Shown here piece by piece: positions 1 through 64,000 of a stretch of 64,000 bases of DNA. The notes below the pieces were generated by a model. The model was given only the letters and a program-made list of their open reading frames with translations, had not been told where the DNA came from and ran no database searches. Made by a program: the position numbers and the translations under genes. Source of the DNA: Raillietiella orientalis (Eukaryota). The stretch lies in assembly GCA_036172245.1 (NCBI GenBank), contig JAYWIR010000015.1, positions 1,674,001 to 1,738,000 of the forward strand, given 5' to 3'. Numbering within the stretch: the stretch's first letter is position 1; every line of letters starts with the position of its first letter.

Positions 1-669
1 TTCTAAAAAATACCTATTGACTGCGAATGATATGGGCCGCGCCTATAGAAGCTTGGCAGGCACCTATAGAAGGGCCGTAGATGGAGTATCGCTGGTCCAA
101 GGCATCAATGAAGGCAGAAATTATAATTCCTCGATGGAAATTTGGGAACATTTTGAGGGATATATCGGAAAATTCAAACTGACATTCAGTTTCCCTCATC
201 TTTGGATGATATGGTGTTAACAACTATCAAGACAATCTATAATCTCATAAATTTCGACAGCAACGATTTCTCTAAATAAAAAGCGGTCGCCGCTTCGTGT
301 TTCGAGTGATTTCATTTTCAATCAGCAATTATTAGCATTTCTTGGTTTCTGATTTACCCATTTCGTTGTGCTTTCACTCCAAATTATAAAGAACACAACG
401 AAAGATTGTAACTCCTATTCAGCTGTGGACTGCCTGAGACACACGTGAGCCATACAGAGAACTCATGAAGTATTTTCGTGTAGCCCTCTTCCAGAGTTTT
501 TTGAAATTCACTCGTCCTCAGACAAACAAGCGAACAATAACTTGCAATCTGGAAGGAAGGAAAATTCCTTTTAATTCATGCGTTGGGAATGAAGATTCCT
601 GATGGAGGTCCCACTCACGAGGAGACTGAATGCACAAGAGGGAAGGATAATCAATAAATAATTTTCACA

Positions 670-1418
670 GACTCGTGATCTCAATAGAGGGGAAAAAAGA
701 AATCGTTGATACGCTGGACATAATTTACGCCATAGCCGCCATTGGCCTTTTGGGATTTATAGTTTGAGCTCACCACACATTCACAGTAGGACTAGAATTT
801 GACACACGAGCCCGCTTCACTCCAGCTACAGTAATCGCTATCCCCTAAGGAATCAAAATCTTCAGATGAATGGGAACCCTATCCAGATCTCTATTTTCCC
901 ACATCATCATCCCCCTATTCTGAATCTTACGATTCCTCTTTCTATTCTCCATCGGAGGACTCACTGGAGTCACCCTAGCTAACTCATCCTTCACGATACA
1001 TACTACGTCGTAGTCCACTTCCATTACGTGCTATCTATGAGAGCCCTATCCACAATCATTGCCAGATCCATTCACTGATGCCCACTAATAACCGGACTAT
1101 GCCTCAATAACTCTTGACTCAATGTAGAATTCGTTTCAATATTTATTGGAGTGAACAGTAACACTCTTCCTACAACACTTCCTAGGACTAATGGGACTTC
1201 CTACGACACTACTCTGATTGCCCAGACATATATAGACTACGAAACATACTTTCATCCATGGGATGTCTCATTTCCACACTGTTTTTTCACATTCACCATC
1301 CTAGAAAGATTCATCAACAAACGATCAACCATCAATCACCTCGTATTGGCACACTCCCTAGAATGACTTCATAATTCACCCGCTGCAATCTGCTCATTCT
1401 CAGAACCACCATCCTCAT
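670..1418 (+). pseudogene. cox1: NUMT: degenerate 3' half of mitochondrial cox1
   Basis: In the invertebrate mitochondrial code it reads [91 protein letters not shown]. It contains stops, deletions and frameshifts. The start is approximate. Confidence 0.95.
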
Positions 1419-1476
1419 TCTGATATGGCAGAATTAATGCACTGAACTTTACAACTCCACATATAACATTTAGTAA
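1419..1476 (+). pseudogene. trnL2: NUMT: truncated mitochondrial tRNA-Leu(UUR)
   Basis: TCTGATATGGCAGAATTAATGCACTGAACTTTA matches the 5' half of arthropod trnL2. It sits between cox1 and cox2, and its 3' half is degraded. Confidence 0.75.
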
Positions 1477-1615
1477 CTCCTCCGCTCATATTCCAAAACT
1501 TTACTGCCCTCTTACAGAGCACCTCATCCTCCTTCACAACTGTATCATGACAATGCTGATTGTCGTCTGCCTAATATTCCTATGCAACACTTTCGCATAT
1601 CTCACAAACCTATTT
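1477..1615 (+). pseudogene. cox2: NUMT: N-terminal fragment of mitochondrial cox2
   Basis: LMFQN, a frameshift, then PLTEHLILLHNCIMTMLIVVCLMFL. This resembles the COX2 N-terminus LQNxxSPLMEQLxFFHD followed by helix 1. Confidence 0.75.
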
Positions 1616-1629
1616 CCTTCCCTCCATAG

Positions 1630-2186
1630 AGGGTACACCCTCTATGGCTAGGGAAGACGGGGGTCCGAAGGGGTGCATAAAATCGAGTACCTGCACTCCT
1701 GAGACGTCTCTCTGTGCGGGTGGTGCCTTCCCTGTCTCTCGCTCTCTTGCTAGACCCTTTGCTGGCTCAGCGCACTTTCTTATAGTCTCCGGAAGTATGG
1801 GCTCTCTTTCTTCCTGGAGCTCTACTTATATCAGGAGTGCTACTACGATGCCGCAAACGTGAAACAGCGTGGTGACGACGCCTGCCGTCGACAAATCTTT
1901 GGCAAGGGAAGGAACGTCCCCGGTCGCAGCACTCGATGATGATGTTGTTGCAATGGGGTCTCCCCCCTCCCCTCTCGCCCGCAACGCTCGCGGGCACTAC
2001 TGGACTATGTGCCTCCGAGCTGTGCCAGGTGCAAGGAAGTGGAATCCTTCCCGCGCCTGTTCGTGGACTGTGTTGCCCTCCGGGGCATTGGGGACGTTTT
2101 ACGAAGACCCTCCTGTTACCTGTTGCCAACCCGAGGGACGTGCTGGAGCCTGGGTTTGGTTGAACACCCCGAATGCCGACACCCCG
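1630..2186 (+). mobile_element. LINE (L1/Tx1-like) ORF2 3' remnant with zf-RVT zinc knuckle, first part
   Basis: MMLLQWGLP...CARCKEVESFPRLFVDCVALR fits Cx2C-x7-(H)-x4-C. It is frameshifted and paralogous to 5870-6010. Confidence 0.7.
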
Positions 2187-3035
2187 ATGATAAAAAATAA
2201 ATACATACGTTTATTATATACATTTTCATATAGATTATTATTGTATGCTATAAAGGTTGCCAAAATGAAATATATATGCTTATTATGTATATTAATATAT
2301 AGATTAACATACAAATCCATTCGAACACACATATTTTTAACATTAATATAATGTTACCATATATATTTATTAGTATTTATTAACATAAATACCATTGATA
2401 TAAATAATATGTGTATGAAAGGTTATAACAATACATGTATATATAGTAATTATATATGTGTGTATGCTCATAAATATATATGGAATGCATATATAAATAC
2501 CGAGTTATAAACATGTATACCGATCAAGCGATCAAAATCCCGAAAATGCAATTCATCCTTTACGGAGAAATTTACGGATTATTTGAAATGATAGGAAGAC
2601 AACATAAAAAGTCTCTTCTTATTTTTTTGATTTCTTTCCCGTTTTATTTTTCTCCACTATTCTGAACTGTTGCAATAATTTTTCATTTTTTAAAATTCGA
2701 TATTTACATATTCATTTAATATATATTTATCATAAATACAAATATAGATCACTACATGTAATAAACACACATATCTTTATAATCTCTAATATAATCATTA
2801 ACGATAAACAGTTTATAAATTACATTAATCACATGCATATTAAAAAACATGTATGTTTAAATAATGTCAGTACTGGCAATACACACGTTAATAAATATTA
2901 CTAAATATGTGTTAAACAATTGCATATTAATCTCTATATAAAAACATACATAATAAGCACATGTATTCATTTTTTATTATCTTTATTATATATATCAATC
3001 TATCTACATTTATTGATTTTTTATGATTTTTCGAG
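2187..3035. mobile_element. AT-rich fold-back/MITE-like insertion with degenerate long inverted arms
   Basis: An abrupt AT-rich block splits the LINE remnant. The stretch at ~2262-2340 (aaaatgaaatatatatgcttattatgtatattaatatatagattaa) matches the reverse complement of ~2895-2975 (aaaatgaatacatgtgcttattatgtatgtttttatatagagattaa). Confidence 0.6.
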
Positions 3036-3300
3036 ATTTCGGCGCTCGCGATTTTGGTCGACACCGCTGGAGCCTCAGCGCGCGGAGTGAATGGCGCCTG
3101 CCACAGCGATTGCAGCTCTCCGCCGTGTCCGGTGTGGTCGTACCACGAGCACCTCCGAAAAGGACAGGGCAACCGGGACACCATCCCCATCCTGACTTCC
3201 TGGAAAGGACGGTGGGATGACCGCGCCTAAGGTCTCACCGAAGGAGGATACTGCCGGCATCCTGCATCGTATGCAGAGGACGCCCTAGCCTCTCCCCCTC
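3036..3300 (+). mobile_element. LINE remnant, 3' continuation after the AT-rich insertion
   Basis: ggcatcctgcatcgtatgcagaggacgcccta (~3256-3287) matches ggcatccttacaacgatgcagaggacgcccta (~6233-6264) at the 3' end of the second copy. Confidence 0.6.
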
Positions 3301-3339
3301 AAACACATAAACATTTTCATTTACTTTTATGTGATTGTG

Positions 3340-4195
3340 TGTTTTTTTCTTGTTTTCTTCCCCACCTCAGCTTCCGCGTAGAGGACCTGCCTTTCCGGGC
3401 AGTCTCTTGGCTATCAGAAACTCTCCCAAGGCACCTTGGACCATAGGAGGACTTCAAATCCCGCCACTTTCGTACTCTTTCATGAATGTCTTTTGACGAA
3501 ATGCTTGTTGCAATGAGCCCGACAAGCCAGGATGGTTTGTCGGGTGCAAGCGAGGACGCCTTGCTGCTTGCAGTTCCGTCTGTATTTGTGAGGCGCAGCC
3601 CCGGCGGATGCCGAAGGCGGTATTCTCGGATTGAACACTCTGGTCCATTCCAGTGGCCAAGTTCCGTCATGACGAAGTTTCGGAGGAAGGTTCTACGCAC
3701 CTTTCCCCGAGTGCTGAAAGCTGTCATAGTACTCCTTCGCCTCCTGGTCCAGCCGCACCATCTTGGACCCTTTTTCTGTGAGCACAAGAGGTTTCCAGGA
3801 ACTCTGGTCGGCACTTCTGGATCGTTGGCCAACAAGTCTCTTGTGTGGGCTCTCACGCACGATTCGTCGGTCTCAGGCAGCTGCTGCCGCATCCACAGTC
3901 GCTCGCTGGCAGGTGGACGTTGTCAGGTGAGTCACATGAGAACTTCACCCCTGTCGTGCTGGCGCCGAGCTTCAAACATCTCGAGCCGAGGTTGAACCAT
4001 CGGCTCCTCCTGGACCCTCCGACGGCGGCGTTCGATCGGCGAACTTGCTGGAGTTACTCGGTGCGCGACTTGGTGAGGTCGACGCAGCTGGACCACCACC
4101 TGGGAACCAGTCATCCCAGTCGGAATTTCTGGTCGAACCGAAGGCTTTGCACCGCGCATCAGACATATCCGACTTCTTTACCCAGACCGACAAGC
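3340..4195 (-). mobile_element. GC-rich degenerate coding-like segment, possibly a retroelement gag remnant
   Basis: Broken ORFs between LINE remnants. EMFEARRQHDRGE weakly resembles the gag RxQxxGE motif. No decisive motif is present. Confidence 0.3.
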
Positions 4196-4209
4196 GATGG
4201 GGTGAAGTT

Positions 4210-5000
4210 ATTTACACAATCATGCACTCAACAGACACACGCACGGACAAAGTACTGAATCAGCATTGCGGCACGCGCAGGTACGACACTGCACTGTTCT
4301 GTCCTAACCGTTGAGGATTCTGAGGCAGTGCCGGAGAGTCCACGATGGAACTCTTCCTCACGCTCGGATGCTGATCTCCCTTTTCAGGACTCCTGCTAAG
4401 GTGTTCCGGAGATTGCACATGTGGCCTTGGGTGAGTTTCGTTCTTCTGATGAGGATGCTCCTCAGGAAGAAGGCCATGATCACCCAAACGGTAAGGTTGT
4501 AGCTGAGAACGCCATCTCCACCTTCGAAGAGTCCTCGTAGGACCTGAAGCGTCGACGTGTACTCCATCTCCACCGCCCGCTTCACCACTCTCCAATATCG
4601 GACGAGGGTTCGGCAGGTGTAGGTGTGCAGGTCGTCTTCGATTGACCCTCACCCTGGACACTGGTCGTCGGGATTCCCGATCCAGTGTCCAGGGTGCTGG
4701 AGCCTCGTGCCTCACAGGATGCCTCCATGGTAGAACATCAGGAGGCAATCCTGAACGTTCGGCGGCAGCGAGCATCTCCACAGCACCGTCCGATCTCCTG
4801 AAGGTCGAAGGCAACATTGCCCAGCCTGCTTCTAATCTTCATGGCTATGCACGGTGCGACGTCTTCTAGCATCCTCAAGTTGTTTATTGGGAGTTTACCC
4901 TGGACCACTGGGTGCCTTGGTCTTGCCAAAGCTCGTGCTTTGGCAAGACGTTCTGCCAGGAAACCTTGGTGCCTGTACTGTTATGAAGACTCGCAACATG
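4210..5000 (-). mobile_element. LINE (L1/Tx1-like) ORF2 C-terminal remnant, second family
   Basis: The minus frame reads LLMFYHGGIL*GTRLQHPGHWIGNPDDQCPG*GSIEDDLHTYTCRTLVRYWRVVK, a zf-RVT CCHC knuckle with the second Cys mutated to a stop. Confidence 0.75.
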
Positions 5001-5289
5001 CTCCGAATTCAGGGGGATCTCTTTAAGTAGCTGAAGAGAGAAAAAGTTCAAGGTGTACACTGCAGCTCTCATCAACGTGTTGCCCCCATTGGCGTTCTAA
5101 CGGGCCTCTGACAGGTTCAGGCCACAAACTGGGATCCCCCGCAGTAGGGCTGAGAGAATTTTTTTTTCGTTTTTTTTTTGATTCGCCAAGTGCTGAAGAA
5201 CCGTCCGCCTCCTAACGGGGGGCTCACGAAGCTCTCCTTTAACGCTGTCTACGCCACCAAGGGATGAGTGTTACTCCTCAAGTTAGGGG

Positions 5290-6300
5290 GTACCTCAGGA
5301 GAGGACCACCCTAGGAATCCAGGAAGGTTCGGGAAGAAGGGACCCGTTCTGCTCACGCCTGGGAGGGAACCTCGAGGAGAACCTCTTTTTTATTCTCTTT
5401 GGAGGGACCCCCTGGTTTGAAAGGCCATTCATTTCTTCTCCAAAGAGAATCCGGAATGGATCCACCCCTTGTTTTCCCTCTGAAGAGAACCCCGAAGGGA
5501 CGCTTCCCAATTTTTCTGAACGGCGCTCTTCTAAGGGAGCAGTGCGCTTCTTGACACTCTGGAGAGGCAATCCCCTGTATCAACCAGCTCCATGGTACGC
5601 GATGCAAGGCGTCTCCATTTTCACAACAGGAGGAGAAGCTCGAAGGACTCCTTGATGTTCTGGAAGGAACCTGGAAGGTCATCTTCCACAATCCCGGCCA
5701 GTCAACAGGAAGCATCAGGCTTCCGGACTCCACCAGTGCTGCACTCCGAGTTTCGACCTCGTGGACTTTTGCCCTGGGGCGTACTACTAGGTATTCCGGA
5801 GGAGGACCTGCCTCCTGGCCTCCGGTGCTCATGAACACCCGCACCCTCCCCTAAAAGTGGCAGGAGTCGGCACTGATGCTGCTGCAGTGGGACCTCCCGT
5901 CATCTGTGGACACGGGGAAGGAGATGGACCCGAACTATGCAAGATGCGGGGAGCAGGAATCCTTCCCACACCTCCTAGTGGACTGTGTTGCCCTCCGAAC
6001 TCTTTGGGGACATTTTCCGCTACTCTTTGAACCCTGGCGGCAACGTTCGAGACATTTTAAAGTGCCTCTTCCTGCGCGACGCCCGCATCCCTAGCAGCGC
6101 TTTGCCGCCCACGCAGCGGGATCGTGGCTGAATGAGGCAACGCCAGAGGAGGTCAGAACGACAATGACGCCATCTATTCTGAGGACAGCGTCAAGATGAC
6201 CCCATCTGGGAGTCTTGAAACAGAAACTTGATGGCATCCTTACAACGATGCAGAGGACGCCCTACAGCACACGGTGATCCCTTCCCGAACTCCCTCCCCC
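5290..6300 (+). mobile_element. LINE (L1/Tx1-like) 3' remnant
   Basis: MLLQWDLP...YARCGEQESFPHLLVDCVALRTLW is zf-RVT. It is homologous to 1936-2090 and 3170-3290, and its 5' part matches 8690-9230. Confidence 0.7.
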
Positions 6301-6619
6301 CCTTCCTCATTTTTCGATTGTATTTTTTTTTGGCTTATCCTTTCTTTTTGTTTGTCTCCCCTTCCCCTGTGCTGCCGAGGAGAACCCCTCTGGCCTGCGT
6401 GCCAGATCCCGGCAGGTTTCTTTTCGTATTCATAAGTAACATGGCAGGATCAAACGTCCTGCCACAGACACGTATGTTGGTTTCTCATGAATAAACTCCC
6501 CGACGTGACCGGGTGTCAACCAATGCCTCACATGAAGCCTATAGGCCAATGAGTGTCGTCCTGCGGGGAAGACTCGAAACTCGTGACACCCTCCCTGTTG
6601 GCGGCGGCGTCGATCCTTC

Positions 6620-6725
6620 CTTCCCCCTGTGGGATTCGAACTCGCAACGCTTGGTATTGCACACGGAGACCGCAGACGTATTGAGTGGCAGCTCCTGAGG
6701 CTAAGAGGCTAAGGCGCTCGCCTTG
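6620..6725 (-). mobile_element. possible tRNA-derived SINE head
   Basis: The minus strand has GCGAGTTCGAATCCCAC, a Pol III B-box. The A-box is weak and there is no complete cloverleaf. Confidence 0.35.
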
Positions 6726-8469
6726 CCGACCAGCGAGCAATCCTCTGACAACGCGGTTTCAGCTGGTGGTGTTCCATCGATTCCTGCTCTTCGGTGCTGC
6801 CTTCGTGCTCGACTTGGCCTGCCACCCTTAACGCAGTCCGAGGCGTGGCGAGAACCGCCACTTTATCTCCTGAGGGCGTTTCCGTTTCCGTTGCTCCAAG
6901 CCCCCCCCCCCCATCCTCGCGCTTGCTGGTCTTGCATGTTGCTCGCGGCGGTTGCAAATAGCAAATCCGGAATCTCGTACGAAATGTAAGAAGAAAGCAG
7001 TGCCAAATAAACGCACAGACAAACTCGGGGGCGAATCTGGAAGCAGCTGTGCAGCGGGAATTCGCGAAATTGAGATGGAGCTGCAGTTACTCTGCTCTGC
7101 CCTTCGGCACAACCAAAGAAACAGCTCCTTCCGGTTCTCAGCTCAGCTCCATCTGCTTTCAAAGCTGACGGTTCACTTCAGTTCGTCTTCTACCAACTGA
7201 ACTTTGCAGATTCCGCATTCCCTTAGGAAAAAAAATCCTTCTGTAAAGGTTCACGCCTTGAAATACATGCTCCTTGTTTGCAGCTGCGGAACGGCGGGAG
7301 CAGCTTCTCTCCAGAAGGGACCACTGTGAAATTTAAGAGGGGGGGGAGTAGGCTCATAGGCGGAACAGCCACCCAACCATCTCCACATTCCTGATCCTCT
7401 GCTGGCATAAACAAGCCTGGGCAAGGGAAACAAATACGAAAATCTCCTGGAGATGCCACCTCCAATCAGCCATCGTGATAAACATTCAACTAACAACTAT
7501 TACTATTTTATATCATTCCGTTTGTTCGTGTTTTATTACCGGAAAACAGCGAGTGGTGCCACAAGCAGAGGCAATCATTTTAAATAAATACAGCGACCAG
7601 GTTTCACAGAAGATGGACATCACTGTCAACGCACAATAAGGCACGTTGCGAAGAATTCCGGTGACCGATACACGCCAAAAGAAGCTAAAATGACCGTAGT
7701 CACTCCAGTCCTGCAGACAGTCTGAAAGCCACGAAAAATCAGTTCGTGAGAACTCACTGGCCTACGAAGTGGCAAGAATTTCCAGTTGCTCCAGTTGAGA
7801 TCTTTCTCGCTGATTCCTAACGATGCTCAGGAACAGTGTCGTTCCAAGACAAAAAAGAAAACAAGGGAAGCAAAATTTGAACGGGAGGTGAAAGTGGCAG
7901 GTGGAATATACAAATCGGAATCAACGGGCCGTGCTAAGAGTCCTGCAGCAGCCCGCAAGGTCGCAAGAAAATCATTCATTCCACTGTCACTTTAATCAAT
8001 TAATGTGCTTATTACGAGTTTGTCTTCGTGATGCACATTCCTTCCGCCACACCTCTCTGTCCAAGATAAGAAAGCGATATTTTTCTTTTTCTTTTTTTTT
8101 TATCTTCATCAAGTGCTTTTTGCAGCTGTATAAAAAAGGTGCACTTTTTTGTCCAGTTGCAAATTACGTATTTACTCTACTTGAGGAAGCAAATTGCGAA
8201 CAACGCATTTTAATAAATCTGGAAACTTGATCCAACTCAGAAAAAACTGATCACAGAGATCTCCTTTAGAGTTCTGGTCTTTCGGCTTTCTCTCCCTAAT
8301 TGGGTTGTTCGACGTTCCATGCAAACAATCTTGTTTCACAGGAAAGAAATCATTTTCCTATCTCTTTAACGTATTTCCCTTTGAGCTCATCTCCAGCACT
8401 AGCAACTCCGGGTAAGACGACTAAACCTAACACTTGTAAAAGACGAAAAAAAAACTGGCATTTGAAACT

Positions 8470-8590
8470 GTGACCTGCCCATGCACTTCTCGAATGGTCT
8501 GCGGCCCGCTTGAACAGAGTGTGTGGCCCTCCCACATTTCTGGATCGGCCACGTGAGCTGCTGGGACAAAAAGGCAGCCCGCCGCTGGTC
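8470..8590 (-). repeat. copy A of a diverged inverted repeat pair (partner at 9915-10010)
   Basis: ctgcctttttgtcccagcagctcacgtggccgatccagaaatgtgggagggccacacactctgttcaag (-) matches ctgcccttttgtctcagccgctcacgctcccggtccaggaacgtgggagggacgcgcactccgttcaag (+). Confidence 0.75.
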
Positions 8591-8689
8591 TAGATGTCAG
8601 GCGCCTGTTGAATTGTGCATGGGTAAAGGGGAAAAAAAAAATGCTTGAGATGGATGCAATGCAAACAGCAGCTACCCGCGGAGGGTGCA

Positions 8690-9230
8690 TGTTATTCTTC
8701 AAGATAGGGGGGGCACCCCGGAAGGGAATCCGCCCTATGAATCCAGGAAGGCTCGGAGTCCGTTCCTCTCACGTTTGGGGAGGGGGATCGCACCCTGGTT
8801 GTCTCCGAAGGGGAACCCAGAAGGGAATCTCCTTCCTCATTCTCTCCGGAGGGACCCCTCCGGAAAGGGGGGCGGTCCTCTCCATTTCATCTTCTCCGGA
8901 GGGAACCCCCAAGGGACGCTTCCGAAATTCAGAAGGGGCGCTGCAGTTTCTCGCAGGGGGATCTTTCTCGCTTGCTTCCTTGTGCACTCTGTGAAGAGGC
9001 GACGACTCGGAGGGTCCCCCCCCGCAGAAGGGGGGTCCGCTTCTTTAAACAACTGGAGAGGTGCCTGTGAGTGCTCCTGTGCCATCGTGTAACCGGAGGG
9101 GTCCCCCCGGTGTAGGGGGTTTGCTCTCCGTTGCACGACCGGAGGGGGAACTCCCCACTCCTTGATTCCTGGAAGGACCCGAAGGTCGACTCCCATTGTT
9201 CCGGCCTTCATCGGGAGCCTCCGGTTTTAA
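8690..9230 (+). mobile_element. LINE fragment paralogous to 5290-5740
   Basis: Shared colinear blocks include gaatccaggaagg, ctggagagg and actccttga..ctggaagga..gaaggtc. Confidence 0.65.
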
Positions 9231-9914
9231 GCGCTACCGGTGCCACGCCCGAATGTCTCGGCCAATCAGCGCCATTGCAGGAGAAACTCGGAACCCAACG
9301 ACTCAGTGACGTCAGTTTCTGCCGAACCCGCGACGTATGGTGCCACGCGCGGAAGCCTCAACCACAAAGCCTCCGACGCGGGCAGCTACCAAGGAGTTTA
9401 GTTCGGAAGGACTCTAACTAGGATTTGAGCCATCATCTGAATTTACTGTTTGAATTCCATTAATTGCACATGTTTTCGGTTAGAACCCGAAAGAACATTC
9501 TGCAAGATACCTTCCGGTTCCTTTTTCGAACATGTGCAAGAGACTCTTTAAACCCTCAAAACACATTACCGCCCTTTTCATCTGATAAGGGTGGAATTTG
9601 CTATTGGTGATTTTTTTTTTCCTCCTTTTTATATGGTCACCCGAGGCACGCCAAGCACGAAACTTCCAAGGAAATTGTGATTACCTATGGTTTCCATTGT
9701 TGTTAAACTTTTCCACTTTGGTTCAACAGCTGAGGTTGGAAAAAGGAAAAAAAACTGAATTAAGATTGGCATGTGCACTGTGATGCTTTTGCAAATAAAG
9801 ATGGAAACTCATCCGGAACTTTCCGCCACGAAGGCAGCTCGTCCGATTTTCATTTGAAACAGAACCCCCCGTGTTTCGTTCGAGAGACGGGTGCGTGCTG
9901 CGTTTCTCTTCCGT

Positions 9915-10010
9915 GTCGTCAACTGCCCTTTTGTCTCAGCCGCTCACGCTCCCGGTCCAGGAACGTGGGAGGGACGCGCACTCCGTTCAAGAAAGGTGCG
10001 GCAGGCCGCA
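9915..10010 (+). repeat. copy B of the inverted repeat pair (partner at 8470-8590)
   Basis: See copy A. It translates SRNVGGTRTPFKK, against SRNVGGPHTLFKR in copy A. Confidence 0.75.
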
Positions 10011-10311
10011 TTCGGATGGCAGCCTCCCAGTTTCCAACGTGTTTCCGTGGCAGCTCCTTTCTCATCGTTCTTCGCTGATGCAATCAAGGATGCCCGTTCC
10101 TCGGACACAGACGAAGTCTTGTTCGTTTGTTTCTTCGTGAGTGCAGCCGACTCTGAAAGATGACGATTGCCTTTCATGTTGCTAATTGACGTATGCCTGC
10201 ATTGGAATTTTCCCTCTACAAGGAAGAATCAAATTCTTTCTCCCCCCCCCCCCCTCTCTCTCTCTTCGTCTTGCACGATTGAAACAAGGCAGGAAGGCTT
10301 TTTTTCTTTCA

Positions 10312-11615
10312 AAACCTTCATCACTTATTCGAAGGGAAAATAATAATAATTATAAGTTGGTTTAGCTGTGCTTTGGGGTGCTTCTGTGAAATCGCTCTTG
10401 GTTCTCTTTTTTTTTTCCATCTTGGTGTTTCCATTGGAGGTTTCTTGCAACCTTGTTTTCAATGCAGTCTTGCACGATTCGAGCAAGGCAGAAGGTCCCT
10501 GACTATTTCCTTTTTTTTTCTTTTCCATTTTTAGTTTTATAACGGAGGTATAAACAAATACTGCAATGCTGTTCTAAAGCAACAGTTCCTTATAATGACA
10601 TCCATAATGAGAACTTGAATTTCTAAATCTCACATTACAAAGATGGCATTTTTTTTTTGTGTGTCCGCAAAAAGAGCAATTTCATTTTTTGAAGGGCCGC
10701 ATGTTTGTTGGTAGGGAAACCTGACCGGGAAAAAGGGCAAATTTTCCAGTGGAAAGGAAAAGATTCCAATCGATCACTCAACTATCTGAAATCAATCAAC
10801 AGGATCATGTTGTAATATTCTAAAGTTTTTTTTTTTTTCCCCTTCCTTCCCTCCCTGGGAGCTTGGAACATTCCAGATTTTTTTAGGGTTACCAACGCCA
10901 CCGAGAGAATTCGGATACATTGCGTGGATGATGTGAAGTTTCGGAACGGACATGCTCGAGCTGGCCAAGCATCTTCACTTCTCGAAAAGCTGCCAGCTTC
11001 GGACGGCTGAAGATCTGTGGTGCTATCCGAAGCGCAGTTGGCTCTGTTCCTCCATACTTGCATTCTTCAGCACTCTGTGAAAACTCAGTTACGTAAAGCC
11101 ATTCTCATTTCTGCTCGCGATCAATAACGGATCTGGCGATCATCGGGTTTGATCTTCTACGGTTCGGATGCATTTGGGCATTGCTGTGGTAAAAAGCGAC
11201 ATTCTCTTTTCCCTCTTTCATGGCAACCGAAGCGTTTTGGTGTCGGTGTGCGGCTTCACGGTCGAAGATGCAATTCTAGAAGCTCATGCATCAAACAACA
11301 TAATTTGTTTTTGTTTTTTTTCACAAACCTTCATCACTTATTCAAAGGAAAAAAATAATAATTATGATAAGTTGCTTTAGCTGTGATATACGAGAATATT
11401 GTACGAAAACGTGGTTATATATATATGTATGTATGTGTATTTTTTTTTTTGGGGGGGGGAGGGGGAAAGAAAAATGCTCGGGTGCTTCTGTGAAACTGTC
11501 AATAACCAATCTGCCTGATAATTTGTTTCTGCTTCCTTCTGTTCTCGGTTCTCTTTTTTTCCAGTTTGGTGTTCTCAGTGGAGATTTCCTGCAGCCTTAT
11601 TGGCAGTGCAATCTC
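10312..11615 (+). repeat. diverged direct duplication (10312-10470 vs 11325-11615)
   Basis: aaaccttcatcacttattc, ataagttg.tttagctgtg, gggtgcttctgtgaaa and ggttctctttttt occur in the same order in both. The second copy has insertions. Confidence 0.75.
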
Positions 11616-12538
11616 AGCCCTTGCTTATGTACCAATTTGGTTTCGCTGACAGTGAAATCAGCCGATCGATTCCCACTCTTAATGAGACGTGCCATTTGAT
11701 AGCCAACTTTGCCCTGTCGTTTAACCTATGATTTCGGAACGTCCCCCATCTCAAGTGGGTCCCTTCTCAACAGTTTAGGTTAGCAAACAAAAGGTGGTCG
11801 CGGTTATTTGATTGTACTTTGGTTGTATCTTTAGAAATCTGCATTTGTACATTTCATGAAGAATGAGTCATGTATGGAATCCATTCATGGAAAACCCCAA
11901 TTTTTTTCCCTCACTGGAATGCTTGTTGGTCAGCACATTGAAGCGCGTGCGTTTTTCAGGCCATCTGAAAGATACTATCGGAAGAGAATTCCTGAAATTG
12001 GTAAAGTGAATTTCGAGAAAATGCGTGGAGAACGTGGTGTGGGAGGGGGGGAGGAACAATTATCAGGAGAAACGAAAATCTTCAAAGCTGAATTTCTTTA
12101 GGTCAGCGGGTTATAAAAAGTGGCCTCGCACTCAAATCAAACTGGTTTCGCGACTAGTCTCATTTTTATTTCCTCTGCTTTACAAATTTTTCCAGCAACT
12201 TTTCGCATTACAGGAAACGCACATGAAACGAAAATCGTAGAGGGGGAAAGTACGGATGATAAGAAATCCGGTAATCATGTAAAAAAAACAATAGATGATG
12301 TATAATAAAAGATCACACTCTGAAGCTGCCATAATGAAGCAAAAAAGTTGTCTGTTACTCTCAAAACAGGGAGATACTCAAACTGCATTCTTTTCGCATT
12401 TTGCCCACTGGTACATCGTTTCGTGTACGACAACCCATCCAGAAAATTAAAAAAAATCCCGCCGAAGCGGGAAAAAAGTTGGAAACTTATGCGTGATTGA
12501 AAAAATTCTCTCTTCCTCGAGGAACTCGAACAGGACCA

Positions 12539-15500
12539 TCAGTCTTTCGAGAGGACGCTGTCACTTTTTCCTCTGGCGTACATTTTCATGGCGGTTTTGC
12601 TCCCGACGTTTCCCAGCATCCTGTCGAGGAGCGACTGTTTGCTTTTCTTCCGGACATTTTGAACTTCCCTAGAAAGCTCCTGGAACACGTCTGCAACTTC
12701 CGTGACTTGTTCTGCTGCTGACACTTCCCAGAAACGGCAGTCAAAGTCTTTTCCCAAGATTTCTCCTGGAATAGTTTTCACGACTTAATATGGTCCTTCC
12801 TTCCTTGAAGACAATTACAACTGTTGCATGCAACATCTCGGAAGCAGAAAAACAAGGGGGACAGTGAAATGAGACAAAGAAATGGGAATTGCGTTTCGGA
12901 AACAAGGAAACAGTAAAGTGAATCGAGGAGCGGAAACCACAAAGAGCAGGAAAGAAACAGAGAGCTTTCACTTGCTTTCCATCCTATGGAAAGAACTCAT
13001 TGCAAAGCCACGTATTCACAGGGGAAAGTCGGCTTTAGAGGAAAATTACAAGAATCATAATGAAAATGACGAGAAGGAGATGGATGATGAAATTCACACA
13101 CCGTAGGCACAATATAGGCGATTCTGTTCGTAACAAAGTGTGTTTGCAGAGAATGAAAAAAATACAAACACTTTTTAAAACTTCAAACATGCAGAAATTC
13201 CGCATCCTTTTTATAGAATCGGAATTCATTTTCCGAGATACTTTTATTTAGCACGATAGGTCATCAACACCGATAGTTCAGTTAAGGTGGCGCTTAATAA
13301 GCCGTTAAGTTTCAATTCCTGACTTTTCGCACTCTTAATTTGTCTGTATAGAGATTGTCTGGCAAGAATTGGGAAAAAAAAAAAAAAAAAGCAATGCGAG
13401 ACGAAAAATTTCATTAAAGATCATTTTGGATGTTTGGTATGAAAACAGCTGCCCCGCTGAGGTGTACACAAGCACGTGCCACGTCTTTCAGACTCTCGAA
13501 GTGAATTTCAGGAACTGAACGTCCAGGTGTTACGCAGGATGTCAGTTCATCAGAAATTTGCGAGATCCACCGCGAGCCTGGATAGCCGAGTGTACATCTA
13601 GTCCATGAGACAAACTGCCTGAGGCACAGTTCCAACTGACCAGCAAGTGGAATGGACTAACGCCTTTGCTTCCTGTACTTTCGAGACATGCAATTCATTT
13701 GCAGCATTTTCGTGGTCCTGTTGGCAACCCTATCGCTTCAGTTTAGGCGGCCCTGCGACCTCGGCACCACGGGCGATGCAAGTTGGCGCCTCCCACCGCG
13801 AGTCTTCTTGTGCCGCGCACACTGACCAAAGCTTCGTGACTGAGGCACAGTTCGAAAGCAAAAGATTCCCGCATCTGTCGGTCCACCAGAGAGTTAAAAC
13901 GCGGGTAAACGTGCAGACATGTGAAGGCGCCCACGACAAAGCTGGACAAAACTGCGGAAGGAATAGCCACGTTCAGATTTGTTGCCTGAACTTGACAGGG
14001 TCGCACGCATCACTAGGAAGAAATCCAAATTAAACTGGTCAGTGGCGGCGTCGAGACATGCCTGAAGTGGAAACGGAGTTGAGGAGAAAGTACCCTTTAA
14101 GGATGCAAAGATACGTCGTCTCTCGCTGTCGTATAAAATTCGACGACAGTTTGTGCAAATGCATGGAGCTTAGAGCTTAAATTATTAGCCAATGGATAGC
14201 CGATCAAATGATGGCCGCTTTCAAAAATCAGCGATTGAAGGTCGAAAAAGAGAAAGTAGCCACTGCAATACTTTACTGGCAAGCTTTGCTTCTTTTTTTT
14301 TTTCTTAACTTTATTGGGATCCTAACATATACTTTCTCTGAGATCTGAAAACGAAATCCCAAGAGACTGTTTAGTTTGGGAACCTGTGATCCCCAGATAA
14401 AAAGTGTAACGAAGACCAAAAACTGGCTGTACACAGAGTGACCACTTGGGGAAAACGGATTACCAGAGGAAAAGCAGAGCACTGCTTCCCGCAAGTTGGT
14501 GGCTGGTTCTTTGCACTCTTTGGGATACAAATCTCTCGTGGTCGCTCTGCAACGACCCGGAACTGTGGCCATCGTTACAACAGCGGATGACCGCTCACGA
14601 TCCCGTCGTTTCGTTCCGTTGCGATTCGACAACAACAGACGTCCGCTGTTTGCTTGAACTTGCAAGCCGCGGCGAGCTTAAGACAGGCTCGCTGCCCACA
14701 ACCAATCGAAGTCCTGATTTCAAACTTACAAAGTTCAAATCGAGACTGATGAGACTCGATTCCGGATTTAAGGACAAAATCGTAACTTTTTTCGATCGCA
14801 GCACTTTTGCATTAGGACAGGAGCAAGATCGTGAAATCCGGGATCAGTAGAGAAACCATTTCACCATCCGGGAAATCATCATTTTTCTGCTGCCCCTCAT
14901 TGCTTATGCAGTGCTGTTTCGAAATATAAAATAGACTTCATGAAAGCAGTAGACTTTGCCCGTACGAGAACGACAAGGCCTTTCAAAGGTCAATCGACTG
15001 AGAAACAGAGACGAAAGTTGATGTCATCATTAGCGTTTTCAACCCGACACCTTTAAGAGTCACTCCGCGTTCGTACCTCACTTAAGCATCAGAAGTAGAA
15101 GACTCAGGAAAGCATCTTTTCGAGGTGACTTGCGTTTTTTTCTTTTGTAAATGATAAAATTTGAGAATAACTAATGAATTACCCTGCTTTCCCATATTAT
15201 GAAGTTTCTCATTTGTGGTTCATGGGATGTTTTAAAGGACCGGTATTTGAAGACCATATGGTACATAAGTCTCCCGTGAAACTTGGAGCAAAGGCACTGT
15301 TTACTATTCGCAAATGAATGAGTACGCAAAGAATCCATCGTAAAGATGACAAGGTTTTGCAAAACTCGAGAAAGAAACGATACTCTTCGCGACTACTGTT
15401 GCCAGGATATGCAACTGCTCACATGAAACTCATGCCTTCATCCGGTAAACTCAGTGATGTTTCCTCCGATCACTAAGCTCTCCTAACACGAAATTAATAC

Positions 15501-18500
15501 ACCCCTTTAGTATATCTACTGACGTTTATCGTGATGCTCCCAAAATTCAGGTTCAGATTTACTCTCAAACATAGGTTCACTGGCAATCTCATCCAAAGCT
15601 TTAAGCAACCCTTAGACCAATGAGACAAAACAAACAAACAAACATTTCCACAGTCGATCTGGACACGATTGTGGAATTTGTGAGAAATTCCAAGAACTCT
15701 TTCTAAAACTTCATGCAGGCGTTCTCAGCCACGTGTCCCCGCTCGTGTTCCTTTGATCTCGGAACCCTCTTTTCATCCGCATCTAGCTCATGGGCTTAGA
15801 TATACCTACAGCTTGCTGCAACGAAAACTCACCAAGAGCGCTGCCCGGGTGTGAGATTCTTGCCACAGTTGACACTACGCTGATCAGGACATCTAGCAAT
15901 AGATATCTAATAAGGGAGCTCTACGATTCTTCATCAAAAGGTTTCACTGCTTGCACATCACCAGAGCTCTACTGCCTTCCAGGGCTTACAATTGGATTAA
16001 GTCTACAGGAGCGGAAGCAGCAGAAGCCTTCCAAAGAAAAAAGAGCTCACGGATCCTTTGTTGTGCAAACGTATTCACTTCGACAAGTGGGAACATCGGC
16101 TTCCACACCATCGTAAAGCTTCTTCTTTGCTGTAAGAGAATGTCTTCCAGCTTTTCGCCAACCCTACCGCGATTCGAGTTTTCTCCCGGGCTCACTTCAA
16201 CCACCAACCTCCTTCTCAATTTCCTTGACACATGTTTTGCCGTTAGGAGGAATTTCATGATCCCTTCTCTGTCATCTGACTTCCTTGATGCTTAATAGGA
16301 TCCCTTCTTCGTCCTTGGGGTCGTTTTTCTCTTCTTTTCCAGACACAGCTGCGGAATGTTTCCGCTTTTCTTTTGCTTCTTCCGAAAGGAAAATTTTTCC
16401 TCACAACTCACGGATGCACCTCGAGGCTTGAGAGAGAACGTTGGAACAATCTTCCAGGATATTCTGACCCGACATTTCCACACCATGCTGACATCAACAA
16501 TTCGACATCAAACTAAATGGGTGTAAAACTGACAACGGACTGCTGCACAGTTATTTGTATTTCAATTGATGTAAATGCAAATTTCTTTCCGTTAGCCATC
16601 AAAAACGTCTAAACTGTTAAGCCGAATGGAGGAAGGAAGTTTGGCATAAGTGGTCCGTTTTCGCAATTCTCTGCAGCTGACGACCAAAGACATCTTGTTC
16701 TGCATCATCAGGGAGTGGATCGATTCATTCATTAGATTCAGCAGTGGATGACACGATTAGTGTACGTTCACCTGACGTTCATTTGCATTGGAGATCAGAC
16801 CAAGGATGGAAAATCATGGCATTTCTGAAACTGAAGGAGGCAAGTAGTTTCCTGGAAAGCATTGATGGGCAGAAACAGAGACATCTGGTAAACTTAAAAC
16901 GAAGCAATGAAAGCACTGGGACGGTGATTTGAGGCTTCCCATTCGAATGGGAGCTGATGCACGTTTTTCATCGTCTGTTGCTAAGAATCGTGCTTGCTTC
17001 CTTTTGTTTCCAACAGACAGCAAAATCATAATGAAAGGGAGTCATAGGACTTGTTAGGTACCATTGTGTTCAGACACTAATTGTCCAGTAGGTAAATCTC
17101 ATCACCTTATAAAGGAATGCCGCCGTTTGTTCCTCTCACGAATGATTTACAATTCAGCAAATCTTTGAACTGAATCCCTTATCGAATCAAAGAAGTGCTC
17201 GAGAAAGATGACTCGAGGAAAAAAACACACACACACATGCATGCACGCGTTCATTGCGTTTACACTCTTTCTGAGACGCCCTGAAATTAGATCGATCGGA
17301 ATTATCCGCTTGCATAGAAGGTACTCCCAGCTTCACTTCGATGTCGTATTCTCTCCCTAGCAATCTGGAAGTCACACCCCCGAAACGATACTCAGTCGAT
17401 ACGTTCTGCGGTCCTCCGCAGATCTTAGCATCAAGACAAAAATCAATCCGGGTCAGATGAAAGAGGTACGGTGGCTTAGGAGGAAAAAAAAAAAAAAAAA
17501 AATCCCAAACATTCGATTCAAACAGGCTTCCGCGCTTGCAACTAAGACTGGCAGCTTGCTCAGGTAAGATGCACTGATAATTAGAAGATGAAATCGTCCG
17601 ACCACTCTCTGACGATGCACCGATTGCCTTATAGTGTAACAGGTCATTTTGATAATGAGCATCTAGTCAGTTGTTTATAACTGTAAGCACTCTAACGTCA
17701 GGAGATCAGCATCAGCAACCACCGTACTGGGGAATGAACACAGCGATCTAGTGAAACATTTCCGCAGAAAGTGAGCAACACACATGAGACACCACACATG
17801 CTGCATATTTACCTTCGTCACTACTTATCTGACGTAAATGCGTCATGTCATTCTTGTTGCCAACCAATACAATGGGATAGATGAGGGAAATGGAATCTTT
17901 AGGCATCGATGCTCTTTGATCATCGATATACTTTTTCAACTTCTTTATGTGATTGAAGCTCGTCCTCTCAGTGATGGAGTACACCAATACGAAGCAGTTG
18001 GCCCATTGGATGGCTTCTAATGTAGGCATGCCATCTTTGGTGGGCTTGGGAAGGAGATCGAAACACCATATCATTATGTACTCAATGCATGATACACATC
18101 GTTAGTAGAATCACTACAAGCTGCTTCTGGAGGGGGGGGGGGGGGGATTGGGCACTTTTTTTTCAGTGCAACGCATCGAAGTTTCGTAAAAAGCTAAATC
18201 GAAAGATCAAAAAAAAAAAAAACCCTCATGTCATTAAACTGTAAACTGTGCGTGTTGCTTAGCTTTGCTTTGCTTTTTCCAATTTGCAGCCTACTGAGAA
18301 CCATCAACCCCGGAAATTCCCGTATGACGACAAACTCGGTCGGATTCGGATGCTCTCAAACTAAGCAATTCCATTCCCTTGTGCGTGCCGATCCGACCAA
18401 ACAGAAATGGGAATACAGTGTAAAGAGAAATGTATGTTGTCAAAAACATTCCTTGATGCACACTAAATCGAGACTTTTAGATCACGGTTTTCCTTCATTC

Positions 18501-21500
18501 TATTAAATGTTTTCGCATTAGGGTTTTCCTTATTCTACAATAAATTTGCGAATGTGTTCCACAGTTTGGTTTGCTTATACATAACCGGTAAGCTGCAATT
18601 TCGTAGCTATAGACAAAAGTCTAAAGATCGATCGTTTCGGTTTCTTCAAGGAAGAATAACCAATGTCCTGCAAAGGTGACCCCAAGTTTGATGTGCCCAT
18701 GGAATCGTAAAGCAAAGATCCCAAAAGTTTTACATTTGGTTTGGTACTTCTTCTTCTGCTTTTTGGGTTCTTTTAAACTCTAAGGCTCAAGTGAAGCTGA
18801 AGTTCCTCGGCTACCGCTTTCCCAATTTGTTAAATAATAATCCATAACTGCGTGAATGTTTGATGTAAGAAGCATTAGTACATGAAGCAAAACATAAAAA
18901 AAAACAATCATATTAAAAAAAAAAAAAAACAAACACTTCAACCAGGTGAAAAAAGAAAGTCACATCTAACCTTGGAGCAAAAGTCCCATATTTCAAATCC
19001 CACTATTTCGCCATCAACCAGAACCTCATTTTTGTAACGATTATCTAAAATTGCAAATTGAGGAAAGTTGTTAGTATCTTGTGTTTATCATCACACAAGA
19101 AAATTAAACAAAATTTTGAACGCCGGCAAATCCAGCGCAACAACAACAACAACAACAAAAACTCCTAAACTGCAAACTCGGAAATTGTGCACAGGCTTGC
19201 CAAAGGTTCGCGTGCAATTTCTCGTAGAAAATCATTCCTCTTCGAAATTCGCGCCTTGCATGTATTGGAAATTTATGTAGGAAAAAAAGAAAGAAGGAGA
19301 TCAGAATCAGATGAGAAATGAGAATTCGAAAAGATTTCGAAAACTGCTGCGGTTTTTATGTTGTAAAGAAAGCGGGGAACAAAGAACCTTACAAGTCTCC
19401 TAAACAACTGAATATGAAAGATATTTATAAGAGTTGGCAATCAGAAAATCTGATCTGTTCTGATATTTAGGAATACAGATAAGAAGGTTCAGGAAGCCTC
19501 ATCTGAACAAATGTTGCTTATGTTCACTGATGATTTGAGATCCTTATACTGCAAGAGCAGGTCATTTGAACGAAGTATATTCATTTCTACTTGTTAGTAT
19601 GCATATGGTTTGACCAGAGATGACAACATGAGACGGATCGCTGTTCCCGCTGTTTCCCCATCCTCAACAGACAAAGTAGAGAGCGTGTGCAAACACCTGA
19701 ACACTTCCTGCATACAGCACCCCTGAACATTGCAAATGGGCAAGTGAACGACGGAAGTTTAAGGCTTCACAAGACAAGCAAGATGACCTTTTAGCTGTGT
19801 TGTGACCTCTCGATGCAAACGGCATTCGTTTACCTACAACGCCATGCTGTTTGAAAACTTAATTTACATGTGAATCATGGTTCAAAGTACCTCAGTGGTA
19901 CTTTGAAAAACGCTGCTGCTCATAGCTGATGTACTGATTCGGAAATAGCTACATAAAAGTTCGAGGTTTTCGATAGGGAGCATAAATGCCAGCTTGAAAG
20001 TCTTCAGGAGACATGCAGAAATGGTTAACCGTGTCATCGATTACGTATTTCGGGAAGAGGAATCAACGGTCGCTGAACAAAGGAGCAGAGGAAGAGGGAG
20101 GGACTTTACAAGTTGCATTCGGATTTTAGTTTTCAAAACAGTTGGGTGATTTTGGTCGGCAAAACTTTTCTTTATGTGAGTCTTCTGATCTAGAACCAGA
20201 AACCGCTCAAACTCGAGGTGCACACATTCTTTCTTGGTTAGTTGTGAGGCTGAACGGCATCTGCGCATGATGATGTGTACATGAAGTATAGTGGGAGGTG
20301 AAACTGAATGGGTATGTGCACTGCCGACGACCATCTCATTTTTCCCTCCTTTGCTAGAACTCGCGTTTTGGTATGAATTCCTGTCAAACTGCGTCACTTA
20401 TAACTGATGAAAATCCAGGTGGTGAAGATGGCTTGGAGACCAGAGAGCAGCACATGGGCAACATATGACCCACGCGGTCTTTTCATAGGGTCCGTCAAAA
20501 GTTTTTTGTTTTTGTTTTTCAAGTAAAATTAACCCGCTTGCTATGATGCTCGCTGATGTCACTCTTTTTACTACACACATTTTAAAATAAACAACGAAGA
20601 TACATCGTGAGGAATTTCCGGCTGTAGAAAGGGTTTTGTCCATGCAGGGAGTATTAGTTTTCGACAAAGCTGTAAGTGGAGAGCTTTCTGAAATAACGTA
20701 GCCCCACAAAATGGCCAATACCAGTAAAAGGAAGAAATTCGCTTGCTAGACACCGGCGGCTTACTTCTGCATGATCTCCAGAATATTTCTTTAGAAAAGT
20801 AGATGGAACCGTGCTGTTGCCGTAAAACGGGGGCGACTAAGAAAAGAAAAAAAAAAAAAAGGCAACCCGGACAGGCATTTTACTGCAGGGCACAAAGAGT
20901 TCAAGAAGATGACCGGTGCAGCTCCAAGTAAAAAGGTGCGCAGCTTGAAACAAACTTTGGAACGGCAGCAGCAGCCAGTGACAAAATCTCGCCTTGGGAA
21001 TCCCACACTATCGTGAAAGTACGCATGCAAGCTACGCAGTCAGCGAGCCAGTCCGCTAAGCATCTTTCCGCCACACTCGAAAGGATCGTCACAGCACGCC
21101 CTGTAAAAACAACTGTTCGGATCCGTGCAATGTTACAAAATTATACTCAAAGATGTTGGCTTGTTCCGCACAACCGAAAGGATCGACGACCAGCTGGGTC
21201 GACTCTCTGTCTGGGAAGAGCGAAACTTTCGCTGGCATGCAACGAGACGACCGACATCACAAATGCAGCCCAGCTGTCGATCTGAATTCGTGGACTAAAC
21301 CAAAACATGGATATCTCCCTCCTGGGAGATATCATTCCCTCAACAAATTCCGTATCGAAATATTACGAAGCGAAGAGACCGTGGTAGTGGAACCGGCACT
21401 GCATCGGGGCAAAAAGGCGTTGCCCATGGCTGCTCGGGGGATTGCTGTGGAGTTGGAGTGGTTCGAACAAGTCTATGGTGAGCGTGTTCCCTTCTCCTCA

Positions 21501-24500
21501 GAAACTTTACATGGTAACGGTGTGGAAAGGGTGTGGACTCGTCACATCAATCCAGAGGAAGTGGATGCGCCGCAAGCACAGCACACGATCTCGAGGGCGA
21601 ACGAAACAGACAGCGCCTGGATGTGCAGAGTGAGGCTTTCCGAAACGGGATAAGTATGCGGGAGGATATCCACAGTTGGCAGCTTCGCGGACAGAATCAT
21701 CAAGGAAGAATCAGTTCTACAATGGAAAGCACTTCTACAGGGCAAGCGTTGGTGAATGCATAGATGCAGCACCAAAAAATCTTCATCGGCAACCTGGTGA
21801 TTTCATTCGTGCTAAGAGTGCTCCACTCTTTTCTGATAAGGATGAGATTTCGTTTGAAGTGGTGAAAGAAACTATATCCCAGGAAGAGAAGTCGCAGGAT
21901 ATTGCGATTAAAGAATCCGATGATTCCAGCACCGGAAGACAGCAGGAAAGCAGATGGTTGGTTGGTCCTGAATGATTATTATTTCCATGTTCTTCGAGGC
22001 GAGGCAGGAATTATTTAGTTTGGCGCAGTATCGAGAAGGAATTCTTGTTGCCTGTTGGCCAGTTGAATACGGAGAAAATCTCTGCGGCTACAGGAGGCAC
22101 CTGTTAGCACGCGAGACGTTCATGTCTGAATGACTTTGCCACTTTGCAATGTGTGCAGAGACAAGCAAGGCTCAAGAATGCTGAATGCCCAAGGCTGCCT
22201 GATTTTAGCAAGGAACCACGGGAGGTGCATTTTACTTTTGAACCTCTTCGAAACGGAGGAAGCCAACACAAAGAACGCGAACACTTTTGACTCTTGCGCG
22301 TATCCTCGCTGAACTGAACAAGCATGTAGATGGTGGATACTCCCAGTAAGGTTTCTGTGATGTGCTCCTATCATTGTGGTGATAAGAAGAGGAATCCTTA
22401 TCATCAAGATGGATCCACTGTGGTGGTAGTGAACCGACTTTTCGCTCATGACCCAATGACAATTCATTTAGAGCATTCATTGAGTATCTTAAACATCACT
22501 GTTGCAGGAATTTTGTTTGTTGTGGCACTGCTCTTGTATGCTGGTGGCTGGGGATCAAAGACTATAGAGTATATAAATTTTTCATTCACACGTGTGGTGA
22601 AAAAGCGCAACCCTTTGATGTTGGCGAATGCACTACTGGTGAGAAGCGAATGGCGGCAGCACAGCTTTGAAATGCCATGTTTCCAGGCTGGGCACTATAC
22701 TTCGCTATTGGCACCACTTTCCTAACATTCTTGAGTTCCATTCTTTCTTTGCAAGCAGAACTTTCCACAGAGTTGTCTAAAGAAAGTGACTGGGCACCGG
22801 GTACGCAAAAAAGCTTTTGCCTTTGGTAGCCAAATTACACTTGGTATGATGGTGACAAAGGATAGCCAGAATGTGCCCAGGCACCGGAACCTGGCCGGGG
22901 ACCACCTTTGCTTCTACGGTGGTGTCCAGCAGGCATTGGTGCATGCAGTGGCAGACTGGCAGCATTGGGGGGATATCGATGTCTTCTCTGTCTACCCATG
23001 CGTCTTAAAGTGGTAAATATTGATATCTCAGTAACTGTCAGAGCAGTAAGCACGAGACTGTGCACGGGTGCGTTGCTTTGACATTACACGAGCTAATAGG
23101 AGGCTAAGACAACCAGTAAAACAACGCTCTTTAAGATGACGAGACGGGTGCAAGGATGCAGGGCCGCTTTGTCATCCTGGATGGTGTGTGTGATTCTAGC
23201 TCGAGCTCCATTCAACTTCATTTAGGAAAAAAACGTGAGAGTCCACGGTGTTCGAGGGGGAAGCATCAGCATTCTGATCAGCGGTCGTCTCATTTGGAAG
23301 AGCTATTTCACAAAAGCGGACAAAGAAGCGCGTGCTCTCGCAGCTCGCCGGCAAAACCCAGATCTTCCAGCCATTTCTCGCAGATGAATTTGGACATCCC
23401 AACAAATTTCCACAAGTTGTTGAGACGATTAGCAAGAGGAAGTGATGAGTACCTTTCTGTTTCTGCTATAAGGGGAGAAGCAAAATGGAATTCCGTCACA
23501 GCTTTTGGAAAGATGCGAACAAAGACCGCGCTGAAAATCACGGTTTCCCAAAATTTGTAAATTTTTCAGAAATGAAGAAAAAGACCCCTTGGTGGAAAAA
23601 AAGAAAAAACCTTCTGGTCCCCAATCGGTTGGGAAGGAATAAAGCCGATGGCACGTTTGCAGCACGACATAAAGTTTCAAAAAAAAAATCCGAAGCGAAA
23701 ATAGCTCTTCCAAATGAGACGACCGCTGATCAGAATGCTGATGCTTCCCCCTCGAACACCGTGGACCCTCACGTTTTTTTCCTAAATGAAGTTGAATGGA
23801 GCTTGAGCTAGAATGCCTCGTGCTAAGAAACCGTTCTATAAACCGACACTGAGTTTCAAATGTACAGTGCAGTACTCAGATAGGAAAGCAAGCAGCATCG
23901 GTGACAGACAGGCATAATCAAGGCCATTGAACGGATCGTTCTTCTATCTGAAGCACTCTTATTCATGCAACAAACAGGGATATACAAAAGGGAGAATACA
24001 CAGACGCGACGTGATGCGGAAAGCCACGGTTTGGAAGCTGCAAGAAAGCATGCAATGATCTGTACAAAGAGAAGGTTTGCTTTTCATCAACTACGGTTTA
24101 TGGTTTCCGCCAACATATGCAGATGCTTAGAAAAAAGAAACACACACACACACACACACACCGGAGTGAAACACCTTTGTATCGACGTGTGAATCCAGAA
24201 ATAGTTGCTGACATGGTCCAAATCCTCACGTGACCTGCGAATTTCTTTCAGCCGCACATCGCTGACATTACGCATTTGCTCAGTTCTGTTTTACATGATC
24301 GTCGCATAGAAAAAACGCGTAGTCGATAGTGTACACAAAGCATGCTGTTACACATATCAATAAGTTGCGCAGAGCAATCTCTTGAGCAGAGGAAAGTCCA
24401 CTTGCGTGACGCTTGGCACTGCGTGCGCGCACGCAAGTGCATGGAAAGCATGACGATGAGCATGGATGTGTGTGGGGGGATCTGATGCTGCAGCTTGGGT

Positions 24501-27500
24501 ATCTTTGCGTGAGACCGGCGAGCACGCAGATCTCCCAAGCCAGCGCAGCGTACAGTACTTGCCGTGAGTGCCCTAGAGCTCACGAAGGAACGCATGTATA
24601 CATTAGTCCGAATACAAGTGGCATCCAAATGCAAGCTGCATACCTGACATTCAAGCCGGAGGGAAGGAAAACGATTTCCCAACGTGCACCCCTACACCTA
24701 CCATGGTACCCTACTCGGATAAATGAGAACGGAAGCCAGGAACAAGACACTGGAGAAACACGAGCGTGCAGAGAGAACGCACTTTGTACTTTAGGCCCGA
24801 AACCCAGATACAATGTACTTTAGGCCCGAAACCCAGATACAATGTACTCTCTGGGCACCAGCCGTCGGAAATCGGAATTTTTCAGGAAGGATGACCTGGG
24901 CTGCCGTTTCCGGGAAAAGCTGCAGCCACAACTGCATCCATATGTGGCTTGCGAAAGCGCGAGTTAAAAGCGCACCTCCCTCGCCTGACAAAACTGCATT
25001 GAGGTTTTGATGATTCTCGGCATTCGTATGCATGCACCAGATAATCACGAATGAATCGACTCGATTAAGCAGTAATAAGATACGATCCACAATTTGACCC
25101 CATCACGCAGCTCCTCCTCGCAGCTCTTTCATTTCACAATTTAAAAACGGTAACTGGCAAAAGCAGTCTGGAAGCATTCGTAGAATAAGTTTAGGAAATA
25201 AATGTCCTTGTTATTACGGGGAAAAAAAAATTACAGCAATTTTTGGATAAAGCAAAAAAAAAAAAAATGAATTTACTATGAAAATCATTACCTGAATGAT
25301 CCAAATACTGCCCTATGTACCTTTTCGTTAGGAACCTCACGATTAATGCTGCAAATAAAATGCATTAACACAGACAAGGCAAAAAAGGTTTAAAAACACA
25401 AGAAAAAAAACACTTTGGGAAAACACTTTGACTGAACCGCATCGACATTAAAACGCTTAGAGTGCTTCAAATGAATTTCTGGATCTCGAATTACCTTTCT
25501 CCGTTCACGCAAGTGTTTTGTACACGGCTGCTGTCGGCACGTGTACGGACCATTCTACAATTAGATCTATCGCGAAATTTGGACGTGGGTTCCAATGATC
25601 GGGAAAGGAGAGGCCGATGCGAAAGAATAGATCGGTCCTTCCAAAAAAATCTATACGGAGAGAAAAACAATCTCGAAATACAGTTCGGTGTTTGGGGTTT
25701 GTGCTACTCGACGACGACGTACAGTTACGTGTCGCGGGCCTTGGGAGAGCTTACAGTGCCTTTGGTATGGACTTGACATCTACCAACAGCACTGCAATTT
25801 CAATGGGTAACTGCTTAGAAAGCTCCCACAACACTGAAGAACGAAACCATCCTGTGCAAAAGCCTGAACTGGAAGCTGGCGATTCCGCGGTGGTTGATAC
25901 CTTCACTGATGGACTCTGCTTCCATATTCGCTTTTGCTATTAGTTCACCTTGATGCTATGCGACCAGTAGTGTTCTAATGGCGCCGTTTAAATCCATCAC
26001 TTGGAAGATGCAATGACGAAACCATGTTGAGACTACACTGAGATCCTGGAATGACGAAGGTCAGGGGCGCTCGATCACTTCCACAAACACGTGCTTATGG
26101 AAGATACACAAAGCTTTTGGGATCTGTCGCACAAATGCTATGCTGTGCATGTATGTACATGAAGTTTTCAACACGTTTGAGAATTTCAAGTAATAAAAGC
26201 ATACTTAGTGCTTCCTTCGGTTTTTCCCAAGTTACCCATCAACCTTCTCAACTTGAAACAGGTGTTCTCTTAACATGGAAGATTGCAAACGCTGTTTCGG
26301 ATTTTTACTCTTGCACGTGTCAACTGAAGGTAATAACGCCATTTTTGGAGACTGGAAGAATACATGATGACCGCAATCAAAAAGATAAAAGGTCTCTATC
26401 GGTGGTTTCCCGTCTCCCAGAGGAGGCCGATATACAATGTCCGAAAGGTGCAAATTGCCGAATGGTACACGCTTTCCATATGAAAGACGACTCCCAAACT
26501 GAAGAGACTGCTGCTGTTGTGTTTACATATTTGGCAATGAAACAGTACCAATCAGAAATACCTCTTTGCTCAAGTCGACTTCAAATGTCTTTTGTGTGTT
26601 GCATAGAGTTCAGAAAGCTTTATTTGCGTGTGTAACACCCGAAAATTCGACATTTGCAATCGCCCAGGGGGGTTACTTGGTCTGTTTATGATCACTTGCT
26701 TCTGACAAGAAAGTGCAGTTGCTCTTTGCGACCAAGGACCATCAAGAGTGGAGTTTTCTGGTAGGTGAAGCAATCCATCAGCTGCCAGAAAACTTTCCTT
26801 TTAATTTTCTGCTTGGAGGTACTAGAAATCTTCCTTGGTTTATATTCAATTCATGAAAAGCAAAGGAACGATACAAGCTTTTGAATTGGTATATTCACGG
26901 AGCAGATTTCTTGGCTGCATTGCTGCTCCCTGCTTACAACTTTTTGCATTCATTCATTAATGATCAGCTGTGATTATCATTTACCTCACTAATGCTTCGT
27001 ACATGTGCCACAGCGAATTCTGGGAAAAAGTTCTGTGTTTGCCAAAGCATTGAAACTATAAGGGCTCAAAACTAGAAAAAATAAAGTTCCCCCCCCCCCG
27101 ATGGTAGGGAAAAGATCGGGGCGGCAAAACAGCAGTAAAGCACTGGCAACAAGACCGTGTACCTAAAATGTACACACTGCGCAGAATCACGTGTACAAAG
27201 TTTGTCGTGGTAATGAATTCAAGACCCCGCAAGCACTTGAATTTTCTCAAGAGATAGAAGCAATCATGGTAAAGCACCAAGAAACTACATCAGCACTGCA
27301 CCACTGACATGGGGGGGGAAAAAAAAATACGATAAATTTGAAGGGCACAAAAAATGAAACAACAATAACGAATAAGTATGAATTTATTCATACAGTTTAG
27401 AATTCTCGAAGAATGATTACTCAAGTCATTATAAAAATTTCAAAGTACAACGTTCATTTTATTTGTAACATTCTCTCAGAAATCCAAGTGAAAATAAATA

Positions 27501-27860
27501 TCACATACTGTGAATTTATAAATTCGTTTTCAATGAAGGTTTTTCCGAATACTGAGCATGCACATCTGGTCAATGTCGACGAACATGCAACTCAAACTTA
27601 CATCGTTCACATGTTAACCACGGAATTCTCGAAAGCAAGCAAACGTACTCTTGAAAGACTCTTGAAGTCCATGAAGTACCAACCTATTGCTACTCGTTTT
27701 TTCGTATTTACTTTGAAAACGAAGCGAACGAACACCGTACCATCCGCAGGCAAGCCTTACCACTTTTCCCTACTTCCGTTGCTCCGGCGACCAGAACTTT
27801 AATATCGGAATTGCCAGATTTTTTTTTCCGTATATTACGAATTGCACTCGAACTCATCAT
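12539..27860 (-). CDS. RERG/RASL11/12-like Ras-family small GTPase, 5 coding exons
   Basis: Exons are 27860-27761 (MMSSSAIRNIRKKKSGNSDIKVLVAGATEVGKS), 25348-25292 (ALIVRFLTKRYIGQYLDHS), 19044-18971 (DNRYKNEVLVDGEIVGFEIWDFCSK), 18044-17813 (..LEAIQWANCFVLVYSITERTSF..LVGNKND..) and 12765-12539 (..FWEVSAAEQV..RGKSDSVLSKD*). All introns are GT-AG with compatible phases. G1, G4 and G5 are present and there is no CAAX box. Confidence 0.93.
20990..21600 (+). mobile_element. possible degenerate Ty3/gypsy integrase C-terminal remnant in an intron
   Basis: VPHNRKDRRPAGSTLCLGR and ERVWTRHIN loosely resemble TPHxxTGxSPAxLxxGR and WxRHxNQ. The match is weak. Confidence 0.3.
23193..23814. mobile_element. 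MITE-like element with ~117 bp near-perfect terminal inverted repeats
   Basis: 23193-23309 (attctagctcgagctccattcaacttcatttagg...ttggaagagctattt) is the reverse complement of ~23698-23814 with about 3 differences. There is no internal transposase. Confidence 0.85.
24785..24848 (+). repeat. 29-bp perfect tandem duplication (~2.2 copies)
   Basis: The unit tgtactttaggcccgaaacccagatacaa is repeated. Confidence 0.9.
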
Positions 27861-27955
27861 GGTATACGGCTCTGCTGCGGCTTACCCGGACCACGACCGC
27901 ACCATCGCACTCCCCGCTTGCAAGTGAACCGGTGCGATTCCCAGCTATTTTGAGA

Positions 27956-30900
27956 TTACACCATTGCCAAGTTCCGTAAAGTTTGTTGATAAAACTTTCT
28001 ATGAGGCTTGCTGTTTTCCATTTTCCGACGCTTGCTTTCTATCTTTGCTAGCTGCTTTTTGATCTTCCTCTTTGCACCGATTTCGGGATTTGTGACGACC
28101 TGCAAAGGAGGGAAAAAAAATAAAACATTTCATATGAGTGAAGACTCTTGATGTATGTGTGCTTACGGTGGAAAACCGAAGACAACCATTAAAACTTTTA
28201 GATAACTGATAATTTTTGCATACATAAATTATTTTACTGCCTTTCGGAGAGAGATGACAGGGCATTTTTAAGCAATCTATTTATGTGGTGCAAAGAATAG
28301 ATAGGTAATCATTATTTTAAAGAAAAAAAAATCCTTTCTACGATATTCACGGTTCCTTATCAAAAAAAAAAGAGAAATCGATTATCAAGAAAACATCGAA
28401 TCTCACTTTTGGAGGAAGCCATCACCGTTACATAGGGTCGCACATAAAGTGAAAATCATTTTGGGGAAGATTATTGTTCTCGCTTAAGGAAAAATGTTTA
28501 TGGAAGCATCTTAAAGCTCAAATGCTTTCGAAACATTCAAAATTTGCGTTTAGGATACACAGAACAGAAATTAACAGAAATTTCCAAGTTTCACCACGGG
28601 GAACGGTGCACTTGGTTTCTACAAATTCGATTTGATATCCCGTCATTTCTGTCGGCTTAATGTTTTTGTATGGACTTAGTTACAAAAACACGGTTACGGT
28701 TTTCCGTTTCACAAGTCAAAGGCCTGCCCACTTCCTGGATAATCCTTTACTTAAATGTTGAATACTTACTATATTCAAAATAAAATAATATAGGAAACAA
28801 CAATAAAGGAAACTAAATCCCATCTAATCATTAATTCTAATAAGTTGCCCCCCCAAAGGTTACCTTACACAAAAAATTTTGCGGTCATAACGAATAAAAA
28901 ACAAATTCTTGATCAGAACACATTAAAATAACATGCAAAACGAACAAAGGCTAACAACGATCGGCTTACCAATTGAGCTTTTTTCATCTTTTTCCTTGTT
29001 TTATTTTCTAGTTGCTGCATCTGGAGCTTCGCAAATACTTCAGCAAATTCCATTACTCCTATCTTTCCTTTAATCAGTTCAAAAGATTCCTGCACCAGAC
29101 ACTTAATTTCCGAATCTGCTTTAGGATTTAGTATTTCCCTGACTAATGGAGGCAAAAGTTGAGGAAGACACTTATGTAATTCCTCAATTTCCAATTCCAG
29201 GGATATTGCTGCTACAAACTTGACTACAGTTGAGCGCTGCGCATCAGATTTGTTTTAGTTTCATAATACCAAATTTTATCTTACCATTAAAATTTGCTGA
29301 GGAGTTCTGATCATCTCCCTATTAGCAAGCCATTTCATCTTTTTCATCATCCAGATTAACTGAGAATCTGATTTCTGATGCAATAAAACTTTTGAACAGA
29401 TAAGAATGTTACGGAGGCACTGATCTGCTAATTCTTCATTAATTTGTTCTGAGCTAAACACGGAAAGCAGATTTCTTGATAGTTTATCTACGTCTGCAGG
29501 AACTTGTTTCCATAACACAAATTTCGATCCAGTATCAGAAAGATGGTTCGTAATATATTGAGACAGCAACAAACCTATCAGTTTGCAGCATGACTGCTTC
29601 ACCCATATGTGAGGATGCAAAAGCAATGATTCTAAATGTGCTAAAATAAAACAATGTTTTCCTTTCAAAATTGTGAAGATAGTAATTTGTTCATTTGTAT
29701 GAAAATACCGCGTTTAAAGTAAACATAATCAAAAATTAATTAATTTAAAGCAAACATAATCAAAAATTAATTAATTTAAAGCAAACATAATCAAAAATCA
29801 AAATAACGATATGAAAATTAGGAAAAGAAAATGATCACAAAAGACTTATCATTATCACATTCACAACTTGAAAGTTGTCATCGAAATCACACATCATTCA
29901 AATTAGTTTGACAAGATGTGTTGAAATAAGCAGTAATATAAACCAATCAAAAATTCAACTGTTGAATTTCAAGACATGCCTCTCATCAATCAAGAAAACG
30001 AAAAAATTGAAAAGAATTTGGGGTAAAAATTATTTTTCAAGGAAAACCTTACGCATGCCAGTATCACACAATAATGTGTAACTAAACAAAACAATTCTGC
30101 ACTAGGTTATACTTACGCCAAACCTGCTGTACTATGTTCTGCTTTTTATCAATGCTCAGGTCTTCACAGAAAGTGAAAACTTTCATCAGGGTATTAAGAG
30201 AGAAAAAAATAAGTAAATCATGTGAGTTTTCACTTGAACTCTCAGACATTTGCAAATAGTAGCATAGTTTGGGAACTACAGTGGCAATATGATGAGAGAA
30301 AGCTGTCTTTTCCACCTCCACAATGAAGCCAAACATTTGAATGGCCAAACGTTGGCAGGATAATTGTTGATTGGAAAACCAAGAGAAAGTCAGTTCTATC
30401 AATTCATTATGAGTTTGTGGTGGCAATTTTTCAAATAGCAGCTTCAAAGTAGCTGCAATACTTTGACGACAGTCAGCAGATGACTCTCTGGAAAACCTGA
30501 TTCCAAGAACAAAATAGAGCACTGCAGCAAAACTGCTAAGAATGCGCTAAAAAAAAAAGAAAAAAGGATATAGTACAAGTAACACATGCAAAGATCACTA
30601 ACTGAAGACAGGGAAGTCAACAAGGCTTGCAGCATCAGCAATGCTGACTGTCTTCCAAACTCTTCTTCATAATCAAGCTGACTCAGCAAAAAATCTAGAT
30701 TTTTACGGATCTGCCGGCGCTTCCGAAATCTCAAGAGAAAATTGAGGAAAAGATGCCTGGAGCGGTCACGCACAACCCCGCTTGAGGACACAATACTCAT
30801 TCTTCCCACTTTTCTCATTACATCAGTTAGTTCAGGCAACTGTGCTTTTTTGCGAAGTAATAATTGTAAAAAGACAAAGGCAATTGTCTGCCTTGAATCG

Positions 30901-33900
30901 TCATACAAATGCTGCTCAGCATATGTCAGCAGAATATGCAGCTGAGATGTCTCCATCATTATGCTGGGATATTTGCTCATAAGTACTGAAAGGGCCTGGA
31001 ATAAAGTGAAGAAAGTAATAAGAATTTTGTTACATGCACAAACCTTAAACGTGACAGCAACTAAATCAACATTCTCTCCTGGAGCCATCTGCATTCCAGA
31101 ATACTTCTGAAGTGTTTTGATCAATACTTCAATAACATTACTGACATGAGTTTTTAATGTTGGAAGAGGAAGACGAAGGCAGCGCACAAGACATCTTAAT
31201 GACAAGATAAGCACCTACAGTGGTTGTCATGAGATACAGGTCTCATTCAGTGTCTTCCTCTTACTTTTAAATGCTCACATGATATACTTTTCACTAAGTA
31301 AGGAACCAAAGGATCCACCATCTCCAAAATGCAGAGATCCTGCAAATTCTGTTTTTCTCTTTTAAGCAAAAACCAAAGCACTCTTAAAGAAAATTCCACC
31401 ATGAGATTGGTGGAATTCCGGGGTGCACGGAGTGGTTTCAGTGAAGATCGGTTCACATTAGGTTGCACAAGAAATGTATCTTGAGGCTGCAAATGCAAAT
31501 GTTGCTCTTGAACATAAGATAGATCGTCATTTGGAATGCGAAGTTCCTCAAAGTTCTCAGAGAAAATGCCATTTACTAGAATGAACAAACTGCTGGCTTG
31601 CATACTGCTATTCTGCACCAAACCAATGCTTATGGACCGGAAACATTCAGAAATTTTTCGTGCCATTTTACCAGAACGGCACATCATTAATCTCTAACAA
31701 GGAACATCACTTGATATCTTTAACTTCACTATACTGACCTCCTTTAAGGGATGCAACAGCTCTAACAAATGATTAACAGAAATAAAAGTTGCTAGAATGC
31801 GGAGAATACTGTAACTTCTATTGACACGAGCTTCTTTTACTTTTTTGAGAATACCTAATACTTCTTTTTCTTGGCTCACTTCTCCAAACAACTCAGCATC
31901 ACATAAAGCCAATAATGTTGATAAGCAACTGTCCAAATCTCCAGTTTTTAGTTTGGATTTTAGGTGCACTAAGATGGCATGCAAGGTAAAAGTAAGCACA
32001 TGGATCTGATATCCACGATTCAAAACTGCTTTCATTTCCATTAATAGCGAAGGTAAATACATGGGCCCAAGGCATTCAGCAATTTGGATGAGTACCTGAC
32101 GACTCATTTCACGAATGCTCAATGCACGGGATTTCAAAAAAACACATACTTTCAGTATGACACTGCAGTTCCAACATTATTATGAAGAAGAAATCTCAAC
32201 TCTCACCTGGATACATGATCCTCTACATATTGCTGTGGGAACTTCTGAACTAACTTTATCATAGCTAAAGCTATGGGAATCCGTACGATTTCTTCATCTT
32301 CAAAATGAATTCGTCTCTGCAATTTATGCTGGGTCTCATTTCTACTTTTCTGAGACAAAATCTTATGCAGCGTAGGTAGGATTGCATTCAGAACAGTATC
32401 CTGAATGAGTGACCACTTGACTGTATGTGAATCCCCACTTAGAGGATGCTCCTTTTGTTGAATAAATGAACTTTCAGCGATGCATGTTTTCAATGCACTT
32501 TCGTTTTCAGTTATATTGGATACTGACAGTGGTTCTTGAGAATTAGCAATCTCTGGCATTGAAAAAGGAAATGCATCTATAATTGAGACCATAAAGCGAA
32601 TTGCAAGTTTTTCATGCTTGGGATGCTGGGTAAGTGCGTGAATACTACGTTTCAATAGAAATAAATATGGTTTCCAAGAAAGCAAAGATGCAATAACACC
32701 TATGAGCTGGAGTACAATAAGAAACTCTGTTGCAGCAAGAAATTTTTGCTTACATCTACTGCTGCATCAACTACAGGACTTCCCTTGGAATATGACTCAT
32801 TGAACAGATATATCAGTGGAAGTGGAAGAATGTATGATGTCAATGTAGATACGCTAAAATGCCAAGATCTATCTCTAAGTTTGGCTTCCATTCTGAAATT
32901 CAAGCCTCATTTAGCTTTAGACATCATATGAATTAATCCTTACTTCTTAAAAGCTCTACACCGGCGATGAAGTTGTAAATGACGGGCATTTTCAAAAAAA
33001 TCCGAATCGGGATCGTTTAAATTTTGCAGCTGCAATAATTCTTGCAGCACTTTATTCTTTTGGTGACAGCTTTCCACCTAAAATCAACAAGGATGAAAAA
33101 AATAAAAATAAACTCTTACCAGAAATGATAGACACAAAATGAAATCATGCTGCACTTGTTCCTTTCTGCTCCTCAATCCTTTCTTAATTAGAGTCAATGA
33201 TAAACTGATTGTTACTTGAATATTTTTCGGTTGCTCAGGATAGAACTTCGAAAGATGACGAAAAATGTGTTGTAAACAAGCTATGGAGCCATCATGCAAA
33301 GAAAGATCTTCTTCCTAATAAAAGAATAAATTCAAATGCAAACAATTAAGAGAATGCGACCTTTTGTAAAAAAAATGCCACATTATAGATAACAATGTGA
33401 AGAAAAAATAAATCAGGATTTTGCTCTTCTTCCAGTTTCTTCATGATGTTTGTGAATGCTGTCAGGCGACGATTGTAATCAGGTTCGTGGAGTTTTTCGG
33501 GATTCCAAGAATTCAGGCTACAGAGAAGCTCCGATATGGCCTGCAGATGCACATCATTTGCAGACGCATTTTGCATAACCAAACAAAGAAATTGTCTGGA
33601 CTGAATATCATGAATCTGAACAAACAAGGGAGCTAATTGTCTTATATATAGGATGGGTTCAGGTATTTTTTTGATAAGGAGGGATAGCACTTTCAGCAAT
33701 TTCTTGGCTATATCTTGAGAAAACCGCTTTAGAGGAAGACTGAAGATTTGAACCACCACAAGCGCTAACTGAGAACATATGCTTGGCTCAACTACATATT
33801 CAGATATGTTGATGAGAAAATCCAACTGCAATGTAGTCAGTTTTTGCGATGGATTACCCATAACTCGAACCAAAAACTGACTTATTTTGGATAAATGTGG

Positions 33901-36900
33901 TGTCAACAGTTTGCTACCACTGCATTCAAGTTTCATCAGTCCTAGTAACAGGTTTTTGTTACCATTACTACATAAACACTACTAATATACCAGTCTCTTC
34001 GGGATCCAATGGCTGTTTTTCCTCTGCTGCAATGTTTAATTCATGGCAAAGTATATGGTTAAGGATCTCTATAATTCCTTCAATTTGTGACAATGGAACC
34101 CTAGAGAAATCCAGCTGCTCCACAAGAGCAGTTAAAAGAGTGGAATCATAATGCCGGGGATGGCGTTTCTTAAATAAAAAAATAAACCTTGACAGCAATC
34201 AACTACATAAGATACCCTCATTCAAGGTTTACCTGAATTGTTGACTCCAAATAGAAAATAGTCTTAGCAAAACAGGAGATGTTTGTTGCCCATCTTGGGG
34301 CATAGCTTCACAATATGGCCAAACAACTGTGATGAATATAAGATCAATTTCATTTCCATCCCACTGGTAAGAAACAAAGTGCTCAAAAACATCTGCTAGG
34401 CAACTTAAAACTAAATGGTGCATTGACTTCACAAATGACAAATAATGAGAAGTCACTTTTTCACTGTGGTGATGAAGAATTTGGGAAAGAAGACCCAAGG
34501 AGAGCAACAAATGATGCACTATTGATGATAAACTAGATCCTAGCAGATCTCCCAACTGGTGGATAACAACTGCTATAAGCAAAAGGGCATTATTTAACTG
34601 GGTGAGGGGAACAAACTTCTGTGGATTAACGATATGCGGCAGGTCTGAGATAAGACTAGCTACATCTTAAAGAATATCATAAGGTGTCATCCATTATTCA
34701 ATTAGATAGTCACCTAAAGGAAATGAAGAAAAAATATGGAACGCTAATTTCCAAAAAATTTCTCTTTCCTGGGGTTGGCATGCTGACAATACCCGCATTA
34801 TCAAAAATTGCTTAGTACTCAAGCTATTCTTTTTGCTTTTCCCTTTCCCCTCCTTTTGTAGCATTTTCCCATAAAGTAGCCTGCGAAACTCTATTATTAG
34901 CTGCTTTCTCAGGACTCATTACCTCAATACTACTTCCAAAAGTTGTTGACGACAATCAGTCTCCAAATTTCCATTTTCCAGTTGCAGCCCCAAATCCACA
35001 ACTTCGTCACGGAATGTTTTGCCATCGAGTATTCTTATTAATAATTCCCTAAAACAATAATGTAATAATAATAATCATAATCTTACAGTTGCACAATAAT
35101 ATACCTATAAGATTTCAGAAACGGAAATTTATAAGTGAAAATGCAATCTAAAGCCAGTTTCTGAACTATCTCTATGGGAAATGTCAGCAAACTATAATAA
35201 GAAAGCATAAGACCATGAGAATCAAACTTCTGTGGATTATGAAATTTTGCCATTGCTCTCAAGAAATTGCATAACAATCTAGAAATGTACTGATGCAGGA
35301 TTTACATCTCTTGATACTTACTGGATGCTGAAACGCTGATTTACATGCTGGTAGTTGCAGGTTTTCGTCTCTCTGTTTTTTTCAATAGGCTTTGTCAAAT
35401 CCTGAAAGCCAGAATTCTTGGCGTCAAAACATGTGCTCAGTTCCCTGTGATAATCCAATATCTATCAATGAAACCATTGAACAGTAACCTACTGATGCAA
35501 CTGGAAATAAAGGGGTAAAAAATCCTCAGCATGAGTCTCAACCAGTTGAGGGAACAAGACCAAACAACTAGACAAGTTGAGATAATAACTAAGCCAATCT
35601 GTCTCAGCATCCTGATGTAGACTTTCTTCTATCTCACGAAAAAATCCTGCATCAAAGATCTTAAAATTGAAAACGACAAAGAAAACATACCTGAAATATA
35701 GATAAATGGATGTTTGTTTGAATATTGTGGTTCGATAATTTTATTTCGGGTTGCATAAAACACTGCAAAAAAAACATTCCAAAAATTGTTAGCATGTGCA
35801 TATGATTGTATTGCTTGCTTGCATGGATCCCACATAAGTTGAAAAGGGATGTGCAAAATTCCGAGGAGGTACCTGACTGGTGCCTGATGAAAAATTATGC
35901 ATATTTCAATTACTAACTAATTAGAAGCTACCATGCTAAAGTCGTAGCTAATGGATAAGTCATTTAGAGATGAAGAGAATTCCAGTTTCTGTATCAGGAG
36001 CACTTTATCTCGATAATTCTGCAATGTAACCTGAGTATCTTCAATCTGAGACATAATCCTAAAAGTACTGTAGCAATCAACATTTGCAGGATCATCTAGA
36101 AGTGATGGTGACAAACTGGTAAGAATGTGACATGTATGCAATCGAAGCTAAAATTCATTAATAACATATTTTAAACACCTACTGAATTAAATTACTGGTA
36201 ATATTTACCATTGGATTTTCAGAACTCAAATTAGTTTTTAATTCTTCATAAAATGAATACAATAGGGCATTATTTAATAGATCTGGTTGCACTGGCTTAA
36301 TAAGAATAAGCCATAGCTCTACAATACGCAAGATATGCAAATTATCGTGATATTGCTGCACTAGTTTTAAAATATCAGACAAATTGATGATTTTGGATAC
36401 TTCCAGCATGGGAGCCAACAAGAAATATATTTCAAGAGCCAAGCTCAAGAAAAACAATTTTTTGTTTTCATCACAAATCAACTTTTCCAAGGAAATATCT
36501 TGAGTTTCTTCTTGTTGAGAATACAAGCTTGCAATGTGATGATCATTAGAAATTAAAGGAAACAAATCTTTAATTAATAACAACAAGCTATCAGTGTTGG
36601 GCACAGGTTTCAGATAAGGAAGACATAATAAAGAACACAGAAATGCATCTTCATTCGAGTTCACACTGCCTAGATTGTCCATTATTAACTGAGGTAATGA
36701 TTGTTTGGAAAATCCTACCTCTAACCTGAAATCAACTTCCCTTAAACCCCCATCAGTTATAAAAATTCGAAATACTTTTCATGACAACAACTGAAATCCA
36801 GATAGTAAGGTTTCCAAGAAATGAACTGTTCTCCTGTGCAAGGCAATTTACATTTGCAAAAGGTCAAACGGGCTATTGATAGCAAACAATCACATAATAA

Positions 36901-39253
36901 CGATTTCGAATACTGTTCATCCAGAGTTTTTTGCAAATAATGCACAAATCGGGGAAGAACAAATGCATCAAAGAATTGAAGCTGATGAACATTTTCAATA
37001 AATTGGAACACAGCATGGGGTTGCCAGATGTTCGTAAATATCTGCAAATGGTAAAGCATACTATACAAATGTAACAGTTTTATCCACTAGGTTTCTCATA
37101 CTCAATGCAAAAAAATGATCTGGATTTTCAAAAGATTACAATAGAAATTACTACTCAAATTGTTAAAAACACAATGAGCATTAGAGAAAAACATAACTTT
37201 CAATAATATGAATAATTTATTCTTGACATGTAAACCTAAACAATCATAATCATAATTGATTATTCATATTTTTCAATTACATAAATATGAATAATCTGCA
37301 TAAGAGGAGCAAATTTTCTTGTTTAACCTGAGGGACATGTGGTTAATCATATAAGTTTGCAACACACTTTTCTTAGTTACTGGGAATATTTGAATAATTT
37401 CTGACTTGAACTTACTATGTCAAGAGTATCAGTAACCAAAAAAAAGTAGTTTTCAGAGGCAGATTGCAACAATGAGGCAAAAGATTTAATAAGGATATGA
37501 CTTCCTGAAGATAAGCAAAATCCTTCTTTCTGACTAACGTTTTTTAAAACAAGAAACAAAGCATTTACATCATGAATCAATGTGCCTTTCTTAAAATCAA
37601 TCCAGATGTACAATAAACTTAGATACACTGAGAGTTTCTGATTGTCAGCTGTTTTTTGAACCCAATCCTGAAAAGCATCAAGATGCATTTCATATGCATA
37701 ACCCAAGATAAAAAAATATTCCAATAGTTTTACTTACAAAAAGAATTTCCCAAACACATGATGAGTAGTTTTGATTTGTATGTGCTGCCATTAGGGATAG
37801 CATATCACCTAATGAAGCTAACAGTAAGGTCTGATTTACTTCTGAGAAAAGACTGAAAATTGCATTCAAAACATCATTAACACAACTATGGAACTGAAAT
37901 CTCAATCCTTTAACAACTTCAAAAAACAACATTCCTGCTCCTGTAATGTCTGTTTTCTAAAAATAATATTACATCATGACTGTTTATTTGAAGGATAAAT
38001 TCACACTCACAGCATTTGAAGTGCTTAATTTTAGCAGAACAGAATTGAAAAAATTCTTCTTATCTTTAACTTTTCTTACTAAAAATGCAAAGCTTTCAGC
38101 TGCAAATCTCTTGATGTGAACAGGATTTGTTTCATCAAGAAGGGAAGCATACAAGTCAAAGATGTTATAAATATCTTGAACAATGGATTTCCAAAGAAAC
38201 TTAAACAAGTGTGCCAAGCAATTAAAGCAACACTCTATTAACTCAACTTTATTACAGTGTGCCTTTTTTGCTATGATTTTAAAAAATTCAGGGAACTCAG
38301 GATAAAAGTCATTCTGAAGATCTCTTGCTAAAGATACTACAAGTCTAGAATTGAAACAAAGGACTTCTATATTCAACATGCATTTCATTACACTTCACAT
38401 ATTCATGATTGAAGCATATGGAAGTTTATGTTTTGTCCAAAAATTTTATTCTCCTTTTCATAGAAAACTTACAAAGACATAGTCAAACTCCATTAAAAAC
38501 TCTTTAAGCAATAAAGATTCCAAAATTACAATTCAACTACTATGCAATTTAGTAAAGATAAAAATGCTATTTACAAAATCTATTAAACTTTTGAGAGTTT
38601 CAAGTAAAAAAACTTTCTAGTACTAGCTGCTATTATTTGATTCTTGAATAATCACTTACTCTAACAATGGTTCATTAGAAAATTCATGTTCCAATTGCAA
38701 ATGTTTTTTCAGAACGTCAACTATATGGCGTTTTTCATGAACAAGTTGGGGTAAACTTTGTATATCTTTTCCAATGTCCCTTAAGAAGTCAGCAAAACTT
38801 TCTGTACAATTGAGTTCTTTCCATTTCATCACAGACTCATAAAAAAACGTATCTTCTTCTTCAGGTAATTCACTTCTATTGTATCTCCAATTATGAACAA
38901 CATTAATAGTAATATTGGACACTCTTTCAGCAAATGACTGGAACTACGAAAAGAAAATCATATCACTCAGATGCTAAGAACTCACAAATAATACAACTTT
39001 TGAAACATACAGAAATCCGAAAAATAGCACTGAAAAGCTTTATCTCAAATTTACCATCTAATTAAATTGAAACTTCCAACTAAAAAAAAATGTTCAATTA
39101 CAGAAACCCCATCATTAATTGTTACGGGACTTCACATATTCCAAGTAGAAAAGTTGACATTTTTGCTGATATTACAGAAACAATGCATTTTATTCCACCA
39201 ATACTCACTGTGAATGTATTTGATGATTTATGCCGATGAGATTTATTTTTCAT
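27956..39253 (-). CDS. UTP20: small-subunit processome component UTP20 (DRIM), multi-exon
   Basis: The first exon 39253-39209 reads MKNKSHRHKSSNTFT. It is followed by FQSFAERVSNI..TFFYESVMKWKELNCTESF, LVVSLARDLQNDFYPEF, RFAAESFAFLVRK, EPDYNRRLTAF, LNRGYQIHVLTFTLH, ELFGEVSQEKE and QLDYEEEFGRQSAL. The last exon 28099-27956 reads VVTNPEIGAKRKIKKQ..LAMV*. Confidence 0.96.
29721..29798 (+). repeat. 31-bp intronic tandem repeat (~2.5 copies)
   Basis: The unit aaacataatcaaaaattaattaatttaaagc is repeated. Confidence 0.85.
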
Positions 39254-42200
39254 GATGCTTTAGGAAAATATTGGACAATTACTTAGCAATCCTTTCATTG
39301 TAATTCAAACTCAGCGTATGTGTTGCAAAATGCTAAAAATAACGATTTAGTTACACATTTTGTATACTGTTTCTTAAATCCTACACTAAATATCCTAATA
39401 CACTCAAAATTTACGTGAAGGGTTCTTTCAAGATCCACACCTAATATCACAGACAGTGAATGTTTAAATTTGTGTTCTGAAAAATCATTTTTTCGGTATT
39501 TTACTACCCAAGCAACTTAAAGTATAGCTGAATCTCTAAACATACTTTACAGGACGGAATAATTTATAATAAAACTGTAATTGAAATGCACTCTAGCAAT
39601 CATAGATTCTGCATTGCAAAATTCACAATAATTTGTACTTATTTCTAAAATTCATAAATGATCGTAGAATTTTAAATTTGAGAATACATTACAGAATCCT
39701 CCGATTTTTTATGACTAAATGCATAAATGCATCGAGTTTACATTGTTCCGAACTTCAGTATTCCTTCATTCAAATTGAAATATTAAAAATAGATTTAATT
39801 CATTCAAATTCCACTTTGATAGAATTGATCGAATGAACAAAACCAATCGAATCACATACTTGTCATTTCACTTACAGAAAACATTGAAAAATTAAATATG
39901 AAATTAAGAAACAACATGAAAAAAAAAACTCTAATGCACTAAAACTTGCGAAGCATACATTCAAGATTGTTATTTGGAAACAGCAGACCACCTTGTGGAG
40001 AATTTTAATTATCCTACAATTCTCAAATTCTTCAGATCCACCAAAACGGCCTTTAGAAATCTGGGCACGACCCACGTTCCTACGATCATCCCCATCACCG
40101 ATCTTGCAGGAATCGCACACACCGCTTTTGCTTTACAACATTTACACGTGTTACTCTGAAAAAGGTTTTTTTCCTGGTCGAAACATGATTTCGTTCTAAA
40201 ATAAATAAAAATAATCAGCTACTAAAATTAAAATTACTACCCAATGGAAACAATCGGATTTCGAAAGCATGAAAGTTTTAATGAATTATTTAAGATCATA
40301 ACGATTTTAAATGTATAAAATAAGTGCAATGTATAAAATGCACTTATTTGAAGAGTGCTCAGATTCTTGCTGAACAGTGTTTCTGGATACAAAAAGGAGG
40401 TATACCTCAATGTAATTTTTTCTTGTGGATAACATGTCCTTTTTTAACAACATATATGAAAGTATAAATACCAGCAGATATGTACATGAACAGATAAACA
40501 TTAAAACACGTGTCAGATGTAGACCATCGATATGACGGCTGAATACAACTCTTCAGTTTTACAATCTAATTAAATTCATCTTGTATGGTTCATAGTTACT
40601 TAATCCACACTGAATCAGACAGGCTTAATTGACATCTTCATATCGCTCACTTTGGTTACAATTCTTGATCGTTTTTTCCCTCGTTTTGTAAGTGAAATAA
40701 CTGATTTAATATCTGCAATTAATGTACATCAACTTTGTTCCTTACTTGCTTTGAAAAAGCAAAGAGTTTTGAACTTCCGTGCAAAAATAAAATGTTTGCG
40801 TTTTGTAATGCTACTATACATGAACATATAATACACTTCTTCAACTGATGTAACAGTCACAGCTAAATTGATTATAGTATAGTAACAGACAGTCAAATGA
40901 ACCTCATTTAAGATTATTCGAACCTGATTAACAAGATACTTCCTTAAAAATGAGTTTGCTGCTCTGGAAAAAATATGTGAACATTCTAATAGAATAACAA
41001 CAAAACCATTACGTGGAAAAGAAACTTCGAAACTGTTCCTTTGCATGGAGGACAGAATAACTCATTTGTTATTTAAATTTATTCTTCATTAAAAATGTGG
41101 TCTTAGTTCTTTTACAGCATTATACACGGAATTGCACTTTTGATTCCCTCACACATTCTTATACAGCGAAATAGTGTTGCATTTTTATATTTCGATAGTT
41201 TTAATTTAATCAATATATGAACCATATAAAGGATTGAATACTCCTATGATGCTTCATACAAATCAATCATACATGCAGTAGTTAAAAACAATATTATTTA
41301 CAGGAAGAATTTGCAGACATAAAGGTAATGTATTCAGATTACAATGATCAAAGTAATAAAAAGAAGGTGGTTCTTGAATATTAATGTCCAATAAGTCCAA
41401 AAATGTTGCACTTGAAGAGATATTACGTTGACAATGTATAAAGAATACATATTTTAAATAATGGAATCTCTGTAATTTGTCGTCGGAGCATTCATGATAT
41501 ACTAATAAATCTAACTGTACTAATAAATCTAACTTTACCTTCTAAAACTAATAGGAAAAACTCAAAAAAAAATCCTTTCTTCATTTTGAATTATGTGAAC
41601 TCATACTTTTCAGTTGACAGCTATAAAGTTCATTAATGTGACTGTAGTTTTATGTTCAATTTGTAACCGTCATTAAATGTAAACTGTACCCAATTTTAGT
41701 TTTTCTACAAAATAAGATCAAAGAACTTCTCTTTCTTTTGCAAAAATGTATGCGCAACCTCTGCAAATTAAACAAATGAGCAACTGGATCCTAGAAACCC
41801 AATGCATTTGTATTTCAGTAAACAACAAAATGAAAGGAAACAAAGCATCGAAATCTGCTTCTTAGACTTATTTTGTTTGAGGAATTGGAAAATTCAAAAT
41901 ACCATTTACATGTGAATGGTCTAAACTACAATATCAATCCTTAAAGTAGGTAAATCCTAGTAAGTACCTAAAAAAAAAAAAAAAACAATCAAAGCTGAAA
42001 AGGACATTCTAACATAAGTTCATAATTTAATAAGGCGCAAACGAAAAATAGTCACTTTTTGATAGATATGAACGAATTCATTGTGCCTCACAGATAGGAG
42101 AGCATATATTCCGACTTGGAAATGAATATCTAGAATATTGATTGCATTTAGATTCACTCAGAACATTGAAGATGAAAACACCTTAAATAAAATCTTCAAA

Positions 42201-43156
42201 GATTTGTAAACAATTCTTTGATTTATAATAAGTCATACAACAAGAATTATTTGTCATAAATGCCAGAGTATCTTTATATGTAATAGAAGTTCTCGTCAGG
42301 AAGTTGAAATTTTGTAGTTTGTTAATGTCATGATTAAGAAATGATAGAAAATTTCCTAATGCATTTGAGGAGACGATAGATCAAAAATGAATAAAAATTG
42401 ATTTTATAATTATAGTTAAATGGAAGTGTAGCTAGAAAATGAAAGCCAATCTGTATTGGCAAACAGATATATTACCAAGTGCATAGATATAAATGTATGC
42501 ATTTTCTCTCAGCAATAGGTGCATACAATTATTGATAAGTTACACTTTAATTTATGTTAATAAGGTCATACTTCTACAACGCATGTAGTTAGTTTTCAGT
42601 TATATTGCTACTTGCTCAATGCCAATTGAAGTATTGGAATTTTATGGAGATTTTTTTTCAATTACTTGACATGCTGCACTTAAAAGTAAAACATTGACGA
42701 AAAATCACATATCAGTTCAGAGTACATTGAAGTATTTTTCTAGAGTACTTTTGCAAAAAGTATGCAGGAAAATACATGTACACACTGTGAGAAAACCGTC
42801 GCTAAGGTACACAAAACTACAAAGTTCTACAGCGAACGCAAAATGATGAAATGAAAGTGAAGTGTTATCGGTCGAGAATGACCCTGAAAGTACGTACTTC
42901 ATATCGAAGAAAAAAAATGTCATTTAGATGCCAGTCGGTTTCGTAAGACATTTCGAAAGAGTTTGACGTAGCTACTGGTATTAGAATGTGAAAGGGTGAC
43001 GAATGTGGTGTGAGAATATCGAAGCATATGAAATTTTTAAGCAAAGAAAATGTAATAATGGGAAAAATTGTTGATAGGAAGAATTGTTTTGAAAACTCCA
43101 ACTGACAAACTGGGAAAAGTTTGTGTGAAGTTTATCCTAAAAAGAAATTTGGTGTT

Positions 43157-45001
43157 ATGGCGCATGTACTATTCCTTTTAAGCCATTTTTTGTTTATGCT
43201 CAAACTATATGCAGCACCCACAAAGAACAGAAATATCAGTGATGTGGACGAAAGTGCTAATGAAATTGATTTGGCCGTAAATATTAATTTTTTGTTCAAG
43301 AAGTGGTATTGAAAATCAAGGGGGTTTTTATGATTGATTTGTTATCATGTTGTAATGGGAAAATTTGAACCTTGTATTTATTTCAAACATATCTTAATAG
43401 AATTTCAAGTTTTAAAGCAAACTGTCTATTGAACTGCAAGTCGCATATCAGAAACGGGAAAATGTACTTTTTGGAAAACAAACCTAGCTGCACTAGGTTT
43501 TCATTAATGTTTTTTAGGATTTCAACTTGGAATATGGAAGGTATTTGAAGGAAATTATAGAAACCTTAGAAGGCGATCAGAATTTCAAGAACCAGCTGGA
43601 GAATGCTGATCCTGATGATATAAGAGTATGCTAAGTTACTTAGAATTTAGATTTTTGATAATTATTCCTTGTGGATCTGAATGTGATATTAGTAATCATA
43701 TGTATTTAATATGATAGAATGGACGAATCGCTGATAGTCTGGGCTTGGTGGACTATAAGATACGATCAAAGCTCGATGAAATCAAGCGTCAAGAATTGGT
43801 TCGTATGCAGCAAGCATTTTCCCATGCAAAAGGTTCTGGTATGGAGCGGAAAAGATTGAGGGTTCCTTCGCATATCAATTATAGGAATCCTTACACTTTT
43901 GATGAAGATGACTTGCGGAAACTTATCGCAAAGGTTTTTCAAGTGCTAAAATTTGTTATGTTGGTTGTAGACTTCCAGAGATTTGGAAAAATATGACCAG
44001 GAAAGAAAAGAGGAATTTAAGAAATATGAGATGCAAAAGGAGTATGAGCGTAGAAAGCAGCTTCAAGAAATGGATGAAGCTCACCGCCAAGAAGCTTTGC
44101 GAAATTTCCAGTTGCAGCAACGGAAGCATAAAGAGCATCCTAAAGTATGAAGTATTTGATATGTACGTCACATAATTGAATTTGAAGGTCCATAATCCTA
44201 TGAGTGAAAACCAACTGGAAGAAATATGGGAGCAAGATGATCAAATGGAGCTAGAAGATTTTGAAGCCAAAACTTTTTTCCGAATGCATGGTGAGTTCAT
44301 AGTTGCCAGAAATATTTTTAGGTGCTCCTTTAAACATATTTTAGATCTGGATGAGGATGGATATTGGAATGAAGCAGAAGTGAAGGCATTATTTGTTGGA
44401 GATTTGGATAAATTATATGATCCAAATACTGCAGACACTGATATGCGAGAGCGTATGGAAGAAATGGAACTAATGAGAGAGCATGCCTTTCAGCAGACAG
44501 ATACTAATAAAGACAATATGATAAGGTTAGCTTAAGTGTCTTGCTGAATGCTGAATTGACCGGCACATTGCCAGTTTTGATGAATTTCTTAAGTATACAG
44601 CAGAAGAAGAGTATAAAAAAGATCCTGGCTGGCAGCCATTAGATGATAAACAGATTTTTAGTGAACAAGATTTACAATTAATGGAACAGCAGCAAGGTGT
44701 AAGTGTAGGTGTACATAACTGTTATACTGAAAAATTTTGGCCAGTTGAAACACATCCCTGATACAGATTCTCTGTCAAAAGAATCAGTTGGAGTTGAAAG
44801 TGCTCAGCACCAAGCACAGGTTGTAAAGTGATTTTGCTCCTTTATATTCAGATGTTACAGAATGAATCAGTAGTAATCAATGAGCATGTGGGGCAATCCA
44901 AATCCCCATCTGAATTGAATGTGCAGTCTAAGAATGAAAATGAGCAGCCTCCAGATCCCTCTAATCCCCATGTGCAGTCTCATCCTGTTGTTAAAAGTTA
45001 A
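43157..45001 (+). CDS. NUCB: nucleobindin (NUCB1/2-like EF-hand Ca2+-binding protein), multi-exon
   Basis: Signal peptide MAHVLFLLSHFLFMLKLYAAP, then LEYGRYLKEIIETLE, IRSKLDEIKRQELVR, TFDEDDLRKLIAK, EEFKKYEMQKEYERR, QLEEIWEQDD and KTFFRMHD. EF loops are DLDEDGYWNEAE and DTNKDNMISFDE. The C-terminal exons and the stop at 44999-45001 are inferred. Confidence 0.95.
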
Positions 45002-45039
45002 TATCATGTACTCAATACATAAGTAACAATATGACAAGT

Positions 45040-46482
45040 TTATAATTCTTGTTGACTGATTCGAGGACTATGTGGGGAGCGTCTTTTCAATTTATGTTTA
45101 AGCTTTGGTGGAGCAGTAGTAGTAGTGGCATAAGGGTTTTGGTAATCTGGTGCTTTATTTATTATTCCAAGTTCTTGTGCTGCCTGAAAAATATGTGAAA
45201 AATGAGTTCAGAAATGCTTACCAAGTGCAATAAATTGTGGGTAGCTGCATCTAACCAGTAGCTTTGGTTACAGAATTGAAAAGCCCATTGCAACAATTTC
45301 TTGGGTGTTTTTTTTTGTAGAACATGATGCACTGCAGTTGGTTCATGCAGTAGCAGGTCTCCAAGAAAAACTGTATTTTCAAAAACCAGAGATACACCTA
45401 TGTACAAAATGTTTCATGAAGATTTAAGCAAGTCAATACTTTCTCTAAGTTGCACATCATCAGGGATATGCGAACTTGTGAAATTGGATTCCAAAATTTG
45501 TTTTCTTTCTTTAAGTAAGATTTCAAGAATTTTCTCAGCAAGCAACTTGACCATGTTGAAGCGCTTCTCATAATTCTTCAAGCCGTGGATTGATGCAATT
45601 GCTTCTGAATGTTGTTTGCGCTTAATTAGGAACAATCTTTGGACTACTTGTTAAGAGTTAGATTACTGATGATTATGCAATATTAACATGATTATTGTTC
45701 ACATGTGTGCTACAAATCTTAAACAGATACAATAGCCCACTGATGCAGCACTCATTGTAAAATTATAAATGTTTTTGCCACCAAACTGGCGTGTAGATCA
45801 GTTCAGCGATACTCGATGTTACAGCAATTCTGTTTGATTTTTTCCCATTGCTTTCATGCATGGAAGTCAGTTTTTTAACTCTTAGAACTTTTTTTTCGTG
45901 CAAGCATTTTCAACAAAAAGAAAATTAGCGATCACAAGAAAATGCGACTATGATTATGTACATTGTCCCTTTGAAGAATACATCTTTCAATGCACCACCA
46001 CACTTGGTCTATAATTAAAAACGTGCACCAAAGATAGCAATAAGGAACTTTCTTTACTCCCAAGTTGTTTACAATCAGCTTAACTTATATGCCAAGTTTA
46101 TTGAATTCTTAAAAGAAAAACTTAATATTGTGACTTATAAGAATTAGACTTGAAAACTAAAAAGAGTACACAAAAGTGACATTTTCTGTCCCCTGTCTGC
46201 TAATTATAGTTCTACGAAGCAAAAAAACTATTCATTCCATATTCAACAATATGCCTAGCATATGGGTATCAAAGTGTTTTACGTTATCATTAGTGAAATG
46301 AAACTTCGAAACCAGTTTCCCATCAGCTCCTTACATGAAAAACGGAATATCATGAAGATGCTGCAGTAATACTTAAAGAGGATACAAAGCTTGATGGAAT
46401 CTACTTGTGATTCAACATCTGCTTTTGAAATAGCATCCAATGGCTGACAACCATGTGCCCAAAGCAATAGAACCAAAAGGGC
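45040..46482 (-). CDS. CCDC134: CCDC134-like ER-luminal protein; start codon not located
   Basis: Exons are 46482-46386 (ALLVLLLWAHGCQP..VDSIKL), 45643-45440 (FQRLFLIKRKQH..), 45397-45222 (SLVFENTVFLGDLLL..LQWAFQFCNQS) and 45183-45040 (AAQELGII..YQNPY..PRISQQEL*). These match recalled CCDC134 motifs ENTAFFGD, WGISFCNQT, AQELGI and the C-terminal xxEL. Confidence 0.88.
45644..46385 (-). other. candidate U12-type (minor spliceosome) GT-AG intron in CCDC134
   Basis: The 5' site is GTATCCTCT. A branch-like CTCTTAAC lies at 45657-45650 near the AG, with no polypyrimidine tract. The phase-1 join restores the reading frame. Confidence 0.7.
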
Positions 46483-46565
46483 CTACAACAAGCTGATTAA
46501 AATGTTAAACAAATCAAGTGGTAATATGATGAGACAATCTCTCCCACTTAACTATTTTTCATGAT

Positions 46566-46571
46566 TTTATT
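46566..46571 (-). promoter_or_regulatory. probable polyadenylation signal of the PI3K gene
   Basis: AATAAA on the minus strand, ~80 nt after the PI3K stop codon. Confidence 0.5.
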
Positions 46572-46649
46572 TAATACAATATCATTAAAAAATAAGCAGT
46601 TTAAAATCATATAGTTTTTCTAAGAAATTTTTGACTAGATGTGATCACA

Positions 46650-49600
46650 TTATTGAAATCGTATCATGTTCCCTAGCTTGAGCCAATGTACAGATTCCTT
46701 GCAAAGATCCACATCACCCATAAACAGAGTCACAGCCCCCAAAAATTCATTTTCCTGAACCAAATCGTAATTCCAAACTGATGCTTGCATTGTACGCTGT
46801 TGTAATACTTCCAGGGGCATGCGATATTCCAACTAACACAAATAAAATTAGCAAATTGCTTGTATAAACAAGTTCACTTACCATTTCCATAAAGGTTGGA
46901 TGACAGCTTTTTTTAACAACTCGGGTTTTACGCTTTGTTATTCTCAATGCATCAGGTTGTAAGTATACTTTCACATATGCGGAAGGTTGTTGACCATTAG
47001 ATGCATGCAGATCTCGTGCATGATGAATCATAAGTTGCAATGTTCCACGGCAATAGAGCAGTGATAAACGAAGTTCCCCATACACTCTTCCCAACTGATA
47101 TTTTTCCAAATTCATTTCTTTACGCTCTATAAAGCAAGCTTCTTACTCTCAGGAAAAGTATTCTGGTACCTACTTTGGATAATGCTGTCCTGGGCTCCTG
47201 TGTCTTGTACATCTCGTTGTAGCTGATGGAAAAAAGTATATACCAAATCAGAATGGGCAATTTCTGGAGCTAATTGGAACAGCGAATCCAGAAATTTATC
47301 TATTTCTGTGCACCTCCTTTGTGCTACTTGTTTAATGCTGGAGCGACCAATAGATTTTCCTCGAGGCAGGCTATGGCATGCTGCTAAAGGAAAATGGAGA
47401 CATAATTTCTGATGTAACTCGCAAAATTCACGATAAGAACGAAAAAGAAACGAAGGAGTCAATCTGCCTTCTCTTTCTACTTTCACTACATACACATAGA
47501 ATTTTTCAGGTGCATAGCGCTTTTGAAAACTAACTATGCAAACATTTTGAATGCGTCCCTCTAGCTGTATGCTACATCTGATGTTAACAACTGCACATAA
47601 AATAAGGGTTCTTACCTATATGTTTTAGGAACAAAGCTTAATAATGAATTGCTATCAGTTGGAAAACGTAACTGCCCGAGTTGATGAATGAAGAAATTCA
47701 CTTGAGTAAACCAAGATCTTAAGGATTCTTCAATAAGGCGAGTAAATGTAGCTGCTGCTTCAGCCTTTGACATTTCAGGCAGTAAAACTGACTGAATGTA
47801 CTTGATAGAATCTTTGGTGAGATCTGAGATGCTTGATGAAACCATCTGGATGTGTGTTAAAAAATATACACGTATTTTTTAAATGCAGTTACCAAAGCAA
47901 ACAGATTGCAGAAAACAGCACTGTATTTCCTAAGAATATTGAATGCTTCACAACAGAGATCAACAAAATACTGGAATTTTTCCGTTGGTTTGACTCCATC
48001 ATTAATGACATATACCATGTCTGGTGTAAGGACAAAAGGTGCTCGATCACGGCGGAAATTGCCAAAGCGCTGAGCATTGCCCAAAAGTCGGCTAAAATCA
48101 ATATGAAAGAGGTGGCCAGTTGGCTTTAACATAATGTTGTCACTGTGTCGGTCACAGAGCCCTAACACATAACTAGCCACACAATATGCTGCACAAGAGG
48201 CTGTGAAATTGCACACAGCTTCTGCATATGTCATGGAAGTAGGATTATGAAGAGCCAACCAAGCAGCAATTGGACGATCTTGAAAAGCACCAGTCAATCC
48301 TCTTTCAGATTGAATTCGGCATAAAGAATCAGCATCCCCAATCAATTCCAATATACCTGAGTAGTAACACCAAATCAACCAAATAAAATGCAAATGAAAT
48401 ACCTTTCTTAGTGCCAGTTGGAATACAAAAATACGTTATGACTTTTAAATCCAAACCTTCTTGCAGCCATAACTTATCCATCATCCAAATTAATTGCATG
48501 GTAAGCCTATCTAGACGCAAATCATCGCCAATCTATATCCACCCAGACTTGAAAAACAATCACTGAAGAATTCTTTTTTACCTTAAAAAGTACTTCAATA
48601 GGGGAATCCATAAAGCCAGAATTTACAAAACAAATCTTCAAAGGCAGATTATAAGAATTAAAGTATGAACTAGAGCGCACATCAACAGAGCACACACGCA
48701 TACCAATGCTCAAAGGAAGGCTAACAGCACCAAGCTGTGATTTCAGTTTAGCATCCACCAACTGCAATTCTCGATGCAGGATATTCACTTTGGATGTGTT
48801 GTCACGTGCTGCTTTTAAATAATATGCCACACTTTCCAAATCCTAAAGTTGCAAAATAAACAGCGTCAGATCTTTACAATAATGAGAAACTTGCAAACCT
48901 TAATAAGACAACGCTGGCTAGCCAGCTGTTCACAGAAACTGATACCAACTGTTTCAAGGAGACCTCGCCTAAGAAGTTCGGTTCGCCTCCAATATCTCCA
49001 TTCTAATGGATGTCCAGATATATCCTGGCATTCTTCTACACTGCACTGCAAAAGCCAATATAAATGATGACAGAATGCAGGAGAAAGCAGAGCTTTTTCT
49101 AAAAGAAAGTGTGACAACACTGATGACTCATAAGTTTCATGCCGGAGGGCTTGGACAAGTTGAGGCAAGAAGTATACAAGTTCATCACTTTTCATAGCTT
49201 TGAGCCAATGAACAGCTTGTGCTCTTACTTCAATATCTGGAAAACTTCATAGGCATGCCACTGAGCTCTAAAGTTGCCTCACCATGGTAAGAGCAGCTGC
49301 AGGGCGTCAACAGGGTACATTGGCACCCACGAACGGATCATACTATATAGATCACTCAAGCTAAACCAATCCCAACTATGAGCAGACAATAAAATTTTAG
49401 GCAATGCCTGCGGAAATTGAGAAAGATAATGACGTTTTTCCCAGAGCACTTCTCGTTCTTCTGGTCGTATCCTAAACGAAATTTTTGAAATACAGCCTTT
49501 ATATGTTGCTTACCATGCATAAGGATCACGTTCAATAATATCCATTAATTGTTCTTTTGTGTTTTTATCTAAACTATCAAAATCTTGCATAGGAATAACT

Positions 49601-52600
49601 GTCACATCATCTGGAACTGGAGGAAAATACACCTTATCTCCTAAGACTGGGATTTCTAAAACTGGAACAAATAAATCACAATCAAACAGAGAAGTAAAGA
49701 CTGCAATTCCTACCCAACCTCCCCAACAACTGGGCTGGACGCAATCCCAATGGAGGTGCAGGCCCAATTCGTTTATCAGATATTGGAGGCCACAATTCCA
49801 AAATAAAAAGTCCTTGTCGCATCCTCCTAAGTGGCATTTTAAAGCATTATAGATTTCTTATTTACTATTCTGATTACATTAACAAATTGTATACATACCT
49901 TTTGCAGTCTATTAACTGTAAGGCAGTCCAAGCTAATTCAACATACGAAAGTTGATTTTCAGTATTTTGTAATCCTACCAAGGAAAAGACGATACGAGAT
50001 TCACGGGGCAAAAGGCACAAGGGAACATCTGGAAACCGGAGCCTGAAACAATTATGAATCTTACAGAATTTATGCTACCTTGAGGCGTTTTCAACATTAG
50101 TAAAGATTTAGCAAACCGAATACATACAAATTTCTGATACTTAAATTACAATAAATGCACTGAAAAGATAATCAAAACATTACGTAAGTATACAACTGAT
50201 TTTTTATTCTATTATGTGCTTTTTTTTTTCACAATTCTACAACATATGTTCTCTATCTTCACTTTACATGTATTTTATTTTCATCATGTTGCTACGTATG
50301 TTTTTTCATCACCTATTTGAGAGCTGTATTTATGGGTACACTGCATGAAGCAATAGAAAACATTTACATTATATATTAAATCAGATCAAAGAAACTTTTC
50401 ATTTAGAAAACCTGCTTCAAAACAAATCATTACATGGACTTACGGATTTGTTGCTCAGCAAGTCCTTCTATGCTAATTTCAAAATTAAGCTTTCATTTAT
50501 TGTTTTTTATATATACCTACGCCATTCTGGAGTCTAAATGCCATAATTACATTATATTTATAATCATTTCTAAATTATATATAATTACATTATATAAGAT
50601 TTAGAACACCAAAAGAGCACTTGAAAGTTAGACACGAATTTCATTTTAAAACCACCAAGTTCAAGGACTCAAATTAACACATATGCATACCATTAAAGAA
50701 GCAGCTATTAGTATTTTTAAAGTTGCCCCTTTATGCATATAAATGTCAACAATGTACACATCAATCACTTTATATGCTATCGAATTTATGTAAATAAACT
50801 TGTTCCAAGCAAGTTTGGAATTCATAAGTGTTACAAATCTCAATAAGCAAACATTTGTAAAGATGATGCAATATCTGTTCACGTAAAAAGATGGAATTAA
50901 TTACAATAGTTATCAAACTGATCATAAATTATGATATTTAACAGAAAATCATTTGAATTGATGGAATATTTAACAACAATCATCACCAAATCTGCTCACC
51001 ACTCATCTATGAAAACTTTTTCTTTGAAACCTGGAAGCAAGTGCTGAGATGCTGTAGATGCAGTTCCTCCAGTGATCAATGTGGTCCCATAATAAAGGGA
51101 AACATGCACACCAAACATCTCATATTGACATTCAAGTTGTAAACCATGAATACTATCCACTCTGACTTCAAAGCTTTCTGATAAATCAGGCAAATTTAGC
51201 ATTTCTAGACGGATGATAATGCATAATATTTAGAGGAATGTCACGAACTTAATTCAGAAGTTTCTTCAGAAAGAACAAAAAAATCCACAGGATATGAATG
51301 ACTGTATGCATCAATAAGATGACGCATTGCATCAGTTAATCTTGCCAGTTCAGAGTCCATGATAGATTGCTGATAATCACTAAGGATTTCTGATTGTCTA
51401 TCTGATACTGAACTACTCTGCTCACTTGATTTCTGCTAAAAATGTCTAAATCAGTCAAGTCAGGAGCAAATTTTCCTGATACCTTTAACTGGCTATGTGC
51501 AATGACAGTACACACTTCAGATAAACCTTTCTTGGCATCTATCAGCTCCTTAGTCTCCAGAGTATTAAGACAGGAACACACAGCTTTTACAGCTTGAATT
51601 ACACTATCTGCTCGAACACATGAAATCACTGACTGATGCAAACGGCTGATTTCCCTTTCATAAGCATCTATGATTACATGACAATGGGATTTATTGGTAC
51701 AGATTAAAAGCAAACATTATTGTTTGTATGTAAAAAGAAATAAAAGAAAATAGTAAAAAGAAAATGAAAAGTACCAATAAGATAGAGGAGAAATCAACAA
51801 GGATTATGAAAAGCACATACAACTGCATTCTTACCTAAAGTAATTAATAAATGCTGCAACACAAGATCTTGCTGCCCCACTTCTAAAAGTTTCTCTGGTC
51901 TGAGATGACTTAATTGGATATCATCATCTTTCTATTGTATATTTCGTAAAATGCCTTTTAGAAAGAATACCTACGCTGCGTAAAAAAGGCCTTTCCAAAT
52001 CTTGAAGAGGTAGCAAACATAAATGGACAGCTTGGTTGTTTCGAGAACACTGTTGAATAAAGTCATACTCTTTTAGTAAGGATGTTGAAGCTAAGTACTC
52101 TGCTCGGCCCCAGACTTGAAATATATACTCATCTGCATGGCTCACTCCTTTACCTAGGTGGCACAGCACTTGGCACAGTACATGTTGAACAGAAGAACTA
52201 ACTTAAAGCACAACATCAAGGATTGCACCAACAAAGAACTCAATCTTACTGTTGCATTGAAGTCTCCATTTCGGTAAATTAGCACTGGTCTGTATTTCTA
52301 GCCATATATTTGTCTCTTGCAAATGTGCACATTCTGACTTACTGCTAATAACCACTCCTGCATTTGTAACATGATCAGAGTAAACATACTGTGCTAAAAC
52401 AAACACTAACTAAACCTATGATTTGTATTGCTCACCTCGCAGATTAATCAACAAACGACAAAACATTTCAACTTCATCATCAAACTCATTTGACTGCCTT
52501 GACTTTACTTGAATTGTCAAATAATCATGGATCTGCTAACACATGCACAATCATGTAAGGTCATTTTAAAGGTGCAAAAATTATTTAAAATATCATAATA

Positions 52601-55600
52601 ATTGCATCCAAAACTTTCAATACTATGCAAATAAATTAAATCGTTAACCAAAGATGTAACATGAATACATACAGCAATTATTCTGAATTAAATTCAACTA
52701 ATCAACACATTTAAAACTAAATTTTCGAAAAGACATACAATCACTAGGTAGTCTTTGTATTTAAATATCCAAAGCTGTTTTATTTTGCAATTATCTGCTT
52801 TATTATTGAAATTTTAAGAGTAATTGGATTTTGACATCTCTAATCTCTAAGTCCACCTTATTTACGATTTCAAAAAAGGTTAAAAGAGTAAAAATAAAAA
52901 CTTCTTTTTCAATGTGTACATGAAATTTTGATTGTAAGATTCAAAATAGTAAATTACACAGCAGCACATTAATTCAGATTCAACAATTTTTGCTAACATA
53001 TTTTAAAAGTTCTGAAAATACAATAAGAAAAAAAGGTCCAAATCTTTGCAAACAATCTCGAAAATGACATAATATTGGAATTAGAAGGCTAGTTAGTTTC
53101 AACAATAAGACTATCAATAGTTGAACAGATTGGTTTCTAATTTTCTTAAAAAAACTGTTCCTGATTTCAACATGAAAACATTATTTCACATAGTAGTCAT
53201 CTGCTGCTTTTTTAACACAACATTAATTTATTCCTAATGTCCTTTGATAATACATTTACAAACTTGTTTATTTATTTACAAATTAACTATAAAATATCTT
53301 GCCTTCAATTTTTGATATCACTTAGTAATTGACTAAGATTACATGGTTTTCACAATATTATAAAACTATCATGTATGTGATAATTGCAAATAAAAATAAG
53401 ATACCTTAATTTTTTGCAATATTTTTGTGCGTTTTCTATTAAAGCATGAAATTAAATTAGATTTTTTAAGAGGAAGGGGTGGTGGTTTGTCATTTATACA
53501 CTGATATTGATTCAATGTTTCATATATGCATTCCTCTTTTCTAGAGTCCATTCCTTCCATATATTCAAAAGGATCACACATATTATAATAACTATTTTCA
53601 AACACACTATTTTTATCAACTGCGTATGCAGAAGAATTCTCATTTTTATTAGAAACAGCATTTGTAAAAGAACTATCTTTATTAATTTCTAATTCTTTTG
53701 CAAAATTCTTACTTGTATAAAGTGGATCAAAATACACTAAAACATTATCCTTATCTGAGATCACAGCATTATCTTTATCTACAATATCATTGAATGAAAG
53801 ATCAATTAAATTGTCAGATGAATATGGCAATTCAGATTCTGGATATGATAACTTTGGAACTTCAATTGATTCCACTGATTTAAATATCAATGGGAAACTT
53901 GTTTGGGATGCACAGGGAGATGTACTTGTTACAAAACGTGCTTCACATGGTTTCAACTCATTCTTAGTAAATGTATTAAAACTATTACTATGATCAGACT
54001 GTTTTTTCTGTTCTATTTCTGAAACACTACTGTTGACTTTGATGTCAATTTCAGAAAATAGAGATATCAAATCATTCTTATTTGTGGATGTTTTTTCTGA
54101 GTTTCTATGGACAAATTTGGGAGGAGGTTCAATGATGAAAACCTCATTATGCAATGAATCTGAATCAATGTCTTCAGTGTGGGTAGTAGCTGTTTTTTCT
54201 ATATGCAATCCACCTAGAAAAGAGTTAATCGGGGTGAAGATCAAAAATCTCACAGAAACATCCATAAGCAGATAAACATGCGATCAATACATATTTACCA
54301 CTTCAATTTCGAAAAAAACAAAAAACTCAATGAATCTTAATATTAAATGTTAGGATTACCCTAGTATAACCAATTATTATTCATTGAAAATTATTTCATG
54401 AAACAACAAGGTAAAAATATAAGCGAAATAAAAACTAAAGTGCCTGTTTGTTTACTGCAATTCCATTGAGACAATAATATAATGTAATGTGAATATTGAT
54501 TCAAAAATGAAATGAGAAAATGGATTAATCAAAATCTAATGATCATCCACTTAGGTTTATCAAACTTTCTAGCAAGTTATTCAATAATGCAAATGTCATG
54601 TTCGTATCTCAGATACAGATGAGAAAAATTGGTCCTTGTACACGTTGCTCCCTTTAAAACAACTGTGCATTCCCCCTAGTGTTAGAACTTACAACATCTT
54701 CCATAATTAAGTTAATTAAGTTCAATCATAGTATTTTAATGCAAATTCCTCCAAGAGTAATTATGTATATAGAGGTGACATTAAATAAGGCAAGAATGCA
54801 AACTCAGACAATAGTACATACAAAAAGTATGCAACACACACACATACACACATATTATAATTTATATATGTACGTACCTCTCTATCATCTAGCATCTCTT
54901 CTCTCACTATATATATATACATGCATAATGTAATTCCTATTGTATGAATTGGAATTAAACCAAAATCTGCACATATGTAAACATCTGTATATATATACAT
55001 GCAAATTTGGGTGTGATTCCTATTCATACAATCGTACATAATTTACAATCCTACATCCGTAATAGTAATTAATCCAGGCAGTTGAAATTTTTTTTTTCAT
55101 AAGAAAAACAGCTTTCTAAGTTACAGTGGATTCAATATTATTTGATACATACGTTAATGCATAACACAATTCTATTAAATTAAATTGGAACACTTTTACG
55201 TCTAATTGGATATCCTTCCTTTTATTCACTTGGAAATTTTTGACAATTAATAATGAAGACCTTATAAATACTTATGCATCTGACCAAAAACACTGCTTTA
55301 TGTTAAAATGACATGAGAATTCTCGATTTCAAAACACATTTGACGATCGACTCATGCCTTCCACAGAATGCACATAATACTTTTAGTGAACCTGTCTTGC
55401 TTGTGGCAAAATTATTACTCCACACAGGCCTGGAAATTTTCTATAGTCAAGCACGAGTGAAACGTAACATGGTAACATGGTATTGCTACTCACTAGAAGC
55501 TTTTTGCGAATCGGATTTTGGGTGAATATAAAGCTATGGAATCGCATTAAGAATCACTCATCACATAAAATACAACTACTCAAATGCACATAAGCAAACT

Positions 55601-55805
55601 TACAAAACTTTCTATTATTTTTCAGATCTGCTTCACTAATTAATCCTCTTTCACTAGCTTTTTGAATGGCCACCTCTAACTGTTTTTCATACATTTCTTG
55701 CAAATACTTCCTTTTTTTCTCTTCATTTTCCCAAGTTTCACGACTTAATTCGATTGCATATTCGAGATCCTTTTGGTATTTTTCGTCCCACTTACCATGA
55801 AACAT
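46650..55805 (-). CDS. PIK3C2: class II phosphoinositide 3-kinase (PIK3C2 / Pi3K68D-like), multi-exon
   Basis: N-terminal UIM-like DLEYAIELSRET. RBD and C2 exons follow, then helical FLPQLVQALRHE. The kinase domain has FKIGDDLRLD, YVLGLCDRHSDNIM, HIDFSRLLG and RDRAPFVLTPDM. PX domain FRSYREFCELH. C-terminal C2 YVKVYLQPD..TKRKTRVVKK..QENEFLGAV. Confidence 0.96.
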
Positions 55806-57099
55806 CCCTACATTGGAACACTAACCTGCGCAAATCGCAATCGTAGAGGTCCCAGAACCCGTCGTTCCTTCGGAAAAGTTCAAATATGTGATGTTTGCTG
55901 ATAAAGAACATGCAATCATCAATCGTGAGATTTCAAATATTTTCAGTTAGGATTTCGAATTAACACGAAGTAAGTATCTCGACCTAATGTTTCAAATGAG
56001 GGGTTGTGAAGAATCTTTGGCTGAAATCGTTTTGATGTGAAGAAATCAAACACCAAATCCATTAAAGCAAGATGCCAGGAAATATATTACTATCAGATGT
56101 CTTAAGAATATTTTTTTCAGATCACAATTTTAGCTTTTCAGCTCAATTTTTCAAGTAATACGTAATTCGTCGACTGCATTAAGATGAAATTTCTGCCAAA
56201 TTGATAATACATGTTCATTTTTTTTTCCTTCATTGAAAAAGACAGGTAAGCTAGATCTGATATCAAGGATCAAACTCTGTACATGTCAAGAGTCTTAGCT
56301 ATCCCTACATCCCCACAATTACAGCCCATGAACAATGTTCGGACATCGTGTTATTCCTCAAACCTATACATGGCATAAAGGCAAAAGAGACTCAGTATCC
56401 GGTCAAGCATATTGCTCTAAGAAAATACAAATTTAGTAAGTCTGAGAATCTGGATTATACATCTACTAAAATAGACAAGCCTGGTGCATATTAGATGCAA
56501 AACAATACTCCTAACGAATTCTAACTTAAGTATACCGAAGAGTATTTCCTCTTTCATCACCTTACTTAGTTAAGCCAGACTATCCGCGAAGACTCTACAA
56601 GTATCGAGCAATTACAACTGTCGAACCGTCCACATGAATTCTCCAGCTGTGACAAAAGGTCGGTCCATGTAATGCACATCGAACCGTTCACTCGAAGAAT
56701 ATTTTAAATCTACTTTCAAGATTTTTTATAAATAACATAATTAAAATCAGGAACAAAATTAATATTATCACGTAATGAATAAATCATGTATATAAATATT
56801 TTTATGTTACACAATAATATTGAAATTATGTAGATTTATACTAAAATATATTTGTATCAATTAATTAATTTATATTAAAAATTATAAAACACACACTTTC
56901 ACCTCCAAATTATTTTAGAATAAATTAAAATAAATAAACCTTCACTACTGCATAAAAATGACTAATTAATCCAAACACTTTAAAGATAAAACTTAAAATC
57001 TCTACCTAATTCTAATTACCACTACTTCACATGAAACCATTACCAGAGATAAGAACACTAGCAGGACAAGCATAGAAAAGCATCATTATATGAACATTG

Positions 57100-57420
57100 T
57101 GATTTAAAGCATCATACCGATCAAGGTATAGCAAAAAACGGTGAGCTAATCGTTAGATTCGACTCAATGTGGCAAACATTGACTATAATGTGACTGAGAC
57201 TTTGAATATCCTACCATACTGGATCATGGATTATAGTCGAAATGCCGTCTTGCTTCACGATAGACGGGACATTCAATGGACTGACAAGAAAAAGTCTAAA
57301 ATAGGGATGCAACGAGATGGACATGCGAAGTTTAGTTAGTCCTGAGAGAGATCACATAACAGTATAGAGAATGATGTGCAACTGTGTGAAGTGTGAAAGA
57401 TATTTGTGTGAAGTTCTCTA
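57100..57420 (+). mobile_element. possible highly decayed BEL/Pao integrase zinc-finger remnant
   Basis: GH...RMMCNCVKCER and an upstream GELIVR loosely resemble BEL motifs. There are many stops. Confidence 0.3.
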
Positions 57421-58745
57421 GACTTGAAATTTCATATGAAGATTGATGACAGCTGCCGGATTCAGAAGCTTCGATAATAAAAGATAGTTTATTTTCATAC
57501 TTATTGACACACCAATGTTTATAATTTTGTAAGAGTTCATTTCCGATTACTAATTTTGGTCAAATGGTAGTCACACCATACCTATTTTTCTCTCATGCTT
57601 CCGTTTCATCTACGAATCACAATAAAGTATTAGCCAATCCCTTATGATGACTTATTTCAGTACCATGAAGTCAATGAAGTCAGTTTGCTCCCTCTAGCCA
57701 CGAAATGCTTTAAAAAATTGGGACCAAACTTGCGATCTCGGAATGTGGACAAATAAGATAACCCTATTTTGTTTACTCGGAGGTATCCCTGATAAGGTAA
57801 CCTAAAAACCAACGATAAAGAAGACTATTTGACAAACATAACTCGAGGATTTCGGAGTAATCGAAAGAAATTCAAATTAGAAAAATAGACGTAAACATGA
57901 AGTCGGTGACTTCAAGAGCAATGCATTTTCACTGATGAGATTTTACTCTTGAGAAAATGATTAAGTGAAAGGAGGACCGATTAATACTTGATACTAATAC
58001 AATTGTGTGCACAAAGGTTCATGAATTTGTTCTTTACTTCGAAATTATGGCGAGACTACTGAATTAGTGCACGCAATTTGTGTCAGAATTATTGAATAAA
58101 AAAGAGGAAATCTATCTGTCTGCACACTATTATGGAGAGATGATAAGAAATACTATTACTGTAATACGTGGAGAGGAACAACAGCTATCTAATGTCCATC
58201 ATGAACGATGCTTTGCATTTAATTCAATTCAGTTCAAATTGATCTTGCTTACGAGCGAAGGAAGATTGTGGGTTAGAAATTCAAATTTTTAGAATACATC
58301 TCAGGACTTCAAGCAAATACTGTCAAAAATGCAGACCTAATAATGCGATCCCATAAACAAAATTAATGACGTATTCTAGTGAGATCCGAATTCTAGTCAG
58401 GTCGAATTCTCTCATCGTCAATGCCAATAGCAGTCCAAGACCTTATAAAGACAATAAAATGCTATTCATATTTGAGAATCAATTGCAAAAACTTGACTTT
58501 TTTCAGTGCTAGGATTTTCAAGAGTGTCAAAAGCGTCGATAAAACTATAGTCTCTTCTATTTTTCGCGAAGGAGTGTTATTAGTAGGTCTTTTCCTTTTC
58601 TTTTTTTTTTTTTAGTGGAACTCTTGTGTTCACAAAACTATCATACCGTTTTTCGGATTTTATGCGGTTTTAGTTTAAGAATGTGAACACACCAAAATAA
58701 ATATGATTCATTAACTTCGTCAAATTTCTTGTTTCCCAACAAAAA

Positions 58746-59473
58746 TTTTATCTAAACTATCAAAATCTTGCATAGGAATAACTGTCACATCATCTGGAAC
58801 TGGAGGAAAATACACCTTATCTCCTAAGACTGGGATTTCTAAAACTGGAACAAATAAATCACAATCAAACAGAGAAGTAAAGACTGCAATTCCTACCCAA
58901 CCTCCCCAACAACTGGGCTGGACGCAATCCCAATGGAGGTGCAGGCCCAATTCGTTTATCAGATATTGGAGGCCACAATTCCAAAATAAAAAGTCCTTGT
59001 CGCATCCTCCTAAGTGGCATTTTAAAGCATTATAGATTTCTTATTTACTATTCTGATTACATTAACAAATTGTATACATACCCTTTGCAGTCTATTAACT
59101 GTAAGGCAGTCCAAGCTAATTCAACATACGAAAGTTGATTTTCAGTATTTTGTAATCCTACCAAGGAAAAGACGATACGAGATTCACGGGGCAAAAGGCA
59201 CAAGGGAACATCTGGAAACCGGAGCCTGAAACAATTATGAATCTTACAGAATTTATGCTACCTTGAGGCGTTTTCAACATTAGTAAAGATTTAGCAAACC
59301 GAATACATACAAATTTCTGATACTTAAATTACAATAAATGCACTGAAAAGATAATCAAAACATTACGTAAGTATACAACTGATTTTTTATTCTATTATGT
59401 GCTTTTTTTTTTCACAATTCTACAACATATGTTCTCTATCTTCACTTTACATGTATTTTATTTTCATCATGTT
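58746..59473 (-). pseudogene. near-identical direct duplicate of PI3K segment 49563-50290 (C2-domain exons plus introns)
   Basis: About 728 bp are colinear from ttttatctaaactatc to ttcatcatgtt. I saw one substitution (ccttttgcag vs ccctttgcag). Introns are retained. Confidence 0.95.
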
Positions 59474-59476
59474 CCA

Positions 59477-59521
59477 AATGCTATGGAGTGTAAGTGATAG
59501 TCACTTACACTCCATAGCATT
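59477..59521. repeat. perfect 21-bp-arm hairpin with 3-nt loop
   Basis: aatgctatggagtgtaagtga-tag-tcacttacactccatagcatt. Confidence 0.95.
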
Positions 59522-61741
59522 GGTAAGGGTAAGCATTTCTCCATAACATCAGCGTAAGCTCATCCCTGATTCAGGAATGTCGGAGAAAAGCAAAACAAAA
59601 CACCGAAATCAGTATGCGAATGTTGTGCACGAACTTTTTGCCATAGCTTCGGCATTCTTTCATTTCTTTAATCTTCCACTGAAGGAACGACACATTCGTT
59701 ACCTGCACTCTTACTTTCAGGATCCATCATCAAGGTTGCGTTTCAGGTAATCGGTTATGCTCTTGTTCGCCTGCAAGCAAGAAGCCATCCATAGAGGTTT
59801 AGACGACAAAAACTTTCTGGAATCTCCCTCGCGAGAGACAATACCGAAAAATAGAATAATTCGAAATGGAAAAAGAGTTTGATTGCCTCGATCTCTAAGG
59901 CTCCCCGTTGATCTCTAAGGCTTCTCTAAGGCTTCCTGTAGTCAAGATCGTAATCATGGCCTGCTCCAGGGTGCTTCACATGAGCGAAACGATGACCGAT
60001 TTCAAATGCAAAAAATCACCATGGCACAATACCTCATCCGGACTTGAAATCAAATGGCTCATTTCTGAGCCACTTGGCAATCATTTCAGATTTTCTCGGA
60101 CATAATTGTGGATGGCATTTTTTCGATGTCTTCATCTTTGGACAATCAGAGGGAATGACAAAGCACAAAGTGCAGAGCTCATTCTCGGGATTTCGGTTAG
60201 GAAGTTCATTTCCGCATTGATTCTTCACGTGTTTCGAAAGGGTGACTTCTTTCGAAGGTACTTCGGAAACCCCAGATTTTCGATACGGTAATCGATCATC
60301 TGTGACTAGCAAGACCCAGCCAAACCACTCTTATCTACATTAAAAGTGCATTTCCTCAAGTCGGACTTGCATCAGTTCCGGGAACAAGGCGCTCGGATAG
60401 TCCAAAGTGAAGTGTTCCAAGTTTGAATTCGATTAAGGCTTGAAGTCAGCCCCAGTGAATCCCATGAGTTTTCGAAACTGATTCCAGATTGCACCCACTG
60501 AAAACGACCATTTCCATGAACACTTTGTTTTGCTTTGCGAAAAGGCATAAACAAAAAAAAAAAAGGAAAAAATTCGACATTCCCCTTCAAATTTTTCGTT
60601 TTCCCATTTTTCCAATGTTGCTGTGTTTTCATGCCAAACTCCCCACGCAGAGGGAACTTCCAGGAAGCCCTCTCCTCCACTGGACCTGACCCCCAAGTGG
60701 GCCTTCCGGCGGCGGTGCGCGCGCCAAGAGCCGTGCAAGGTGGGCGCGCGGGTCTGACAAAGGGAACTCGTTTAAAGCATAAACTCTGGATGGGTGACCC
60801 TTTTGCTTGAGCAACCTTTTATATAGGAGTTACGTGCCTATTTGTGGGCCATGCCACATCTGAGTGCTGTTACAGCCTGCAACAAGGTTTTTTTCCGAGC
60901 TTCCATGTTTCCCGAACCCGACCGTCGTCTCCGAGATTCGACCTTTTTTTTTTTTTTTATGGCACCGGAAAGCTTGTCAGCAGGGCTGGGCATGTGCCGT
61001 TGCACGGTGTGTGTGTTTGTAACGTGTTTTTGACAATTACGTGTGCAAGCAGGCACTGCCAAAAGTTCGTGTAAAATGAATTTCTTGCTCCAATGATGCT
61101 TGCTGCGGAGCAAGTGCTCTTTGATAAAGATTTCACGATGAAGTGTAATTACGTTTTATAAATTGCCATGCCAATTCGTGCGTGTTTTAGAAGTTGCAAG
61201 TTGTTTGTAAATTCTTTTCTTTTTTTCCCCCTGTTCATCGCGTGTGTACGGTATTCACCTTGGCGAGGCAGACATAAGGCACGCTGTCAGGCCAAAGGAC
61301 CGCAATAACAAAAGTGCTGTCGTTGCTTGGAGACTGCTTCGAGCGGTGGACCGTTGAAATGGTATGCATTTCGTCGAAGCTCAGAACACATCTCGTTAAT
61401 TTTTGAACTTTCTGTAACGTGATTTGGAGTGTGATTTTAGTCATGTAATGTTTGTGCCTTTTTCGAACTCCTGTCCGAAGCCGGGAGGTGCATAGATTTT
61501 TTAAAATGAAATTGCATGGGATTGCAAACAGACGTAGTTTGCCATAGTTCAGTGTTTAAATGTCACTGTGCATGCCTTAATGTTTTCGAGATTTTTGTGT
61601 CAGCATTTTGTATCAGTCAATTTTTTTTTTTTTTTAAAGTGCAGTCATTCTTTACAATGTGTGCGTTATAACCTTTGTGCAAGAGTTATTCACATTGTCT
61701 TTTACTTTAGGATAGGCGCTATTATTATTTATTTAAAAGGA

Positions 61742-61975
61742 ATGTCTATGAAAAGTGATCTCTACTTTTCAAGCGAAAAGCAGTTTGGAGATTATAGTGC
61801 ATTTTACGTTGGAGTTTCCATTATAACTGTAGTGTTTTTGTTGTTGACTTTATTTAATATTGTAATGTGTTGTGGCCATTATCGTCATTACTGGAATGAT
61901 AAAAATACAGGAAATCGCCTAATTTTACCTCTTTGGGTCTCATCTCCAGACCAAAATCAACCAATAGAATTTTGA
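61742..61975 (+). CDS. small single-pass membrane protein 1 (77 aa; alternative ATG at 61748)
   Basis: MSMKSDLYFSSEKQFGDYSAFYVGVSIITVVFLLLTLFNIVMCCGHYRHYWNDKNTGNRLILPLWVSSPDQNQPIEF has a clear hydrophobic helix and a juxtamembrane CC. A splice acceptor (ttttactttag) lies ~32 nt upstream. Confidence 0.7.
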   Translation: MSMKSDLYFSSEKQFGDYSAFYVGVSIITVVFLLLTLFNIVMCCGHYRHYWNDKNTGNRLILPLWVSSPDQNQPIEF

Positions 61976-62002
61976 TTTAAACAGTACTTAAAAATCACCA
62001 AT

Positions 62003-62185
62003 ATGGGATTCCACATTTTTTGGCCCCCTCTGAGCATTTTAGTTCTTTTTGTGGGTGTTGTTTTAGTGCTTGTCATAAAGTATGGCCATAAGTGTTTTCA
62101 TGTTCCAAGTGGTCAAATAATTGCTACACCAGATGTGACCATGAAAGTGCAAACTTCTAAGCTTTATAAAGAAATTTCCGTCTAA
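62003..62185 (+). CDS. small single-pass membrane protein 2 (60 aa)
   Basis: MGFHIFWPPLSILVLFVGVVLVLVIKYGHKCFH..KLYKEISV has a good ATG context (aatATGg) and a hydrophobic helix followed by basic residues. An AT-rich, 3'UTR-like sequence follows. Confidence 0.68.
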   Translation: MGFHIFWPPLSILVLFVGVVLVLVIKYGHKCFHVPSGQIIATPDVTMKVQTSKLYKEISV

Positions 62186-64000
62186 AACATGATTTTAGGT
62201 GCCTTAATGTATATAATTTTATGAATGTATTTAAAACTAGTATTTCATATTGTATGCATGACATGATTCCTTGATTGTATTATTACTAGTTATGTATACT
62301 GCTTGAGCTGTTGCACTTGAAAATATGCTTTGCTTTAATTTCAGCTTATTTGAAAACCTGTGTAAGGATTGCTTCCTGATCTATTTTTATGGATGACCTC
62401 AGTGTAAGAGATGCACATTCTTAATGTAAACATATAAAAAAATATATTTTGTATTCATGATCATTTTGGATTAAAATTATTAAGGGTGATGGATGGTTTG
62501 TTTGATTTTTTTTAGCTAAAAATGAAATGCTTATGGTAATCTTACTTGCAAAAGATGTATGTATTTTCTTGCAATCCATTTCATAGGAAAATTTCCAAGT
62601 GCTCCATATTTATTATCGGATATCGTAGGTTAGTTGGAGAAAATTTGCCTTCACACCGAAAAAATCAGTATTATGGTGAGCATGAACGAACTTGTCACTC
62701 CATTCCTATGCAAGTTATTTAAAATCAGAGATTTGCAGGAACAGTTACTTTTTCCATGTAGGTGGTGGTTCACTTATGTCTTTATCCGTACATGTAGCGT
62801 ATTTTATATTTGTACAGAAAGCATTACACATCAAGTTTCAGTGGTTCTTCCATGCAATCATGCAATTTGAAAATAAATTTCGTGAATTCTTTTAGATTAA
62901 CGTAAGTTTTGACTTTCATCGAGTACCAACAAAAGAAAGCACTTATGCCTTACACCATAATCTAGTGACCTGATTACATTTGGGTGTATCCAGTGGTGGT
63001 TCATGCTGGGGGGGTGTACCAACTGTGTGCTACATGCAATACGAATGCCCAAGACGCTGGTGTCGAGCCTTTGGATGATTCAGTGCTGCTTGCAAGCCCA
63101 TGGATTCCCTTCGAAATGCCGTACTTTTTGATTTGCTGCTATGTGACCAGCATGTTACCTGCCGTGTGACCAGCTTCAGCAGCGACACCCAAGTTTTGCC
63201 GTGAAGCACTGGCAGCAGATGTTGAGCTGCTTAGGTCTTCAGGAAGGCCATGTTTTCGACTCGGTCGGCAACGCATCTCCAATTTGTTGATCTGTTTTGC
63301 TCAAAATAACGACACAGGTTTCTTTCCACACCCATCACTCTTGTGTGGTGCGTTTCTTTGTGGTTCCAAGAATGATCCAAGGAAGGTTCTAACGATGGCT
63401 TGTAGCATAGTGCACGTCTTTTCTATGTCATTCCCGATTATACGAAATCTTTGACCGTGAGGAGAAGACCTTGAGCTCTGCCCGAAGTTCCCTCCTCGTG
63501 GAACCGGCTGGAAATGTGGACCACCTCGGTTCTTCCTCATCCAGGTGAGCTTACGAAGCAATCTTCCTCATGTAAAAGGCTGCCATGCTGGCGACGTTCC
63601 TTCGCTGCGATCGCGTCTCCAAGACACGAGAAGTCTTTCTGTTGCATTTTGTGTAACCACCCTGACTACAGCTTGACGTTGAAGCTCGTTGCTTGGGATT
63701 CGAAATGCATCTGTATGCAATGGCGGAAAACATATCAAAAACGAATAAATTTGGTCAGCTCTCAGTGGAATGCATCGGCGACCTCTTCCTCAGTTTGTGA
63801 CCACATTGCTTACGTGCTTCGAAAAAATTAACCAGGAGGCATCTATAGATGTAGGTCATGATATTCCGGAGATTCTGAATAAGCAAATGCTTCCAAATAT
63901 TCTTGAGAGTCTCTAAATGTTTCCTTTTTATTTTTTCAAACCACGAGGAAATACCTTCCGCCCCACATCTATTTGCCGTTTGTGTGACGGATTCGTATGT

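Follow-up and report, generated by a model that had tools for sequence, protein, structure and literature searches.

In the 64,000-nucleotide stretch of DNA analysed here (the window), a gene of the CCDC134 family lies behind a class II PI3K gene on the same strand and, judged on its sequence, is intact, with four exons. The features on which the argument turns are as follows.

55805 (ATG) to 46652-46650 (TAA), minus strand: coding span of the class II PI3K gene, from Pfam domains and homologue alignment.
55807-55790, minus strand: PI3K start cluster, with an acceptor-like tag (exon start at 55807), ATG at 55805, ATG at 55798 and GTAAGT at 55795-55790.
46890-46876, minus strand: end of the penultimate PI3K exon, ATG GAA ATG/GTAAGT (the slash marks the splice site), phase 0 and in frame with the CCDC134 exon.
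46575-46566, minus strand: overlapping ATTAAA/AATAAA, likely the PI3K poly(A) signal and the sole one between the PI3K stop and the CCDC134 exon.
46485-46483, minus strand: in-frame TAG in the context ttgttgTAG, whose AG forms the 3' splice site.
46482-46386, minus strand: signal-peptide exon of the CCDC134-family gene, 97 nt, starting in phase 0 and ending in phase 1, with no ATG.
45644-46385, minus strand: CCDC134 intron 1, a candidate U12-type (minor spliceosome) GT-AG intron by consensus match.
45646/45643-45440, 45397-45222 and 45183-45040 (stop included), minus strand: CCDC134 exons 2-4, with PF15002 matches.

The PI3K exons match PI3Ka (PF00613), PI3_PI4_kinase (PF00454), PX (PF00787) and C2 (PF00168) in succession, and these PIK accessory, kinase and C-terminal PX and C2 domains identify a class II enzyme (PI3K-C2/Pi3K68D). 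The kinase exon is 63-69% identical to arthropod PI3K-C2, and the first exon matches an insect homologue over that protein's residues 1-67. The neighbouring genes UTP20 and NUCB are ordinary and have ATG first exons. Elsewhere in the window a Ras-like exon lies at 17751-18101; a search for its 5' exons found none.

Membership of the CCDC134 family was judged against the Pfam profile PF15002 (ERK-JNK_inhib) at its gathering cut-off of 27 bits. Exons 2 and 3 score 44.8 and 51.9 bits, both above the cut-off, exon 4 alone reaches 17.8 bits, below it, and the exons span profile positions 17-180 of 200. Searches returned 91 representative homologues at E <= 0.001, with best identities of 36-42% and no protein above 42% in the collections searched; the closest, P0002 (42%), comes from a marine metatranscriptome set and is, at a guess, a copepod protein. 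Neither exon 2 nor exons 2 and 3, read through the 42-nt intron between them, gave matches in word-index protein searches. The introns after exons 2 and 3 measure 42 and 38 nt, the exon-2 donor GTATTG is weak (score 1.75), and the protein ends in QQEL, a terminal EL being found also in 11 of the 15 homologues read. The donor of intron 1, GTATCCTC, fits (A/G)TATCCTT at seven of eight positions, and a candidate branch site, CTCTTAACA at 45657-45649, fits TCCTTAACT at six of nine, 3-6 nt before tandem acceptors that start the next exon at 45646 or 45643. Matched by eye, without a scoring model, to the U12 consensus given in the introduction of PMC3291851 (that 5' splice site, and that branch site near the 3' splice site), both elements agree with a U12-type intron.

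The signal-peptide exon, ALLVLLLWAHGCQPLDAISKADVESQVDSIKL, has no in-frame ATG. As the first-pass annotation had stated, it opens with GCC directly after a TAG that is an in-frame stop; the 22 codons upstream in the same frame likewise lack an ATG and are bounded by a further stop. The acceptor at 46482 scores 3.64, the 52nd percentile of 27 curated acceptors, and this exon boundary is supported because base composition jumps there, from a GC fraction of 0.25 in the spacer to 0.49 over the exon's first 39 nt. The encoded N-terminus is a hydrophobic ALLVLLLWAHG without Met, shorter than in all 12 aligned homologues, and its c-region AHG aligns with insect AHAQ, AHVQ and AHTQ. An alternative acceptor, CAG/CCA at 46443 (score 6.6), was rejected on the GC jump at 46482 and on the alignment of AHG with homologous signal peptides, and a longer exon 1 running to a stronger donor, T/GTAAGG, on the 17 hydrophobic residues that it would add and that are absent from homologues. 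No workable start results from reading through the TAG, from a slip in a homopolymer at ATG 46552 or from non-AUG initiation within the exon. Since the gene appears intact and conserved (the PF15002 exons, the U12-like intron and QQEL), it must have a start. With a Met alone the signal peptide would measure 12 residues, and because 12 of 12 aligned homologues carry 6-19 residues ahead of the position at which the exon's first Ala aligns, the alignment points to a missing part longer than a single Met.

We consider that the ATG comes from a small upstream exon by ordinary cis-splicing, and that an intact CCDC134-family gene genuinely uses 46482-46386 as an internal coding exon; we hold this explanation as a whole at roughly even confidence. 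The start codon, and probably several signal-peptide residues, would lie in a small, unrecognised 5' exon on the same strand, joined to 46482 by phase-0 cis-splicing. Since that exon would lie upstream on the same strand, the CCDC134 transcription unit would overlap the 3' end, or more, of PI3K. Three candidates were found.

46610-46578, minus strand: local ATG micro-exon candidate MILNCLFFNDI, donor ATT/GTATTA at 46577, 95-nt intron.
50738-50691, minus strand: 5' exon candidate within a PI3K intron, MHKGATLKILIAASLM, donor ATG/GTATGC at 50690, TATAAA at 50774-50769.
57073-57044, minus strand: 5' exon candidate upstream of PI3K, MLVLLVFLSL, donor CTG/GTAATG at 57043.

We would rank them in this order, followed by another exon, possibly beyond the window; both the donor that joins 46482 and the use of any of these candidates at all are matters that we infer, while the sequence itself shows the exon with its acceptor, the missing ATG and the candidates with their scores. 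The local candidate overturns the earlier claim that no phase-0 ATG donor separates the PI3K stop from the exon, as its ATG at 46610-46608 is open to the GT at 46577. Chance would be enough to produce it: 1.6-2.1 such candidates appear when the 167-nt spacer is shuffled, and the probability of at least one is 0.65-0.73. Its donor scores 0.84, the 3.7th percentile of leave-one-out scores for 27 curated real donors, and has no G at -1, A at +4 or G at +5; the peptide has one acidic residue and no basic one. No TATA motif was found for it, and Inr-like motifs near the spacer occur only further upstream, inside PI3K exons (TCAGTT at 46781 and 47098), against a background of 4.2 loose Inr-type motifs per kb. 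In favour of cis-splicing, this donor is about as weak as the gene's own exon-2 donor (0.84 versus 1.75). The donor at 50690 (score 9.33) is the best of the 50 GTs in its intron, its score being reached by 5 of 1004 antisense GTs, while that at 57043 (6.64) ranks fourth of 168 GTs in 55808-58745, with TCAGTC motifs at 57284 and 57197. Under a strict cut, chosen after the candidates had been seen, two signal-peptide-like ATG exons with good phase-0 donors occur in the 13.5 kb upstream versus none in 48.7 kb of control sequence; looser cuts erase the excess over controls (3 versus 2 and 7 versus 9).

Against cis-splicing, the distant candidates must skip about 13 or all of the PI3K exons, strong acceptors included, and such skipping is mechanistically awkward for same-strand nested genes. 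GCC is a typical second codon, and an exon that opens with it therefore favours a lone missing ATG, which also counts against an upstream exon with several coding residues. Ordinary genes whose first coding exon is very short, with a phase-0 intron just past the ATG, offer a close likeness: their exon 2 begins at or near codon 2, and ATG/GT fits the local donors; here, in contrast, the upstream space is filled by a same-strand multi-exon gene.

An alternative that we regard as unlikely is that PI3K and CCDC134 are co-transcribed, that the transcript is cleaved at the AATAAA, and that a leader ending in AUG or in a near-cognate codon (CUG) is trans-spliced at 46482 to give M-ALLVLLLWAHG. The geometry fits an operon, with the acceptor 83 nt past the poly(A) signal at 46575-46566 (the distance of about 83 nt first reported for the exon thus stands) and no room for a promoter; the exon begins exactly at a GCC codon, and no exon has to be skipped. 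The spacer does contain one weak cis donor candidate. Precedents counted in favour of this alternative are the chaetognath operons, defined by gaps of < 250 bp in a passage of PMC12460157, the flatworm leaders that end in AUG and give Met to > 40 schistosome cDNAs (Cheng 2006, as quoted in PMC9851317), and leader trans-splicing in two pancrustacean groups (PMC4664967, PMC5111886); the metatranscriptome match P0002, with its guessed copepod origin, was counted alongside them. In the flatworm system, as described in that part of PMC9851317, the coding exon at the acceptor likewise starts with codon 2 and needs an outside ATG. Leader-resolved metazoan operons are described for nematodes, tunicates and chaetognaths in passages of PMC12460157 and PMC7986045, and the likeness to those lies in a same-strand pair with < 100 nt between the poly(A) signal of the first gene and the acceptor of the second; the present locus differs in that the window's other genes look monocistronic, with their own ATG exons, and in its lineage, since PMC7986045 gives operons as unreported in arthropods.

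The lineage argues against such a leader. The PI3K tree places the gene inside Pancrustacea (SH-aLRT 99, on a long branch of 1.16), and its N-terminal motif is common to hexapods, Daphnia and an ostracod; a flatworm affinity, first suspected from the 38-42 nt introns, is ruled out by the PI3K identities, this motif and the tree. Among published leaders, those of copepods terminate in AAGAG, AAAAG or TCAAG and those of amphipods in ACTG, none in ATG, in contrast to the flatworm system; with a pancrustacean lineage and no published leader of the AUG-ending kind in it, the locus does not qualify as a case of the flatworm type. Operons are stated in a passage of PMC7986045 as not reported in copepods or amphipods, and neither an AUG-donating leader nor operons in crustaceans were found in the open-access literature searched. 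Copepod and amphipod leader motifs have no matches in the window, where none are expected, and an Rfam scan of the window returned no family; no tRNA was found either. A strong acceptor directly ahead of the ATG, which in several genes would be a sign of general trans-splicing, was found for PI3K only, UTP20 and NUCB having none at theirs; were an AUG-ending leader attached to that PI3K acceptor, which precedes the ATG by 2 nt, the transcript would gain an upstream start in the wrong frame. The resulting 12-residue signal peptide would also be short beside homologues.

Improbable in our view is that the gene has no functional start, either because a recent rearrangement or an assembly error removed or moved its first exon or because the gene has begun to decay. 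A stretch of 728 nt from PI3K (49563-50290) has a second copy at 58746-59473, 99.86% identical, and this repeat means that the locus either was rearranged recently or has an assembly problem. However, all four CCDC134 exons are open, in phase and conserved, their splice signals are kept, including those of the U12-like intron, and no single-base or homopolymer change near 46482 makes an in-frame ATG.

It is highly improbable, we think, that transcripts from the PI3K promoter join the donor at 55795, after ATG 55798, to 46482, with PI3K inside CCDC134 intron 1 and the two products mutually exclusive. This join is in frame, giving ATG GCC. Among GTs the donor, ATG/GTAAGTGG, stands at the 99.7th percentile with a score of 10.47, and the acceptor-like tag that precedes the PI3K ATG by 2 nt stands at the 99.1th percentile among AGs with a score of 8.7; because each score is reached by only three antisense sites in 25.5 kb, their co-occurrence within 12 nt is unlikely by chance. 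Loci with shared 5' exons are known in the cholinergic VAChT/ChAT and the insect Su(var)3-9/eIF2-gamma genes, where one promoter and alternative splicing likewise serve two products, one gene lying inside the other's first intron; here, by contrast, the two genes would have only one ATG in common, which overlaps the PI3K start in another frame, and about 25 PI3K exons would be skipped, including one with an acceptor scoring 9.67 at 54213. The PI3K ATG 7 nt upstream, out of frame, would compete, and the start would add Met alone, leaving a short signal peptide. Long-range pairing of the PI3K first exon with the spacer does not exceed that of shuffles, 17% of which equal it. The donor at 55795 is in phase 1, as is the PI3K exon 2 acceptor at 54213, and because the two are in phase it may be explained equally well by a PI3K isoform without residues 4-67.

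The ATG/GTAAGT donors named in the first-pass annotation lie where it had placed them, at 55798-55790, 7 nt past the PI3K ATG (55805) and in another frame, and at 46884-46876, where the donor is that of the penultimate PI3K exon and in phase 0. Neither is special or rare in itself, because ATG/GT is common here: it occurs in 6 of 27 curated donors, and the same strand carries 13 copies of ATGGT within the 13.5 kb upstream. The least probable explanation, very remote in our judgement, would use the second of these donors (46881), either from an internal start giving MEM-ALLV... or M-ALLV..., or in an in-frame PI3K-CCDC134 chimera that skips the last PI3K exon: the donor is the strongest in the region (score 11.58), lies 399 nt upstream in phase 0 and has one exon to skip, yet 49 nt, the intron length favoured here, separate it from its normal partner, a chimera would disrupt C2 and leave the signal peptide buried inside the protein, and no promoter motif was found for such a start, TCAGTT occurring only at 47098 and 46781 against the same background of 4.2 loose motifs per kb.

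Should cis-splicing from a small upstream exon be the correct reading, the locus would be an annotation trap, in which a hidden tiny 5' exon leads gene finders to truncate a conserved ER or secreted protein. More speculatively, and with considerable doubt, arthropod PI3K and CCDC134 might form one transcription unit in which CCDC134 has dispensed with a start of its own, the AUG being supplied by an AUG-ending leader or by a 12-nt start micro-exon with two overlapping AUGs that is shared with PI3K. If so, a lipid kinase and an ER-lumen protein would be coupled in a single transcription unit. A start supplied by a leader or by the PI3K first exon would mean operon-like or shared-start expression in a pancrustacean, and an AUG-ending leader, if real, would be the first AUG-donating leader, and the operon the first of its kind, outside flatworms.

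In Raillietiella orientalis the first recognised exon of a CCDC134-family gene, which encodes the signal peptide, has no start codon of its own, and this puzzle is real. The genes around it are arranged as follows (window positions):

55805 (ATG) to 46652-46650 (TAA), minus strand: class II PI3K gene, Pfam matches on successive exons
46482-46386, minus strand: CCDC134 exon 1, the signal-peptide exon
45646 or 45643 to 45440, minus strand: CCDC134 exon 2, PF15002 at 44.8 bits
45397-45222, minus strand: CCDC134 exon 3, PF15002 at 51.9 bits
45183-45040, minus strand: CCDC134 exon 4
convergent on the CCDC134 3' end, plus strand: nucleobindin gene
further downstream of CCDC134, minus strand: UTP20

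The matches along the PI3K exons are PI3Ka, PI3_PI4_kinase, PX and C2, and PI3K exon 1 aligns with residues 1-67 of an insect homologue. A spacer of 167 nt separates PI3K from CCDC134, whose exons 2 and 3 each pass the PF15002 cut-off (27 bits) separately. An exhaustive search yielded 91 CCDC134 relatives, with a top identity of only 36-42%; the C-terminus is QQEL, and 11 of the 15 homologues read also end in EL. The stop codons of nucleobindin (+) and CCDC134 (-) are apparently ~38 nt apart (44999-45042), which implies an antisense overlap of the two 3' UTRs; the roughly 190 nt behind the CCDC134 stop contain no AATAAA.

Elsewhere in the window, a 728-nt PI3K piece comprising exons and intron (49563-50290) is repeated with 99.86% identity at 58746-59473, 9183 nt further upstream, and this copy puts pseudo-exons resembling those of PI3K in front of the gene's start; it arose by very recent duplication or is an artefact of the assembly. 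Positions 1-12000 form a GC-rich island (50-55% GC) adjoining genes of 30-36% GC. Two copies, 79% alike, at 2015-2082 and 5930-5997 (CARCKEVESFPRLFVDC, YARCGEQESFPHLLVDC) encode a C..C....E..H....C-type motif, a type known from non-LTR retrotransposon ORF2 3' ends, and look like degenerate LINE remnants. An inverted repeat at 23193-23814 (arms of 116 nt, 98% complementary, separated by 390 nt) looks like a small element of foldback or MITE type. A lone Ras-family exon lies at 17751-18101 (-), covering PF00071 profile positions 70-142, and no P-loop exon was found across the whole window.

The signal-peptide exon, ALLVLLLWAHGCQPLDAISKADVESQVDSIKL, contains no in-frame ATG, follows ttgttgTAG|, an in-frame stop that doubles as the acceptor ahead of 46482, and lies 83 nt from the sole AATAAA (46571-46566), as the first-pass annotation had described. 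In its frame, none of the 22 codons upstream of 46482 is an ATG, and another stop closes this stretch. GC content is 0.25 in the spacer and climbs to 0.49 over the exon's first 39 nt, and the acceptor has a median score among 27 curated ones. Judged against the consensus in PMC3291851, CCDC134 intron 1 (45644-46385, -) looks U12-type: its donor is GTATCCTC, and CTCTTAACA, which resembles a branch site, lies 3-6 nt ahead of tandem acceptors (aag|tag|). A U12-type donor would explain the apparent donor weakness of the exon.

If Met alone were added, the signal peptide would be 12 residues long (MALLVLLLWAHG). In 12 of 12 homologues, the MAFFT alignment leaves 6-19 signal-peptide residues ahead of the exon's first Ala, and the exon's AHG lies opposite insect AHAQ/AHVQ/AHTQ. 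This offset is a hint, not proof, that more than Met may be missing, because signal peptides align poorly; the opening GCC, a codon that tends to be frequent in second position, counts against it.

All upstream combinations of an ATG with a phase-0 GT were scored using a matrix derived from the donors of the 27 curated introns. Exons here often end in ATG|GT, as at 6 of the 27 curated donors, and the motif occurs 13 times across the 13.5 kb upstream. The claim that the spacer holds no ATG with a phase-0 donor does not stand, since ATG 46610 is open to the phase-0 GT at 46577. Three candidate exons emerged:

46610-46578, minus strand: local micro-exon (MILNCLFFNDI), donor ATT|GTATTA, score 0.84
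50738-50691, minus strand: distant candidate (MHKGATLKILIAASLM), donor ATG|GTATGC, score 9.33
57073-57044, minus strand: distant candidate (MLVLLVFLSL), donor score 6.64

The micro-exon donor ranks low among real donors (3.7th percentile), and shuffled spacers gave 1.6-2.1 comparable candidates each, with one or more in 65-73% of trials; the micro-exon thus exists without statistical weight. The donor of 50738-50691 is the top of 50 GTs in its PI3K intron, its score is attained by 5 of 1004 antisense GTs, and TATAAA lies 36 nt upstream of its ATG. That of 57073-57044 ranks fourth among the 168 GTs of its region, with two TCAGTC motifs upstream. Both distant peptides are hydrophobic and continue smoothly into the signal-peptide exon. 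A strict cut, set after the candidates had been seen, gave 2 in 13.5 kb versus 0 in a 48.7-kb control, an excess that is fragile because looser cuts gave 3 versus 2 and 7 versus 9. Both would also need the skipping of many PI3K exons, strong acceptors included, which is a real mechanistic objection. We put the chance that an ordinary cis-spliced upstream ATG exon of whatever kind supplies the CCDC134 start at about even; use of the local micro-exon is a tentative choice within this class, and so, to the same degree, is the joint alternative of either distant candidate or an exon that escaped notice. Part of the total probability goes to none of the named explanations.

Leader trans-splicing at 46482 would need no exon skipping, and the PI3K-CCDC134 spacing looks operon-like, chaetognath operons being defined by gaps <250 bp (PMC12460157). 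In flatworms the spliced leader has AUG at its 3' end and is a known source of Met (PMC9851317, citing Cheng 2006). A flatworm origin, prompted by the short curated introns (38-70 nt, n=27), was set aside in view of arthropod matches, an N-terminal motif, a tree and the UTP20 cluster. Named matches among the best 120 for the PI3K kinase exon are arthropods (63-69% identity), the PI3K N-terminus WDEKYQKDLEYAIELS agrees with the motif YDKKFQEDLERAQALSLES seen in hexapods, Daphnia and an ostracod, and the nearest Atlas cluster of a UTP20 exon is largely arthropod. A quick IQ-TREE run on 44 rows, made up of the window PI3K (nine pieces joined into 868 residues, with X in place of one stop) and 43 homologues selected out of the 120 listed, puts the window PI3K within the pancrustacean clade (SH-aLRT 99) with no resolved position inside it, on a very long branch (1.16) that makes long-branch effects possible. 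None of the published pancrustacean leaders, the ones known from this probable lineage, carries an AUG at its 3' end: those of copepods finish with AAGAG, AAAAG or TCAAG (PMC4664967, Table 1) and those of amphipods with ACTG (PMC5111886, methods). No leader-like sequence turned up in the window, where none would be expected. UTP20 and NUCB, moreover, begin with normal ATG exons that no strong acceptor precedes. Trans-splicing is rather unlikely, and artefact or decay behind the missing start is more doubtful still.

The two ATG|GTAAGT sites reported in the first and penultimate PI3K exons are both present. Use of the penultimate exon's donor for CCDC134 is most improbable. A start shared with PI3K, in which the donor at 55795 behind the second ATG (55798) would join 46482, is very unlikely, although the acceptor-like tag| two bases ahead of the PI3K ATG (8.7, 99.1th percentile of AGs) and the GTAAGT (10.47, 99.7th percentile of GTs) are striking, with scores that no more than three antisense sites in 25.5 kb attain in each case. 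It would require ~25 exons to be skipped and initiation 7 nt downstream of an out-of-frame AUG, and no long-range pairing was found between the PI3K first exon and the spacer. Around the PI3K start (55790-55830, -), a stretch of 36 nt holds three splice-like signals with top-percentile scores, namely CAG|GTTAGT (9.12), tag|GG and ATG|GTAAGT. The 55795 donor is in phase 1, as is the acceptor of PI3K exon 2 (ttttctag|GT, 54213), and could merely yield a PI3K isoform without residues 4-67; joined in this way, ATG|GTAAGT could give an isoform lacking the N-terminal UIM-like motif.

Follow-up and report, generated by a model that had tools for sequence, protein, structure and literature searches.

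The tandem pair of small open reading frames in the Raillietiella orientalis window (the window being the whole stretch of 64,000 nucleotides that was analysed) is very probably the orthologue of Drosophila würmchen, a gene in which one mRNA encodes two small single-pass membrane proteins. On this assignment the locus is not a new system but the counterpart of a described Drosophila bicistron. According to the available text of PMC11475943, Drosophila würmchen gives a single bicistronic transcript whose two membrane products belong to the same complex; Wrm1 is a core septate-junction protein on which the junction of the tracheal tube depends (PMC11475943), and Wrm2 is an essential membrane peptide of 57 aa (PMC11475943). 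Würmchen is also listed, in the accessible part of PMC8006247, as a core septate-junction protein without a known domain, and both sources give Königsmann et al. 2020 (PMID 32361005) as the würmchen study. The orthology is based on one wrm1 name in NCBI and on the layout of the locus, the fly Wrm1 not having been identified among the matches. As in Drosophila, two single-pass membrane ORFs stand in tandem, with Wrm1 first and a Wrm2 of about 57-60 aa second.

Layout and genomic context

The features of the locus and its flanks are as follows.

60640..60830, plus strand: possible promoter, a GC-rich patch and a TATA-like element at 60820-60826 (by eye)
61742..61975, plus strand: ORF1, probable Wrm1 orthologue, 77 aa and TGA, intronless (homology search; single genome match)
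61799..61867, plus strand: transmembrane helix of Wrm1, residues about 20-42 (read by eye)
61976..62002, plus strand: intercistronic spacer of 27 nt, with no AUG and no poly(A) hexamer, in frame and stop-free
62003..62185, plus strand: ORF2, Wrm2-type peptide, 60 aa and TAA (profile, hhalign and genome search)
62186..62890, plus strand: AT-rich stretch, probably the 3' UTR, holding ATTAAA (62470) and AATAAA (62872)

The initial annotation had described two intronless ORFs of 77 and 60 aa on the same strand, 27 nt apart, with a spacer devoid of a poly(A) signal. The coordinates agree with this description, and neither AATAAA nor ATTAAA occurs in the 27 nt, the nearest downstream being the two in the probable 3' UTR. 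Such a spacer, like those of 10 and 13 nt in two related loci (L009 and L011, see below), leaves no room for separate transcription units, and the pair is presumably carried on one spliced mRNA in Raillietiella orientalis.

When the genome (210 Mb in 491 contigs) was searched, ORF1 matched at a single place, and ORF2 gave one strong match, its own locus, and one at E 0.41. The latter (G000:C4:4208481-4208579, 42% over 33 aa) is probably an unrelated helix.

Two minus-strand genes lie next to the pair: one codes for a class II-type PI3-kinase, with its kinase, PIK and PX domains, and the other is UTP20, in which Pfam matched four of the five exons tested. A 728-bp piece of the PI3-kinase gene, made up of C2-domain-like exons and introns, is doubled at window positions 58745-59472 and 49563-50290 with 99.9% identity. 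The second copy lies about 9 kb off, which on the minus strand is upstream of the gene; either part of the gene was duplicated very recently or the doubling arose in the assembly. The duplicated piece is directly bordered by an inverted repeat, nearly perfect and about 25 bp long (59472-59525, by eye).

The first cistron

ORF1 was compared by phmmer with 1.84 billion representative proteins, which gave 77 matches at E<=1e-3, 14 of them at <=1e-10 and the best at 4.8e-17. Three long matches (1133, 1817 and 1221 aa; 27-32% identity in several stretches) were excluded as probable low-complexity similarity. The second-best match, at E 2.4e-14, bears the NCBI name 'uncharacterized protein wrm1 [Cloeon dipterum]', and the other taxon-labelled matches are uncharacterised insect proteins from a mayfly, beetles, a gall midge and aphids. 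Among 30 proteins whose names were looked up by cluster, wrm1 occurred once and wrm2 not at all.

The protein consists of one transmembrane helix followed by the motif N-x3-4-CC...YW-x-D-x2-TGNR, and the family matches have [DN][YF]xxFY, the helix, N-x3-4-CC and YW-x-D-x2-TG(NR) in common. Judging from the charge distribution, Wrm1 would adopt an N-out/C-in topology with a cytosolic di-cysteine, and these cysteines may be palmitoylated. Insect-type forms are 117-160 aa long, and an ES[DE][IF] C-terminal end is present in 14 of 74 matches. Unlike fly Wrm1 (162 aa), the intronless window protein of 77 aa ends directly past the conserved core without this insect tail, and several unnamed short forms end alike. 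The missing intron and the missing tail would suit an arthropod outside the insects.

General resources were uninformative about the pair. Pfam had nothing near its cut-off for ORF1, ORF2 or 28 Wrm1-family proteins, the word-indexed protein search with ORF1 yielded no candidate, the ESM Atlas returned only generic single-pass clusters for ORF1 and ORF2, and a profile search of the PDB gave CD9 at E 0.1 as its best match and nothing else. Hemotin/Stannin, SMIM5/18/22 and TMEM52 resemble the peptides in size, in having one helix and in their juxtamembrane cysteines, and appeared weakly in both Atlas and Pfam. With scores of 0.84-0.92, few shared features and Pfam values far below cut-off, these were set aside as generic helix similarity; for Hemotin/Stannin in particular, the Stannin Pfam family was found in neither peptide nor in the 28 Wrm1-family proteins, and the Atlas scores were only 0.87-0.89. 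The FXYD ion-pump regulators were rejected likewise, as no such Pfam family occurs in the 28 members and the PDB search had led only to CD9.

The second cistron

ORF2 begins with M-x-F-H-hydrophobic-aromatic-W-P, continues with a helix and K-Y-G, and ends in E-hydrophobic-S-V; it has one hydrophobic segment, the top 19-residue stretch reaching a hydropathy of 2.67. For comparison, metagenome contigs were scanned with a 10-sequence ORF1 alignment, which biases the outcome towards two short peptide patterns; 333 stretches were obtained and seven loci (L006-L012) confirmed. All seven carry an ORF2 homologue downstream of ORF1, with strand and order unchanged, as membrane ORFs of 58-122 aa that share an N-terminal W/F-P motif, a helix and a K/R/M/I-aromatic-G/S turn. 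Five of them end in E-hydrophobic-[SE]-V, as the window ORF2 does. One locus, L006, is dipteran-like, its ORF1 being 82% identical to the gall-midge (dipteran) protein P0009 and its ORF2 58 aa long, and it is through this locus, together with position and size, that ORF2 can be linked, provisionally, to fly Wrm2. In another, the Wrm1 reading frame is shifted at an A run (L007:167-340), probably by a sequencing or assembly error, and that locus was excluded from the codon tests. The collection holds five of the seven relatives' ORF2s, in clusters of which none is named (0/5) and none is wrm2.

A profile built from the seven relatives, with the window ORF left out, gives the window ORF2 35.7 bits. 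The control maxima were 10.2 bits for 2000 full shuffles, 23.1 bits for 2000 shuffles made separately inside the N-terminus, the helix and the tail, and 9.1 bits for 104 Wrm1-family proteins. In a six-frame translation of 84 kb the window ORF2 ranked first and the runner-up scored 6.8 bits, and hhalign aligned it with the relatives' ORF2 at a probability of 97% (E 7e-11). The ORF2 of L007, searched alone against the 210-Mb genome, had the window ORF2 as its sole match (E 0.0075). Pairwise against the relatives, pN is below pS for ORF1 (0.18-0.46 versus 0.72-0.93) and, against all seven, for ORF2 (0.15-0.58 versus 0.68-0.97); the direction, which is the usable part because dS is mostly saturated, is the same in 18 of 18 pairs.

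It is conceivable that ORF1 alone is functional, ORF2 being the remnant of a decaying gene or a hydrophobic frame left open by chance. Its identity to the relatives is just 19-34%, it lacks two residues that are invariant in all seven (an Arg past the helix and a late Tyr), and two word-indexed protein searches with ORF2 only, with 37 and 2 candidates, contained none at E<=1. However, its frame is intact, its start, N-terminal motif and C-terminal E-hydrophobic-S-V are conserved, its profile score stands well above the shuffles, and pN is below pS in every comparison, so that we regard this explanation as extremely improbable.

Nearly as improbable is a fusion, in which read-through of the TGA, or a sequencing error there, would give a two-helix Wrm1-Wrm2 protein of 147 aa. 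The spacer is in frame and free of stops, which makes this lone TGA the sole stop between the two frames. However, the spacers of relatives measure 134, 81, 10, 80 and 13 nt, the second of these being a genomic length that seems to include an intron, and frame is thus not maintained among them; none of the 104 Wrm1-family proteins exceeds 9.1 bits on the ORF2 profile. Leaky stops have the context TGA-C, whereas the stop here is TGA-T. Moreover, ORF2 retains a strong AUG of its own that aligns with the relatives' starts, and the short Wrm1 forms stop at the same place. Two separate peptides remain the preferred reading.

These results bear on what had been proposed from the DNA at the outset. 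The suggestion that the motifs look selected rather than random is borne out by the matches to ORF1 and by the position of ORF2 above all 4000 shuffles, and the proposed conservation check, namely that both peptides be kept, adjacent, in this order and under purifying selection, came out positively in 7/7 loci and, for the direction of selection, in 18/18 pairs. The idea of a bicistronic micropeptide locus thereby gains strength, since the pair is kept and matches the Drosophila würmchen layout. Membership of both products in one membrane complex would likewise agree, by analogy, with the shared complex that the available text of PMC11475943 reports for the fly proteins. A complex prediction for ORF1 with ORF2, run without alignments, scored 0.01, which speaks neither for nor against binding. 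The statement that a named family could not be assigned no longer holds, as würmchen fits and the second-best ORF1 match is named wrm1.

Translation of the second cistron

Leaky scanning, possibly combined with re-initiation after tiny upstream ORFs (uORFs), is the likely route to the second protein. Some scanning ribosomes would skip the ORF1 start, whose context is the second-best, traverse a nearly AUG-free coding region and then initiate at the strong ORF2 AUG, and the Wrm1:Wrm2 ratio would thereby be fixed.

In the seven relatives, which include the kindred loci L008, L009 and L011, the 2834 nt between the two starts (introns included) contain 7 AUGs, compared with 41 in the 1557 nt of ORF2 and 30 in the 1768 nt that come after it. 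In the five relatives with an intact ORF1, a single out-of-frame AUG stands within ORF1 against 12.8 expected by synonymous randomisation (0/5000 runs as low), L007 being left out for its frameshift and L012 for an intron. Met accounts for 5 of 2637 residues in the Wrm1 core (63 proteins) versus 19 of 512 in Wrm2. The starts differ as well: position -3 is G for ORF1 in 7/8 loci and A for ORF2 in 7/8, although G too is a purine, so that the ORF1 start is weak in a relative sense only. The ORF2 start of the window has A at -3 and G at +4. Depletion of AUGs together with this asymmetry of start contexts is the pattern of leaky scanning seen in sloth1/2. In Drosophila, sloth1 and sloth2 are likewise a bicistronic pair of small ORFs with a very short spacer, a poorer first start and an optimal second one, and leaky scanning was shown there by a reporter, according to the available part of PMC9681215. 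The sloth peptides differ in being mitochondrial complex III peptides; we liken the two systems in mechanism only, without sequence comparison.

The window copy is the weakest leaky-scanning case of the set. Within 258 nt it has three internal AUGs, all with a base other than A at -3, and its out-of-frame AUGs (1 versus 1.9 expected, P 0.27) are non-significant alone. The out-of-frame AUG is the following.

61896..61922, plus strand: out-of-frame AUG in ORF1, preceded by G at -3; the frame begun there has 8 codons (length by eye) and closes 80 nt short of ORF2

A different origin of the second protein, either chiefly from a monocistronic isoform made by ORF1-skipping splicing or a downstream promoter, or else by re-initiation or internal entry, appears unlikely, though distinctly less so than the remnant or the fusion. 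The spacer of L008 (L008:2359-2439) contains an apparent GT...AG intron, about 14 nt being left once it is spliced (by eye), and its acceptor could join an upstream exon directly; short uORFs, which would suit re-initiation, flank the ORF1 start in 7/7 relatives. However, the depletion of AUGs over ORF1 is predicted by scanning and unnecessary for a skipping isoform, and the window spacer has a single AG and no pyrimidine tract (by eye). In addition, the two ORFs of L006 and of L010 follow each other uninterrupted by introns, on contigs of 1.1 kb that appear transcript-like. We therefore favour leaky scanning.

The 5' end and upstream ORFs

An AUG lies within 30 nt upstream (<=30 nt) of ORF1 in all seven relatives and opens a frame of 3-8 codons. 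The chance expectation is about 0.3-0.5 for each, with a product of 0.0016, a figure to be read with the loci not being independent. The window has no upstream AUG within the 60 genomic nt before ORF1. Splicing might supply one, for which the candidate elements are these.

61359..61367, plus strand: candidate upstream-exon end with AUG and GT donor (consensus 6/9; speculative)
61693..61710, plus strand: candidate 3' splice site, a pyrimidine tract and AG, 31 nt before ORF1 (alternatives 61639, 61644, 61715 and 61739)

A splice from 61361 to 61711 would create a 16-codon uORF across the ORF1 start with its stop at +17, and this hypothetical uORF would share frame and stop with those of L010 and L012. 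Rival donors exist, three matching the consensus 7/9 and at least ten more 6/9, and a different acceptor would lengthen ORF1 rather than make a uORF. The initial annotation had counted one acceptor before the pair; a candidate is indeed present, but it is one of several: 10 AGs occur in 61560-61742, and 61710 (13/17 pyrimidines) competes with 61639 (15/17). A role for the uORF is possible, if somewhat doubtful.

A miR-184 site in related loci

An unbiased count of words shared by the relatives' 3' ends brought out one 7-mer in six of the seven (all except L012), with a chance of 0.002-0.015 per locus; the runner-up, in 5/7, is an overlapping word. The reverse complement of this 7-mer lies in the 3' arm of the genome's own mir-184 hairpin (G000:C2:3473624-3473710), and we take it to be the miR-184 seed. 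We also take the fly gene CG43780 to be wrm1. Table S4 of PMC9100521, as far as the available text goes, has CG43780 in its top 20 of predicted targets for miR-184, so that a miR-184 site has probably been predicted in the fly already. In the accessible part of PMC12677480, miR-184 is described as a predicted regulator of a suite of septate-junction mRNAs. A site in six of seven relatives fits a septate-junction gene and supports the würmchen assignment.

The window itself differs: the 1.5 kb that follow the stop contain no canonical miR-184 site, and a 7-mer lies about 4.4 kb away. It does have the following match, which may simply reflect the Ser-Val-stop codons.

62177..62184, plus strand: imperfect miR-184 seed match with one G:U, overlapping the last ORF2 codons

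The same genome contains a mir-iab-4 hairpin (G000:C3:2803281-2803353, E 2e-14, slightly under the family cut-off), mir-iab-4 not being known outside arthropods. The genome search for mir-282 gave no match, and its controls were equally without one.

Discussion

By analogy with Drosophila and from the sequence, the pair may take part in sealing epithelial barriers in Raillietiella orientalis. The locus departs from its relatives in more than its short Wrm1: its spacer measures 27 nt as compared with 134 nt in the dipteran-like L006, and its Wrm2 ends in E-hydrophobic-S-V, whereas those of L006 and L007 end in Ala. The C-termini of the two proteins vary together across the set. Where Wrm1 is tail-less (the window, L008-L011 and, by eye, L012), Wrm2 ends in E-hydrophobic-[SE]-V; the Ala endings occur in L006, whose Wrm1 ends in ESDI, and in L007. 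A PDZ-type ligand may have moved from one cistron to the other, on the evidence of few loci confounded by kinship.

Taken further, and tentatively, würmchen could be an arthropod-wide bicistron with layered, conserved translational control. A uORF, a second-best start and an AUG-purged Wrm1 would meter ribosomes to Wrm2, the miR-184 site would tie the mRNA to a septate-junction regulon, and a PDZ-type ligand would sit on Wrm2 where Wrm1 is tail-less and on Wrm1 in insects. This genome would then hold a variant without a canonical miR-184 site and perhaps with its uORF across a splice junction. The additional signatures (AUG purge, uORF, miR-184 site and C-terminal ligand) are drawn from eight loci of genomic and metagenomic sequence. 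No description of such layered control of würmchen was found in the literature searched, which leaves out most subscription journals.

The persistence of the two-protein layout across divergent arthropod-type sequences with saturated synonymous sites is one of the modest ways in which the locus matters. The 77-aa form defines a minimal Wrm1 core, and because the relatives of Wrm2 are unnamed in all five clusters found, the ORF2 alignment should aid their annotation. AUG depletion, asymmetry of start contexts, a uORF and a miR-184 site provide testable signatures of how the two proteins of a septate-junction gene may be kept in balance.
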